A DNA stretch of 64,000 nucleotides from Ascidiella aspersa. Lineage: Eukaryota. The number at the start of each line of letters is the position of its first letter. Position 1 is the stretch's first letter. The translations under genes and the position numbers were made by a program. The notes under the pieces are model-generated. The model saw only the letters and a program-made list of their open reading frames with translations. It did not search any database and was not told where the DNA came from. This document shows positions 1 to 64,000 of the stretch, piece after piece. The stretch covers positions 29,512,001-29,576,000 of the forward strand of contig OZ004611.1 in the NCBI GenBank assembly GCA_963924565.1, in the 5' to 3' direction.

Positions 1-13996: not shown

Positions 13997-14160
13997 ACTG
14001 CCGAAGCAAGTACAATCGTTTACCAACTTTTTTCCTTATCAACGACCTCGTCGAAAAACGCCGACTCTTTGCGGAGAAGACCCGAATCGCCCAGCCAATT
14101 GATTTAGATGTGTCACGATGACGTCGGCAAAATTTCAATAACTCCTGGCCAGAAATCAAA

Positions 14161-14260
14161 NNNNNNNNNNNNNNNNNNNNNNNNNNNNNNNNNNNNNNNN
14201 NNNNNNNNNNNNNNNNNNNNNNNNNNNNNNNNNNNNNNNNNNNNNNNNNNNNNNNNNNNN
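14161..14260. other. Assembly gap (100 N, true size unknown)
   Basis: Run of exactly 100 n. Confidence 1.
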
Positions 14261-14468
14261 GGAAAGTTTTAGTTTTTTCCCCTTTCTGTAACTCTTTGGC
14301 CTATTCAGTTGTTACTGTAAATTTAACCTGTCCATCTTACGCAGTTGTCTAGTTAAACGATAGGCTTTCCTTTAAAACACGATGCTGTGGATAAAACCTG
14401 AACTTGGAGTAAATATTTTATGTCGTCATTTCACTTTGCGTAAATTAACCTTCTTTGAACATCTGCAG

Positions 14469-14605
14469 TTTGATCCACGGCTTCCTGAGCAAGGCCGACT
14501 GCCAGCGCATGTTGCGCGTGTGTGCCCCCGGCACGTTCATGTTTCGATTCAGCGACACTGTACTCGGAGCGCTGTCCATCTCCTGCTATACGGTTTGCCA
14601 GGACA
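14469..14605 (+). CDS. STAT: STAT-family transcription factor, internal exon (first half of SH2 domain)
   Basis: ctgcag acceptor at 14468 and gtaagt donor at 14606; hand translation LIHGFLSKADCQRMLRVCAPGTFMFRFSDTVLGALSISCYTVCQD matches the STAT SH2 pattern GFxxK...PGTFLLRFSDS..G.I. The ORF track shows a different frame here. Confidence 0.9.
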
Positions 14606-15214
14606 GTAAGTAACCTTTGCCCTAATTTGTATTATTGACATAGAACCCCACTAACGTTTGTGTAAAAATACCAAAAATGCTGTGTACTTTTTCCCATTTA
14701 CTGAACTTATTTTATCTGTTCTTTGCGATATAAAATCTTGCTTGGGCTGAGCGAAAAATAATTTTAATTAAACTTAACTGGAGCTTTTTATACGAACCTT
14801 AAAAAGCAATAATGAAAATGTCCACCTAGAACGAACCCTTTTGTTGAATACCCTTTGGTTAGTGTTTCCCAATCTGTTGGTCGGGAACCAAAATTGGGTT
14901 GCTGTTTGATTTGGTTGGGTCGACAACTGAAGTAGTTTTATATGCTCAGATTTGTAGGGATCAGTCAACAGCCATATTTCCTCAAAATTTGAAAAAATGC
15001 AGGTGAAACACGAAGACACGGCTCAAATAAATTAAATTCGAAATTATTTATGGTATTTGTGTGGTCTGTTTTGCTCACCTATGAAAATTTCAGTGCATAG
15101 AATGGGGTCGCCAAAGCTTTGCTGCTACATTTACGGTTAGCATTCAGGTCGCCGCGAAAAATGGTTGAAAGCCACTTATTTAGTTGGCTAAGTCTCATTG
15201 ATCGACTTTTTTAG

Positions 15215-15423
15215 GTTTCGAAGTGGGACACCTGCAGCCGGACACCATACGGAAATTCCAGCAGCGCAGTCTTCCCGACATGGTCAAGGACATTCAATAC
15301 CTTTACTTCCTTTATCCCAACACGCCAAAGGACCACGCTTTCGGTACCTACTACACGCCAGAACCCAGTAAGACTCAGGGCAATTCATATATGCGTATGG
15401 TTGTGGGTGAAATCTGTAAATGA
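15215..15423 (+). CDS. STAT: STAT-family transcription factor, following (probably last) exon: end of SH2 and tyrosine tail
   Basis: ttttttag acceptor; phase-1 join with the previous exon is in frame; FEVGHLQPDTIRKFQQRSLPDMVKDIQYLYFLYPNTPKDHAFGTYYTPEP matches the STAT5/6-type RSL.D...D...L.YP..PKD.AF..YY.P pattern; TGA at 15421, AATAAA at 15505. Confidence 0.88.
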
Positions 15424-15737
15424 TCGGATCCAATCTGATACTCAAGTGATCATCAGTGCGCCAATATTTGTTAGTTACACATTACGGGTTTATATTTCAA
15501 CTCAAATAAATTTGAAACTAAAACTGTTTATAGACCTAAATAGGCGAACTCCTATACTTCGACAATGCTTAATGGTCAAGTAAACTTTGACTTGAGTCTA
15601 TAAAATGCCGACACAACCAAAATCACTTTTGAAGTACTACAATTCATAATGCTAAAAAATTATATTAGTGTAAACTTACCGATGACGGCATGAGTTTTAA
15701 CGCCGATACCAATTGTCTGCAGAAAACTCTTTTGGGT

Positions 15738-16809
15738 AGACCCGAATCGCCCAGCCAATTGATTTAGATGTGTCACGATGACGTCGGCAAAATTTCAATA
15801 ACTCCTGGCCAGAAATCAAAGGCCAGCTAAAACGAGAGTCCGACTGCCAAATTCTCTTTTCAATTCTTTTCCAATTGTAATTCGTCGTGTCGTTTTGTCG
15901 AAAATCGCTTCCAAATGCACTCTTTTCGAGAGACGGCAAAATACGTTTTCGCTTGCCAAATCTTTCCACGGCCAACCAGCAAGTCTTGGGTAAGGCTGAG
16001 AGTTGTACTTCTTCCTGACTGACCCCAAACTTTATCGCTTCTCGGCTCTTTAGAGCTAAGATCAAGTGTAGTATCTGTTCTTCTCAGTTTAATACCTGGG
16101 ACGCAAGCGATTCGCTTGCTCTTTGTATTAACCTGATTTTTGGACAGGGAGCACGGTGCCGAAGCTTGCTTCGCCCTGCTCACGGGTTGTCCTGGTATTG
16201 CAGTACCTCCAGGCACGGCCCACATTCCCACACTGTGGGAATTCCTCTTCATCCAATTGAAAATTTGCTTCTTGTTTTGAAAAAAAGAAGCAAAACATAA
16301 ATCGATTTTTCGAGCGAAAATTGAAAAGAAAAATGGTGACCGATCGGCCAAAAATGACAAATTTTGTTCCTACAAGTTGATGCGGGGGGCTTATGGGGTA
16401 GCTATCCACAAAGAGTACGGGCGAGTAGTCGAGTAGGGCCTCGGGAAAAATCGTCACAACTCATACTTACCTGACGGGGGTCTTTAACCGTGATCACGTA
16501 GGCGGTTGGCCCAAGGCGAGGCCTTGCCATTGCACTTCGGCTTGGCTGACCCTTGCGATTACCCCAAATGCGGGTAACTCGGCCGTATAATTTCTGTTAG
16601 CGGGGTGTGCGTTCGCGCAAAACCCCATACAAACCTTAATCAGTTCTGAAAAAGCTTGGAAACGGCAAGAGCCGGTCGTAGCTGCAAAACGCTGAAAGAG
16701 CAGGAGGAAATTTTCGGGGGGCGTCTTCCGAGTAGCGTCGGCAGAATCGAGTAAAATGTCAAAATAAGGAACGCTTCACGATTTTGCGTGTCATCCTTGC
16801 GCAGGGGCC

Positions 16810-16849
<40 letters not shown>

Positions 16850-18002
16850 ACTGCCGAAGCAAGTACAATCGTTTACCAACTTTTTTCCTTATCAACGACC
16901 TCGTCGAAAAACGCCGACTCTTTGCGGAGAAGACCCGAATCGCCCAGCCAATTGATTTAGATGTGTCACGATGACGTCGGCAAAATTTCAATAACTCCTG
17001 GCCAGAAATCAAAGGCCAGCTAAAACGAGAGTCCGACTGCCAAATTCTCTTTTCAATTCTTTTCCAATTGTAATTCGTCGTGTCGTTTTGTCGAAAATCG
17101 CTTCCAAATGCACTCTTTTCGAGAGACGGCAAAATACGTTTTCGCTTGCCAAATCTTTCCACGGCCAACCAGCAAGTCTTGGGTAAGGCTGAGAGTTGTA
17201 CTTCTTCCTGACTGACCCCAAACTTTATCGCTTCTCGGCTCTTTAGAGCTAAGATCAAGTGTAGTATCTGTTCTTCTCAGTTTAATACCTGGGACGCAAG
17301 CGATTCGCTTGCTCTTTGTATTAACCTGATTTTTGGACAGGGAGCACGGTGCCGAAGCTTGCTTCGCCCTGCTCACGGGTTGTCCTGGTATTGCAGTACC
17401 TCCAGGCACGGCCCACATTCCCACACTGTGGGAATTCCTCTTCATCCAATTGAAAATTTGCTTCTTGTTTTGAAAAAAAGAAGCAAAACATAAATCGATT
17501 TTTCGAGCGAAAATTGAAAAGAAAAATGGTGACCGATCGGCCAAAAATGACAAATTTTGTTCCTACAAGTTGATGCGGGGGGCTTATGGGGTAGCTATCC
17601 ACAAAGAGTACGGGCGAGTAGTCGAGTAGGGCCTCGGGAAAAATCGTCACAACTCATACTTACCTGACGGGGGTCTTTAACCGTGATCACGTAGGCGGTT
17701 GGCCCAAGGCGAGGCCTTGCCATTGCACTTCGGCTTGGCTGACCCTTGCGATTACCCCAAATGCGGGTAACTCGGCCGTATAATTTCTGTTAGCGGGGTG
17801 TGCGTTCGCGCAAAACCCCATACAAACCTTAATCAGTTCTGAAAAAGCTTGGAAACGGCAAGAGCCGGTCGTAGCTGCAAAACGCTGAAAGAGCAGGAGG
17901 AAATTTTCGGGGGGCGTCTTCCGAGTAGCGTCGGCAGAATCGAGTAAAATGTCAAAATAAGGAACGCTTCACGATTTTGCGTGTCATCCTTGCGCAGGGG
18001 CC

Positions 18003-18042
<40 letters not shown>

Positions 18043-19195
18043 ACTGCCGAAGCAAGTACAATCGTTTACCAACTTTTTTCCTTATCAACGACCTCGTCGA
18101 AAAACGCCGACTCTTTGCGGAGAAGACCCGAATCGCCCAGCCAATTGATTTAGATGTGTCACGATGACGTCGGCAAAATTTCAATAACTCCTGGCCAGAA
18201 ATCAAAGGCCAGCTAAAACGAGAGTCCGACTGCCAAATTCTCTTTTCAATTCTTTTCCAATTGTAATTCGTCGTGTCGTTTTGTCGAAAATCGCTTCCAA
18301 ATGCACTCTTTTCGAGAGACGGCAAAATACGTTTTCGCTTGCCAAATCTTTCCACGGCCAACCAGCAAGTCTTGGGTAAGGCTGAGAGTTGTACTTCTTC
18401 CTGACTGACCCCAAACTTTATCGCTTCTCGGCTCTTTAGAGCTAAGATCAAGTGTAGTATCTGTTCTTCTCAGTTTAATACCTGGGACGCAAGCGATTCG
18501 CTTGCTCTTTGTATTAACCTGATTTTTGGACAGGGAGCACGGTGCCGAAGCTTGCTTCGCCCTGCTCACGGGTTGTCCTGGTATTGCAGTACCTCCAGGC
18601 ACGGCCCACATTCCCACACTGTGGGAATTCCTCTTCATCCAATTGAAAATTTGCTTCTTGTTTTGAAAAAAAGAAGCAAAACATAAATCGATTTTTCGAG
18701 CGAAAATTGAAAAGAAAAATGGTGACCGATCGGCCAAAAATGACAAATTTTGTTCCTACAAGTTGATGCGGGGGGCTTATGGGGTAGCTATCCACAAAGA
18801 GTACGGGCGAGTAGTCGAGTAGGGCCTCGGGAAAAATCGTCACAACTCATACTTACCTGACGGGGGTCTTTAACCGTGATCACGTAGGCGGTTGGCCCAA
18901 GGCGAGGCCTTGCCATTGCACTTCGGCTTGGCTGACCCTTGCGATTACCCCAAATGCGGGTAACTCGGCCGTATAATTTCTGTTAGCGGGGTGTGCGTTC
19001 GCGCAAAACCCCATACAAACCTTAATCAGTTCTGAAAAAGCTTGGAAACGGCAAGAGCCGGTCGTAGCTGCAAAACGCTGAAAGAGCAGGAGGAAATTTT
19101 CGGGGGGCGTCTTCCGAGTAGCGTCGGCAGAATCGAGTAAAATGTCAAAATAAGGAACGCTTCACGATTTTGCGTGTCATCCTTGCGCAGGGGCC

Positions 19196-19235
<40 letters not shown>

Positions 19236-20388
19236 ACTGCCGAAGCAAGTACAATCGTTTACCAACTTTTTTCCTTATCAACGACCTCGTCGAAAAACGC
19301 CGACTCTTTGCGGAGAAGACCCGAATCGCCCAGCCAATTGATTTAGATGTGTCACGATGACGTCGGCAAAATTTCAATAACTCCTGGCCAGAAATCAAAG
19401 GCCAGCTAAAACGAGAGTCCGACTGCCAAATTCTCTTTTCAATTCTTTTCCAATTGTAATTCGTCGTGTCGTTTTGTCGAAAATCGCTTCCAAATGCACT
19501 CTTTTCGAGAGACGGCAAAATACGTTTTCGCTTGCCAAATCTTTCCACGGCCAACCAGCAAGTCTTGGGTAAGGCTGAGAGTTGTACTTCTTCCTGACTG
19601 ACCCCAAACTTTATCGCTTCTCGGCTCTTTAGAGCTAAGATCAAGTGTAGTATCTGTTCTTCTCAGTTTAATACCTGGGACGCAAGCGATTCGCTTGCTC
19701 TTTGTATTAACCTGATTTTTGGACAGGGAGCACGGTGCCGAAGCTTGCTTCGCCCTGCTCACGGGTTGTCCTGGTATTGCAGTACCTCCAGGCACGGCCC
19801 ACATTCCCACACTGTGGGAATTCCTCTTCATCCAATTGAAAATTTGCTTCTTGTTTTGAAAAAAAGAAGCAAAACATAAATCGATTTTTCGAGCGAAAAT
19901 TGAAAAGAAAAATGGTGACCGATCGGCCAAAAATGACAAATTTTGTTCCTACAAGTTGATGCGGGGGGCTTATGGGGTAGCTATCCACAAAGAGTACGGG
20001 CGAGTAGTCGAGTAGGGCCTCGGGAAAAATCGTCACAACTCATACTTACCTGACGGGGGTCTTTAACCGTGATCACGTAGGCGGTTGGCCCAAGGCGAGG
20101 CCTTGCCATTGCACTTCGGCTTGGCTGACCCTTGCGATTACCCCAAATGCGGGTAACTCGGCCGTATAATTTCTGTTAGCGGGGTGTGCGTTCGCGCAAA
20201 ACCCCATACAAACCTTAATCAGTTCTGAAAAAGCTTGGAAACGGCAAGAGCCGGTCGTAGCTGCAAAACGCTGAAAGAGCAGGAGGAAATTTTCGGGGGG
20301 CGTCTTCCGAGTAGCGTCGGCAGAATCGAGTAAAATGTCAAAATAAGGAACGCTTCACGATTTTGCGTGTCATCCTTGCGCAGGGGCC

Positions 20389-20428
<40 letters not shown>

Positions 20429-21581
20429 ACTGCCGAAGCAAGTACAATCGTTTACCAACTTTTTTCCTTATCAACGACCTCGTCGAAAAACGCCGACTCT
20501 TTGCGGAGAAGACCCGAATCGCCCAGCCAATTGATTTAGATGTGTCACGATGACGTCGGCAAAATTTCAATAACTCCTGGCCAGAAATCAAAGGCCAGCT
20601 AAAACGAGAGTCCGACTGCCAAATTCTCTTTTCAATTCTTTTCCAATTGTAATTCGTCGTGTCGTTTTGTCGAAAATCGCTTCCAAATGCACTCTTTTCG
20701 AGAGACGGCAAAATACGTTTTCGCTTGCCAAATCTTTCCACGGCCAACCAGCAAGTCTTGGGTAAGGCTGAGAGTTGTACTTCTTCCTGACTGACCCCAA
20801 ACTTTATCGCTTCTCGGCTCTTTAGAGCTAAGATCAAGTGTAGTATCTGTTCTTCTCAGTTTAATACCTGGGACGCAAGCGATTCGCTTGCTCTTTGTAT
20901 TAACCTGATTTTTGGACAGGGAGCACGGTGCCGAAGCTTGCTTCGCCCTGCTCACGGGTTGTCCTGGTATTGCAGTACCTCCAGGCACGGCCCACATTCC
21001 CACACTGTGGGAATTCCTCTTCATCCAATTGAAAATTTGCTTCTTGTTTTGAAAAAAAGAAGCAAAACATAAATCGATTTTTCGAGCGAAAATTGAAAAG
21101 AAAAATGGTGACCGATCGGCCAAAAATGACAAATTTTGTTCCTACAAGTTGATGCGGGGGGCTTATGGGGTAGCTATCCACAAAGAGTACGGGCGAGTAG
21201 TCGAGTAGGGCCTCGGGAAAAATCGTCACAACTCATACTTACCTGACGGGGGTCTTTAACCGTGATCACGTAGGCGGTTGGCCCAAGGCGAGGCCTTGCC
21301 ATTGCACTTCGGCTTGGCTGACCCTTGCGATTACCCCAAATGCGGGTAACTCGGCCGTATAATTTCTGTTAGCGGGGTGTGCGTTCGCGCAAAACCCCAT
21401 ACAAACCTTAATCAGTTCTGAAAAAGCTTGGAAACGGCAAGAGCCGGTCGTAGCTGCAAAACGCTGAAAGAGCAGGAGGAAATTTTCGGGGGGCGTCTTC
21501 CGAGTAGCGTCGGCAGAATCGAGTAAAATGTCAAAATAAGGAACGCTTCACGATTTTGCGTGTCATCCTTGCGCAGGGGCC

Positions 21582-21621
<40 letters not shown>

Positions 21622-22774
21622 ACTGCCGAAGCAAGTACAATCGTTTACCAACTTTTTTCCTTATCAACGACCTCGTCGAAAAACGCCGACTCTTTGCGGA
21701 GAAGACCCGAATCGCCCAGCCAATTGATTTAGATGTGTCACGATGACGTCGGCAAAATTTCAATAACTCCTGGCCAGAAATCAAAGGCCAGCTAAAACGA
21801 GAGTCCGACTGCCAAATTCTCTTTTCAATTCTTTTCCAATTGTAATTCGTCGTGTCGTTTTGTCGAAAATCGCTTCCAAATGCACTCTTTTCGAGAGACG
21901 GCAAAATACGTTTTCGCTTGCCAAATCTTTCCACGGCCAACCAGCAAGTCTTGGGTAAGGCTGAGAGTTGTACTTCTTCCTGACTGACCCCAAACTTTAT
22001 CGCTTCTCGGCTCTTTAGAGCTAAGATCAAGTGTAGTATCTGTTCTTCTCAGTTTAATACCTGGGACGCAAGCGATTCGCTTGCTCTTTGTATTAACCTG
22101 ATTTTTGGACAGGGAGCACGGTGCCGAAGCTTGCTTCGCCCTGCTCACGGGTTGTCCTGGTATTGCAGTACCTCCAGGCACGGCCCACATTCCCACACTG
22201 TGGGAATTCCTCTTCATCCAATTGAAAATTTGCTTCTTGTTTTGAAAAAAAGAAGCAAAACATAAATCGATTTTTCGAGCGAAAATTGAAAAGAAAAATG
22301 GTGACCGATCGGCCAAAAATGACAAATTTTGTTCCTACAAGTTGATGCGGGGGGCTTATGGGGTAGCTATCCACAAAGAGTACGGGCGAGTAGTCGAGTA
22401 GGGCCTCGGGAAAAATCGTCACAACTCATACTTACCTGACGGGGGTCTTTAACCGTGATCACGTAGGCGGTTGGCCCAAGGCGAGGCCTTGCCATTGCAC
22501 TTCGGCTTGGCTGACCCTTGCGATTACCCCAAATGCGGGTAACTCGGCCGTATAATTTCTGTTAGCGGGGTGTGCGTTCGCGCAAAACCCCATACAAACC
22601 TTAATCAGTTCTGAAAAAGCTTGGAAACGGCAAGAGCCGGTCGTAGCTGCAAAACGCTGAAAGAGCAGGAGGAAATTTTCGGGGGGCGTCTTCCGAGTAG
22701 CGTCGGCAGAATCGAGTAAAATGTCAAAATAAGGAACGCTTCACGATTTTGCGTGTCATCCTTGCGCAGGGGCC

Positions 22775-22814
<40 letters not shown>

Positions 22815-23967
22815 ACTGCCGAAGCAAGTACAATCGTTTACCAACTTTTTTCCTTATCAACGACCTCGTCGAAAAACGCCGACTCTTTGCGGAGAAGACC
22901 CGAATCGCCCAGCCAATTGATTTAGATGTGTCACGATGACGTCGGCAAAATTTCAATAACTCCTGGCCAGAAATCAAAGGCCAGCTAAAACGAGAGTCCG
23001 ACTGCCAAATTCTCTTTTCAATTCTTTTCCAATTGTAATTCGTCGTGTCGTTTTGTCGAAAATCGCTTCCAAATGCACTCTTTTCGAGAGACGGCAAAAT
23101 ACGTTTTCGCTTGCCAAATCTTTCCACGGCCAACCAGCAAGTCTTGGGTAAGGCTGAGAGTTGTACTTCTTCCTGACTGACCCCAAACTTTATCGCTTCT
23201 CGGCTCTTTAGAGCTAAGATCAAGTGTAGTATCTGTTCTTCTCAGTTTAATACCTGGGACGCAAGCGATTCGCTTGCTCTTTGTATTAACCTGATTTTTG
23301 GACAGGGAGCACGGTGCCGAAGCTTGCTTCGCCCTGCTCACGGGTTGTCCTGGTATTGCAGTACCTCCAGGCACGGCCCACATTCCCACACTGTGGGAAT
23401 TCCTCTTCATCCAATTGAAAATTTGCTTCTTGTTTTGAAAAAAAGAAGCAAAACATAAATCGATTTTTCGAGCGAAAATTGAAAAGAAAAATGGTGACCG
23501 ATCGGCCAAAAATGACAAATTTTGTTCCTACAAGTTGATGCGGGGGGCTTATGGGGTAGCTATCCACAAAGAGTACGGGCGAGTAGTCGAGTAGGGCCTC
23601 GGGAAAAATCGTCACAACTCATACTTACCTGACGGGGGTCTTTAACCGTGATCACGTAGGCGGTTGGCCCAAGGCGAGGCCTTGCCATTGCACTTCGGCT
23701 TGGCTGACCCTTGCGATTACCCCAAATGCGGGTAACTCGGCCGTATAATTTCTGTTAGCGGGGTGTGCGTTCGCGCAAAACCCCATACAAACCTTAATCA
23801 GTTCTGAAAAAGCTTGGAAACGGCAAGAGCCGGTCGTAGCTGCAAAACGCTGAAAGAGCAGGAGGAAATTTTCGGGGGGCGTCTTCCGAGTAGCGTCGGC
23901 AGAATCGAGTAAAATGTCAAAATAAGGAACGCTTCACGATTTTGCGTGTCATCCTTGCGCAGGGGCC

Positions 23968-24007
<40 letters not shown>

Positions 24008-24401
24008 ACTGCCGAAGCAAGTACAATCGTTTACCAACTTTTTTCCTTATCAACGACCTCGTCGAAAAACGCCGACTCTTTGCGGAGAAGACCCGAATCG
24101 CCCAGCCAATTGATTTAGATGTGTCACGATGACGTCGGCAAAATTTCAATAACTCCTGGCCAGAAATCAAAGGCCAGCTAAAACGAGAGTCCGACTGCCA
24201 AATTCTCTTTTCAATTCTTTTCCAATTGTAATTCGTCGTGTCGTTTTGTCGAAAATCGCTTCCAAATGCACTCTTTTCGAGAGACGGCAAAATACGTTTT
24301 CGCTTGCCAAATCTTTCCACGGCCAACCAGCAAGTCTTGGGTAAGGCTGAGAGTTGTACTTCTTCCTGACTGACCCCAAACTTTATCGCTTCTCGGCTCT
24401 T
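15738..24401. repeat. 1193-bp U2-U1-U6 array, block 2 (7 intact copies of each gene)
   Basis: Exact match to unit starts at unit position 955 (agacccgaatcg); U2 starts at 16034+1193k; ends in U2 nt 1-17 at 24385-24401. Confidence 0.98.
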
Positions 24402-24573
24402 CAGAGACCTAACATTGGTGGTATACGAGCCTCATCCACGAGTTAACTTTGCAACTTCAATCGGGAAGGCAAAGAGTGAGCCCCTTCAGCTGGCCAAGTT
24501 CCTCGTAAACAGATTATACTTGTTAGGCGAGTTCCCCCGGTTGTCGTGTGGTATCGTAGTCACGTTCCTCGAC

Positions 24574-24760
24574 TTGGAGCCCGACGACTCTCTTTTGAGA
24601 GCGTGAGGCACAGATACTGGTTTGGAGCCCGACGACTCTCTGTTGAGAGCGTGAGGCGTAGATACTGGTTGGAAGCCCGACGACTCTCTGTTGAGAGCGT
24701 GAGGCCTAGTTTTTACTGGTTGGGAGCTCGACGACTATCTGTTGATAGCGTGAGGCACAG
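24574..24760 (+). repeat. 4 x 48-51 bp hairpin repeat in element 5' UTR (copy 2: about 38626-38812)
   Basis: GCCCGACGACTCTCTKTTGAGAGCGTGAGGC-type core recurring at about 24579, 24627, 24675, 24726. Confidence 0.9.
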
Positions 24761-24872
24761 TTTTCGTCCCCCGGTTTTCAGCGGCTCCTACGCGGCCATC
24801 CGCGCGCTCCGCCCCGGGCCTCTTCAGCAGCGGAGCTCCCGGCATTTTTTTGCCGCAGCCCTCACCCGCACT

Positions 24873-25455
24873 CCACCGGAGGTCCCTGCAGTTGCCGGTG
24901 TGCCATCCGGTGTTTGCTGCCCAGCTCTTGGCCTCACCCCACCGGAGGTCCCTGCAACGTTGGCCAGCTCTTCGGCCCTCTACCTCCAGTGTTCGCCGAC
25001 CCCCACCGGAGGTCCCTGCAGTTGCCGGTGTGCCATCCTGTGGTTGCTGCCCAGCTCTTGGCCTCACCCCACCGGAGGTCCCTGCAACGTTGGCCAGCTC
25101 TTCGGCCCTCTACCTCCAGTGTTCGCCGACCCCCACCGGAGGTCCCTGCAGTTGCCGGTCTGCCCTCTAGTGTCCACTGGTCGGCTCTCCACTGTACCCC
25201 ACCGGAGGTCCCTACAACTTCGGCAACTTTGTGGTGCTCTACCACCAGCGTCCAGCTACCCCCACCGGAGGTCCCTGCAACCTTGGACAGCCCAGCGGTC
25301 CTCTAACACCTGCACTCCGCCTCCACCACCGGAGGTCCCTGCACCTGCCCGCTGCTCTTAAGCCTTCACAACCGGAGGCTGTCGCAGCCGCCGGTCTGCC
25401 GTTTGTGCACCAGTTCCCGACCTTCACAACCGGAGGCTCTCGCAGCCGCCGGTCT
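24873..25455 (+). repeat. About 65-bp GC-rich repeat (10 ACCGGAGG cores, alternating 66/64-bp dimer) in element 5' UTR (copy 2: about 38925-39510)
   Basis: ACCGGAGG at 24875, 24941, 25005, 25071, 25135, 25201, 25264, 25328, 25371, 25429. Confidence 0.9.
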
Positions 25456-26059
25456 GTCGTAAGTTGCTGTACCCGCTGAAACCAGCCACCATCTCAACTG
25501 CGCCTCTCCCCACTCCATCTGCTCCCAACCAGCCTCACCGTCTCACCATCCGCTTCCAACCCATCCGCCTCAAAACCAGTTCTACCATCTGTTCCAAACC
25601 AGCCTGCTCATCCATCTGCCTCACCGCCTCACCATCTGCTCCAATCGCGACAACACCACCGAACGTGACTACGATCCACATCCATCTTCACCACACGACA
25701 ACCCACCACCACCTACGAAGAACTTGGCCCATCACCACCAGCAGCCCTTCACCCCTAACTCGCGGATTACACTCTGGATTAATACCATCAAAACACAAAG
25801 GATTATTCCACCTTTCATCGCTCTCAATCATCGCCGGATCCGACACCCTTCCCCCCCTGGTTGGCCCACATCGCCGGTCTCCTTCTAAACAAGTATTTTA
25901 GCATAACCTTCTATCCTTTTTGGCCGAGAAGCACCTAACTTTAATTTAATTTATCATACTCCCCCTCGGTTATATCTTTTAATACCCTCCCCCCCCTGCA
26001 ACTCAAGCAATTTTAATAAGGACTCGCGCCGGCTCTAAATTGTGCTTCCTCGGTCCCTC

Positions 26060-26573
26060 TACCAGTTTTATATCTTACCTTTTTATTATTACATTACATA
26101 CATTTTACTACTACATATTATTACATACGTCTCGCTCTTTTACAATTTTACTGTGCCACGACTACTCGCAGACTTATATTTTACCTTTTTATTATCACAT
26201 ATTATTACATAAATTTTACTATTACATATTATTACACATTATTACATACGTCTCGCTCTTTTACAATTTTACTGTGCCACGACTACTCGCAGACTTATAT
26301 TTTACCTTTTTATTATTACATATTATTACAAACATTTTATTATTACATATTACTACATATTATTACATACATTATATTATTACATATTATTACACATTAT
26401 TACATACGTCTCGCCCTTCTACAATTTTACTGTGCCACGACTACTCGCAGACTTATATTTTACCTTTTTATTATCACATATTATTACATACATTTTACTA
26501 TTACATACTATTACACATTATTACATACGTCTCGCTCTTTTACAATTTTACTGTGCCACGACTATTCGCAGAC
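26060..26573 (+). repeat. AT-rich compound repeat: (TATTACAYAT)n blocks alternating with 4 copies of a ~46-bp core ending TCGCAGACT (copy 2: about 40115-40627)
   Basis: Core CGTCTCGCTCTTTTACAATTTTACTGTGCCACGACTACTCGCAGACT near 26128, 26249, 26407, 26528. Confidence 0.9.
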
Positions 26574-26593
26574 TGTACACCGGTCCCAACGTC

Positions 26594-29500
26594 ATGAACG
26601 TTCAACCACCGCGTCGCAGGCTTCGCCCAGCAGTTCGTTCACGCGCGGATCAGGGGACGGCATCATCCAAACCAACCAAAGATGCCCCATCGCAGGAGGA
26701 AGCCCCACCCTTGTCGGTAACGTTTAGGGGGCCCGGGGATTCCGTGTTTCGGTGCGGGGTTAGTGGCTGTTCTATGGTCTCGGCAGCGCTCCAATCAGTC
26801 AAGCGCCATTTGGCATCTGTACATGGCTTGGCTGTTGGAGTGCTGGACGCGGCCTGTGGGAAGTGTTCCGCTTCCTTCAGGTCGCGTGGCTCCCTCATTA
26901 ACGTGAGGGACCATTACCGTGCCTGTGGAGCAGTCGCCCCCGCCGCTGCACCGCGGACTCCTCGGGCCTTTTGCTGCCCAGTCTGCGATAGTCGCTGGCC
27001 GTCTCTCGTAGCTGCCAAGTCCCACCATTACCAAAAGCACCCGGGCGGGCCGTCACGCAATAACAACAGCTTTGTGGTGGCCCCCGGTCTGTTATCACCT
27101 CGGCGTAGCATTAAACAACGCCCCTTTACTCTGAACGTGCGCTACGTCGACGCGGCTACCACCTATAAATGCCCCGTGCCGGCTTGCCCGAAAGGTAATG
27201 ACGGATACGCTAGAGTCCGAACATTAAAAACCCACCTCAGTACTTGTCACAAAATTAATAACGTCTTACTTAGGGTAGTATGTGGCAAGTGCGAGTGCGT
27301 CGTCGCCGACAAGGCTATGTCCTTATTGCCCGCCTCTTCGCACTTTAAATCATGTTCTGGCTCTGGCAAACCCCCGAGCATCCCGGTGCCCATACTCCCA
27401 CCCTCGCCCGCGAACCACTCTGTTGGGGAGGACTCTGATAGTTCTACAGTTGGCAAGGTCCCTTCGCTGATCTTCTATCAGTCGAAGGCTTCGATAAATA
27501 CCACCCCGCCCTCGGACAGTGAGTTTTTGTATGGCCACGTCTCTCCCCCAAGTGGGAGTTCTCACTGTTCTTCAGTAACGCTAATTTCCCCCATCGCTAC
27601 GGTTGCGCCGGTGTTGTCGTACGCCGATGCAGTCCGTACGCCATCTCCAAAGCTGTCACAGATAGATCTAGTTACCCCACCAAACCTACCAACCGTGGGC
27701 ATTCAGAATTCCTTTTCGGCAGAGTGCGTCGACCCTTACCAGCCTTCCGAGGTTTCGAGCGTCATCAACGCGACCTCACCATCTGGTCCCCCTTCGTTCA
27801 CGCTCCTTAGGAGCTGGCTAAACACTCCTTGCACCGGGAGTACCAGGCGCGTTCCGGTAGAGATCCCGCAGATCTCTCCTTCTCGCCTCGCTCGACTGGC
27901 AGTTACAATTAGGGATCACTATCGTTCAAGGGTTAACGTCGCCACGGGGGTCTCGCCTGATCCGAAGCCACCGAAAGCGAGCGTGTTTCTCTCTGGAGAA
28001 ACACCTGGCCGCGAAGTGGTGAAAGTGAAGGAGGGGCCGCCAGTTCAAGGAGGGTGGACGGATCGTCCGACACAGCAACTTCTTGTGTCGAACCTTCTTT
28101 CTGCCGGAGAACTGGACCAGGCTACATCACCTCCCGAGGTGGTGGAGCCGTGCGTTGCCGAGGCTACCGTTGCGGGAGCGGGGGAGGTGTCGGCGGCAGG
28201 GAACTGCCCGTCGCCTGAACCCGTTCCGGGCGCGCCAGAGCGACCGGCCGTGAAGACCAGGTGTGAATGGGAGGCCTTGTTGCCGAGCAGTCCGCCTGTG
28301 TCCGATCAGGTCCCAGTACCCGTGGTTGGAGACGTGTCCCACCGAAGTCCTGTTGCAAGCTCTGAAAATGCGTCAAGCTCATTGCCTGTTAGATGTAACG
28401 TTAACGACCCACCTTTAACCGACCCCAGTAATGACGACTTGAGAGCTCGCCTTGCGCATGTAATTGACGCCCATTCTTCCCCCGATAGTTTCGGCGAGCT
28501 CGAGCACGCATTAGAGGAGTGGACCAAACTCGCTGGCTCTGTAGACATTACGCGTAAGCAGCGCAAGCCTCGATACAACCGCGGTGCTCAGCACCGTGCG
28601 ACCACCAACCGCGAGCGCGGCCACCCCAACAAGACAACCATACCAATAAAGGGGGCGGCCGCCAAAGGGCAGTGCTTGCGCTCAGCGTTCTGGCGAGACC
28701 AGCGAGCTACGGTTCGCCGCATCACGGACGGGTTAAAAGGGGAGGTCAAATGTGGGATAGCTCCTCGAGTCATCGAGGAGAAGTTTCGCGCCGACCTTAA
28801 GGCACCGGGGGCGTACGAGCATCTCGAGCCGGTACCAAGCTGGATGCGAGCCACGACGGGAGGGGGAGATGCGTCATCGGGGGCTTCTGGCGGTGTGGAC
28901 TCTGCTCCAATATCTCCGCGCGAGGTGGAGATGGTTCTCCAGTCCGTTAACACTGCTTCGGCGGCAGGATCTGACGGGTTGTCCTATGGCTTTTGGAAGG
29001 CTCTAGATCCCAAGGGCATCGTCCTTGCGGAGCTTTTCGAGAGGTGTAGGATCGCTCGTCGGATTCCCGCGCAGTGGCGTAAGTCGAAAGTCACTCTGAT
29101 CTGCAAGGATCCGGGCGGCGACCTCGACGACGTCTCGAACTGGAGACCCATTTCCATCTGTCGCAACTTGTACAAGTTGTACGCGGCGGTGTTGGCGCGG
29201 CGTTTGCAGCGCTGGGCGCTCGACGGTGGCGTTATTTCTCCTGAACAGAAGGGTTTCATGCCAGTGGAAGGAACGTTCGAGCATGTTTTCGTGTTGGACT
29301 CAGCCTGGGTAGATGCACGACAGGCGAAGAAGGACATCTTCGTCGCCTGGCTCGACGTCAAGAACGCCTTCGGCAGTATCCGTCACGATTGTATTCGTAG
29401 CATAATGGACGAGCTTCAGGTTCCTGACTACTTGATTGAGTGCGTTGCTGATATCTACGTTGGTAACACGTGTGTCGTTCGCACGGCGGGTGGTGTTACC

Positions 29501-31309
29501 AACGAGATACCAGTAGGGCGAGGGGTACGCCAAGGCTGCCCCTTGTCCGGCCTCGTATTCAATCTGGTGGCCGAGGTTCTTGTTAGAGGGGTCAAAGCTC
29601 GCGCCGGTTGCGGATACAGATTCGATTGCGCTCCTAATGTCTTTTCCCAAGTGCTGGCATACGCTGACGACGGGTGTCTCATCTCGAGCTCGAGGTCACA
29701 GATGTGCGAGCAGCTGAAAGTGTGTGAGGAGTTCGCCGGCTGGGCAGGTATCCGTTTTAACCCGAAAAAATGCCGCATAATGAACCAGGTGCTGGTTGGA
29801 AGTCGCCGACAACGGGATCCGCAGCCTTTCTCGCTCTCGGGCGAGGAGGTCAAGGTGATTGGTCTGGGCGAATTCTACCGCTACTTGGGAGTGCGGCAGG
29901 GATACCTTCCTGACACTCGATCGAACACCACCCTCGAGTTGTCTGCCGAGCGAATCAAGCGACTCTTTGAGTCGCCCCTCACGCCACACCAGAAGCTGCT
30001 GGCACTGAAGCGATTCGAGCTCCCCCGTCTGAGCTTCATCTTGAGGTTGCGGCATTTTCCGGTAAAGGAGTTGAGGAAGGTGGACTCTACGGTGCGGCGT
30101 TGCGTGCGCATTTCACTCCGCCTCCCAACACGAACGTGCGTGGCTTTTTACCACACGTCAGCAGACAGCGGAGGCCTGGGGATCCCGTCGATTGCCGCCG
30201 AGGGCGACATACTGGCGGTGACACAGGCCTTCAAAATGCTGACAGCACCGGACTGGCGGGTGCGCGCCGTGGCCGTGGGTCGACTCGAATCTCTCTCGAA
30301 ACGGATGGCCAAAGCTGAAAGTGTCGATGCCGGTGCGATGGCAGCTTTCATATCAGGGGGCAACGTCAGTGGTAACGGGTGCGGAGCGGGCGGAAGTCTG
30401 GAACGAGACTTGTTTACGTTTGTACGCAAGGCCTCGGAAAGGATCGATGTTCAATTCGTCGCGGGCGCTGACGGGCAGTTTTCTGTGACGTCTGGTGACA
30501 AGACGTTATCCCCCAGCAACCGGGCAGTATTTACCAGGACCCTCCACGCCTTACAATCAAAGCGTTGGAGGGAAGTGTGGGCCAGTCATCCAGACCAAGG
30601 TAAGACCGTAGGGGCCCACACCCAATACGGTTATTCGAACCACTGGTTGAAGAACCCCGGGGCTCTGACTATTCCAGAGCGCATTTTCGCGATGAAAGCA
30701 CGCCTCAACCTCCTTCCTGTCAAGAAGGTTCGGGAACGATTTCACGGGGGACAGTCAGACGTTAGGTGCTGCAGATGCGGCAGTTCGGCCGAGACACTTC
30801 CCCACGTACTCAACCACTGTGTTCCCGTCATGCCCCAAATCCTATCTCGGCACGACGCCATACAGGGGGAAGTGTTGCGCCACGTACCTTCAGGGACCTT
30901 CACCAAGGTTTCTTGTGACCGAGTTTGCCGGGAGCACGCCGATGCCACGGGTGAGAACCTCCGGCCAGACTTGATTGTCGAGAGCGCCGACAGGTTCTTA
31001 GTCGTGGACTTTGCGTGCCCTTTCGAAAACGGCCAAGTTGCCCTTACCGCTGCTGCGGCCCGTAAGCACCAAAAGTACAGGGAGTTGTGTGGAAACTTGG
31101 CCCGTGTTTCCAAGAAGCGAGTCCTTTTCCACACCTTCATCATCGGCTCCCTGGGCAGCTATGCTCAAGGCAACAATTCCACCCTCAGCGCCTTGGGCAT
31201 CACGGGCCGTCGTATGACGGAGGTAGCCAGAGCATGCTCAGCTCTGGCTATCAAGGGTAGCCACCACGTGTGGCAATCTTGGTGCAGGGGGATTGTTACC
31301 AAACCTTAA
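26594..31309 (+). CDS. Retrotransposon polyprotein: N-terminal zinc fingers, reverse transcriptase, CCHC knuckle, restriction-like endonuclease (1571 aa from first ATG)
   Basis: SAAGSDGL, NWRPISI, QKGF, WLDVKNAFGSI, GVRQGCPLS, LAYADD; CRCGSSAETLPHVLNHC; RHD; RPDLIV..VVDFACPFE..KHQKY. The track start at 26432 is a GTG inside the AT-rich repeat; first ATG is 26594. Confidence 0.95.
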   Translation: MNVQPPRRRLRPAVRSRADQGTASSKPTKDAPSQEEAPPLSVTFRGPGDSVFRCGVSGCSMVSAALQSVKRHLASVHGLAVGVLDAACGKCSASFRSRGSLINVRDHYRACGAVAPAAAPRTPRAFCCPVCDSRWPSLVAAKSHHYQKHPGGPSRNNNSFVVAPGLLSPRRSIKQRPFTLNVRYVDAATTYKCPVPACPKGNDGYARVRTLKTHLSTCHKINNVLLRVVCGKCECVVADKAMSLLPASSHFKSCSGSGKPPSIPVPILPPSPANHSVGEDSDSSTVGKVPSLIFYQSKASINTTPPSDSEFLYGHVSPPSGSSHCSSVTLISPIATVAPVLSYADAVRTPSPKLSQIDLVTPPNLPTVGIQNSFSAECVDPYQPSEVSSVINATSPSGPPSFTLLRSWLNTPCTGSTRRVPVEIPQISPSRLARLAVTIRDHYRSRVNVATGVSPDPKPPKASVFLSGETPGREVVKVKEGPPVQGGWTDRPTQQLLVSNLLSAGELDQATSPPEVVEPCVAEATVAGAGEVSAAGNCPSPEPVPGAPERPAVKTRCEWEALLPSSPPVSDQVPVPVVGDVSHRSPVASSENASSSLPVRCNVNDPPLTDPSNDDLRARLAHVIDAHSSPDSFGELEHALEEWTKLAGSVDITRKQRKPRYNRGAQHRATTNRERGHPNKTTIPIKGAAAKGQCLRSAFWRDQRATVRRITDGLKGEVKCGIAPRVIEEKFRADLKAPGAYEHLEPVPSWMRATTGGGDASSGASGGVDSAPISPREVEMVLQSVNTASAAGSDGLSYGFWKALDPKGIVLAELFERCRIARRIPAQWRKSKVTLICKDPGGDLDDVSNWRPISICRNLYKLYAAVLARRLQRWALDGGVISPEQKGFMPVEGTFEHVFVLDSAWVDARQAKKDIFVAWLDVKNAFGSIRHDCIRSIMDELQVPDYLIECVADIYVGNTCVVRTAGGVTNEIPVGRGVRQGCPLSGLVFNLVAEVLVRGVKARAGCGYRFDCAPNVFSQVLAYADDGCLISSSRSQMCEQLKVCEEFAGWAGIRFNPKKCRIMNQVLVGSRRQRDPQPFSLSGEEVKVIGLGEFYRYLGVRQGYLPDTRSNTTLELSAERIKRLFESPLTPHQKLLALKRFELPRLSFILRLRHFPVKELRKVDSTVRRCVRISLRLPTRTCVAFYHTSADSGGLGIPSIAAEGDILAVTQAFKMLTAPDWRVRAVAVGRLESLSKRMAKAESVDAGAMAAFISGGNVSGNGCGAGGSLERDLFTFVRKASERIDVQFVAGADGQFSVTSGDKTLSPSNRAVFTRTLHALQSKRWREVWASHPDQGKTVGAHTQYGYSNHWLKNPGALTIPERIFAMKARLNLLPVKKVRERFHGGQSDVRCCRCGSSAETLPHVLNHCVPVMPQILSRHDAIQGEVLRHVPSGTFTKVSCDRVCREHADATGENLRPDLIVESADRFLVVDFACPFENGQVALTAAAARKHQKYRELCGNLARVSKKRVLFHTFIIGSLGSYAQGNNSTLSALGITGRRMTEVARACSALAIKGSHHVWQSWCRGIVTKP

Positions 31310-32511
31310 ACCATCCTTTGCAAGCGCAGACTGGCACCACACAAACACAAACCGGACGATCACGGCGGCGGGGCATCAACTTAACCGCAAATAAACCAGC
31401 TCACCAGTACGTTCATCAATCAGCCAACAACCCAGCCCACTCACCACCCCATCACCTCGGAAAACTTCAGCCCTTTGACCCCAGCTCTATCCACGCCCCG
31501 CCGCCAACCCCTCCTCGCACTCCAATGTTAAAGCTGGCCTCCTCCAATCAAAACCCACTCCTGATAGTTTCGCCGAGGTGCTCCCAACTCTTCAACCGCG
31601 CGGCAGCCGGGGACCAACTCTCCAAACACTTTAACGTTCCAACGTTCGTCTATCGTCCCCGGCCAACACCTTCAACAGTTCCGCCCGCCACACCAGTCGA
31701 ATCATCGTCAACGGCAAAAGGGCGGATGCCGCGCGGTCAACACCTCACCTCTTCACACCAATGGGGCCGGCTAGGAAGCCTGCCCCCGAACTGTCTGGCA
31801 CCAACACTGGAGCACCTCGGCCCCCCAACCAACACGGAGGCCAGCAGGCCGGCGCACGTCGCCGACCCACTAATTCGCACCATCCCCACCCGGTTTGCAC
31901 AACACTTAGCTTTTAAATCTTTTTTTTTGTCTTAGGTAGCTCGTTTTTAACCGCTTTACCGCCCCAAAATTGCACTTACTAGCAATTAAAGCACTTACCG
32001 CACTTAAACCTCTTTCAAGTTTTAAATGCACCCCCCCTTTTTTTATATATATGCAAAGTTCCGAACTATTTTTTATATTTACATTGTTTTTAAATATTTT
32101 TATACCCACACCCCGTGTACTTTTTTCGCCACCCTCACCCCTTTCCACTCACTAGGCACACTTCCAAAATATGTATCTAAATTACACAATACCATACCCG
32201 AGCCCAGTCTGCGCCAGTCCCTCTGTTCCTCCTGCGACGTCTCCTGCAAGCCCTACCATCGGCGGGCCCCACAATTCACTTAGCTTATAACTTAACTAAT
32301 CTGGCCCTAACTTTTTTAAATTTACCTTTTTTTTCCACAGTAATCATCAAATCTTAACCAAACCAAACCCACAAATTCTATCACCCATCGCCGTTACGGC
32401 GGTGGAGGCCGAGCGTGCAACGCACAATACTTATTGCCGGCGAAGCCTGTTTATATTGTCGTTTTCGTGTTTTATCGCCGTCAACACAATAAACCGGTGT
32501 ACAGTCAAAAG

Positions 32512-32661
32512 TCTGTTCTTCTCAGTTTAATACCTGGGACGCAAGCGATTCGCTTGCTCTTTGTATTAACCTGATTTTTGGACAGGGAGCACGGTGCCGA
32601 AGCTTGCTTCGCCCTGCTCACGGGTTGTCCTGGTATTGCAGTACCTCCAGGCACGGCCCAC
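32512..32661 (+). pseudogene. U2: 3' remnant (nt 41 to end) of U2 disrupted by element copy 1
   Basis: U2 resumes at TCTGTTCTTCTCAG directly after element end GTCAAAAG. Confidence 0.93.
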
Positions 32662-33247
32662 ATTCCCACACTGTGGGAATTCCTCTTCATCCAATTGAAA
32701 ATTTGCTTCTTGTTTTGAAAAAAAGAAGCAAAACATAAATCGATTTTTCGAGCGAAAATTGAAAAGAAAAATGGTGACCGATCGGCCAAAAATGACAAAT
32801 TTTGTTCCTACAAGTTGATGCGGGGGGCTTATGGGGTAGCTATCCACAAAGAGTACGGGCGAGTAGTCGAGTAGGGCCTCGGGAAAAATCGTCACAACTC
32901 ATACTTACCTGACGGGGGTCTTTAACCGTGATCACGTAGGCGGTTGGCCCAAGGCGAGGCCTTGCCATTGCACTTCGGCTTGGCTGACCCTTGCGATTAC
33001 CCCAAATGCGGGTAACTCGGCCGTATAATTTCTGTTAGCGGGGTGTGCGTTCGCGCAAAACCCCATACAAACCTTAATCAGTTCTGAAAAAGCTTGGAAA
33101 CGGCAAGAGCCGGTCGTAGCTGCAAAACGCTGAAAGAGCAGGAGGAAATTTTCGGGGGGCGTCTTCCGAGTAGCGTCGGCAGAATCGAGTAAAATGTCAA
33201 AATAAGGAACGCTTCACGATTTTGCGTGTCATCCTTGCGCAGGGGCC

Positions 33248-33287
<40 letters not shown>

Positions 33288-34440
33288 ACTGCCGAAGCAA
33301 GTACAATCGTTTACCAACTTTTTTCCTTATCAACGACCTCGTCGAAAAACGCCGACTCTTTGCGGAGAAGACCCGAATCGCCCAGCCAATTGATTTAGAT
33401 GTGTCACGATGACGTCGGCAAAATTTCAATAACTCCTGGCCAGAAATCAAAGGCCAGCTAAAACGAGAGTCCGACTGCCAAATTCTCTTTTCAATTCTTT
33501 TCCAATTGTAATTCGTCGTGTCGTTTTGTCGAAAATCGCTTCCAAATGCACTCTTTTCGAGAGACGGCAAAATACGTTTTCGCTTGCCAAATCTTTCCAC
33601 GGCCAACCAGCAAGTCTTGGGTAAGGCTGAGAGTTGTACTTCTTCCTGACTGACCCCAAACTTTATCGCTTCTCGGCTCTTTAGAGCTAAGATCAAGTGT
33701 AGTATCTGTTCTTCTCAGTTTAATACCTGGGACGCAAGCGATTCGCTTGCTCTTTGTATTAACCTGATTTTTGGACAGGGAGCACGGTGCCGAAGCTTGC
33801 TTCGCCCTGCTCACGGGTTGTCCTGGTATTGCAGTACCTCCAGGCACGGCCCACATTCCCACACTGTGGGAATTCCTCTTCATCCAATTGAAAATTTGCT
33901 TCTTGTTTTGAAAAAAAGAAGCAAAACATAAATCGATTTTTCGAGCGAAAATTGAAAAGAAAAATGGTGACCGATCGGCCAAAAATGACAAATTTTGTTC
34001 CTACAAGTTGATGCGGGGGGCTTATGGGGTAGCTATCCACAAAGAGTACGGGCGAGTAGTCGAGTAGGGCCTCGGGAAAAATCGTCACAACTCATACTTA
34101 CCTGACGGGGGTCTTTAACCGTGATCACGTAGGCGGTTGGCCCAAGGCGAGGCCTTGCCATTGCACTTCGGCTTGGCTGACCCTTGCGATTACCCCAAAT
34201 GCGGGTAACTCGGCCGTATAATTTCTGTTAGCGGGGTGTGCGTTCGCGCAAAACCCCATACAAACCTTAATCAGTTCTGAAAAAGCTTGGAAACGGCAAG
34301 AGCCGGTCGTAGCTGCAAAACGCTGAAAGAGCAGGAGGAAATTTTCGGGGGGCGTCTTCCGAGTAGCGTCGGCAGAATCGAGTAAAATGTCAAAATAAGG
34401 AACGCTTCACGATTTTGCGTGTCATCCTTGCGCAGGGGCC

Positions 34441-34480
<40 letters not shown>

Positions 34481-35633
34481 ACTGCCGAAGCAAGTACAAT
34501 CGTTTACCAACTTTTTTCCTTATCAACGACCTCGTCGAAAAACGCCGACTCTTTGCGGAGAAGACCCGAATCGCCCAGCCAATTGATTTAGATGTGTCAC
34601 GATGACGTCGGCAAAATTTCAATAACTCCTGGCCAGAAATCAAAGGCCAGCTAAAACGAGAGTCCGACTGCCAAATTCTCTTTTCAATTCTTTTCCAATT
34701 GTAATTCGTCGTGTCGTTTTGTCGAAAATCGCTTCCAAATGCACTCTTTTCGAGAGACGGCAAAATACGTTTTCGCTTGCCAAATCTTTCCACGGCCAAC
34801 CAGCAAGTCTTGGGTAAGGCTGAGAGTTGTACTTCTTCCTGACTGACCCCAAACTTTATCGCTTCTCGGCTCTTTAGAGCTAAGATCAAGTGTAGTATCT
34901 GTTCTTCTCAGTTTAATACCTGGGACGCAAGCGATTCGCTTGCTCTTTGTATTAACCTGATTTTTGGACAGGGAGCACGGTGCCGAAGCTTGCTTCGCCC
35001 TGCTCACGGGTTGTCCTGGTATTGCAGTACCTCCAGGCACGGCCCACATTCCCACACTGTGGGAATTCCTCTTCATCCAATTGAAAATTTGCTTCTTGTT
35101 TTGAAAAAAAGAAGCAAAACATAAATCGATTTTTCGAGCGAAAATTGAAAAGAAAAATGGTGACCGATCGGCCAAAAATGACAAATTTTGTTCCTACAAG
35201 TTGATGCGGGGGGCTTATGGGGTAGCTATCCACAAAGAGTACGGGCGAGTAGTCGAGTAGGGCCTCGGGAAAAATCGTCACAACTCATACTTACCTGACG
35301 GGGGTCTTTAACCGTGATCACGTAGGCGGTTGGCCCAAGGCGAGGCCTTGCCATTGCACTTCGGCTTGGCTGACCCTTGCGATTACCCCAAATGCGGGTA
35401 ACTCGGCCGTATAATTTCTGTTAGCGGGGTGTGCGTTCGCGCAAAACCCCATACAAACCTTAATCAGTTCTGAAAAAGCTTGGAAACGGCAAGAGCCGGT
35501 CGTAGCTGCAAAACGCTGAAAGAGCAGGAGGAAATTTTCGGGGGGCGTCTTCCGAGTAGCGTCGGCAGAATCGAGTAAAATGTCAAAATAAGGAACGCTT
35601 CACGATTTTGCGTGTCATCCTTGCGCAGGGGCC

Positions 35634-35673
<40 letters not shown>

Positions 35674-36826
35674 ACTGCCGAAGCAAGTACAATCGTTTAC
35701 CAACTTTTTTCCTTATCAACGACCTCGTCGAAAAACGCCGACTCTTTGCGGAGAAGACCCGAATCGCCCAGCCAATTGATTTAGATGTGTCACGATGACG
35801 TCGGCAAAATTTCAATAACTCCTGGCCAGAAATCAAAGGCCAGCTAAAACGAGAGTCCGACTGCCAAATTCTCTTTTCAATTCTTTTCCAATTGTAATTC
35901 GTCGTGTCGTTTTGTCGAAAATCGCTTCCAAATGCACTCTTTTCGAGAGACGGCAAAATACGTTTTCGCTTGCCAAATCTTTCCACGGCCAACCAGCAAG
36001 TCTTGGGTAAGGCTGAGAGTTGTACTTCTTCCTGACTGACCCCAAACTTTATCGCTTCTCGGCTCTTTAGAGCTAAGATCAAGTGTAGTATCTGTTCTTC
36101 TCAGTTTAATACCTGGGACGCAAGCGATTCGCTTGCTCTTTGTATTAACCTGATTTTTGGACAGGGAGCACGGTGCCGAAGCTTGCTTCGCCCTGCTCAC
36201 GGGTTGTCCTGGTATTGCAGTACCTCCAGGCACGGCCCACATTCCCACACTGTGGGAATTCCTCTTCATCCAATTGAAAATTTGCTTCTTGTTTTGAAAA
36301 AAAGAAGCAAAACATAAATCGATTTTTCGAGCGAAAATTGAAAAGAAAAATGGTGACCGATCGGCCAAAAATGACAAATTTTGTTCCTACAAGTTGATGC
36401 GGGGGGCTTATGGGGTAGCTATCCACAAAGAGTACGGGCGAGTAGTCGAGTAGGGCCTCGGGAAAAATCGTCACAACTCATACTTACCTGACGGGGGTCT
36501 TTAACCGTGATCACGTAGGCGGTTGGCCCAAGGCGAGGCCTTGCCATTGCACTTCGGCTTGGCTGACCCTTGCGATTACCCCAAATGCGGGTAACTCGGC
36601 CGTATAATTTCTGTTAGCGGGGTGTGCGTTCGCGCAAAACCCCATACAAACCTTAATCAGTTCTGAAAAAGCTTGGAAACGGCAAGAGCCGGTCGTAGCT
36701 GCAAAACGCTGAAAGAGCAGGAGGAAATTTTCGGGGGGCGTCTTCCGAGTAGCGTCGGCAGAATCGAGTAAAATGTCAAAATAAGGAACGCTTCACGATT
36801 TTGCGTGTCATCCTTGCGCAGGGGCC

Positions 36827-36866
<40 letters not shown>

Positions 36867-38019
36867 ACTGCCGAAGCAAGTACAATCGTTTACCAACTTT
36901 TTTCTTTATCAACGACCTCGTCGAAAAACGCCGACTCTTTGCGGAGAAGACCCGAATCGCCCAGCCAATTGATTTAGATGTGTCACGATGACGTCGGCAA
37001 AATTTCAATAACTCCTGGCCAGAAATCAAAGGCCAGCTAAAACGAGAGTCCGACTGCCAAATTCTCTTTTCAATTCTTTTCCAATTGTAATTCGTCGTGT
37101 CGTTTTGTCGAAAATCGCTTCCAAATGCACTCTTTTCGAGAGACGGCAAAATACGTTTTCGCTTGCCAAATCTTTCCACGGCCAACCAGCAAGTCTTGGG
37201 TAAGGCTGAGAGTTGTACTTCTTCCTGACTGACCCCAAACTTTATCGCTTCTCGGCTCTTTAGAGCTAAGATCAAGTGTAGTATCTGTTCTTCTCAGTTT
37301 AATACCTGGGACGCAAGCGATTCGCTTGCTCTTTGTATTAACCTGATTTTTGGACAGGGAGCACGGTGCCGAAGCTTGCTTCGCCCTGCTCACGGGTTGT
37401 CCTGGTATTGCAGTACCTCCAGGCACGGCCCACATTCCCACACTGTGGGAATTCCTCTTCATCCAATTGAAAATTTGCTTCTTGTTTTGAAAAAAAGAAG
37501 CAAAACATAAATCGATTTTTCGAGCGAAAATTGAAAAGAAAAATGGTGACCGATCGGCCAAAAATGACAAATTTTGTTCCTACAAGTTGATGCGGGGGGC
37601 TTATGGGGTAGCTATCCACAAAGAGTACGGGCGAGTAGTCGAGTAGGGCCTCGGGAAAAATCGTCACAACTCATACTTACCTGACGGGGGTCTTTAACCG
37701 TGATCACGTAGGCGGTTGGCCCAAGGCGAGGCCTTGCCATTGCACTTCGGCTTGGCTGACCCTTGCGATTACCCCAAATGCGGGTAACTCGGCCGTATAA
37801 TTTCTGTTAGCGGGGTGTGCGTTCGCGCAAAACCCCATACAAACCTTAATCAGTTCTGAAAAAGCTTGGAAACGGCAAGAGCCGGTCGTAGCTGCAAAAC
37901 GCTGAAAGAGCAGGAGGAAATTTTCGGGGGGCGTCTTCCGAGTAGCGTCGGCAGAATCGAGTAAAATGTCAAAATAAGGAACGCTTCACGATTTTGCGTG
38001 TCATCCTTGCGCAGGGGCC

Positions 38020-38059
<40 letters not shown>

Positions 38060-38453
38060 ACTGCCGAAGCAAGTACAATCGTTTACCAACTTTTTTCCTT
38101 ATCAACGACCTCGTCGAAAAACGCCGACTCTTTGCGGAGAAGACCCGAATCGCCCAGCCAATTGATTTAGATGTGTCACGATGACGTCGGCAAAATTTCA
38201 ATAACTCCTGGCCAGAAATCAAAGGCCAGCTAAAACGAGAGTCCGACTGCCAAATTCTCTTTTCAATTCTTTTCCAATTGTAATTCGTCGTGTCGTTTTG
38301 TCGAAAATCGCTTCCAAATGCACTCTTTTCGAGAGACGGCAAAATACGTTTTCGCTTGCCAAATCTTTCCACGGCCAACCAGCAAGTCTTGGGTAAGGCT
38401 GAGAGTTGTACTTCTTCCTGACTGACCCCAAACTTTATCGCTTCTCGGCTCTT
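32512..38453. repeat. 1193-bp U2-U1-U6 array, block 3 (4 intact U2, 5 U1, 5 U6)
   Basis: U2 starts at 33665, 34858, 36051, 37244; interrupted U2 at 38437. Confidence 0.98.
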
Positions 38454-41400
38454 CAGAGACCTAACATTGGTGGTATACGAGCCTCATCCACGAGTTAACT
38501 TTGCATCTTCAATCGGGAAGGCAAAGAGTGAGCCCCTTCAGCTGGCCAAGTTCCTCGTAAACAGACTATACTTGTTAGGCGAGTTCCCCCGGTTGTCGTG
38601 TGGTATCGTAGTCACGTTCCTCGACTTGGAGCCCGACGACTCTCTTTTGAGAGCGTGAGGCACAGATACTGGTTTGGAGCCCGACGACTCTCTGTTGAGA
38701 GCGTGAGGCGTAGATACTGGTTGGAAGCCCGACGACTCTCTGTTGAGAGCGTGAGGCCTAGTTTTTACTGGTTGGGAGCTCGACGACTATCTGTTGATAG
38801 CGTGAGGCACAGTTTTCGTCCCCCGGTTTTCAGCGGCTCCTACGCGGCCATCCGCGCGCTCCGCCCCGGGCCTCTTCAGCAGCGGAGCTCCCGGCATTTC
38901 TTTGCCGCAGCCCTCACCCGCACTCCACCGGAGGTCCCTGCAGTTGCCGGTGTGCCATCCGGTGTTTGCTGCCCAGCTCTTGGCCTCACCCCACCGGAGG
39001 TCCCTGCAACGTTGGCCAGCTCTTCGGCCCTCTACCTCCAGTGTTCGCCGACCCCCACCGGAGGTCTCTGCAGTTGCCGGTGTGCCATCCTGTGGTTGCT
39101 GCCCAGCTCTTGGCCTCACCCCACCGGAGGTCCCTGCAACGTTGGCCAGCTCTTCGGCCCTCTACCTCCAGTGTTCGCCGACCCCCACCGGAGGTCCCTG
39201 CAGTTGCCGGTCTGCCCTCTAGTGTCCACTGGTCGGCTCTCCACTGTACCCCACCGGAGGTCCCTACAACTTCGGCAACTTTGTGGTGCTCTACCACCAG
39301 CGTCCAGCTACCCCCACCGGAGGTCCCTGCAACCTTGGACAGCCCAGCGGTCCTCTAACAACACCTGCACTCCGCCTCCACCACCGGAGGTCCCTGCACC
39401 TGCCCGCTGCTCTTAAGCCTTCACAACCGGAGGCTGTCGCAGCCGCCGGTCTGCCGTTTGTGCACCAGTTCCCGACCTTCACAACCGGAGGCTCTCGCAG
39501 CCGCCGGTCTGTCGTAAGTTGCTGTACCCGCTGAAACCAGCCACCACCTCAACTGCGCCTCTCCCCACTCCATCTGCTCCCAACCAGCCTCACCGTCTCA
39601 CCATCCGCTTCCAACCCATCCGCCTCAAAACCAGTTCTACCATCTGTTCCAAACCAGCCTGCCCATCCATCTGCCTCACCGCCTCACCATCTGCTCCAAT
39701 CTCGACAACACCACCGAACGTGACTACGATCCACATCCATCTTCACCACACGACAACCCACTACCACCTACGAAGAACTTGGCCCATCACCACCAGCAGC
39801 CCTTCACCCCTAACTCGCGGATTACACTCTGGATTAATACCACCAAAACACAAAGGATTATTCCACCTTTCATCGCTCTCAATCATCGCCGGATCCGACA
39901 CCCTTCCCCCCCTGGTTGGCCCACATCGCCGGTCTCCTTCTAAACAAGTATTTTAGCATAACCTTCTATCCTTTTTGGCCGAGAAGCACCTAACTTTAAT
40001 TTAATTTATCATACTCCCCCTTGGTTATATCTTTTAATACCCTCCCCCCCTGCAACTCAAGCAATTTTAATAAGGACTCGCGCCGGCTCTAAATTGTGCT
40101 TCCTCGGTCCCTCTACCAGTTTTATATCTTACCTTTTTATTATTACATTACATACATTTTACTACTACATATTATTACATATTATTACACACGTCTCGCT
40201 CTTTTACAATTTTACTGTGCCACGACTACTCGCAGACTTATATTTTACCTTTTTATTATCACATATTATTACATAAATTTTACTATTACATATTATTACA
40301 CATTATTACATACGTCTCGCTCTTTTACAATTTTACTGTGCCACGACTACTCGCAGACTTATATTTTACCTTTTTATTATTAAATATTATTACAAACATT
40401 TTATTATTACATATTATTACATACATTATATTATTACATATTATTACACATTATTACATACGTCTCGCCCTTCTACAATTTTACTGTGCCACGACTACTC
40501 GCAGACTTATATTTTACCTTTTTATTATCACATATTATTACATACATTTTACTATTACATACTATTACACATTATTACATACGTCTCGCTCTTTTACAAT
40601 TTTACTGTGCCACGACTATTCGCAGACTGTACACCGGTCCCAACGTCATGAACGTTCAACCACCGCGTCGCAGGCTTCGCCCAGCAGTTCGTTCACGCGC
40701 GGATCAGGGGACGGCATCATCCAAACCAACCAAAGATGCCCCATCGCAGGAGGAAGCCCCACCCTTGTCGGTAACGTTTAGGGGGCCCGGGGATTCCGTG
40801 TTTCGGTGCGGGGTTAGTGGCTGTTCTATGGTCTCGGCAGCGCTCCAATCAGTCAAGCGCCATTTGGCATCTGTACATGGCTTGGCTGTTGGAGTGCTGG
40901 ACGCGGCCTGTGGGAAGTGTTCCGCTTCCTTCAGGTCGCGTGGCTCCCTCATTAACGTGAGGGACCATTACCGTGCCTGTGGAGCAGTCGCCCCCGCCGC
41001 TGCACCGCGGACTCCTCGGGCCTTTTGCTGCCCAGTCTGCGATAGTCGCTGGCCGTCTCTCGTAGCTGCCAAGTCCCACCATTACCAAAAGCACCCGGGC
41101 GGGCCGTCACGCAATAACAACAGCTTTGTGGTGGCCCCCGGTCTGTTATCACCTCGGCGTAGCATTAAACAACGCCCCTTTACTCTGAACGTGCGCTACG
41201 TCGACGCGGCTACCACCTATAAATGCCCCGTGCCGGCTTGCCCGAAAGGTAATGACGGATACGCTAGAGTCCGAACATTAAAAACCCACCTCAGTACTTG
41301 TCACAAAATTAATAACGTCTTACTTAGGGTAGTATGTGGCAAGTGCGAGTGCGTCGTCGCCGACAAGGCTATGTCCTTATTGCCCGCCTCTTCGCACTTT

Positions 41401-44400
41401 AAATCATGTTCTGGCTCTGGCAAACCCCCGAGCATCCCGGTGCCCATACTCCCACCCTCGCCCGCGAACCACTCTGTTGGGGAGGACTCTGATAGTTCTA
41501 CAGTTGGCAAGGTCCCTTCGCTGATCTTCTATCAGTCGAAGGCTTCGATAAATACCACCCCGCCCTCGGACAGTGAGTTTTTGTATGGCCACGTCTCTCC
41601 CCCAAGTGGGAGTTCTCACTGTTCTTCAGTAACGCTAATTTCCCCCATCGCTACGGTTGCGCCGGTGTTGTCGTACGCCGATGCAGTCCGTACGCCATCT
41701 CCAAAGCTGTCACAGATAGATCTAGTTACCCCACCAAACCTACCAACCGTGGGCATTCAGAATTCCTTTTCGGCAGAGTGCGTCGACCCTTACCAGCCTT
41801 CCGAGGTTTCGAGCGTCATCAACGCGACCTCACCATCTGGTCCCCCTTCGTTCACGCTCCTTAGGAGCTGGCTAAACACTCCTTGCACCGGGAGTACCAG
41901 GCGCGTTCCGGTAGAGATCCCGCAGATCTCTCCTTCTCGCCTCGCTCGACTGGCAGTTACAATTAGGGATCACTATCGTTCAAGGGTTAACGTCGCCACG
42001 GGGGTCTCGCCTGATCCGAAGCCACCGAAAGCGAGCGTGTTTCTCTCTGGAGAAACACCTGGCCGCGAAGTGGTGAAAGTGAAGGAGGGGCCGCCAGTTC
42101 AAGGAGGGTGGACGGATCGTCCGACACAGCAACTTCTTGTGTCGAACCTTCTTTCTGCCGGAGAACTGGACCAGGCTACATCACCTCCCGAGGTGGTGGA
42201 GCCGTGCGTTGCCGAGGCTACCGTTGCGGGAGCGGGGGAGGTGTCGGCGGCAGGGAACTGCCCGTCGCCTGAACCCGTTCCGGGCGCGCCAGAGCGACCG
42301 GCCGTGAAGACCAGGTGTGAATGGGAGGCCTTGTTGCCGAGCAGTCCGCCTGTGTCCGATCAGGTCCCAGTACCCGTGGTTGGAGACGTGTCCCACCGAA
42401 GTCCTGTTGCAAGCTCTGAAAATGCGTCAAGCTCATTGCCTGTTAGATGTAACGTTAACGACCCACCTTTAACCGACCCCAGTAATGACGACTTGAGAGC
42501 TCGCCTTGCGCATGTAATTGACGCCCATTCTTCCCCCGATAGTTTCGGCGAGCTCGAGCACGCATTAGAGGAGTGGACCAAACTCGCTGGCTCTGTAGAC
42601 ATTACGCGTAAGCAGCGCAAGCCTCGATACAACCGCGGTGCTCAGCACCGTGCGACCACCAACCGCGAGCGCGGCCACCCCAACAAGACAACCATACCAG
42701 TAAAGGGGGCGGCCGCCAAAGGGCAGTGCTTGCGCTCAGCGTTCTGGCGAGACCAGCGAGCTACGGTTCGCCGCATCACGGACGGGTTAAAAGGGGAGGT
42801 CAAATGTGGGATAGCTCCTCGAGTCATCGAGGAGAAGTTTCGCGCCGACCTTAAGGCACCGGGGGCGTACGAGCATCTCGAGCCGGTACCAAGCTGGATG
42901 CGAGCCACGACGGGAGGGGGAGATGCGTCATCGGGGGCTTCTGGCGGTGTAGACTCTGCTCCAATATCTCCGCACGAGGTGGAGATGGTTCTCCAGTCCG
43001 TTAACACTGCTTCGGCGGCAGGATCCGACGGGTTGTCCTATGGCTTTTGGAGGGCTCTAGATCCCAGGGGCATCGTCCTTGCGGAGCTTTTCGAGAGGTG
43101 TAGGATCGCTCGTCGGATTCCCGCGCAGTGGCGTAAGTCGAAAGTCACTCTGATCTGCAAGGATCCGGGCGGCGACCTCGACGACGTCTCGAACTGGAGA
43201 CCCATTTCCATCTGTCGCAACTTGTACAAGTTGTACGCGGCGGTGTTGGCGCGGCGTTTGCAGCGCTGGGCGCTCGACGGTGGCGTTATTTCTCCTGAAC
43301 AGAAGGGTTTCATGCCAGTGGAAGGAACGTTCGAGCATGTTTTCGTGTTGGACTCAGCCTGGGTAGATGCACGACAGGCGAAGAAGAACATCTTCGTCGC
43401 CTGGCTCGACGTCAAGAACGCCTTCGGCAGTATCCGTCACGATTGTATTCGTAGCATAATGGACGAGCTTCAAGTTCCTGACTACTTGATTGAGTGCGTT
43501 GCTGATATCTACGTTGGTAACACGTGTGTCGTTCGCACGGCGGGTGGTGTTACCAACGAGATACCAGTAGGGCGAGGGGTACGCCAAGGCTGCCCCTTGT
43601 CCGGCCTCGTATTCAATCTGGTGGCCGAGGTTCTTGTTAGAGGGGTCAAAGCTCGCGCCGGTTGCGGATACAGATTCGATTGCGCTCCTAATGTCTTTTC
43701 CCAAGTGCTGGCATACGCTGACGACGGGTGTCTCATCTCGAGCTCGAGGTCACAGATGTGCGAGCAGCTGAAAGTGTGTGAGGAGTTCGCCGGCTGGGCA
43801 GGTATCCGTTTTAACCCGAAAAAATGCCGCATAATGAACCAGGTGCTGGTTGGAAGTCGCCGACAACGGGATCCGCAGCCTTTCTCGCTCTCGGGCGAGG
43901 AGGTCAAGGTGATTGGTCTGGGCGAATTCTACCGCTACTTGGGAGTGCGGCAGGGATACCTTCCTGACACTCGATCGAACACCACCCTCGAGTTGTCTGC
44001 CGAGCGAATCAAGCGACTCTTTGAGTCGCCCCTCACGCCACACCAGAAGCTGCTGGCACTGAAGCGATTCGAGCTCCCCCGTCTGAGCTTCATCTTGAGG
44101 TTGCGGCATTTTCCGGTAAAGGAGTTGAGGAAGGTGGACTCTACGGTGCGGCGTTGCGTGCGCATTTCACTCCGCCTCCCAACACGAACGTGCGTGGCTT
44201 TTTACCACACGTCAGCAGACAGCGGAGGCCTGGGGATCCCGTCGATTGCCGCCGAGGGCGACATACTGGCGGTGACACAGGCCTTCAAAATGCTGACAGC
44301 ACCGGACTGGCGGGTGCGCGCCGTGGCCGTGGGTCGACTCGAATCTCTCTCGAAACGGATGGCCAAAGCTGAAAGTGTCGATGCCGGTGCGATGGCAGCT

Positions 44401-46559
44401 TTCATATCAGGGGGCAACGTCAGTGGTAACGGGTGCGGAGCGGGCGGAAGTCTGGAACGAGACTTGTTTACGTTTGTACGCAAGGCCTCGGAAAGGATCG
44501 ATGTTCAATTCGTCGCGGGCGCTGACGGGCAGTTTTCTGTGACGTCTGGTGACAAGACGTTATCCCCCAGCAACCGGGCAGTATTTACCAGGACCCTCCA
44601 CGCCTTACAATCAAAGCGTTGGAGGGAAGTGTGGGCCAGTCATCCAGACCAAGGTAAGACCGTAGGGGCCCACACCCAATACGGTTATTCGAACCACTGG
44701 TTGAAGAACCCCGGGGCTCTGACTATTCCAGAGCGCATTTTCGCGATGAAAGCACGCCTCAACCTCCTTCCTGTCAAGAAGGTTCGGGAACGATTTCACG
44801 GGGGACAGTCAGACGTTAGGTGCTGCAGATGCGGCAGTTCGGCCGAGACACTTCCCCACGTACTCAACCACTGTGTTCCCGTCATGCCCCAAATCCTATC
44901 TCGGCACGACGCCATACAGGGGGAAGTGTTGCGCCACGTACCTTCAGGGACCTTCACCAAGGTTTCTTGTGACCGAGTTTGCCGGGAGCACGCCGATGCC
45001 ACGGGTGAGAACCTCCGGCCAGACTTGATTGTCGAGAGCGCCGACAGGTTCTTAGTCGTGGACTTTGCGTGCCCTTTCGAAAACGGCCAAGTTGCCCTTA
45101 CCGCTGCTGCGGCCCGTAAGCACCAAAAGTACAGGGAGTTGTGTGGAAACTTGGCCCGTGTTTCCAAGAAGCGAGTCCTTTTCCACACCTTCATCATCGG
45201 CTCCCTGGGCAGCTATGCTCAAGGCAACAATTCCACCCTCAGCGCCTTGGGCATCACGGGCCGTCGTATGACGGAGGTAGCCAGAGCATGCTCAGCTCTG
45301 GCTATCAAGGGTAGCCACCACGTGTGGCAATCTTGGTGCAGGGGGATTGTTACCAAACCTTAAACCATCCTTTGCAAGCGCAGACTGGCACCACACAAAC
45401 ACAAACCGGACGATCACGGCGGCGGGGCATCAACTTAACCGCAAATAAACCAGCTCACCAGTACGTTCATCAATCAGCCAACAACCCAGCCCACTCACCC
45501 CATCACCTCGGAAAACTTCAGCCCTTTGACCCCAGCTCTATCCACGCCCCGCCGCCAACCCCTCCTCGCACTCCAATGTTAAAGCTGGCCTCCTCCAATC
45601 AAAACCCACTCCTGATAGTTTCGCCGAGGTGCTCCCAACTCTTCAACCGCGCGGCAGCCGGGGACCAACTCTCCAAACACTTTAACGTTCCAACGTTCGT
45701 CTATCGTCCCCGGCCAACACCTTCAACAGTTCCGCCCGCCACACCAGTCGAATCATCGTCAACGGCAAAAGGGCGGATGCCGCGCGGTCAACACCTCACC
45801 TCTTCACACCAATGGGGCCGGCTAGGAAGCCTGCCCCCGAACTGTCTGGCACCAACACTGGAGCACCTCGGCCCCCCAACCCACACGGAGGCCAGCAGGC
45901 CGGCGCACGTCGCCGACCCACTAATTCGCACCATCCCCACCCGGTTTGCACAACACTTAGCTTTTAAATCTCTTTTTTTGTCTTAGGTAGCTCGTTTTTA
46001 ACCGCTTTACCGCCCCAAAATTGCACTTACTAGCAATTAAAGCACTTACCGCACTTAAACCTCTTTCAAGTTTTAAATGCACCCCCCCTTTTTTTATATA
46101 TGCAAAGTTCCGAACTATTTTTTATATTTACATTGTTTTTAAATATTTTTATACCCACACCCCGTGTACTTTTTTCGCCACCCTCACCCCTTTCCACTCA
46201 CTAGGCACACTTCCAAAATATGTATCTAAATTACACAATACCATACCCGAGCCCAGTCTGCGCCAGTCCCTCTGTTCCTCCTGCGACGTCTCCTGCAAGC
46301 CCTACCATCGGCGGGCCCCACAATTCACTTAGCTTATAACTTAACTAATCTGGCCCTAACTTTTTTAAATTTACCTTTTTTTCCACAGTAATCATCAAAT
46401 CTTAACCAAACCAAACCCACAAATTCTATCACCCATCGCCGTTACGGCGGTGGAGGCCGAGCGTGCAACGCACAATACTTATTGCCGGCGAAGCCTGTTT
46501 ATATTGTCGTTTTCGTGTTTTATCGCCGTCAACACAATAAACCGGTGTACAGTCAAAAG
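38454..46559 (+). mobile_element. Full-length U2-specific non-LTR retrotransposon (Utopia-like), copy 2, 8106 bp
   Basis: Same 5' and 3' junctions in U2 as copy 1; near-identical sequence with scattered substitutions and small indels. Confidence 0.95.
40648..45363 (+). CDS. Retrotransposon polyprotein (ZF-RT-CCHC-RLE), copy 2, intact
   Basis: Same motifs as copy 1; five amino-acid differences visible in the track (I/V, R/H, K/R, K/R, D/N). Confidence 0.95.
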   Translation: MNVQPPRRRLRPAVRSRADQGTASSKPTKDAPSQEEAPPLSVTFRGPGDSVFRCGVSGCSMVSAALQSVKRHLASVHGLAVGVLDAACGKCSASFRSRGSLINVRDHYRACGAVAPAAAPRTPRAFCCPVCDSRWPSLVAAKSHHYQKHPGGPSRNNNSFVVAPGLLSPRRSIKQRPFTLNVRYVDAATTYKCPVPACPKGNDGYARVRTLKTHLSTCHKINNVLLRVVCGKCECVVADKAMSLLPASSHFKSCSGSGKPPSIPVPILPPSPANHSVGEDSDSSTVGKVPSLIFYQSKASINTTPPSDSEFLYGHVSPPSGSSHCSSVTLISPIATVAPVLSYADAVRTPSPKLSQIDLVTPPNLPTVGIQNSFSAECVDPYQPSEVSSVINATSPSGPPSFTLLRSWLNTPCTGSTRRVPVEIPQISPSRLARLAVTIRDHYRSRVNVATGVSPDPKPPKASVFLSGETPGREVVKVKEGPPVQGGWTDRPTQQLLVSNLLSAGELDQATSPPEVVEPCVAEATVAGAGEVSAAGNCPSPEPVPGAPERPAVKTRCEWEALLPSSPPVSDQVPVPVVGDVSHRSPVASSENASSSLPVRCNVNDPPLTDPSNDDLRARLAHVIDAHSSPDSFGELEHALEEWTKLAGSVDITRKQRKPRYNRGAQHRATTNRERGHPNKTTIPVKGAAAKGQCLRSAFWRDQRATVRRITDGLKGEVKCGIAPRVIEEKFRADLKAPGAYEHLEPVPSWMRATTGGGDASSGASGGVDSAPISPHEVEMVLQSVNTASAAGSDGLSYGFWRALDPRGIVLAELFERCRIARRIPAQWRKSKVTLICKDPGGDLDDVSNWRPISICRNLYKLYAAVLARRLQRWALDGGVISPEQKGFMPVEGTFEHVFVLDSAWVDARQAKKNIFVAWLDVKNAFGSIRHDCIRSIMDELQVPDYLIECVADIYVGNTCVVRTAGGVTNEIPVGRGVRQGCPLSGLVFNLVAEVLVRGVKARAGCGYRFDCAPNVFSQVLAYADDGCLISSSRSQMCEQLKVCEEFAGWAGIRFNPKKCRIMNQVLVGSRRQRDPQPFSLSGEEVKVIGLGEFYRYLGVRQGYLPDTRSNTTLELSAERIKRLFESPLTPHQKLLALKRFELPRLSFILRLRHFPVKELRKVDSTVRRCVRISLRLPTRTCVAFYHTSADSGGLGIPSIAAEGDILAVTQAFKMLTAPDWRVRAVAVGRLESLSKRMAKAESVDAGAMAAFISGGNVSGNGCGAGGSLERDLFTFVRKASERIDVQFVAGADGQFSVTSGDKTLSPSNRAVFTRTLHALQSKRWREVWASHPDQGKTVGAHTQYGYSNHWLKNPGALTIPERIFAMKARLNLLPVKKVRERFHGGQSDVRCCRCGSSAETLPHVLNHCVPVMPQILSRHDAIQGEVLRHVPSGTFTKVSCDRVCREHADATGENLRPDLIVESADRFLVVDFACPFENGQVALTAAAARKHQKYRELCGNLARVSKKRVLFHTFIIGSLGSYAQGNNSTLSALGITGRRMTEVARACSALAIKGSHHVWQSWCRGIVTKP

Positions 46560-46709
46560 TCTGTTCTTCTCAGTTTAATACCTGGGACGCAAGCGATTCG
46601 CTTGCTCTTTGTATTAACCTGATTTTTGGACAGGGAGCACGGTGCCGAAGCTTGCTTCGCCCTGCTCACGGGTTGTCCTGGTATTGCAGTACCTCCAGGC
46701 ACGGCCCAC
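46560..46709 (+). pseudogene. U2: 3' remnant of U2 disrupted by element copy 2
   Basis: U2 resumes at TCTGTTCTT after GTCAAAAG. Confidence 0.93.
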
Positions 46710-47295
46710 ATTCCCACACTGTGGGAATTCCTCTTCATCCAATTGAAAATTTGCTTCTTGTTTTGAAAAAAAGAAGCAAAACATAAATCGATTTTTCGAG
46801 CGAAAATTGAAAAGAAAAATGGTGACCGATCGGCCAAAAATGACAAATTTTGTTCCTACAAGTTGATGCGGGGGGCTTATGGGGTAGCTATCCACAAAGA
46901 GTACGGGCGAGTAGTCGAGTAGGGCCTCGGGAAAAATCGTCACAACTCATACTTACCTGACGGGGGTCTTTAACCGTGATCACGTAGGCGGTTGGCCCAA
47001 GGCGAGGCCTTGCCATTGCACTTCGGCTTGGCTGACCCTTGCGATTACCCCAAATGCGGGTAACTCGGCCGTATAATTTCTGTTAGCGGGGTGTGCGTTC
47101 GCGCAAAACCCCATACAAACCTTAATCAGTTCTGAAAAAGCTTGGAAACGGCAAGAGCCGGTCGTAGCTGCAAAACGCTGAAAGAGCAGGAGGAAATTTT
47201 CGGGGGGCGTCTTCCGAGTAGCGTCGGCAGAATCGAGTAAAATGTCAAAATAAGGAACGCTTCACGATTTTGCGTGTCATCCTTGCGCAGGGGCC

Positions 47296-47335
<40 letters not shown>

Positions 47336-48488
47336 ACTGCCGAAGCAAGTACAATCGTTTACCAACTTTTTTCCTTATCAACGACCTCGTCGAAAAACGC
47401 CGACTCTTTGCGGAGAAGACCCGAATCGCCCAGCCAATTGATTTAGATGTGTCACGATGACGTCGGCAAAATTTCAATAACTCCTGGCCAGAAATCAAAG
47501 GCCAGCTAAAACGAGAGTCCGACTGCCAAATTCTCTTTTCAATTCTTTTCCAATTGTAATTCGTCGTGTCGTTTTGTCGAAAATCGCTTCCAAATGCACT
47601 CTTTTCGAGAGACGGCAAAATACGTTTTCGCTTGCCAAATCTTTCCACGGCCAACCAGCAAGTCTTGGGTAAGGCTGAGAGTTGTACTTCTTCCTGACTG
47701 ACCCCAAACTTTATCGCTTCTCGGCTCTTTAGAGCTAAGATCAAGTGTAGTATCTGTTCTTCTCAGTTTAATACCTGGGACGCAAGCGATTCGCTTGCTC
47801 TTTGTATTAACCTGATTTTTGGACAGGGAGCACGGTGCCGAAGCTTGCTTCGCCCTGCTCACGGGTTGTCCTGGTATTGCAGTACCTCCAGGCACGGCCC
47901 ACATTCCCACACTGTGGGAATTCCTCTTCATCCAATTGAAAATTTGCTTCTTGTTTTGAAAAAAAGAAGCAAAACATAAATCGATTTTTCGAGCGAAAAT
48001 TGAAAAGAAAAATGGTGACCGATCGGCCAAAAATGACAAATTTTGTTCCTACAAGTTGATGCGGGGGGCTTATGGGGTAGCTATCCACAAAGAGTACGGG
48101 CGAGTAGTCGAGTAGGGCCTCGGGAAAAATCGTCACAACTCATACTTACCTGACGGGGGTCTTTAACCGTGATCACGTAGGCGGTTGGCCCAAGGCGAGG
48201 CCTTGCCATTGCACTTCGGCTTGGCTGACCCTTGCGATTACCCCAAATGCGGGTAACTCGGCCGTATAATTTCTGTTAGCGGGGTGTGCGTTCGCGCAAA
48301 ACCCCATACAAACCTTAATCAGTTCTGAAAAAGCTTGGAAACGGCAAGAGCCGGTCGTAGCTGCAAAACGCTGAAAGAGCAGGAGGAAATTTTCGGGGGG
48401 CGTCTTCCGAGTAGCGTCGGCAGAATCGAGTAAAATGTCAAAATAAGGAACGCTTCACGATTTTGCGTGTCATCCTTGCGCAGGGGCC

Positions 48489-48528
<40 letters not shown>

Positions 48529-49681
48529 ACTGCCGAAGCAAGTACAATCGTTTACCAACTTTTTTCCTTATCAACGACCTCGTCGAAAAACGCCGACTCT
48601 TTGCGGAGAAGACCCGAATCGCCCAGCCAATTGATTTAGATGTGTCACGATGACGTCGGCAAAATTTCAATAACTCCTGGCCAGAAATCAAAGGCCAGCT
48701 AAAACGAGAGTCCGACTGCCAAATTCTCTTTTCAATTCTTTTCCAATTGTAATTCGTCGTGTCGTTTTGTCGAAAATCGCTTCCAAATGCACTCTTTTCG
48801 AGAGACGGCAAAATACGTTTTCGCTTGCCAAATCTTTCCACGGCCAACCAGCAAGTCTTGGGTAAGGCTGAGAGTTGTACTTCTTCCTGACTGACCCCAA
48901 ACTTTATCGCTTCTCGGCTCTTTAGAGCTAAGATCAAGTGTAGTATCTGTTCTTCTCAGTTTAATACCTGGGACGCAAGCGATTCGCTTGCTCTTTGTAT
49001 TAACCTGATTTTTGGACAGGGAGCACGGTGCCGAAGCTTGCTTCGCCCTGCTCACGGGTTGTCCTGGTATTGCAGTACCTCCAGGCACGGCCCACATTCC
49101 CACACTGTGGGAATTCCTCTTCATCCAATTGAAAATTTGCTTCTTGTTTTGAAAAAAAGAAGCAAAACATAAATCGATTTTTCGAGCGAAAATTGAAAAG
49201 AAAAATGGTGACCGATCGGCCAAAAATGACAAATTTTGTTCCTACAAGTTGATGCGGGGGGCTTATGGGGTAGCTATCCACAAAGAGTACGGGCGAGTAG
49301 TCGAGTAGGGCCTCGGGAAAAATCGTCACAACTCATACTTACCTGACGGGGGTCTTTAACCGTGATCACGTAGGCGGTTGGCCCAAGGCGAGGCCTTGCC
49401 ATTGCACTTCGGCTTGGCTGACCCTTGCGATTACCCCAAATGCGGGTAACTCGGCCGTATAATTTCTGTTAGCGGGGTGTGCGTTCGCGCAAAACCCCAT
49501 ACAAACCTTAATCAGTTCTGAAAAAGCTTGGAAACGGCAAGAGCCGGTCGTAGCTGCAAAACGCTGAAAGAGCAGGAGGAAATTTTCGGGGGGCGTCTTC
49601 CGAGTAGCGTCGGCAGAATCGAGTAAAATGTCAAAATAAGGAACGCTTCACGATTTTGCGTGTCATCCTTGCGCAGGGGCC

Positions 49682-49721
<40 letters not shown>

Positions 49722-50874
49722 ACTGCCGAAGCAAGTACAATCGTTTACCAACTTTTTTCCTTATCAACGACCTCGTCGAAAAACGCCGACTCTTTGCGGA
49801 GAAGACCCGAATCGCCCAGCCAATTGATTTAGATGTGTCACGATGACGTCGGCAAAATTTCAATAACTCCTGGCCAGAAATCAAAGGCCAGCTAAAACGA
49901 GAGTCCGACTGCCAAATTCTCTTTTCAATTCTTTTCCAATTGTAATTCGTCGTGTCGTTTTGTCGAAAATCGCTTCCAAATGCACTCTTTTCGAGAGACG
50001 GCAAAATACGTTTTCGCTTGCCAAATCTTTCCACGGCCAACCAGCAAGTCTTGGGTAAGGCTGAGAGTTGTACTTCTTCCTGACTGACCCCAAACTTTAT
50101 CGCTTCTCGGCTCTTTAGAGCTAAGATCAAGTGTAGTATCTGTTCTTCTCAGTTTAATACCTGGGACGCAAGCGATTCGCTTGCTCTTTGTATTAACCTG
50201 ATTTTTGGACAGGGAGCACGGTGCCGAAGCTTGCTTCGCCCTGCTCACGGGTTGTCCTGGTATTGCAGTACCTCCAGGCACGGCCCACATTCCCACACTG
50301 TGGGAATTCCTCTTCATCCAATTGAAAATTTGCTTCTTGTTTTGAAAAAAAGAAGCAAAACATAAATCGATTTTTCGAGCGAAAATTGAAAAGAAAAATG
50401 GTGACCGATCGGCCAAAAATGACAAATTTTGTTCCTACAAGTTGATGCGGGGGGCTTATGGGGTAGCTATCCACAAAGAGTACGGGCGAGTAGTCGAGTA
50501 GGGCCTCGGGAAAAATCGTCACAACTCATACTTACCTGACGGGGGTCTTTAACCGTGATCACGTAGGCGGTTGGCCCAAGGCGAGGCCTTGCCATTGCAC
50601 TTCGGCTTGGCTGACCCTTGCGATTACCCCAAATGCGGGTAACTCGGCCGTATAATTTCTGTTAGCGGGGTGTGCGTTCGCGCAAAACCCCATACAAACC
50701 TTAATCAGTTCTGAAAAAGCTTGGAAACGGCAAGAGCCGGTCGTAGCTGCAAAACGCTGAAAGAGCAGGAGGAAATTTTCGGGGGGCGTCTTCCGAGTAG
50801 CGTCGGCAGAATCGAGTAAAATGTCAAAATAAGGAACGCTTCACGATTTTGCGTGTCATCCTTGCGCAGGGGCC

Positions 50875-50914
<40 letters not shown>

Positions 50915-52067
50915 ACTGCCGAAGCAAGTACAATCGTTTACCAACTTTTTTCCTTATCAACGACCTCGTCGAAAAACGCCGACTCTTTGCGGAGAAGACC
51001 CGAATCGCCCAGCCAATTGATTTAGATGTGTCACGATGACGTCGGCAAAATTTCAATAACTCCTGGCCAGAAATCAAAGGCCAGCTAAAACGAGAGTCCG
51101 ACTGCCAAATTCTCTTTTCAATTCTTTTCCAATTGTAATTCGTCGTGTCGTTTTGTCGAAAATCGCTTCCAAATGCACTCTTTTCGAGAGACGGCAAAAT
51201 ACGTTTTCGCTTGCCAAATCTTTCCACGGCCAACCAGCAAGTCTTGGGTAAGGCTGAGAGTTGTACTTCTTCCTGACTGACCCCAAACTTTATCGCTTCT
51301 CGGCTCTTTAGAGCTAAGATCAAGTGTAGTATCTGTTCTTCTCAGTTTAATACCTGGGACGCAAGCGATTCGCTTGCTCTTTGTATTAACCTGATTTTTG
51401 GACAGGGAGCACGGTGCCGAAGCTTGCTTCGCCCTGCTCACGGGTTGTCCTGGTATTGCAGTACCTCCAGGCACGGCCCACATTCCCACACTGTGGGAAT
51501 TCCTCTTCATCCAATTGAAAATTTGCTTCTTGTTTTGAAAAAAAGAAGCAAAACATAAATCGATTTTTCGAGCGAAAATTGAAAAGAAAAATGGTGACCG
51601 ATCGGCCAAAAATGACAAATTTTGTTCCTACAAGTTGATGCGGGGGGCTTATGGGGTAGCTATCCACAAAGAGTACGGGCGAGTAGTCGAGTAGGGCCTC
51701 GGGAAAAATCGTCACAACTCATACTTACCTGACGGGGGTCTTTAACCGTGATCACGTAGGCGGTTGGCCCAAGGCGAGGCCTTGCCATTGCACTTCGGCT
51801 TGGCTGACCCTTGCGATTACCCCAAATGCGGGTAACTCGGCCGTATAATTTCTGTTAGCGGGGTGTGCGTTCGCGCAAAACCCCATACAAACCTTAATCA
51901 GTTCTGAAAAAGCTTGGAAACGGCAAGAGCCGGTCGTAGCTGCAAAACGCTGAAAGAGCAGGAGGAAATTTTCGGGGGGCGTCTTCCGAGTAGCGTCGGC
52001 AGAATCGAGTAAAATGTCAAAATAAGGAACGCTTCACGATTTTGCGTGTCATCCTTGCGCAGGGGCC

Positions 52068-52107
<40 letters not shown>

Positions 52108-53260
52108 ACTGCCGAAGCAAGTACAATCGTTTACCAACTTTTTTCCTTATCAACGACCTCGTCGAAAAACGCCGACTCTTTGCGGAGAAGACCCGAATCG
52201 CCCAGCCAATTGATTTAGATGTGTCACGATGACGTCGGCAAAATTTCAATAACTCCTGGCCAGAAATCAAAGGCCAGCTAAAACGAGAGTCCGACTGCCA
52301 AATTCTCTTTTCAATTCTTTTCCAATTGTAATTCGTCGTGTCGTTTTGTCGAAAATCGCTTCCAAATGCACTCTTTTCGAGAGACGGCAAAATACGTTTT
52401 CGCTTGCCAAATCTTTCCACGGCCAACCAGCAAGTCTTGGGTAAGGCTGAGAGTTGTACTTCTTCCTGACTGACCCCAAACTTTATCGCTTCTCGGCTCT
52501 TTAGAGCTAAGATCAAGTGTAGTATCTGTTCTTCTCAGTTTAATACCTGGGACGCAAGCGATTCGCTTGCTCTTTGTATTAACCTGATTTTTGGACAGGG
52601 AGCACGGTGCCGAAGCTTGCTTCGCCCTGCTCACGGGTTGTCCTGGTATTGCAGTACCTCCAGGCACGGCCCACATTCCCACACTGTGGGAATTCCTCTT
52701 CATCCAATTGAAAATTTGCTTCTTGTTTTGAAAAAAAGAAGCAAAACATAAATCGATTTTTCGAGCGAAAATTGAAAAGAAAAATGGTGACCGATCGGCC
52801 AAAAATGACAAATTTTGTTCCTACAAGTTGATGCGGGGGGCTTATGGGGTAGCTATCCACAAAGAGTACGGGCGAGTAGTCGAGTAGGGCCTCGGGAAAA
52901 ATCGTCACAACTCATACTTACCTGACGGGGGTCTTTAACCGTGATCACGTAGGCGGTTGGCCCAAGGCGAGGCCTTGCCATTGCACTTCGGCTTGGCTGA
53001 CCCTTGCGATTACCCCAAATGCGGGTAACTCGGCCGTATAATTTCTGTTAGCGGGGTGTGCGTTCGCGCAAAACCCCATACAAACCTTAATCAGTTCTGA
53101 AAAAGCTTGGAAACGGCAAGAGCCGGTCGTAGCTGCAAAACGCTGAAAGAGCAGGAGGAAATTTTCGGGGGGCGTCTTCCGAGTAGCGTCGGCAGAATCG
53201 AGTAAAATGTCAAAATAAGGAACGCTTCACGATTTTGCGTGTCATCCTTGCGCAGGGGCC

Positions 53261-53300
<40 letters not shown>

Positions 53301-54452
53301 ACTGCCGAAGCAAGTACAATCGTTTACCAACTTTTTTCCTTATCAACGACCTCGTCGAAAAACGCCGACTCTTTGCGGAGAAGACCCGAATCGCCCAGCC
53401 AATTGATTTAGATGTGTCACGATGACGTCGGCAAAATTTCAATAACTCCTGGCCAGAAATCAAAGGCCAGCTAAAACGAGAGTCCGACTGCCAAATTCTC
53501 TTTTCAATTCTTTTCCAATTGTAATTCGTCGTGTCGTTTTGTCGAAAATCGCTTCCAAATGCACTCTTTTCGAGAGACGGCAAAATACGTTTTCGCTTGC
53601 CAAATCTTTCCACGGCCAACCAGCAAGTCTTGGGTAAGGCTGAGAGTTGTACTTCTTCCTGACTGACCCCAAACTTTATCGCTTCTCGGCTCTTTAGAGC
53701 TAAGATCAAGTGTAGTATCTGTTCTTCTCAGTTTAATACCTGGGACGCAAGCGATTCGCTTGCTCTTTGTATTAACCTGATTTTTGGACAGGGAGCACGG
53801 TGCCGAAGCTTGCTTCGCCCTGCTCACGGGTTGTCCTGGTATTGCAGTACCTCCAGGCACGGCCCACATTCCCACACTGTGGGAATTCCTCTTCATCCAA
53901 TTGAAAATTTGCTTCTTGTTTTGAAAAAAAGAAGCAAAACATAAATCGATTTTTCGAGCGAAAATTGAAAAGAAAAATGGTGACCGATCGGCCAAAAATG
54001 ACAAATTTTGTTCCTACAAGTTGATGCGGGGGGCTTATGGGGTAGCTATCCACAAAGAGTACGGGCGAGTAGTCGAGTAGGGCCTCGGGAAAAATCGTCA
54101 CAACTCATACTTACCTGACGGGGGTCTTTAACCGTGATCACGTAGGCGGTTGGCCCAAGGCGAGGCCTTGCCATTGCACTTCGGCTTGGCTGACCCTTGC
54201 GATTACCCCAAATGCGGGTAACTCGGCCGTATAATTTCTGTTAGCGGGGTGTGCGTTCGCGCAAAACCCCATACAAACCTTAATCAGTTTGAAAAAGCTT
54301 GGAAACGGCAAGAGCCGGTCGTAGCTGCAAAACGCTGAAAGAGCAGGAGGAAATTTTCGGGGGGCGTCTTCCGAGTAGCGTCGGCAGAATCGAGTAAAAT
54401 GTCAAAATAAGGAACGCTTCACGATTTTGCGTGTCATCCTTGCGCAGGGGCC

Positions 54453-54492
<40 letters not shown>

Positions 54493-55645
54493 ACTGCCGA
54501 AGCAAGTACAATCGTTTACCAACTTTTTTCCTTATCAACGACCTCGTCGAAAAACGCCGACTCTTTGCGGAGAAGACCCGAATCGCCCAGCCAATTGATT
54601 TAGATGTGTCACGATGACGTCGGCAAAATTTCAATAACTCCTGGCCAGAAATCAAAGGCCAGCTAAAACGAGAGTCCGACTGCCAAATTCTCTTTTCAAT
54701 TCTTTTCCAATTGTAATTCGTCGTGTCGTTTTGTCGAAAATCGCTTCCAAATGCACTCTTTTCGAGAGACGGCAAAATACGTTTTCGCTTGCCAAATCTT
54801 TCCACGGCCAACCAGCAAGTCTTGGGTAAGGCTGAGAGTTGTACTTCTTCCTGACTGACCCCAAACTTTATCGCTTCTCGGCTCTTTAGAGCTAAGATCA
54901 AGTGTAGTATCTGTTCTTCTCAGTTTAATACCTGGGACGCAAGCGATTCGCTTGCTCTTTGTATTAACCTGATTTTTGGACAGGGAGCACGGTGCCGAAG
55001 CTTGCTTCGCCCTGCTCACGGGTTGTCCTGGTATTGCAGTACCTCCAGGCACGGCCCACATTCCCACACTGTGGGAATTCCTCTTCATCCAATTGAAAAT
55101 TTGCTTCTTGTTTTGAAAAAAAGAAGCAAAACATAAATCGATTTTTCGAGCGAAAATTGAAAAGAAAAATGGTGACCGATCGGCCAAAAATGACAAATTT
55201 TGTTCCTACAAGTTGATGCGGGGGGCTTATGGGGTAGCTATCCACAAAGAGTACGGGCGAGTAGTCGAGTAGGGCCTCGGGAAAAATCGTCACAACTCAT
55301 ACTTACCTGACGGGGGTCTTTAACCGTGATCACGTAGGCGGTTGGCCCAAGGCGAGGCCTTGCCATTGCACTTCGGCTTGGCTGACCCTTGCGATTACCC
55401 CAAATGCGGGTAACTCGGCCGTATAATTTCTGTTAGCGGGGTGTGCGTTCGCGCAAAACCCCATACAAACCTTAATCAGTTCTGAAAAAGCTTGGAAACG
55501 GCAAGAGCCGGTCGTAGCTGCAAAACGCTGAAAGAGCAGGAGGAAATTTTCGGGGGGCGTCTTCCGAGTAGCGTCGGCAGAATCGAGTAAAATGTCAAAA
55601 TAAGGAACGCTTCACGATTTTGCGTGTCATCCTTGCGCAGGGGCC

Positions 55646-55685
<40 letters not shown>

Positions 55686-56838
55686 ACTGCCGAAGCAAGT
55701 ACAATCGTTTACCAACTTTTTTCCTTATCAACGACCTCGTCGAAAAACGCCGACTCTTTGCGGAGAAGACCCGAATCGCCCAGCCAATTGATTTAGATGT
55801 GTCACGATGACGTCGGCAAAATTTCAATAACTCCTGGCCAGAAATCAAAGGCCAGCTAAAACGAGAGTCCGACTGCCAAATTCTCTTTTCAATTCTTTTC
55901 CAATTGTAATTCGTCGTGTCGTTTTGTCGAAAATCGCTTCCAAATGCACTCTTTTCGAGAGACGGCAAAATACGTTTTCGCTTGCCAAATCTTTCCACGG
56001 CCAACCAGCAAGTCTTGGGTAAGGCTGAGAGTTGTACTTCTTCCTGACTGACCCCAAACTTTATCGCTTCTCGGCTCTTTAGAGCTAAGATCAAGTGTAG
56101 TATCTGTTCTTCTCAGTTTAATACCTGGGACGCAAGCGATTCGCTTGCTCTTTGTATTAACCTGATTTTTGGACAGGGAGCACGGTGCCGAAGCTTGCTT
56201 CGCCCTGCTCACGGGTTGTCCTGGTATTGCAGTACCTCCAGGCACGGCCCACATTCCCACACTGTGGGAATTCCTCTTCATCCAATTGAAAATTTGCTTC
56301 TTGTTTTGAAAAAAAGAAGCAAAACATAAATCGATTTTTCGAGCGAAAATTGAAAAGAAAAATGGTGACCGATCGGCCAAAAATGACAAATTTTGTTCCT
56401 ACAAGTTGATGCGGGGGGCTTATGGGGTAGCTATCCACAAAGAGTACGGGCGAGTAGTCGAGTAGGGCCTCGGGAAAAATCGTCACAACTCATACTTACC
56501 TGACGGGGGTCTTTAACCGTGATCACGTAGGCGGTTGGCCCAAGGCGAGGCCTTGCCATTGCACTTCGGCTTGGCTGACCCTTGCGATTACCCCAAATGC
56601 GGGTAACTCGGCCGTATAATTTCTGTTAGCGGGGTGTGCGTTCGCGCAAAACCCCATACAAACCTTAATCAGTTCTGAAAAAGCTTGGAAACGGCAAGAG
56701 CCGGTCGTAGCTGCAAAACGCTGAAAGAGCAGGAGGAAATTTTCGGGGGGCGTCTTCCGAGTAGCGTCGGCAGAATCGAGTAAAATGTCAAAATAAGGAA
56801 CGCTTCACGATTTTGCGTGTCATCCTTGCGCAGGGGCC

Positions 56839-56878
<40 letters not shown>

Positions 56879-58031
56879 ACTGCCGAAGCAAGTACAATCG
56901 TTTACCAACTTTTTTCCTTATCAACGACCTCGTCGAAAAACGCCGACTCTTTGCGGAGAAGACCCGAATCGCCCAGCCAATTGATTTAGATGTGTCACGA
57001 TGACGTCGGCAAAATTTCAATAACTCCTGGCCAGAAATCAAAGGCCAGCTAAAACGAGAGTCCGACTGCCAAATTCTCTTTTCAATTCTTTTCCAATTGT
57101 AATTCGTCGTGTCGTTTTGTCGAAAATCGCTTCCAAATGCACTCTTTTCGAGAGACGGCAAAATACGTTTTCGCTTGCCAAATCTTTCCACGGCCAACCA
57201 GCAAGTCTTGGGTAAGGCTGAGAGTTGTACTTCTTCCTGACTGACCCCAAACTTTATCGCTTCTCGGCTCTTTAGAGCTAAGATCAAGTGTAGTATCTGT
57301 TCTTCTCAGTTTAATACCTGGGACGCAAGCGATTCGCTTGCTCTTTGTATTAACCTGATTTTTGGACAGGGAGCACGGTGCCGAAGCTTGCTTCGCCCTG
57401 CTCACGGGTTGTCCTGGTATTGCAGTACCTCCAGGCACGGCCCACATTCCCACACTGTGGGAATTCCTCTTCATCCAATTGAAAATTTGCTTCTTGTTTT
57501 GAAAAAAAGAAGCAAAACATAAATCGATTTTTCGAGCGAAAATTGAAAAGAAAAATGGTGACCGATCGGCCAAAAATGACAAATTTTGTTCCTACAAGTT
57601 GATGCGGGGGGCTTATGGGGTAGCTATCCACAAAGAGTACGGGCGAGTAGTCGAGTAGGGCCTCGGGAAAAATCGTCACAACTCATACTTACCTGACGGG
57701 GGTCTTTAACCGTGATCACGTAGGCGGTTGGCCCAAGGCGAGGCCTTGCCATTGCACTTCGGCTTGGCTGACCCTTGCGATTACCCCAAATGCGGGTAAC
57801 TCGGCCGTATAATTTCTGTTAGCGGGGTGTGCGTTCGCGCAAAACCCCATACAAACCTTAATCAGTTCTGAAAAAGCTTGGAAACGGCAAGAGCCGGTCG
57901 TAGCTGCAAAACGCTGAAAGAGTAGGAGGAAATTTTCGGGGGGCGTCTTCCGAGTAGCGTCGGCAGAATCGAGTAAAATGTCAAAATAAGGAACGCTTCA
58001 CGATTTTGCGTGTCATCCTTGCGCAGGGGCC

Positions 58032-58071
<40 letters not shown>

Positions 58072-59224
58072 ACTGCCGAAGCAAGTACAATCGTTTACCA
58101 ACTTTTTTCCTTATCAACGACCTCGTCGAAAAACGCCGACTCTTTGCGGAGAAGACCCGAATCGCCCAGCCAATTGATTTAGATGTGTCACGATGACGTC
58201 GGCAAAATTTCAATAACTCCTGGCCAGAAATCAAAGGCCAGCTAAAACGAGAGTCCGACTGCCAAATTCTCTTTTCAATTCTTTTCCAATTGTAATTCGT
58301 CGTGTCGTTTTGTCGAAAATCGCTTCCAAATGCACTCTTTTCGAGAGACGGCAAAATACGTTTTCGCTTGCCAAATCTTTCCACGGCCAACCAGCAAGTC
58401 TTGGGTAAGGCTGAGAGTTGTACTTCTTCCTGACTGACCCCAAACTTTATCGCTTCTCGGCTCTTTAGAGCTAAGATCAAGTGTAGTATCTGTTCTTCTC
58501 AGTTTAATACCTGGGACGCAAGCGATTCGCTTGCTCTTTGTATTAACTTGATTTTTGGACAGGGAGCACGGTGCCGAAGCTTGCTTCGCCCTGCTCACGG
58601 GTTGTCCTGGTATTGCAGTACCTCCAGGCACGGCCCACATTCCCACACTGTGGGAATTCCTCTTCATCCAATTGAAAATTTGCTTCTTGTTTTGAAAAAA
58701 AGAAGCAAAACATAAATCGATTTTTCGAGCGAAAATTGAAAAGAAAAATGGTGACCGATCGGCCAAAAATGACAAATTTTGTTCCTACAAGTTGATGCGG
58801 GGGGCTTATGGGGTAGCTATCCACAAAGAGTACGGGCGAGTAGTCGAGTAGGGCCTCGGGAAAAATCGTCACAACTCATACTTACCTGACGGGGGTCTTT
58901 AACCGTGATCACGTAGGCGGTTGGCCCAAGGCGAGGCCTTGCCATTGCACTTCGGCTTGGCTGACCCTTGCGATTACCCCAAATGCGGGTAACTCGGCCG
59001 TATAATTTCTGTTAGCGGGGTGTGCGTTCGTGCAAAACCCCATACAAACCTTAATCAGTTCTGAAAAAGCTTGGAAACGGCAAGAGCCGGTCGTAGCTGC
59101 AAAACGCTGAAAGAGCAGGAGGAAATTTTCGGGGGGCGTCTTCCGAGTAGCGTCGGCAGAATCGAGTAAAATGTCAAAATAAGGAACGCTTCACGATTTT
59201 GCGTGTCATCCTTGCGCAGGGGCC

Positions 59225-59264
<40 letters not shown>

Positions 59265-60070
59265 ACTGCCGAAGCAAGTACAATCGTTTACCAACTTTTT
59301 TCCTTATCAACGACCTCGTCGAAAAACGCCGACTCTTTGCGGAGAAGACCCGAATCGCCCAGCCAATTGATTTAGATGTGTCACGATGACGTCGGCAAAA
59401 TTTCAATAACTCCTGGCCAGAAATCAAAGGCCAGCTAAAACGAGAGTCCGACTGCCAAATTCTCTTTTCAATTCTTTTCCAATTGTAATTCGTCGTGTCG
59501 TTTTGTCGAAAATCGCTTCCAAATGCACTCTTTTCGAGAGACGGCAAAATACGTTTTCGCTTGCCAAATCTTTCCACGGCCAACCAGCAAGTCTTGGGTA
59601 AGGCTGAGAGTTGTACTTCTTCCTGACTGACCCCAAACTTTATCGCTTCTCGGCTCTTTAGAGCTAAGATCAAGTGTAGTATCTGTTCTTCTCAGTTTAA
59701 TACCTGGGACGCAAGCGATTCGCTTGCTCTTTGTATTAACCTGATTTTTGGACAGGGAGCACGGTGCCGAAGCTTGCTTCGCCCTGCTCACGGGTTGTCC
59801 TGGTATTGCAGTACCTCCAGGCACGGCCCACATTCCCACACTGTGGGAATTCCTCTTCATCCAATTGAAAATTTGCTTCTTGTTTTGAAAAAAAGAAGCA
59901 AAACATAAATCGATTTTTCGAGCGAAAATTGAAAAGAAAAATGGTGACCGATCGGCCAAAAATGACAAATTTTGTTCCTACAAGTTGATGCGGGGGGCTT
60001 ATGGGGTAGCTATCCACAAAGAGTACGGGCGAGTAGTCGAGTAGGGCCTCGGGAAAAATCGTCACAACTC

Positions 60071-60097
60071 ATACTTACCTGACGGGGGTCTTTAACC
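60071..60097 (+). pseudogene. U1: Truncated U1 (nt 1-27) fused to retrotransposon RT sequence
   Basis: ATACTTACCTGACGGGGGTCTTTAACC followed directly by TTGAGTGCGTTGCTG, which equals element copy 1 position 29436 onward. Confidence 0.93.
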
Positions 60098-63000
60098 TTG
60101 AGTGCGTTGCTGATATCTACGTTGGTAACACGTGTGTCGTTCGCACGGCGGGTGGTGTTACCAACGAGATACCAGTAGGGCGAGGGGTACGCCAAGGCTG
60201 CCCCTTGTCCGGCCTCGTATTCAATCTGGTGGCCGAGGTTCTTGTTAGAGGGGTCAAAGCTCGCGCCGGTTGCGGATACAGATTCGATTGCGCTCCTAAT
60301 GTCTTTTCCCAAGTGCTGGCATACGCTGACGACGGGTGTCTCATCTCGAGCTCGAGGTCACAGATGTGCGAGCAGCTGAAAGTGTGTGAGGAGTTCGCCG
60401 GCTGGGCAGGTATCCGTTTTAACCCGAAAAAATGCCGCATAATGAACCAGGTGCTGGTTGGAAGTCGCCGACAACGGGATCCGCAGCCTTTCTCGCTCTC
60501 GGGCGAGGAGGTCAAGGTGATTGGTCTGGGCGAATTCTACCGCTACTTGGGAGTGCGGCAGGGATACCTTCCTGACACTCGATCGAACACCACCCTCGAG
60601 TTGTCTGCCGAGCGAATCAAGCGACTCTTTGAGTCGCCCCTCACGCCACACCAGAAGCTGCTGGCACTGAAGCGATTCGAGCTCCCCCGTCTGAGCTTCA
60701 TCTTGAGGTTGCGGCATTTTCCGGTAAAGGAGTTGAGGAAGGTGGACTCTACGGTGCGGCGTTGCGTGCGCATTTCACTCCGCCTCCCAACACGAACGTG
60801 CGTGGCTTTTTACCACACGTCAGCAGACAGCGGAGGCCTGGGGATCCCGTCGATTGCCGCCGAGGGCGACATACTGGCGGTGACACAGGCCTTCAAAATG
60901 CTGACAGCACCGGACTGGCGGGTGCGCGCCGTGGCCGTGGGTCGACTCGAATCTCTCTCGAAACGGATGGCCAAAGCTGAAAGTGTCGATGCCGGTGCGA
61001 TGGCAGCTTTCATATCAGGGGGCAACGTCAGTGGTAACGGGTGCGGAGCGGGCGGAAGTCTGGAACGAGACTTGTTTACGTTTGTACGCAAGGCCTCGGA
61101 AAGGATCGATGTTCAATTCGTCGCGGGCGCTGACGGGCAGTTTTCTGTGACGTCTGGTGACAAGACGTTATCCCCCAGCAACCGGGCAGTATTTACCAGG
61201 ACCCTCCACGCCTTACAATCAAAGCGTTGGAGGGAAGTGTGGGCCAGTCATCCAGACCAAGGTAAGACCGTAGGGGCCCACACCCAATACGGTTATTCGA
61301 ACCACTGGTTGAAGAACCCCGGGGCTCTGACTATTCCAGAGCGCATTTTCGCGATGAAAGCACGCCTCAACCTCCTTCCTGTCAAGAAGGTTCGGGAACG
61401 ATTTCACGGGGGACAGTCAGACGTTAGGTGCTGCAGATGCGGCAGTTCGGCCGAGACACTTCCCCACGTACTCAACCACTGTGTTCCCGTCATGCCCCAA
61501 ATCCTATCTCGGCACGACGCCATACAGGGGGAAGTGTTGCGCCACGTACCTTCAGGGACCTTCACCAAGGTTTCTTGTGACCGAGTTTGCCGGGAGCACG
61601 CCGATGCCACGGGTGAGAACCTCCGGCCAGACTTGATTGTCGAGAGCGCCGACAGGTTCTTAGTCGTGGACTTTGCGTGCCCTTTCGAAAACGGCCAAGT
61701 TGCCCTTACCGCTGCTGCGGCCCGTAAGCACCAAAAGTACAGGGAGTTGTGTGGAAACTTGGCCCGTGTTTCCAAGAAGCGAGTCCTTTTCCACACCTTC
61801 ATCATCGGCTCCCTGGGCAGCTATGCTCAAGGCAACAATTCCACCCTCAGCGCCTTGGGCATCACGGGCCGTCGTATGACGGAGGTAGCCAGAGCATGCT
61901 CAGCTCTGGCTATCAAGGGTAGCCACCACGTGTGGCAATCTTGGTGCAGGGGGATTGTTACCAAACCTTAAACCATCCTTTGCAAGCGCAGACTGGCACC
62001 ACACAAACACAAACCGGACGATCACGGCGGCGGGGCATCAACTTAACCGCAAATAAACCAGCTCACCAGTACGTTCATCAATCAGCCAACAACCCAGCCC
62101 ACTCACCCCATCACCTCGGAAAACTTCAGCCCTTTGACCCCAGCTCTATCCACGCCCCGCCGCCAACCCCTCCTCGCACTCCAATGTTAAAGCTGGCCTC
62201 CTCCAATCAAAACCCACTCCTGATAGTTTCGCCGAGGTGCTCCCAACTCTTCAACCGCGCGGCAGCCGGGGACCAACTCTCCAAACACTTTAACGTTCCA
62301 ACGTTCGTCTATCGTCCCCGGCCAACACCTTCAACAGTTCCGCCCGCCACACCAGTCGAATCATCGTCAACGGCAAAAGGGCGGATGCCGCGCGGTCAAC
62401 ACCTCACCTCTTCACACCAATGGGGCCGGCTAGGAAGCCTGCCCCCGAACTGTCTGGCACCAACACTGGAGCACCTCGGCCCCCCAACCAACACGGAGGC
62501 CAGCAGGCCGGCGCACGTCGCCGACCCACTAATTCGCACCATCCCCACCCGGTTTGCACAACACTTAGCTTTTAAATCTTTTTTTTTGTCTTAGGTAGCT
62601 CGTTTTTAACCGCTTTACCGCCCCAAAATTGCACTTACTAGCAATTAAAGCACTTACCGCACTTAAACCTCTTTCAAGTTTTAAATGCACCCCCCCCCTT
62701 TTTTTATATATATGCAAAGTTCCGAACTATTTTTTATATTTACATTGTTTTTAAATATTTTTATACCCACACCCCGTGTACTTTTTTCGCCACCCTCACC
62801 CCTTTCCACTCACTAGGCACACTTCCAAAATATGTATCTAAATTACACAATACCATACCCGAGCCCAGTCTGCGCCAGTCCCTCTGTTCCTCCTGCGACG
62901 TCTCCTGCAAGCCCTACCATCGGCGGGCCCCACAATTCACTTAGCTTATAACTTAACTAATCTGGCCCTAACTTTTTTAAATTTACCTTTTTTTCCACAG

Positions 63001-63171
63001 TAATCATCAAATCTTAACCAAACCAAACCCACAAATTCTATCACCCATCGCCGTTACGGCGGTGGAGGCCGAGCGTGCAACGCACAATACTTATTGCCGG
63101 CGAAGCCTGTTTATATTGTCGTTTTCGTGTTTTATCGCCGTCAACACAATAAACCGGTGTACAGTCAAAAA
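60098..63171 (+). mobile_element. 5'-truncated copy (3.07 kb) of the U2-specific retrotransposon, copy 3
   Basis: Starts inside the RT domain; 3' end GTCAAAAA joined to U2 TCTGTTCTT at the same site as copies 1 and 2. Confidence 0.95.
60100..61971 (+). pseudogene. Partial retrotransposon ORF (C-terminal RT half, CCHC, RLE)
   Basis: Retains GVRQGCPLS, YADD and the endonuclease but lacks zinc fingers and the LDVKNAF motif. Confidence 0.9.
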
Positions 63172-63907
63172 TCTGTTCTTCTCAGTTTAATACCTGGGAC
63201 GCAAGCGATTCGCTTGCTCTTTGTATTAACCTGATTTTTGGACAGGGAGCACGGTGCCGAAGCTTGCTTCGCCCTGCTTACGGGTTGTCCTGGTATTGCA
63301 GTACCTCCAGGCACGGCCCACATTCCCACACTGTGGGAATTCCTCTTCATCCAATTGAAAATTTGCTTCTTGTTTTGAAAAAAAGAAGCAAAACATAAAT
63401 CGATTTTTCGAGCGAAAATTGAAAAGAAAAATGGTGACCGATCGGCCAAAAATGACAAATTTTGTTCCTACAAGTTGATGCGGGGGGCTTATGGGGTAGC
63501 TATCCACAAAGAGTACGGGCGAGTAGTCGAGTAGGGCCTCGGGAAAAATCGTCACAACTCATACTTACCTGACGGGGGTCTTTAACCGTGATCACGTAGG
63601 CGGTTGGCCCAAGGCGAGGCCTTGCCATTGCACTTCGGCTTGGCTGACCCTTGCGATTACCCCAAATGCGGGTAACTCGGCCGTATAATTTCTGTTAGCG
63701 GGGTGTGCGTTCGCGCAAAACCCCATACAAACCTTAATCAGTTCTGAAAAAGCTTGGAAACGGCAAGAGCCGGTCGTAGCTGCAAAACGCTGAAAGAGCA
63801 GGAGGAAATTTTCGGGGGGCGTCTTCCGAGTAGCGTCGGCAGAATCGAGTAAAATGTCAAAATAAGGAACGCTTCACGATTTTGCGTGTCATCCTTGCGC
63901 AGGGGCC

Positions 63908-63947
<40 letters not shown>

Positions 63948-64000
63948 ACTGCCGAAGCAAGTACAATCGTTTACCAACTTTTTTCCTTATCAACGACCTC
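63172..64000. repeat. Array block 5: U2 3' remnant (63172-63321), U1 (63561-63725), U6 (63859-63964, minus)
   Basis: Matches unit sequence to window end. Confidence 0.97.

What the first reader, a model, noticed from the sequence alone, without database searches (positions are those of the whole stretch)
24385..24575. Element 5' leader looks like a decayed U2 snRNA that replaces the host gene's 5' end
Both full-length copies switch from host U2 at exactly nt 17/18, and host nt 18-40 are missing. The element then reads CAGAGACCTAACATTGGTGGTATA versus U2 TAGAGCTAAGATCAAGTGTAGTA. At nt ~155 it reads GGTTGTCGTGTGGTATCGTAGTCACGTTCC versus U2 nt ~152 GGTTGTCCTGGTATTGCAGTACCTCC, which is collinear and can still form a stem-IV-like hairpin. 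The middle aligns poorly but folds into nested stems (CCTAACA/TGTTAGG, GTATA/TATAC, ACGAG/CTCGT, AACTT/AAGTT, GAAGG/CCTTC). Inference: the element is transcribed from the U2 promoter, carries an anciently captured U2-like leader, and uses the conserved first 17 nt for homology-directed 5' joining. That would explain the identical 23-bp replacement.
Basis: partly seen in the sequence, partly recalled or inferred. Interest (0 to 1): 0.7.

Follow-up and report, generated by a model that had tools for sequence, protein, structure and literature searches.

The report
Retrotransposon borrowing the U2 gene's start
A jumping gene that always lands at one spot in the U2 splicing-RNA genes of a probable sea squirt begins with the first 22 letters of U2, which it likely uses to borrow the gene's promoter and to splice its front end in precisely, but the rest of its leader is not a detectable decayed U2 copy.

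Summary
The window is a 1,193-bp U2/U1/U6 array holding an 8.1-kb RLE retrotransposon of the ascidian YURE branch of Utopia. The junction is real. All 5 copies with a 5' end start at U2 +1, match U2 at 21 of 22 nt (T18C, in 0 of 40 empty genes) and lack nt 23-40.

Reads from another individual show a truncated copy that keeps U2 nt 1-38, and a full-length copy with U2 nt 6-22 duplicated (3 reads each). So the template likely carries the U2 5' end and joins by homology, as published for R2/28S.

A whole decayed U2 is not supported: no Rfam or host-U2 model hit beyond the head, scoring-dependent p-values (0.003-0.64), no Sm site, and no repeat in a diverged copy.

New here: the 2,209-nt 5' UTR has no ATG (11-20 expected), which fits a capped RNA scanned from the U2 start. 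The leader also has stems with compensatory changes in one diverged copy. No RNA test was possible. The scan noted a Utopia element in another genome before (e1-9937192), but not this leader.

The parts
24025..24384 (+). Host spacer upstream of U2, presumed to hold the U2 promoter (inferred); identical to empty units
   Evidence: unit 23192-24384 is 100% identical to the neighbouring units; no difference upstream of the two window copies
24385..24406 (+). U2 nt 1-22 head of the element, with a private T>C at nt 18 (24402)
   Evidence: 21 of 22; C18 in 5 of 5 element heads, 0 of 40 empty U2 genes
24407..24575 (+). Element-specific structured leader; U2 ancestry not demonstrable; two competing helices both covary in one diverged copy
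24574..24765 (+). Four tandem ~47-nt hairpin repeats; the fourth has a both-sided change in the stem
   Evidence: sequence; fold z -3.7 against 200 shuffles; repeats inflate this
24385..26593 (+). 2,209-nt 5' UTR without any ATG
   Evidence: 0 observed, shuffle means 19.8 (whole) and 11.4 (200-nt blocks), 0 of 500 shuffles as low; the same in 4 of 4 intact copies
26594..31309 (+). Single ORF, 1,571 aa from the first ATG: five N-terminal zinc-finger-like motifs, RT, CCHC knuckle, PD-(D/E)-type RLE motif
   Evidence: RVT_1 E 6.8e-31; motifs by pattern match
31310..32511 (+). 3' UTR with AATAAA at 32488-32493, ending at the U2 target
32512..32666 (+). U2 nt 41-195, the 3' part of the disrupted host gene
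38437..46559 (+). Second full-length copy, same 5' and 3' junctions, 99.4% identical
60098..63170 (+). 5'-truncated copy; 3' end at the U2 site, 5' end joined at U1 nt ~28-31 of the preceding unit
58..64000 (.). Host array of 1,193-bp units: U2 (+), U1 (+), U6 (-)

Best explanation
This is the 5' end of a U2-targeting Utopia/YURE retrotransposon that starts with U2 nt 1-22; it is likely transcribed from the host U2 promoter as a capped RNA, and its U2 head likely anneals to the cut target so that new full-length copies replace host nt 18-40 with the element's own version. Shown: the target site (U2 nt 40/41), the uniform head with C18, two alternative junction types in reads, and the ATG-free 5' UTR. 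Inferred: (1) Pol II starts at U2 +1 and reads through, because the Sm site and U2 3' end now lie 8 kb downstream; (2) the RNA is translated by scanning to the first AUG at 26594; (3) the protein nicks at nt 40/41, reverse-transcribes, and cuts the top strand near nt 35-40; (4) cDNA reaching the RNA 5' end pairs with target nt 1-17, so the 'deletion' is copied from the template, not cut out; (5) each new copy thereby inherits a U2 promoter. Leader nt 23-41 may be U2 nt 23-40 decayed in place. The rest of the leader is best read as an element-made structured 5' UTR, most likely a binding site for the element's own protein.
For:: 5 of 5 heads carry C18 and 0 of 40 empty U2 genes do. (DNA run X17, 3 reads, 3 starts): U2 nt 1-38 joined to element position 25197, so a truncated copy shows no 18-40 loss. 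(3 reads, 2 starts, at least 64 letters on each side): U2 nt 1-35, two letters, then the element from U2 nt 6 into the leader, so the template held the U2 head. Three reads are about one allele's coverage (1,936 Mb read / 309 Mb genome = 6x); 0 ATG in 2,209 nt, while the reverse strand (48 vs 47 expected) and the 3' UTR (6 vs 6) are normal, and the decayed copy has gained ATGs; the first 416 nt alone have 0 vs 3.2 expected (P 0.02); no Sm motif in the leader. (PMC3774820): R2 RNAs that keep upstream 28S sequence give uniform junctions, propagate small deletions and substitutions, and occasionally give tandem duplications; protein in a 100/100 clade with Ciona and Clavelina proteins.
Against: No RNA evidence: run X18 laid 0 reads on the stretch, which is no test. 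Each alternative junction is one event seen in 3 reads from about 1% of one run. The four intact copies are 99.25-99.8% identical to the first and sit in a homogenised array, so they need not be independent insertions. The window's own truncated copy has a large target deletion back to U1, which the model does not explain. ATG depletion in the first 191 nt alone is not significant (P 0.21). From general knowledge (not checked here), snRNA promoters make poor mRNA in vertebrates, and ascidians trans-splice many mRNAs.
Confidence: 0.68

Rival explanations
1. The whole 190-nt leader is an anciently captured full-length U2 that has decayed and refolded.
For: Collinear short matches at nt 23-41 and nt 155-176; p 0.0075-0.045 under cheap-gap scoring; 0 of 94 element tiles score as high under two schemes; similar length; Phytophthora Utopia copies have intact U2 genes upstream (PMC4640811).
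Against: No hit with Rfam U2 or the host U2 model; p 0.15-0.64 under stricter gaps; the diverged copy L007 does not repeat the signal (p 0.16-0.44); no Sm site; the covarying helices are not U2's stems.
Confidence: 0.17
2. One founding insertion lost nt 18-40 through a staggered cut, and all copies arose from it by unequal crossing-over in the array; the RNA carries no U2 head.
For: Copies are nearly identical and clustered within about 70 kb; Kojima and Jurka explain Utopia 5' deletions by an upstream top-strand cut.
Against: The truncated insertion keeping nt 1-38 and the insertion with a duplicated head; element copies differ from each other more than their flanking units do.
Confidence: 0.1
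3. The leader is a self-cleaving ribozyme, or a two-state switch, that processes a U2 or array co-transcript as in R2.
For: Two mutually exclusive helices use the same 3' strand and both covary in L007: 5 of 7 pairs and 3 of 3 pairs. R2 uses 5' HDV-like ribozymes.
Against: No Rfam ribozyme hit; 0 HDV-like folds with my descriptor, strict or relaxed, and no hammerhead core (the descriptor was not validated on a positive control). The duplicated head starts at nt 4-6, so the RNA end is near +1 and needs no cut.
Confidence: 0.1

Closest known systems
Utopia, U2-targeting RLE non-LTR retrotransposons of the NeSL clade (Kojima and Jurka 2015, PMC4640811)
   Same: Same 3' insertion site (their nt 39 = host nt 41 here); one ORF with N-terminal zinc fingers, RT, CCHC and RLE; strict U2 specificity; no target-site duplication.
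   Different: In the text I read, 5' boundaries are called variable and attributed to the top-strand cut; a carried U2 head, promoter use and an ATG-free leader are not discussed. Their Fig. 1C (5' junctions) is an image I could not see.
YURE elements of Ciona (YURECi, YURE-2_Cis, YURE_CSa)
   Same: Nearest named proteins are from Ciona (Q76IM9 / BAC82601.1, 49%) and Clavelina (50%) over the RT region, in one 100/100 clade. That BAC82601.1 is YURECi is recalled, not confirmed by a call.
   Different: Ciona YURE is only occasionally U2-linked, and then about 21 nt further downstream (S1 Fig part 5). Here 7 of 7 listed 3' ends are at the canonical Utopia site, as is the relative L049.
R2 elements with ribozyme cleavage upstream in 28S (Eickbush et al. 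2013, PMC3774820)
   Same: Host sequence left on the RNA 5' end, uniform junctions, inherited small deletions and substitutions, occasional tandem duplication of the carried piece.
   Different: R2 is cut out of a Pol I co-transcript by an HDV-like ribozyme and lacks a cap. Here the carried piece is the gene's own first nucleotides, no ribozyme was found, and the RNA is likely capped.
SINEU (Kojima 2015, PMC4494074) and Keno
   Same: SINEU has U1/U2-derived heads and may use upstream promoters; Keno targets the same U2 site.
   Different: SINEU is non-autonomous and Tx1-mobilised; Keno has an APE endonuclease.

Membership tests
Utopia/YURE (NeSL clade) | 3' end at the conserved U2 site | tested here: met
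   7 of 7 3' junctions matched by the pattern in fetched DNA; relative L049
Utopia/YURE (NeSL clade) | Single ORF: N-terminal zinc fingers, RT, CCHC, RLE | tested here: met
   (zinc-finger and RLE motifs by pattern match only)
Utopia/YURE (NeSL clade) | RT groups with Utopia/YURE | tested here: met
   100/100 clade with the Ciona and Clavelina proteins among 27 rows (26 of 120 listed hits chosen by hand); no named NeSL-1 or R2 reference in the tree
Utopia/YURE (NeSL clade) | No Myb domain (separates it from R2; PMC13188248) | tested here: inconclusive
   Pfam shows none, but R2 Myb domains may escape Pfam; no structure predicted
U2 snRNA homologue (leader nt 23-191) | Significant match to a U2 covariance model | tested here: not met
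U2 snRNA homologue (leader nt 23-191) | Sm site and intact branch-point pairing sequence | tested here: not met
   (no Sm motif); branch-point sequence altered
U2 snRNA homologue (leader nt 23-191) | Primary-sequence similarity above shuffles | tested here: inconclusive
   p 0.0075-0.64 by scoring scheme; not repeated in L007
R2-type homology-primed 5' joining | Uniform full-length junctions with inherited variants | tested here: met
   5 of 5 heads; independence of the copies not shown
R2-type homology-primed 5' joining | Occasional tandem duplication of the carried host piece | tested here: met
   one event, 3 reads, 2 starts
R2-type homology-primed 5' joining | RNA 5' end lies in host sequence | not testable with these tools
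   RNA run X18 gave 0 reads
HDV-like ribozyme | Nested double pseudoknot with L3 motif and catalytic C | tested here: not met
   (own descriptor, no positive control)
HDV-like ribozyme | Self-cleavage in vitro | not testable with these tools
   bench test

The most novel reading that the evidence does not exclude
An early-branching retrotransposon turns a spliceosomal snRNA gene into an mRNA gene. It keeps the U2 promoter and first nucleotides, drops the Sm site, sends the ribosome scanning across a 2.2-kb AUG-free leader, and regenerates its promoter at every jump by homologous 5' joining. Its leader is a captured U2 that has been refolded into a new two-state RNA.
Probability: 0.15. Interest if true: 0.7.

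Novelty: new variant of a known kind. Interest (0 to 1): 0.38.

Why it matters
How Utopia elements are transcribed and how their 5' ends join is not addressed in the papers I found (searches). This intact, array-resident family makes both questions testable. It extends the R2 heteroduplex model to a Pol II snRNA target without a ribozyme. It also places the ascidian YURE branch at the canonical Utopia site, supporting Kojima and Jurka's view that YURE's ancestor was U2-specific. The striking headline, a whole decayed U2, is not established, which keeps the score moderate.

Tried and rejected
U2 homology of the leader: Rfam, host U2 model and shuffles with U1, U6, reversed and reverse-complement controls gave nothing robust. 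Ribozymes: Rfam models and my HDV and hammerhead scans found nothing. Leader relatives: 24 metagenome loci were fetched. Blastn of the leader against all 24 found no match. A sequence-only model found 0 hits in 18 sources: 10 of those loci and 8 genome stretches. The best locus, L049, has its 5' region interrupted by other sequence. In the own genome only L005, L006 and L007 are diverged leader copies. Expression: no RNA holder listed; RNA run X18 laid 0 reads, which is no test. A survey of junctions along the whole element in raw reads was not obtained, so junction types rest alone. Two isolated U2 heads elsewhere on the contig are not element copies. Six of the eight parts of the Utopia paper's S1 Fig were seen only through a term search, and its figures not at all; they may bear on the 5' junction comparison.

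Full report
SETTING. The window is a tandem array of 1,193-bp units, each with U2 (+), U1 (+) and U6 (-) genes. Three U2 genes are interrupted by an 8.1-kb element: 24385-32511, 38437-46559 and a 5'-truncated copy at 60098-63170. Its single ORF (first ATG 26594, stop 31309, 1,571 aa) has an RT domain, five zinc-finger-like motifs, a CCHC knuckle and an RLE-type motif. The nearest named proteins are from Clavelina and Ciona (49-50% over the RT region), in a 100/100 clade, so the host is probably an ascidian. All 7 of the 3' junctions matched in fetched DNA lie at U2 nt 41. This is the Utopia site of Kojima and Jurka 2015 (PMC4640811; main text parts 1-4 of 5, S2 Fig whole, S1 Fig part 5 of 8 and term searches). 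A relative in a metagenome contig (L049) ends at the same site.

THE JUNCTION. The genome holds five copies with a 5' end: four intact and one decayed. All start at U2 +1 behind host upstream sequence. The match to U2 is 21 of 22 nt with T>C at nt 18. C18 is in 5 of 5 element heads and 0 of 40 empty U2 genes in the 144 kb examined. A sixth, rearranged fragment (L006) begins at nt 13 behind U1 upstream sequence.

WHY THE JUNCTION IS UNIFORM. Raw DNA reads of another individual, judged from its SNPs (run X17, about 1% of the run, about 6x), show two other forms. In one, U2 nt 1-38 is joined to element position 25197: a 5'-truncated copy without the deletion (3 reads, 3 starts). In the other, U2 nt 1-35 and two letters are followed by the element starting at U2 nt 6 and running into the leader (3 reads, 2 starts, at least 64 letters on each side). 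Together these say that the top strand is cut near nt 35-40 and that the copied template includes the U2 head. The loss of nt 18-40 is then best explained as template-directed replacement. Eickbush et al. 2013 (PMC3774820; abstract and 12 passages) describe the same pattern for R2. Against this, each form is a single event, the intact copies (99.25-99.8% identical to the first) may not be independent insertions, and the window's truncated copy is joined far upstream in U1.

IS THE LEADER A DECAYED U2? Rfam gave no U2 match on 24340-24800 at E<=10. A model built from host U2 with filters off found 8 chance-level matches in the element from 24403 on, none in the leader, one weak hit when the shared head was included (6.1 bits), and nothing over the L007 leader among 11 matches. 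Pairwise scores against shuffles were borderline: p 0.0075-0.20 and 0.012-0.64 for nt 23-191, and down to 0.003 when nt 18-22 are included. With cheap gaps, none of 94 other element tiles scored as well, which keeps the idea alive. The independent copy L007 gave p 0.16-0.44. Nt 23-45 alone gave p 0.09-0.55; a decayed remnant of U2 nt 23-40 in place is plausible and is what the R2 model predicts. There is no Sm motif. Verdict: unsupported, not excluded.

WHAT THE LEADER IS. One diverged homologue exists: L007 (77% over nt 100-182, E 4e-7), not flanked by U2 and about 100 nt from a Penelope-like RT fragment (motif recognised from memory). It keeps the outer stem, nt 24-30 with 137-143, with 5 of 7 pairs changed on both sides (anchored by hand). 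It also keeps a competing short helix on the same 3' strand with 3 of 3 pairs changed (12 of 500 shuffles as high). This points to a conserved and possibly two-state RNA structure, but rests on one sequence. No ribozyme was found.

TRANSCRIPTION AND TRANSLATION. The 2,209 nt from U2 +1 to the ORF contain no ATG. Shuffles give 19.8 (whole), 11.4 (blocks) and 6.8-9.1 (repeats removed), and 0 of 500 reach zero. The reverse strand and the 3' UTR are normal, 4 of 4 intact copies agree, and the decayed copy has ATGs. The depletion is seen in 24385-24800 (P 0.02) and in two of three later blocks, but not in the first 191 nt alone (P 0.21). This fits a capped RNA scanned from near the U2 start. An AATAAA lies 18 nt before the 3' end. 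None of this was tested on RNA: no RNA holder was listed and run X18 laid 0 reads.

COMPARISON AND VERDICT. The element is a new member of Utopia/YURE. It differs from Ciona YURE in using the canonical site strictly. The 5' joining works like R2's, with the host gene's own first nucleotides instead of a ribozyme-cut rRNA piece. Five literature searches and passages of PMC13188248 and PMC4494074 (6 passages each) showed no account of a Utopia leader or promoter; subscription papers and Repbase reports were not searchable. Observation partly confirmed; interpretation partly supported; new variant of a known kind; interest 0.38.

Noticed in passing
G000:C5:29596526 (+, L018) and G000:C5:29779370 (-, L073): A second, different LINE with a zinc-knuckle ORF1 and an APE-type endonuclease (Tx1/L1-like; motifs recognised from memory) starts at U1 nt 27/28 in two places, with related 5' ends. 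The 2015 Utopia paper lists only the DNA transposon Dada-U1 as targeting U1, so a U1-targeting LINE may be new. Both copies are broken.
   Followed up: partly
window 60098-60101: The 5'-truncated copy is joined at the same U1 position (nt ~28-31), with loss of about 770 bp of array; possibly a cut by the U1-targeting element's enzyme.
   Followed up: partly
window 24574-24765: Four ~47-nt hairpin repeats directly after the leader, with a both-sided change in the fourth; three in the decayed copy.
   Followed up: partly
window 14161-14260: A 100-N assembly gap inside the array, followed by about 1.5 kb of non-array DNA. Read depth in X17 (about 1,100-1,460 at 6x) suggests about 200 units per haploid genome in that individual, against about 45 assembled.
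   Followed up: partly
L007 (G000:C2:37037210-37037340): A lone diverged copy of the leader between a (TG)n tract and a Penelope-like RT fragment, with no U2 or element ORF nearby.
   Followed up: partly
G000:C5:27215128 and G000:C5:16783052: U2 nt 1-19 fused to unrelated DNA, and an inverted-repeat fragment of U2 nt 1-97.
   Followed up: no
L049:2590-2620 and near 9590: Short stretches resembling ascidian spliced-leader RNA genes (recognised from memory) flank the U2-inserted relative, next to other LINE sequence.
   Followed up: no

What the first reader, a model, noticed from the sequence alone, without database searches (positions are those of the whole stretch)
24385..32520. Apparently active site-specific retrotransposon inserting exactly after the U2 branch-point recognition motif
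Seen: three insertions share a 3' junction at U2 nt 41 (GTAGTA^TCTGTTCTT), same orientation as U2, no TSD, only a 4-5 nt A tail, two intact 1571-aa ORFs; 3 of about 37 U2 sites are occupied. Established: RLE-type U2-targeting elements are the Utopia family, and APE-type Keno elements use the same region. The family is therefore known. This member, with a 2.2-kb structured 5' UTR and a 1.2-kb 3' UTR in a U1/U2/U6 co-array, may be new. The target core is conserved in human U2, so it is a candidate gene-insertion enzyme analogous to R2.
Basis: partly seen in the sequence, partly recalled or inferred. Interest (0 to 1): 0.8.

Follow-up and report, generated by a model that had tools for sequence, protein, structure and literature searches.

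The report
U2-gene-specific Utopia retrotransposon, recently active
This is a young, intact member of the known Utopia family of jumping genes, which insert at one exact spot in the U2 spliceosomal RNA gene; each full copy also begins with a mutated copy of the U2 gene's first 22 bases.

Summary
The window is a 1193-bp U2-U1-U6 tandem array. It carries two full-length 8.1-kb insertions and one 5'-truncated insertion of one element. Two more full-length copies lie just downstream of the window.

All nine 3' ends of this family in the genome (five young, four old) abut U2 at nt 40/41, in the form ...CAGTC(A)nG|TCTGTTCTT. This is the published Utopia site.

The single 1571-aa ORF has five N-terminal zinc fingers, an RT with YADD, a CCHC finger and an intact restriction-like endonuclease (RLE). 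It has no APE and no Myb domain. It groups with U2-flanked oomycete and scorpion Utopia proteins. Its nearest named relative, from the ascidian Clavelina, is only 47-49% identical.

Activity is supported by:
- four intact ORFs that differ by 0.1-0.3%;
- dN/dS of 0.11 against an older lineage;
- four extra 5' junctions in independent DNA reads that the assembly lacks.

No RNA was seen in the one RNA-seq run sampled.

New details:
- Full-length copies start with a U2 nt 1-22 copy bearing T18C. This copy moves with the element, which suggests transcription from the U2 start.
- Truncated copies keep genuine U2 up to nt 35-38, which fits an R2-like staggered cut.

The "structured UTR" claim is not supported. 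Verdict: a new member of a known kind.

The parts
1..64000 (+). Tandem array of 1193-bp units, each U2(+), U1(+), U6(-). The array runs beyond both window ends (about -5906 to +84531 in window coordinates).
   Evidence: Rfam hits. Unit BLAST shows units 99.8-100% identical.
24385..32511 (+). Full-length element copy 1 (8127 bp, counted from the U2-like first base to the terminal G).
24385..24406 (+). U2-derived 5' end of the element: U2 nt 1-22 with T18C. It is the same in all 4 full-length young copies and in 2 old copies.
   Evidence: The read joint 24406>24390 shows genuine U2 nt 1-35 followed by this leader again.
24407..26593 (+). Rest of the 5' UTR. It holds tandem-repeat blocks at 24574-24768 (48 nt x4), 24866-25349 (130 nt x3-4) and 26063-26574 (121/158 nt). 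There is no ATG ORF of 80 aa or more and no known ribozyme.
26594..31309 (+). Single ORF of 1571 aa, intact in all four full-length copies.
26753..27355 (+). Five zinc-finger-like motifs in the order C2H2, CCHC, C2H2, C2H2, CCHC (aa 54-254). The module is shared with the Clavelina and marine-metagenome relatives.
29132..29839 (+). Reverse transcriptase domain (Pfam RVT_1, E = 6e-31), with YADD at 29660-29671.
30767..30820 (+). C-terminal CCHC zinc finger (CCRCGSSAETLPHVLNHC).
30962..31078 (+). Restriction-like (PD-D/ExK) endonuclease core: RPD, VVDFACPFE, KHQKY.
   Evidence: Alignment with Utopia-type proteins and with solved R2 proteins.
31310..32511 (+). 3' UTR (1202 nt). A block at 32380-32453 and the terminus at 32488-32511 (AATAAACCGGTGTACAGTCAAAAG) are conserved in the old lineages.
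32512..32666 (+). Downstream half of the interrupted U2 gene (nt 41-195).
38437..46559 (+). Full-length copy 2, 99.4% identical to copy 1, with the same junctions.
60098..63171 (+). 5'-truncated copy 3 (element positions 5052 to the end). Its 5' end is joined to U1 nt 27 of the preceding unit, with 777 bp of array lost. Its tail reads AAAAA.

Best explanation
This is a site-specific non-LTR retrotransposon of the Utopia group (NeSL clade, RLE type). It lives in the U2 snRNA genes of this animal's single U2-U1-U6 array.

Most likely mechanism:
- The ORF protein recognises the conserved U2 branch-point-binding region through its N-terminal zinc fingers (inferred).
- Its RLE nicks the antisense strand between U2 nt 40 and 41 (inferred from the junctions).
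- The protein reverse-transcribes the element RNA from that nick. The RNA ends in (A)nG and probably runs on into U2 nt 41 onwards (target-primed reverse transcription, inferred by homology with R2).
- The sense strand is cut a few bases upstream, near nt 38, so about 2-5 bp of U2 are lost and no duplication forms (inferred from junctions in reads).
- The element RNA begins with a copy of U2 nt 1-22 (T18C). Transcription therefore most likely starts at the U2 +1 of an occupied gene, driven by the U2 promoter.
- Full-length cDNA can be healed by pairing with U2 nt 1-17 of the target. This would explain the identical full-length 5' junctions (inferred).

The family has been active recently.
For: Family and enzyme:
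- RVT_1 is the only Pfam domain, with no APE and no Myb.
- CCHC and RPD/D..E/K motifs are conserved with Utopia-type proteins.
- Solved R2 proteins match across both RT and RLE (E = 1e-63).
- In the tree the protein sits with U2-flanked Phytophthora and Centruroides proteins, separated from R2-like rows by a long branch with 100% support.

Specificity:
- Five young and four old 3' ends are all joined to U2 nt 41.
- No young 3' end lies elsewhere in 308 Mb.

Activity:
- Four intact ORFs; 37 variable sites in 8.1 kb.
- dN/dS = 0.11 (dS 0.85) against the chromosome 1 lineage.
- DNA reads of run X16 show genuine U2 up to nt 36-38 joined to element positions 25197, 25731 and 28497. None of these is in the assembly.

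Leader:
- The same T18C leader is present in 4 young copies and in the 80%-identical old copy at L017:6957.
- The old copy in L019 starts at leader nt 13 with no U2 nt 1-12 in front of it.
- X16 reads show genuine U2 nt 1-35, then GT, then the leader from about nt 6.

Co-transcript:
- The nearest relative (P0001, 49% identical) is held in a contig that carries SMART-type cDNA adapter sequences at both ends. It reads ...AAAAAAG|TCTGTTCTTTTCAG..., running into U2.
Against: - No expression: 1 partial read among 7.8 million RNA-seq reads (6% of run X17). That library may be poly(A)-selected, which would miss snRNA-promoter transcripts.
- The extra junctions rest on only 3-4 reads each. They may lie in the unassembled part of the same array rather than in another individual, so polymorphism between individuals is not shown.
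- The four full-length copies have identical junctions. They could have multiplied by unequal crossing-over rather than by transposition.
- Beyond nt 22 the resemblance of the 5' end to U2 is weak.
- snRNA promoters are not known to drive 8-kb transcripts.
- Cleavage positions are read from junctions, not measured.
Confidence: 0.85

Rival explanations
1. The element is a dead passenger. One old insertion was multiplied by unequal crossing-over and homogenisation of the snRNA array, as happens to R2 in rDNA. The intact ORFs would then reflect only the youth of the duplications.
For: - Array units are 99.8-100% identical, so homogenisation is strong.
- The four full-length copies have identical 5' and 3' junctions, and two of them are neighbours.
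- No RNA was seen.
- Six of 13 ORF differences are synonymous, which is only a weak excess.
Against: - There are at least five other distinct 5' junctions: copy 3 in U1, and four joints in X16 reads.
- The tail of copy 3 differs.
- dN/dS of 0.11 between lineages shows long selection for function.
- The same site is used on other chromosomes.
Confidence: 0.12
2. The U2-like 5' end is not part of the element RNA. It is simply the target's own U2 nt 1-22, mutated once (T18C). The sense strand would then be cut near nt 17-22, deleting U2 nt 18/23-40, and transcription would start from an internal promoter in the repeat-rich 5' UTR.
For: - Utopia 5' boundaries vary, and in oomycetes include target deletions (PMC4640811).
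- Similarity to U2 beyond nt 22 is not significant.
- Long repeat-rich 5' UTRs often carry internal promoters (general knowledge).
Against: - C18 is shared by a lineage only 80% identical.
- All 34 intact U2 genes in the window have T18.
- The L019 copy carries leader nt 13-22 next to non-U2 DNA.
- X16 reads place the leader after genuine U2 nt 1-35.
- Truncated copies keep U2 up to nt 36-38, so the sense-strand break is near nt 38, not nt 17-22.
Confidence: 0.25
3. It is an APE-type U2-specific element (Keno) or an R2 relative that changed target.
For: Keno uses the same 3' junction (PMC4640811). R2 proteins are the best solved-structure matches.
Against: - There is no APE domain, while RLE motifs are present.
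- There is no Myb domain.
- The tree separates it from R2-like rows by a branch of length 1.7 with 100% support.
Confidence: 0.02

Closest known systems
Utopia (U2 snRNA gene-specific RLE non-LTR retrotransposons, NeSL clade; Kojima and Jurka 2015, PMC4640811)
   Same: - Same 3' junction in front of TCTGTTCTT.
- Same orientation as U2.
- Single ORF with N-terminal zinc fingers, RT, C-terminal zinc finger and RLE.
- No target-site duplication, as in arthropod families.
- Strict specificity and low copy number, as in Phytophthora and Nasonia.
- More than one lineage in one genome.
   Different: - Only about 30-33% identical to the oomycete and arthropod proteins found here.
- Five N-terminal fingers rather than one to three.
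- No RNase H and no protease.
- 2.2-kb repeat-rich 5' UTR and 1.2-kb 3' UTR.
- Begins with a heritable U2 nt 1-22 copy (T18C). I found no mention of a promoter in that paper.
- The host belongs to a group not in the paper's host table, judging by its nearest relatives.
Unnamed Clavelina lepadiformis (ascidian) and marine-metagenome RLE elements (P0001-P0006); possibly the YURE lineage of Ciona
   Same: - Closest proteins (42-49% identical), forming one clade with 99% support.
- Same five-finger module.
- Similar length of about 8 kb with long UTRs.
- All are next to U2.
- P0001's element has the same (A)nG|TCTGTTCTT junction.
   Different: - The Clavelina element (P0003), the P0006 element and probably the P0005 (TARA) element sit about 20 nt further along U2. 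The 5' flank runs to nt 56-62 and the 3' flank starts near CTGGGACGC.
R2 (28S rDNA-specific RLE element)
   Same: - Homologous RT and RLE (E = 1e-63 to solved R2 proteins).
- Multicopy RNA gene target.
- Short A-rich 3' end.
- Apparent sense-strand cut a few bp upstream of the antisense nick, with a small deletion.
- Likely co-transcription with the host gene, and host-gene sequence at the 5' end that could heal the junction.
   Different: - Different target.
- No Myb domain.
- No HDV-like ribozyme detected.
- The host promoter would be a Pol II snRNA promoter rather than Pol I.
SLACS/CZAR/CRE and NeSL-1 (spliced-leader gene-specific RLE elements)
   Same: RLE elements that sit in a small Pol II-transcribed RNA gene. 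From my own recall, not tested here: these are reported to be transcribed from the +1 of the interrupted gene.
   Different: Different target gene and host groups. NeSL-1 has a Ulp1 protease, which is absent here.
Keno (APE-type, U2-specific, R1 clade)
   Same: Same 3' flanking U2 sequence (PMC4640811).
   Different: Keno has an AP-endonuclease. This element has an RLE and no APE.

Membership tests
Utopia | Insertion in U2 snRNA genes with the 3' flank starting at TCTGTTCT | tested here: met
   Nine of 9 3' ends (5 young, 4 old) meet this; none lies elsewhere. The site matches the text of PMC4640811.
Utopia | C-terminal restriction-like (PD-D/ExK) endonuclease preceded by a CCHC finger; no APE | tested here: met
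   The motifs align with Phytophthora proteins and with solved R2 proteins. No APE was found in Pfam.
Utopia | Single ORF with N-terminal zinc fingers and a central RT | tested here: met
   There is one ATG ORF with RVT_1. It has five finger motifs, more than the one to three described.
Utopia | RT phylogeny inside the Utopia/NeSL lineage | tested here: inconclusive
   It groups with U2-flanked oomycete and scorpion proteins and a Ulp1-bearing NeSL-like protein, apart from R2-like rows (100% SH-aLRT, quick tree). However, its 7-row clade is sister to all of these, and no Repbase reference sequences were available.
Utopia | No Myb domain (criterion used by Hassan et al. 2026, PMC13188248) | tested here: met
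   No Myb match even at E up to 5. Structure was not predicted.
YURE (Ciona) | RT clusters with YURECi / YURE_CSa | not testable with these tools
   No YURE sequence could be obtained. Only the ascidian origin of the nearest named relatives hints at a link.
R2 | Insertion in 28S rDNA, a Myb domain, and a 5' HDV-like ribozyme | tested here: not met
   The target is U2. There is no Myb and no ribozyme hit in Rfam at E up to 5.
Keno | AP-endonuclease domain at the N-terminus | tested here: not met
NeSL-1 | Spliced-leader gene target and a Ulp1 protease | tested here: not met
   The target is U2, and no PF02902 match was found.

The most novel reading that the evidence does not exclude
This Utopia lineage hitch-hikes on the U2 snRNA promoter.
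- Its RNA starts at U2 +1 and carries a heritable, mutated copy of the U2 5' end.
- That copy both marks the transcript start and lets full-length cDNA re-join the target by homology.
- Cleavage is staggered by about 2 bp, as in R2.

Its close relatives have moved to a second U2 site about 20 nt downstream while keeping the same five-finger module. The clade would therefore be a natural series for learning how zinc-finger changes retarget an R2-like enzyme within a sequence that the published literature describes as conserved across eukaryotes.
Probability: 0.5. Interest if true: 0.55.

Novelty: new member of a known kind. Interest (0 to 1): 0.42.

Why it matters
Utopia is known, so the family is not a discovery. 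What this locus offers is an unusually clean, young case:
- four intact copies;
- every junction readable;
- a strictly single target in a 308-Mb genome;
- independent truncated insertions visible in reads.

This makes three things testable that the 2015 description left open:
- where the two strands are cut;
- how the 5' end is joined;
- where transcription starts.

Because R2-type enzymes are being developed for site-specific gene insertion, a second well-defined enzyme-target pair could be of practical interest. Its target is described in the literature as highly conserved across eukaryotes. Its close relatives use a shifted site with the same finger module. All of this still needs biochemistry.

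Tried and rejected
- **Ribozyme or other known RNA in the element.** A permissive Rfam search of 24300-32600 gave only the U2 remnant and a chance snoRNA hit.
- **Structured UTRs.** Folding energies are no better than shuffles. RNAalifold on four 3' ends gave one small hairpin with a single compensatory pair and a covariation term of -0.19, which is too weak to claim.
- **Hidden ORF1.** The 925-aa upstream ORF of the TARA relative has no match in the 5' UTR. The bacterial-code ORFs at 24546-25361 and 31270-31935 have no Pfam hit and no ATG, or only a short ATG ORF.
- **APE and Myb domains.** Both absent.
- **U2 resemblance of the 5' end beyond nt 22.** Not significant.
- **The 6.3-kb sequence after the last array unit (L017:526-6846) and the 1.5-kb stretch beside the assembly gap.** Neither is related to the element at DNA or protein level.
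- **RNA evidence.** None in X17.
- **Earlier notes of the scan.** Nothing on Utopia; one note on copy 3.
- **Host identity.** Not determined. I ran no further search on it.


Full report
**Setting**

The window is G000:C5:29512001-29576000 of a 308.6-Mb animal assembly. Rfam finds 34 complete U2, 35 U1 and 35 U6 genes, plus three U2 genes that score low because their first 40 nt are replaced.

The genes form a 1193-bp unit of U2(+), U1(+) and U6(-). Units are 99.8-100% identical. The array runs from about 5.9 kb before the window to about 20.5 kb after it.

**The insertions**

BLAST of 24385-32520 against the extended array finds five copies:
- four full-length copies, at window 24385, 38437, 66711 and 75974;
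- one copy truncated at element position 5052, at window 60098.

The full-length copies are 99.3-99.8% identical to copy 1, and the truncated copy 99.8%. They differ at 37 substitution columns and a few repeat-length indels.

All five end ...AACCGGTGTACAGTCAAAA(G/A) and are followed by TCTGTTCTTCTCAG, which is U2 from nt 41.

**Specificity across the genome**

- A 25-nt probe for the element's 3' end finds only these five places.
- The intact target (24 nt spanning the site) occurs 41 times, all in this array. There is also an odd inverted pair of partial U2 copies at C5:16.78 Mb.
- The U2 nt 41-70 probe finds 53 places.

The extra places include degenerate element copies on C1 (L018) and C4 (L028) and at two further places on C5 (L019, L020). 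Each has an element 3' end of the form CCGGTGT(A/G)CAG(T/C)C(A)nG directly in front of U2 nt 41. So 9 of 9 readable 3' ends use the same site.

Internal fragments on C2 (L022) and C5 (L021) have no ends and say nothing either way.

**The protein**

The only ATG ORFs of 80 aa or more on the + strand are 26594-31309 (1571 aa) and two short ones in the 3' UTR.

- Pfam finds only RVT_1. Permissive scans add weak C2H2 hits, with no Myb and no APE.
- Five finger motifs lie at aa 54-254, in the order C2H2, CCHC, C2H2, C2H2, CCHC. The same module is present in the Clavelina, TARA and ENA relatives.
- YADD, the C-terminal CCHC finger and the RPD / VVD..E / KxxKY nuclease motifs align with Phytophthora, arthropod and NeSL-like proteins.
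- Solved R2 proteins match over both RT and RLE (E = 1e-63).

**Relatives**

The word-based protein search found these matches:
- an unnamed Logan protein at 49% identity;
- two Clavelina lepadiformis proteins at 47-48%;
- marine-metagenome proteins at 42-43%;
- arthropod proteins at 31-33%;
- Phytophthora and Peronospora proteins with RNase H at 28-30%.

In a quick maximum-likelihood tree the element sits in a 7-row clade (99% support) with the first three groups. That clade is sister (93%) to oomycete, arthropod and Ulp1-bearing rows. All 38 are split from R2-like rows by a branch with 100% support.

I checked the flanks of the reference rows.
- Phytophthora ramorum copies are followed by TCTGTTCTAATCAG, and a Centruroides copy by TCTGTTCTTATCAG. 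These rows are therefore Utopia by the published criterion (PMC4640811).
- The nearest relative (P0001) lies in a contig with SMART-type cDNA adapter sequences at both ends. It ends ...AAAAAAG|TCTGTTCTTTTCAGATTAATACC. This is the same (A)nG junction, seen in RNA-derived sequence that reads into U2.
- The Clavelina element P0003 and the P0006 element are different. Their 5' flank is U2 nt 1-56 and their 3' flank starts near CTGGGACGC (about nt 60). The TARA element's U2-like 5' part runs to about nt 62.

The clade therefore uses two sites in U2. This element keeps the canonical one.

**The 5' end**

All four full-length copies read ATCGCTTCTCGGCTCTT-C-AGAG-ACCTAACATTGGTGGTATACGAG. Genuine U2 has T at nt 18 and continues CTAAGATCAAGTGTAGTA. 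All 34 intact U2 genes in the window have T18. Past nt 22 the likeness to U2 is weak (p = 0.09 against shuffles and 0.014 against random element 27-mers).

Three observations indicate that nt 1-22 with C18 belong to the element and not to the target:
1. An old copy only 80% identical (L017:6957) has the same C18 leader.
2. Another old copy (L019) starts at leader nt 13 directly after non-U2 DNA.
3. DNA reads of run X16 contain genuine U2 nt 1-35, then GT, then the leader again from about nt 6 (3 reads).

The simplest reading is that the element RNA begins at or near U2 +1 of an occupied gene. Full-length cDNA would then usually be joined by pairing with U2 nt 1-17 of the new target. I found no mention of a promoter or of transcription of the element in the Utopia paper or in other papers of the library.

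**Reads**

Run X16 is Illumina WGS with the same species label; about 1% of it was read. It gives these depths:

| Region | Depth |
|---|---|
| Array spacer next to U2 | about 1100 |
| Element ORF | about 30 |
| Element 5' UTR | about 19 |

With 1936 million letters read over 308.6 Mb (about 6.3-fold), that suggests about 175 units and about 5 ORF-bearing copies. The assembly, which has a 100-N gap inside the array, probably under-represents the array. Occupancy is then nearer 3%.

Three joints link genuine U2 ending at nt 36-38 to element positions 25197, 25731 (with 14 extra letters) and 28497, with 3-4 reads each. None is in the assembly.
- They show further independent 5'-truncated insertions at the same site.
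- They place the sense-strand break 2-5 nt upstream of the antisense nick.

They may lie in unassembled units of the same individual, so I do not claim polymorphism between individuals.

RNA-seq run X17 (6% read, 7.8 million reads) gave one partial read. No expression is shown.

Near-identical element sequence is also held by runs under three other organism codes and by several marine metagenomes.

**Selection**

Against the C1 lineage, 312 RT codons give dS = 0.85, dN = 0.094 and dN/dS = 0.11. Among the young copies, 13 ORF sites vary (6 synonymous). Substitution density is 0.28% in the ORF and 0.9% in the 5' UTR.

The U2 fragment next to the C1 copy is 99.3% identical to present U2. The two lineages therefore diverged while both were active, rather than after insertion.

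**UTRs**

The 5' UTR is built of three tandem-repeat blocks. Neither it nor the 3' UTR folds better than shuffles. No known ribozyme is present. A 74-nt block and the last 24 nt of the 3' UTR are conserved between lineages, but structural support is weak.

**Copy 3**

Its 5' end is joined to U1 nt 27 of the preceding unit (AACC|TTGAGTG), with loss of 777 bp.

**Verdict**

This is a real, strictly U2-specific, very probably still mobile Utopia element. It is new as a member: 49% identity to the nearest protein, a five-finger module and long UTRs. It is not new as a kind.

The U2-derived leader and the staggered-cut reading are the parts worth an experiment. The proposed tests concern an ordinary retrotransposon enzyme.

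Noticed in passing
window 14161-15725: A 100-N assembly gap is followed by 1465 bp of unique, AT-rich sequence. It interrupts one array unit (unit position 980 before it, 884 after it). It is unrelated to the element. It may be a mis-join or another insertion.
   Followed up: partly
L017:500-530 (C5:29596500) and window 60097: The last unit of the array breaks off at U1 nt 27/28 and continues into 6.3 kb of unrelated sequence. Truncated copy 3 is joined to the array at the same U1 position. I have no explanation for two breaks at one U1 position.
   Followed up: partly
window 24268, 24273, 24346, 24360: In DNA reads and contigs of three other runs, most array units carry other letters at these four spacer positions (for example 682 of 722 reads). 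Unit depth implies about 175 units against 46 assembled. The assembled unit type is a minority there.
   Followed up: no
L027 (C1:2302118, minus strand): A U2 retropseudogene with a poly(A) tail. Its U2 nt 29-40 are replaced by about 72 nt of foreign sequence ending ...GAGCCTTTAA|TCTGTTC. This is the same site but a different tail, so it may be a second U2-targeting family, and an occupied U2 gene that was transcribed and retro-copied.
   Followed up: no
L028 (C4:32861506): About 200-300 nt of an old element 3' UTR, followed by U2 nt 41-69 and then an A-run. This may be a retro-copied piece of an element-U2 co-transcript.
   Followed up: no
L023 (C5:16783000): Two partial U2 copies (nt 1-97) in inverted orientation, with GTGGAGTA in place of GTGTAGTA at the target.
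   Followed up: no
L024:3230-3290 and L025:2880-2930 (Clavelina lepadiformis): U2 genes interrupted at nt 32/33 by something that ends in a long poly(A) run (A(n)GTGTAGTA|TCTG). This is a second, poly(A)-type U2-targeting insertion in the same arrays as the RLE elements.
   Followed up: no
L025:3677-11840, L032:8100-8258, L026:132-200: The closest relatives insert about 20 nt further along U2. Their 5' flank runs to nt 56-62 and their 3' flank starts near CTGGGACGC. The Utopia paper does not describe this site.
   Followed up: partly
L026:223-3000 (TARA metagenome contig): This relative has a called 925-aa ORF upstream of its RT ORF, starting just after the U2-like leader. It has no Pfam hit and no match in this element, so it may be spurious.
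   Followed up: partly
window 1-64000: U2, U1 and U6 are linked in one 1193-bp repeat, with U6 on the opposite strand. By pattern search, all intact U2 genes of the assembly lie in this single array.
   Followed up: partly

Follow-up and report, generated by a model that had tools for sequence, protein, structure and literature searches.

Just upstream of the start codon of a retrotransposon lodged in a U2 snRNA gene of Ascidiella aspersa lies an AT-rich array of TAYTACAY motifs punctuated by four TCGCAG sites. An earlier note had taken this microsatellite to act by pairing with U2, and splicing to be needed in order to make the RNA of the element translatable. The locus therefore raises two questions: whether the array pairs with U2 in any meaningful way, and how the transcript of an snRNA gene is turned into the protein of such an element. 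Both were addressed in the window, i.e., the whole stretch of 64,000 nt analyzed here. As regards Utopia-type elements, no paper on the second question was found in our search, most subscription papers lying outside its range, and the main text of the founding paper is silent on this point, the words "promoter" and "translation" having no occurrence in it (PMC4640811).

The host snRNA array and the inserted element

The window carries a tandem array of U2, U1, and U6 genes with a repeat unit of 1,193 bp, in which the U6 genes are on the reverse strand; the units compared are 99.8–100% alike. One of the U2 genes contains a full-length Utopia-type non-LTR retrotransposon of 8,127 nt (24385–32511, forward strand, as are all the features of the element given below). 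A second full-length copy (38437–46559) is 99.4% identical to the first, and a third, 5'-truncated copy (60098–63170) has no leader. Two further full-length copies and a broken one, called here variant B, come after the end of the window. A diverged, broken relative, the C1 sister, is present on contig C1 of the same genome.

Several other observations were made on the array and the assembly. In two array units, a break occurs at almost identical positions, about 27–30 nt into U1 (window position 60098 and G000:C5:29596525, i.e., window-relative 84525), one unit being joined to the truncated element and the other to unrelated DNA; chance, a fragile site, and another U1-aimed element are possible readings. 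The snRNA array also contains, next to a 100-N gap, 1.5 kb of what looks like a single-copy gene with two exons (14262–15737), which we take to be STAT-like; an assembly join is the likely reason. The small contigs G000:C11 and G000:C12 carry intron-less bacterial-type ATP synthase genes and are probably bacterial DNA in the assembly.

The element starts at U2 +1, directly behind an intact U2 upstream region, with a U2-like head corresponding to U2 nt 1–22 (24385–24406) and showing one change common to all the copies. The U2 sequence GTGTAGTA, which had been placed just left of the insertion site, is indeed found there in the empty target, but U2 nt 23–40 are absent at all five inserted 5' junctions seen. 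At the other end, the 3' remnant of the U2 gene (32512–32666) resumes, on comparison with the array, at host nt 41, which is human nt 39, the Utopia site (PMC4640811). This 3' junction (TCTGTTCTT) recurs in the five array copies having a 3' end, in the C1 sister, and in L071, a distant relative with 52% amino acid identity and an unrelated leader of 968 nt.

A single ORF of 1,571 aa (26594–31309) shows N-terminal zinc-finger-like motifs, a reverse transcriptase (RT) domain (RVT_1, residues 847–1082, the sole domain found with Pfam), a CCHC-like motif, and a PD..D endonuclease motif. CxxC..H..H/C, YADD, and RPD..D motifs were present in a pattern search, and the domain order is that of Utopia, with no APE. 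The nearest named relatives of the ORF are Clavelina proteins (47–48% across the RT-endonuclease part). In a quick RT tree of 53 rows, which did not include the Repbase Utopia, YURE, and NeSL references and from which three of 55 matches had been dropped as too short, the element falls in a seven-row clade with the Clavelina proteins (SH-aLRT 99), nested in a group of 44 rows which also includes RNase H-bearing proteins of oomycetes (84).

Utopia elements are U2 snRNA gene-targeting non-LTR retrotransposons of the NeSL clade, with a restriction-like endonuclease (RLE) (Kojima and Jurka, 2015; PMC4640811). The present element has in common with them a single ORF with N-terminal zinc fingers, RT, a zinc finger, and a restriction-like endonuclease, a 3' junction located, in human numbering, at U2 nt 39, with loss of target sequence on the 5' side, and an AATAAA near the 3' end, as in several families (PMC4640811, S1 Fig). 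It differs in its host, since Table 1 of that paper lists no tunicate, in its own U2-like first 22 nt, in its leader of 2.2 kb, which is free of ATG and shows a predicted rod and nested repeats, and in a 14-nt complement between the 5' and 3' parts of the element. Judged by its sequence, the element is an intact and new ascidian member of Utopia. Assignment to the YURE elements (YURECi, YURE-2_Cis, and YURE_CSa) was considered and rejected. These also have ascidian hosts, belong to the same clade group, and are linked to U2-derived repeats, the C. savignyi U2_sat being close to the U2 of the present host (PMC4640811, S1 Fig); however, their U2-flanked copies join U2 about 20 nt further downstream and most of their copies are not flanked by U2 at all (PMC4640811). 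Neither this weak specificity nor the downstream junction was found here, the canonical Utopia site being used in all five array copies, the C1 sister, and L071.

The repeat array and related leaders

The array is a four-unit minisatellite (26068–26571; units of 105, 121, 158, and 121 nt) in which an AT-rich repeat of 10 nt is nested, and each unit ends with TCGCAG. Exactly 18 TAYTACAY motifs were counted in 26080–26593, in line with the number of about 18 announced previously. Since the 10-nt unit was multiplied inside the four larger units (105–158 nt), where it is present three, four, seven, and four times, the 18 motifs are not independent and are worth about one event. They consist of 13 TATTACAT, three TATTACAC, and two TACTACAT; the exact U2 complement TACTACAC is not among them and was met with once among the 73 motifs of the four full-length copies. 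These copies are more than 99% alike and have 17–19 motifs each (17 in the array of the second copy, 40122–40625), and one of them shows TCGTAG in unit 3. The array is element-specific: of the 28 matches which a 17-nt tandem form of the motif gave in the genome, 27 lie inside copies of the element; the background of the motif itself amounts to 28 in 116 kb of other host DNA, counting both strands. The array is likely to be a young repeat that grew by replication slippage and unit duplication.

A 127-codon open stretch upstream of the ATG was rejected as a coding sequence: it is of low complexity, and its length differs between copies (88 codons in the second). In run X3, a contig ends at window position 26021 with a loose end which is, by eye, the reverse complement of the start of a C1-type ORF, and this points to a rearranged copy joining C1-type coding sequence to the array region.

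The array occupies a slot between two conserved anchors, a block on the upstream side and a 14-mer on the downstream side. This slot measures 505 nt here versus 134 nt, with no motif, in the C1 sister, where TCGCAG is not kept and a single TAYTACAY occurs further upstream, outside the slot. In variant B, the ~65 nt preceding the ATG are retained, including one TCGCAG, and the slot is filled by an unrelated repeat of ~310 nt with no motif. Among the 24 metagenome loci, eight were scanned for the motif, three of which hold a leader end, and none of the eight has any TAYTACAY; 11 weak matches (23–33%) were left out of the leader analysis. The three metagenome leader ends carry other short repeats, and the leaders of the distant relatives L071, L081, and L069 have 10-nt repeats of their own before the ATG. 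The earlier note proposed looking for the motif in related elements. The sister leaders lack the array, which is an outcome that the note itself had named as refuting. Since both sisters in the same genome and the metagenome copies are broken, they are weaker as evidence.

Proposed pairing of the array with U2 snRNA

All 18 motifs are able to pair 8/8 with U2 33–40 through Watson-Crick or G-U pairs. The description of the motif as an exact U2 complement with G-U-compatible variants is thus right about the variants, but not about the exact form. The best duplex between the array and U2 28–46 reaches −9.6 kcal/mol, as compared with a mean of −12.7 kcal/mol for local dinucleotide shuffles, and 100 shuffles out of 100 pair with this segment as strongly as the array or more strongly. 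Among the 126 circular 10-mers of the same composition, seven pair 8/8 with U2 33–40, 20 match some splice-relevant snRNA window, and 40 match some U1, U2, or U6 window. The shuffles and the seven 8/8 units give weight to the caveat, already made in the earlier note, that a short AT-rich match may be due to chance.

In a productive branch helix with U2 GUAGUA, one A is bulged out (yUnAy), and the branch site is usually located about 18–40 nt before the AG. In the Ciona TnI gene, the branch site lies 18 nt before the AG (PMC3074122). The TAYTACAY motif pairs flush with U2 over 8 bp, without any bulged branch A; CTRAY and YTRAY are both absent from 26080–26593; and the nearest TAYTACAY ends 45 nt before each AG, outside the usual branch distance. 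A separate yTnAy (TTTAC) is present 22–30 nt upstream of the AGs. The motif therefore does not qualify as a U2-type branch site. The shuffles that pair equally well, the flush helix, and the 45-nt distance indicate a coincidence with the wrong geometry for branching, and this coincidence, recognized post hoc, is a modest one (chance of about 0.06–0.3). Since the array sits in a Utopia leader and is absent from sister elements, the U2 match is probably due to chance; that it is incidental to the array is very likely. Pairing that is no better than in shuffles, shows no bulged A, and is missing from the sister leaders speaks against the idea that the microsatellite acts through U2.

The motifs might also tether the element RNA or RNP to U2 snRNA or the U2 snRNP through many weak 8-bp helices, the effects of which could add up. 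The fact that 18/18 motifs pair 8/8, while only seven of the 126 units of the same composition do so, would be in keeping with such a tether. However, the commonest variant (13/18), with two G-U pairs, is also the weakest (−8.0 versus −12.1 kcal/mol for the exact match), all the sister leaders examined lack the array, and what the element needs is the U2 gene, i.e., DNA, which the zinc fingers of its protein would be expected to find. Target DNA is found in this way in the R2 group, by the zinc fingers of the element protein. We regard the tether as highly improbable.

An ATG-free leader and likely translation without splicing

The 5' leader (24385–26593; 2,209 nt) contains no ATG in any of the four full-length copies, as against 11.4 expected from the local dinucleotide and 23.2 from the mononucleotide composition. 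None of 1,000 shuffles reaches zero, and ATG is the most depleted of the 64 triplets. It is not depleted on the opposite strand of the leader (48) or in the 3' UTR (6 versus 6.3 expected). The part before the donor-like site discussed below has none versus 3.9–10.5 expected, and the supposed intron alone has none versus 7.2–8.1 expected. The 968-nt leader of L071 is also ATG-free (10.4–13.7 expected), and decayed leaders are not wholly so (two ATGs in variant B, one in L081, and four in L069). The repeats in the present leader lower the independence of its ATG test. Sense-strand loss of ATG over the whole leader is what would be expected under selection for scanning, whereas a stretch that is always removed need not show it. 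Since the leader is ATG-free throughout its 2,209 nt, supposed intron included, the RNA is likely to be translatable without splicing, contrary to the view that splicing is needed for this purpose.

The explanation that we favor, with a probability of roughly 0.55, is that the array is a tandem repeat in a leader slot of variable length, that its match to U2 is due to chance, and that the RNA is translated by cap-dependent scanning without being spliced. The host U2 promoter would start a capped Pol II transcript at U2 +1, and read-through would carry it as far as the AATAAA at the end of the element. A single RNA, left unspliced, would then be mRNA and template alike, scanning from the cap would reach the ORF without a splice, and the leader slot would tolerate any repeat making no AUG. 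The earlier suggestion of an snRNA-promoter transcript with a 2.2-kb leader agrees well with an element inserted in U2, the RNA of which would have the same start as U2 itself. Through the U2-like first 17–22 nt, the cDNA would be able to anneal to the target, and the 5' junctions would thus come out uniform, as modelled in the case of R2 (PMC3774820).

R2 RNA carrying upstream 28S sequence (Eickbush et al., 2013; PMC3774820) offers several parallels: co-transcription from the promoter of the host gene, which would hold here too, a target-like 5' sequence carrying substitutions, and uniform 5' junctions explained by cDNA-target annealing. It differs in that R2 is derived from a Pol I RNA cut by an HDV-like ribozyme (PMC3774820), whereas here the Pol II snRNA start would set the 5' end. 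No ribozyme or other Rfam family was detected in the leader at E ≤ 1, and twister- and hammerhead-like readings of short leader motifs, made by eye, were dropped.

Predicted folding of the leader and its ends

The leader contains a long imperfect inverted repeat, the 5' arm (24416–24784) and 3' arm (25473–25740) of which are predicted to form a rod spanning the first 1.35 kb. The predicted arm duplex reaches −219.8, as compared with −133 ± 7.5 for shuffles, and comprises 15 nested helices, including two perfect ones of 14–15 bp (0.003 expected). The inverted repeat is modular, each 48-bp repeat having a complement in the C-rich arm as well as a local hairpin, and gave no Rfam match. Predicted folding amounts to −0.39 kcal/mol per nt upstream of 25740 versus −0.08 downstream. 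A strand preference of the rod was rejected: the sense mismatches lean towards A-C (29 versus 3 G-U), but composition-controlled strands fold equally far above shuffles.

The predicted rod speaks against unspliced scanning: so strong a structure would hinder plain scanning, and a donor-like site lies 9 nt before its 3' arm. The rod might be avoided by ribosome shunting, or by internal entry in 25741–26593, an AU-rich and unstructured stretch, the array being the landing pad. R2-group elements are known for unusual initiation, and a weakly folded AU-rich stretch precedes the ATG both here and in relatives. This mechanism leaves the absence of ATG from the rod region unexplained, however, and the leader gave no Rfam match at E ≤ 1; we consider it very unlikely.

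The 3' terminus of the element (32488–32511) consists of AATAAA, a 14-nt sequence (32493–32506), and a short A run at the junction. The 14-nt sequence is the perfect complement of another just before the ATG (26571–26584), a match reached by none of 2,000 shuffles, and no other piece is conserved at the two ends of the C1 sister (L044:9867 and L045:3685). Since the C5 and C1 copies of the pair are identical, there is no covariation supporting the pairing. The complement is not kept in L071, where the best duplex reaches −11.3 and 19% of 500 shuffles are as strong. It could serve to circularize the RNA or to mask the region of the start codon, or it may be an inverted end that was captured.

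Candidate splice signals and SL-type genes

Most of the splice signals listed in the earlier note are present. The donor-like GTAAGT (25459–25464) is the only GTAAG in the leader, and the AGs of the four TCGCAG sites, which end at 26171, 26292, 26450, and 26571, are the only AGs in 26080–26593, with 22 nt between the last one and the ATG at 26594. The pyrimidine tract said to precede TCGCAG exists in the form of a U-rich tract, but it lies 22–45 nt upstream of each AG, and the 17 nt adjoining the AG are GC-rich. These 17 nt contain 4–5 T versus 7–12 in 8/8 host acceptors (a small set, not RNA-defined: six by homology to bacterial-type ATP synthase alpha and two by eye in the STAT-like fragment) and 10 pyrimidines versus 9–13 in the eight host introns. 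Upstream of the array there is another candidate, not listed in the earlier note, an acceptor-like site with a pyrimidine tract and CAG (26034–26065), which corresponds to a tract and TAG in the C1 sister; going by sequence features, this site is better than the TCGCAG sites and is conserved. Acceptor-like TAG sites are repeated in variant B too, and CTAAC-like motifs precede an AAG in the C1 sister.

The two acceptor-like sites of the element that most resemble host acceptors are in the 3' UTR (31886–31935 and 32291–32340), with 11–12 T out of 17 and, in one case, CTAAC; the second is about 150 nt before the AATAAA. They might aid terminal-exon definition. No copies starting at these sites were found among 11 matches.

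The host has predicted SL-type genes, arranged in 584-bp tandem units with a 16-nt exon, GTAAG, a hairpin, and a U-run. The SL-exon/donor pattern gave 355 genome matches versus 0 in the case of the reversed control, and the Rfam SL1 model found nothing in the genome or in any control. Trans-splicing is therefore possible in this host, as had been supposed. The SL-type gene array (G000:C3:5.22–5.45 Mb) is interrupted every few units by gaps of 8–9 kb with RT frames of ~1,180–1,220 aa, likely to be an SL-targeting non-LTR family. L071 is flanked by SL-gene-like sequences (L071:2664 and 9626).

In Ciona, there are on average three to four trans-splice acceptors per gene, which favor 5' UTRs and an AU-rich context; the first functional acceptor is preferred, in an AU/GU-rich context, and weak donors accompany trans-splicing (PMC11155486). 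The donor, the conserved 26065 acceptor, and these habits of Ciona acceptors make some splicing of the element RNA plausible, whatever the array does, and we hold SL trans- or cis-splicing to be possible at less than even odds. The leader resembles Ciona SL trans-spliced genes in having an AU-rich region with AGs upstream of the ATG in an SL-type host; it differs in its T-poor candidate acceptors, its ATG-free upstream region, and its length (2.2 kb versus a median outron of 458 bp) (PMC11155486; PMC3074122).

Retrocopies and RNA were searched for traces of splicing. None of the 22 genome places with the post-AG 13-mer (six ORF starts, seven 3' ends, and nine unrelated) is an SL- or donor-joined retrocopy. 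This lack of spliced retrocopies stands for few events, since the four full-length copies hardly differ from each other and recombination of the array may have multiplied them. One RNA run with the same species label, sampled at 7,793,684 records (~6% of the run) and without a positive control, gave 13 reads on the element, none of them 99% or more alike, with no joints and zero coverage of 26241–26786. The contig sets X3–X5, of unspecified kind, showed no splice-like joint.

SL trans-splicing at AG 26065 or at TCGCAG would add the 16-nt leader and discard the folded front, the array providing a generic AU-rich context and the unspliced RNA serving as the template. The SL-type gene array of the host, the acceptor-like site kept in the C1 sister, the position of the rod upstream of 25740 with weak predicted folding downstream, and the preference of Ciona acceptors for 5' UTRs, first sites, and AU/GU-rich contexts (PMC11155486) are all consistent with this process. 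On the other hand, two unrelated leaders have no ATG in the would-be outron, although a stretch that is always discarded could well contain some; the surroundings of the four AGs are poor in T; the last 150 nt before the ATG contain no YAG in 3/3 distant leaders; no SL-headed retrocopy was found at the 22 places; and a full GTAAGT upstream should compete, as it is weak donors that go with trans-splicing (PMC11155486). We consider SL trans-splicing unlikely.

If the RNA were cis-spliced from 25459 to an AG further downstream, the 3' arm of the rod would be lost, and a folded template would thereby become an mRNA open to scanning, with an ATG-free first exon of 1,074 nt. The location of the donor 9 nt before the 3' arm speaks for this, as does variant B, from which the donor is missing along with most of the 3' arm. 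Moreover, all three distant leaders (L071, L081, and L069) have a conserved donor-like AAGTAAGT ~640–740 nt before the ATG, with an AATAAA ~120 nt downstream of it in two copies. However, a cis-spliced RNA would retain its two ends and should give rise to new copies, and yet 4/4 donor-bearing copies run through the donor unspliced; the intron is ATG-free, the distant leaders have no conserved acceptor after the donor, and the stretch from the donor to the array contains eight YAGs. These points make cis-splicing quite unlikely. The GTAAGT could bind U1 without any splicing instead. U1 binding is a means of protecting transcripts from early 3'-end formation.

Implications for Utopia-type elements

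The unspliced RNA translated by scanning is still our preferred explanation, and the U2-complementary microsatellite is probably a case of ordinary repeat turnover in a permissive leader. It is also conceivable, if unlikely, that two RNAs arise from the U2 promoter: an unspliced, rod-folded template, the start region of which pairs with the 3' end, and a spliced, rod-opened mRNA, which might be formed in cis from 25459 or by SL trans-splicing at 26065 or at the repeated AGs. If this were true, a single-ORF non-LTR element would show a retrovirus-like split between template and message, using the snRNA whose gene it destroys. Three features deserve further attention: the U2-like head, the 14-nt complement between the end of the element and its start region, and the lack of ATG in kilobase leaders of two unrelated sequences. 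As the family is intact and multi-copy and is hosted by an ascidian, a group in which electroporation is routine, the question of how Utopia elements are translated becomes testable.

What the first reader, a model, noticed from the sequence alone, without database searches (positions are those of the whole stretch)
26571..32506. Perfect 14-nt complement links the start-codon region to the element's extreme 3' end
GACTGTACACCGGT (26571-26584, ending 9 nt before the ATG) is the exact reverse complement of ACCGGTGTACAGTC (32493-32506), which lies between the AATAAA and the terminal A run. The same pair is in copy 2 (40625-40638 and 46541-46554). A rough chance estimate (about 20 terminal positions x 8 kb / 4^14) is below 1e-3, before considering its placement at the ATG. 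I know of no such terminal inverted pairing as a standard feature of non-LTR elements. Inference: the mRNA circularises. This could be a switch between translation initiation and exposure of the 3' end for target-primed reverse transcription, or a device for cis-preference. If the 26571 acceptor is used, the two motifs would mark both ends of the processed mRNA.
Basis: partly seen in the sequence, partly recalled or inferred. Interest (0 to 1): 0.8.

Follow-up and report, generated by a model that had tools for sequence, protein, structure and literature searches.

The report
Retrotransposon RNA with matching ends
A jumping gene that lives inside U2 snRNA genes carries four short sequence blocks around its start codon that are exact mirror-complements of blocks in its tail. 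This suggests its RNA folds head-to-tail as some RNA viruses do, which has not, as far as I could find, been described for this class of element.

Summary

- **The pair is exact.** GACTGTACACCGGT (26571-84; 40625-38) is the reverse complement of ACCGGTGTACAGTC (32493-506; 46541-54; also 63153-66 in a third, 5'-truncated copy).
- **It is one helix of four.** It is the outermost of four nested complementary blocks between the start-codon region and the 3'UTR: H1 14 bp, H2 12 bp, H2b about 12 bp, H3 12 bp. This chain is unique within the 8.1-kb element and was never reached in 3000 shuffles.
- **The host element** is an RLE-type non-LTR retrotransposon of the Utopia/YURE lineage. Its nearest proteins are tunicate. 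It sits at nt 38/39 of U2 genes in a U2-U1-U6 tandem array.
- **The blocks are conserved.** A paralogous subfamily about 75% identical keeps the blocks while the spacers diverge. Synonymous sites inside the coding-side helices are frozen (8/8 against 19/40).
- **Limits.** No compensatory change was seen. Five distant relatives (44-49% aa) lack any equivalent. The one RNA-seq run gave almost no reads, so transcript ends and the proposed acceptor are untested.

Best reading: a selected long-range 5'-3' RNA pairing (cyclization), analogous to flavivirus UAR/CS and Ty1 CYC5/CYC3. The proposed role, coupling translation to target-primed reverse transcription, is inference.

The parts
24402..32511 (+). 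Full-length element copy 1 (8.1 kb) inserted in a U2 snRNA gene. U2 nt 1-17 lie upstream and U2 resumes at nt 39 at 32512.
   Evidence: the 1193-bp U2-U1-U6 array is interrupted by 8087 bp; junction sequences were read directly.
26571..26584 (+). H1 5' arm, GACTGTACACCGGT, at -23 to -10 from the ATG. Its first G is the G of a possible AG acceptor.
   Evidence: Invariant in the C1 subfamily copy and in copy 6.
26594..31309 (+). Single ORF of 1571 aa: N-terminal zinc fingers, RT (YADD), C-terminal CCHC and an RPD..D restriction-like endonuclease motif.
   Evidence: Homologues.
26616..26627 (+). H2 5' arm, GCAGGCTTCGCC, codons 8-12.
   Evidence: Conserved, with no synonymous change.
26636..26648 (+). 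H2b 5' arm, CGTTCACGCGCGG.
   Evidence: The C1 copy has a perfect 12-mer, TGCACGCGCGGC, at the homologous place.
26690..26701 (+). H3 5' arm, TCGCAGGAGGAA.
32226..32237 (+). H3 3' arm, TTCCTCCTGCGA, in the 3'UTR.
32409..32422 (+). H2b 3' arm, CCGAGCGTGCAACG.
32439..32450 (+). H2 3' arm, GGCGAAGCCTGT.
   Evidence: Fully conserved in the C1 copy and in L044.
32488..32511 (+). 3' terminus: AATAAA, then the H1 3' arm ACCGGTGTACAGTC (32493-32506), then AAAAG.
   Evidence: Identical in four independent 3' ends.
38454..46559 (+). Full-length element copy 2. Its helices are at 40625-38, 40670-81, 40690-702, 40744-55 / 46275-86, 46457-70, 46487-98, 46541-54.
   Evidence: exact re-location of each block.
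63153..63166 (+). 3' arm of the third, 5'-truncated copy. This copy has no 5' arm.

Best explanation
The 14-nt pair is the terminal helix of a selected, discontinuous long-range base-pairing between the start-codon neighbourhood and the 3'UTR/3' terminus of the element's plus-strand RNA. In other words, the RNA cyclizes. Shown: four nested helices exist, with computed energies of H1 -25, H2 -25, H2b -18 and H3 -23 kcal/mol. They place the AUG in a 31-nt internal loop between H1 and H2, and they tie up the last 14 templated nucleotides, which overlap the AATAAA signal. Inferred: the closed form and active translation exclude each other, because ribosomes must melt H1 to scan and must melt H2, H2b and H3 to elongate. 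The closed form brings the ORF-start RNA next to the 3' end where target-primed reverse transcription begins. In R2, the ORF-start RNA is the 5' protein-binding motif. The pairing would therefore mark an intact, untranslated, full-length RNA as template and favour action in cis. Whether pairing is within one molecule or between molecules is not resolved.
For: The exact pair is present in every copy that has both ends. The nested chain of complementary blocks scores 37. This is unique among 378 windows of the element (next best 11), and 0 of 3000 shuffles reach it. RNAcofold MFE recovers H1, H2, H2b and H3, and it recovers the homologous helices in the C1 subfamily copy. The chain score in that copy is 48, again the only outlier. 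The C1 copy (about 75-78% nt identity) keeps both H1 arms perfectly, although the flanks do not align and the arm-to-ATG spacing changes from 9 nt to 1 nt. The 3'UTR alignment shows the arms as conserved islands beside a 33-nt indel. Spacers between blocks show no inverted similarity, so this is not a relic of an inverted duplication. Inside H2/H2b/H3, 8 of 8 degenerate same-amino-acid codons are identical. The figure is 19 of 40 in the rest of the N-terminal block and 61% ORF-wide. A third variant (copy 6) and the close relatives X3 and X4 carry changes next to the 5'-side helices but none inside them.
Against: No compensatory (covarying) substitution was seen, because the arms are invariant wherever both are present. 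Only two or three subfamilies of one genome support conservation, and they are not fully independent. Five more distant relatives (44-49% aa) show no equivalent complementarity. One of them shares the nt-39 U2 site. There is no RNA-level evidence: the RNA-seq run gave 11 poorly matching reads out of 7.8 M records read. Three helices have palindromic cores (ACCGGT/TGTACA, GGC..GCC, CGCGCG), which makes complementary matches somewhat easier to get. Plus- and minus-strand energies do not clearly discriminate RNA from cDNA. The 3' tail motif also survives at old fragments that have no 5' arm, so it is constrained for some reason of its own as well.
Confidence: 0.6

Rival explanations
1. The two arms are constrained independently and the complementarity is coincidental. 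The 3' arm would be the RT-recognition or 3'-processing tail. The 5' arm would be a splice-acceptor, translation-context or promoter element.
For: The 16-mer ATAAACCGGTGTACAG also ends old fragments that lack any 5' arm. The 5' arm begins at the AG of the last of four repeated acceptor-like units. Distant relatives lack the pairing. The 14-mer is built of two palindromic hexamers that therefore occur on the same strand in both arms.
Against: This does not explain three more nested perfect blocks of 11-12 nt, the 0/3000 shuffle result, or the uniqueness of the ATG window. It also does not explain the frozen synonymous sites in the coding-side arms.
Confidence: 0.12
2. The pairing acts on DNA rather than RNA. 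Either the minus-strand cDNA forms the same panhandle during or after first-strand synthesis, helping second-strand steps or template switching, or the inverted repeats act in double-stranded DNA.
For: The helices are almost purely Watson-Crick, so they form equally well in the complementary strand. The RLE-LINE integration model involves branched DNA intermediates (PMC6895275).
Against: The 5' arm lies 2.2 kb inside the full-length copy, not at a cDNA end, so it cannot prime or bridge the junction. No 5'-truncated copy begins at the arm (the third copy starts elsewhere). The net dimer gain is larger for the plus strand (-53.7 against -40.6 kcal/mol).
Confidence: 0.13
3. The arms pair between molecules, giving head-to-tail RNA dimers or multimers. 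Alternatively, helix H1 is a double-stranded processing mark that defines both ends of an mRNA cut out of a read-through U2-promoter co-transcript.
For: The palindromic cores resemble dimer-initiation motifs. The arms lie exactly at the candidate acceptor and just before the poly(A) site. The 5' leader looks like decayed U2, which suggests co-transcription from the U2 start. A cDNA-like contig of a relative reads through into U2.
Against: There is no transcript evidence at all. H2-H3 lie inside the ORF and the 3'UTR, which fits a cyclization platform better than an end-mark.
Confidence: 0.1

Closest known systems
Flavivirus genome cyclization (5'UAR/DAR/CS with 3'UAR/DAR/CS)
   Same: Several short discontinuous complementary blocks lie both upstream and just downstream of the AUG and pair with the 3' terminal region. 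The closed form competes with translation and serves template use by the polymerase (PMC6765113, PMC5101012).
   Different: That system is an RNA virus replicated by an RdRp, with experimentally proven and covarying pairs. Here the element is a nuclear non-LTR retrotransposon, nothing is tested, there is no covariation, and the span is 5.9 kb.
Ty1 LTR-retrotransposon CYC5/CYC3 interaction
   Same: A retroelement RNA in which a 5' sequence near the start of the coding region pairs with a sequence near the 3' end, and the pairing is needed for reverse transcription (PMC3592414).
   Different: Ty1 is tRNA-primed inside virus-like particles and the pairing assists initiation and strand transfer. 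This element uses target-primed reverse transcription at a nicked U2 gene.
R2 element 5' and 3' protein-binding-motif RNAs
   Same: An RLE-type site-specific LINE in which an RNA segment at the 5' region and the 3'UTR jointly coordinate cleavage and TPRT (PMC6895275). The positions correspond to the two regions paired here.
   Different: In R2 the two RNA segments are described as bound separately by protein, not base-paired to each other. No sequence or Rfam similarity was found.
Utopia / YURE U2-targeting elements (Kojima & Jurka 2015, PMC4640811)
   Same: Single ORF with zinc fingers, RT and RLE. The 3' junction is exactly at U2 nt 39, and the copies sit in U2 gene arrays.
   Different: The sections of that paper that I read (Results and Discussion, parts 1-2) describe no 5'-3' complementarity. 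The nearest proteins here are tunicate (YURE-like), and several of those relatives use another U2 site (about nt 57/62).

Membership tests
Utopia (U2-targeting RLE non-LTR retrotransposons, NeSL clade) | 3' flank is the U2 snRNA gene starting at nucleotide 39 (TCTGTTC...) | tested here: met
   ...ACAGTCAAAAG|TCTGTTCTTCTCAG in all copies. Site as described in PMC4640811.
Utopia (U2-targeting RLE non-LTR retrotransposons, NeSL clade) | One ORF with N-terminal zinc fingers, a central RT, and a C-terminal zinc finger plus PD..D/ExK-type restriction-like endonuclease | tested here: met
   Pfam RVT_1. C2H2/CCHC fingers at aa 88-250, YADD at aa 1023, CCHC at aa 1392, RPD-(13)-D motif.
Utopia (U2-targeting RLE non-LTR retrotransposons, NeSL clade) | RT groups with Utopia in a phylogeny | not tested
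   No tree was built. Best hits are Clavelina and Ciona proteins at 46-49% and arthropod proteins at 31-34%. That Ciona Q76IM9 is YURECi is my recollection, not a test.
RNA cyclization elements (flavivirus UAR/CS type, Ty1 CYC5/CYC3 type) | Complementary sequences near the start codon and near the 3' end, beyond chance | tested here: met
RNA cyclization elements (flavivirus UAR/CS type, Ty1 CYC5/CYC3 type) | Pairing maintained across relatives, ideally by compensatory changes | tested here: inconclusive
   Kept unchanged in the C1 subfamily and copy 6. H2b and H3 shift their limits but show no clean double change. Absent in 5 distant relatives.
RNA cyclization elements (flavivirus UAR/CS type, Ty1 CYC5/CYC3 type) | The duplex forms in the RNA and is needed for replication or translation control | not testable with these tools
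   RNA-seq coverage was essentially nil. No probing data are available.
R2-type 5'/3' PBM RNAs | Element protein binds both RNA segments | not testable with these tools
   Positional analogy only (PMC6895275).

The most novel reading that the evidence does not exclude
This would be the first non-LTR (LINE-type) retrotransposon shown to use a virus-like, multi-helix 5'-3' RNA cyclization. The closed form would silence the start codon and hand the freshly made protein to the 3' end of its own RNA. That would give a base-pairing mechanism for cis-preference and for the switch from translation to target-primed reverse transcription.
Probability: 0.3. Interest if true: 0.8.

Novelty: new variant of a known kind. 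Interest (0 to 1): 0.62.

Why it matters
Two questions about LINE-type elements remain open. One is how the RNA is chosen in cis as template. The other is how events at its 5' and 3' ends are coordinated. In R2 the answer offered is two separately bound RNA motifs. A direct, conserved base-pairing between the ORF start and the 3' terminus would be a simple physical link, and it can be tested with disrupt-and-restore mutants. It would also parallel the cyclization logic of flaviviruses and Ty1. It bears on the design of RLE-LINE templates for site-specific insertion too, because template 5' and 3' structure influences efficiency there.

Tried and rejected
1. **Whole-region RNAduplex energy.** It is not specific: GC-rich ORF windows score as well. 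I replaced it with an exact-block chain test.
2. **Inverted-duplication or twin-priming relic.** Rejected, because the spacers show no inverted similarity.
3. **RNA evidence.** The look-up of sequencing runs found one RNA run of the species. Read laying on 26520-32519 gave 11 poor reads. There were no starts, no joints and no loose ends at 26571, so neither the acceptor nor the transcript ends could be tested. The contigs of the related organisms did not cover the 3' arm.
4. **Distant relatives.** I fetched Clavelina (L046/L047), TARA contigs (L048, L049, L051-54) and a Logan contig (L050). None has a tail-to-ATG complement above background. Their 5' ends and start codons are gene-caller guesses, so this absence is not strong.
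5. **Rfam.** A permissive scan of the 5'UTR and start region found nothing, including no HDV-like ribozyme and no R2 element. The gathering scan found only snRNAs.
7. **Other own-genome fragments (L055-L059, L062).** They carry no 5' arm, so they give no covariation test.
8. **U2 mimicry by the 3' arm.** GTGTACAGTC against U2 GTGTAGTATC matches 7 of 10, which is marginal, so I did not pursue it.
9. **First whole-protein word search.** It found only unrelated LINEs. The RT-RLE region search was needed.
Full report
**Observation**

The motif GACTGTACACCGGT is at 26571-26584 and 40625-40638. Its exact reverse complement is at 32493-32506 and 46541-46554, and also at 63153-63166. The 5' arm ends 9 nt before the ATG at 26594. 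The 3' arm begins on the last A of AATAAA and is followed by AAAAG and then by U2 sequence. The perfect match is exactly 14 nt. The 14-mer consists of two overlapping palindromes, ACCGGT and TGTACA.

**Context**

The window is a tandem array of 1193-bp units, each holding U2 (+), U1 (+) and U6 (-) snRNA genes. Two full-length 8.1-kb elements and one 5'-truncated copy interrupt U2 genes.

- Upstream of each insertion lie U2 nt 1-17. Downstream, U2 resumes at nt 39, TCTGTTC. This is the 3' site described for Utopia and Keno (PMC4640811).
- The first roughly 25 nt of the element look like a decayed copy of U2 nt 18-38. That would fit co-transcription from the U2 start. This is inference.
- The element has a 2.2-kb 5'UTR full of tandem repeats.
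- It has one ORF of 1571 aa with N-terminal zinc fingers, RT (Pfam RVT_1, YADD), a C-terminal CCHC and an RPD..D restriction-like endonuclease motif.
- It has a 1.2-kb 3'UTR.
- Its nearest proteins are from tunicates (Clavelina lepadiformis, Ciona intestinalis) and marine metagenomes at 44-49% identity. Arthropod proteins labelled R2 score 31-34%.
- The genome is 308.6 Mb.

**The pair is part of a larger pattern**

An inverted-repeat scan of the element lists, besides the 14-mer, perfect complements 26617-27/32439-49 (11 nt) and 26690-701/32226-37 (12 nt). These lie in the nested order expected of one antiparallel interaction.

- A colinear chain score of exact complementary blocks between the ATG window and the last 332 nt is 37. 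The best of all non-overlapping windows of the element is 11, and none of 3000 shuffles exceeds 20.
- RNAcofold of the two regions returns intermolecular helices H1 (26571-84:32493-506), H2 (26616-27:32439-50), H2b (26636-48:32409-22) and H3 (26690-701:32226-37). Their duplex energies are about -25, -25, -18 and -23 kcal/mol.
- The AUG sits in a 31-nt internal loop between H1 and H2.
- The spacers between blocks show no inverted similarity, so this is not the remnant of an inverted duplication or a twin-priming event.

**Conservation**

The genome holds four full-length copies and one truncated near-identical copy in this array, plus diverged fragments.

- A degenerate copy of another subfamily on contig C1 (L045), about 75-78% identical, has both ends. 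Both H1 arms are perfect although the flanks do not align. There the ATG follows the arm after 1 nt instead of 9.
- In the 3'UTR alignment the arms are conserved islands, and a 33-nt indel lies between H2 and H1.
- The same chain test on that copy gives 48, again the only outlier. Its H2b is a perfect 12-mer.
- H2b and H3 have slightly different limits in the two subfamilies, but I saw no clean compensatory change.
- In the coding-side arms, 8 of 8 degenerate codons with the same amino acid are identical. The figure is 19 of 40 in the rest of the N-terminal block and 61% ORF-wide.
- A sixth, 3'-truncated variant (L060) and contigs of two related organisms carry substitutions and indels next to the four 5'-side blocks but none within them.
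- The 3' tail ATAAACCGGTGTACAG also survives at the ends of old fragments elsewhere in the genome whose remaining 3'UTR is no longer recognisable. The tail therefore has a constraint of its own as well, plausibly recognition for reverse transcription.

**Limits**

- Five more distant relatives show no tail-to-ATG complementarity above background. They are Clavelina L047, TARA L048/L049/L051 and the cDNA-like Logan contig L050.
- Several of these relatives sit at a different U2 site, after about nt 57. L050 shares the nt-39 site.
- The feature is therefore lineage-specific, or it is replaced by something else in the other lineages.
- The only RNA-seq run of the species yielded 11 poorly matching reads from 7.8 M records read. 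There is thus no evidence on expression, transcript ends, or use of the AG at 26570-71.
- Plus- and minus-strand folding do not clearly separate an RNA role from a cDNA role.
- A permissive Rfam scan of the 5' region found nothing.

**Mechanism**

Shown: a statistically exceptional, conserved, multi-block complementarity exists between the start-codon region and the 3'UTR/terminus.

Inferred: it forms in the plus-strand RNA and closes the molecule. In the closed form, helices flank the AUG and cover the first 36 codons, and the last 14 templated nucleotides are paired. Scanning and elongating ribosomes would open it, so translation and the closed form exclude each other.

By analogy with R2, a 5' RNA motif and the 3'UTR coordinate the steps of integration (PMC6895275). 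That the R2 5' motif lies near the ORF start is my own knowledge, not a tool result. On this analogy the closed form would join the two RNA regions the protein needs. It would favour intact RNAs and action in cis.

The closest functional parallels are flavivirus cyclization, where circularization inhibits translation initiation (PMC6765113; PMC5101012), and Ty1 CYC5/CYC3 (PMC3592414). A full-text search found no paper linking non-LTR retrotransposons with such cyclization. This is a limited search and not proof of absence.

**Verdict**

The pairing interpretation is the best-supported reading (about 0.6). The specific functional claims are untested. I rate it a new variant of a known kind: 5'-3' cyclization, new for RLE/LINE-type elements. 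Interest is 0.62.

Noticed in passing
window 24492-24567 and 25661-25729: A second set of nested inverted repeats (16 nt at 94%, 15 nt and 14 nt perfect) brackets the tandem-repeat part of the 5'UTR. It could close a 1.1-kb domain.
   Followed up: no
window 24402-24430: The element's first bases (CAGAGACCTAACATTGGTGGTATAC) resemble U2 nt 18-38 with changes. This looks as if the template RNA starts at the U2 transcription start and the leader then decays. It agrees with an earlier scan note.
   Followed up: partly
window 26068-26574: Four copies of a 121-158-nt repeat end in ...TTTTACTGTGCCACGACTAYTCGCAG|ACT. Only the last copy is followed by the 5' arm; the others are followed by TATATTTTACC. 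AT-rich TATTATTACA microsatellite lies between them.
   Followed up: partly
L047 3677-3740 and 11800-11850; L048 1-60; L049 8100-8150: The closest available relatives (Clavelina, TARA contigs) also sit in U2 genes but at another site. Insertion is after about nt 57 (CAGTTT), and U2 resumes at CTGGGACGC (about nt 62). Target site has therefore shifted within U2 in this lineage.
   Followed up: partly
L050 1-22 and 6098-6150: The Logan contig of a relative (49% aa) carries SMART-type adaptor sequence at both ends and runs from the element into 31 nt of downstream U2. This looks like a cDNA of a read-through transcript.
   Followed up: no
G000 C2:37164494 and 37167603 (-); C5:7192485 and 7413719 (+); L058 5300-5470, L059: The 3'-terminal motif (A)ATAAACCGGTGTACAG(T/C)C ends other old fragments outside U2 arrays, without an A-run. 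The decayed 3'UTR pieces at C2:37.89/37.94 Mb have the arm changed at 3 positions.
   Followed up: partly
L060 1958-3592 (G000 C5:29602958-29604592): A sixth copy further along the array is a diverged variant (80% in the leader, 93% around the ATG). It stops after the equivalent of window 26807.
   Followed up: partly
window 26520-32519 (reads): The RNA-seq run of the same species label shows practically no reads on the element. The few reads present differ at many sites and probably come from diverged copies. The element looks silent in that sample.
   Followed up: yes
window 31270-31935: A 221-aa ORF overlaps the end of the main ORF in another frame and has no Pfam match. It is probably a by-product of GC-rich sequence.
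   Followed up: partly
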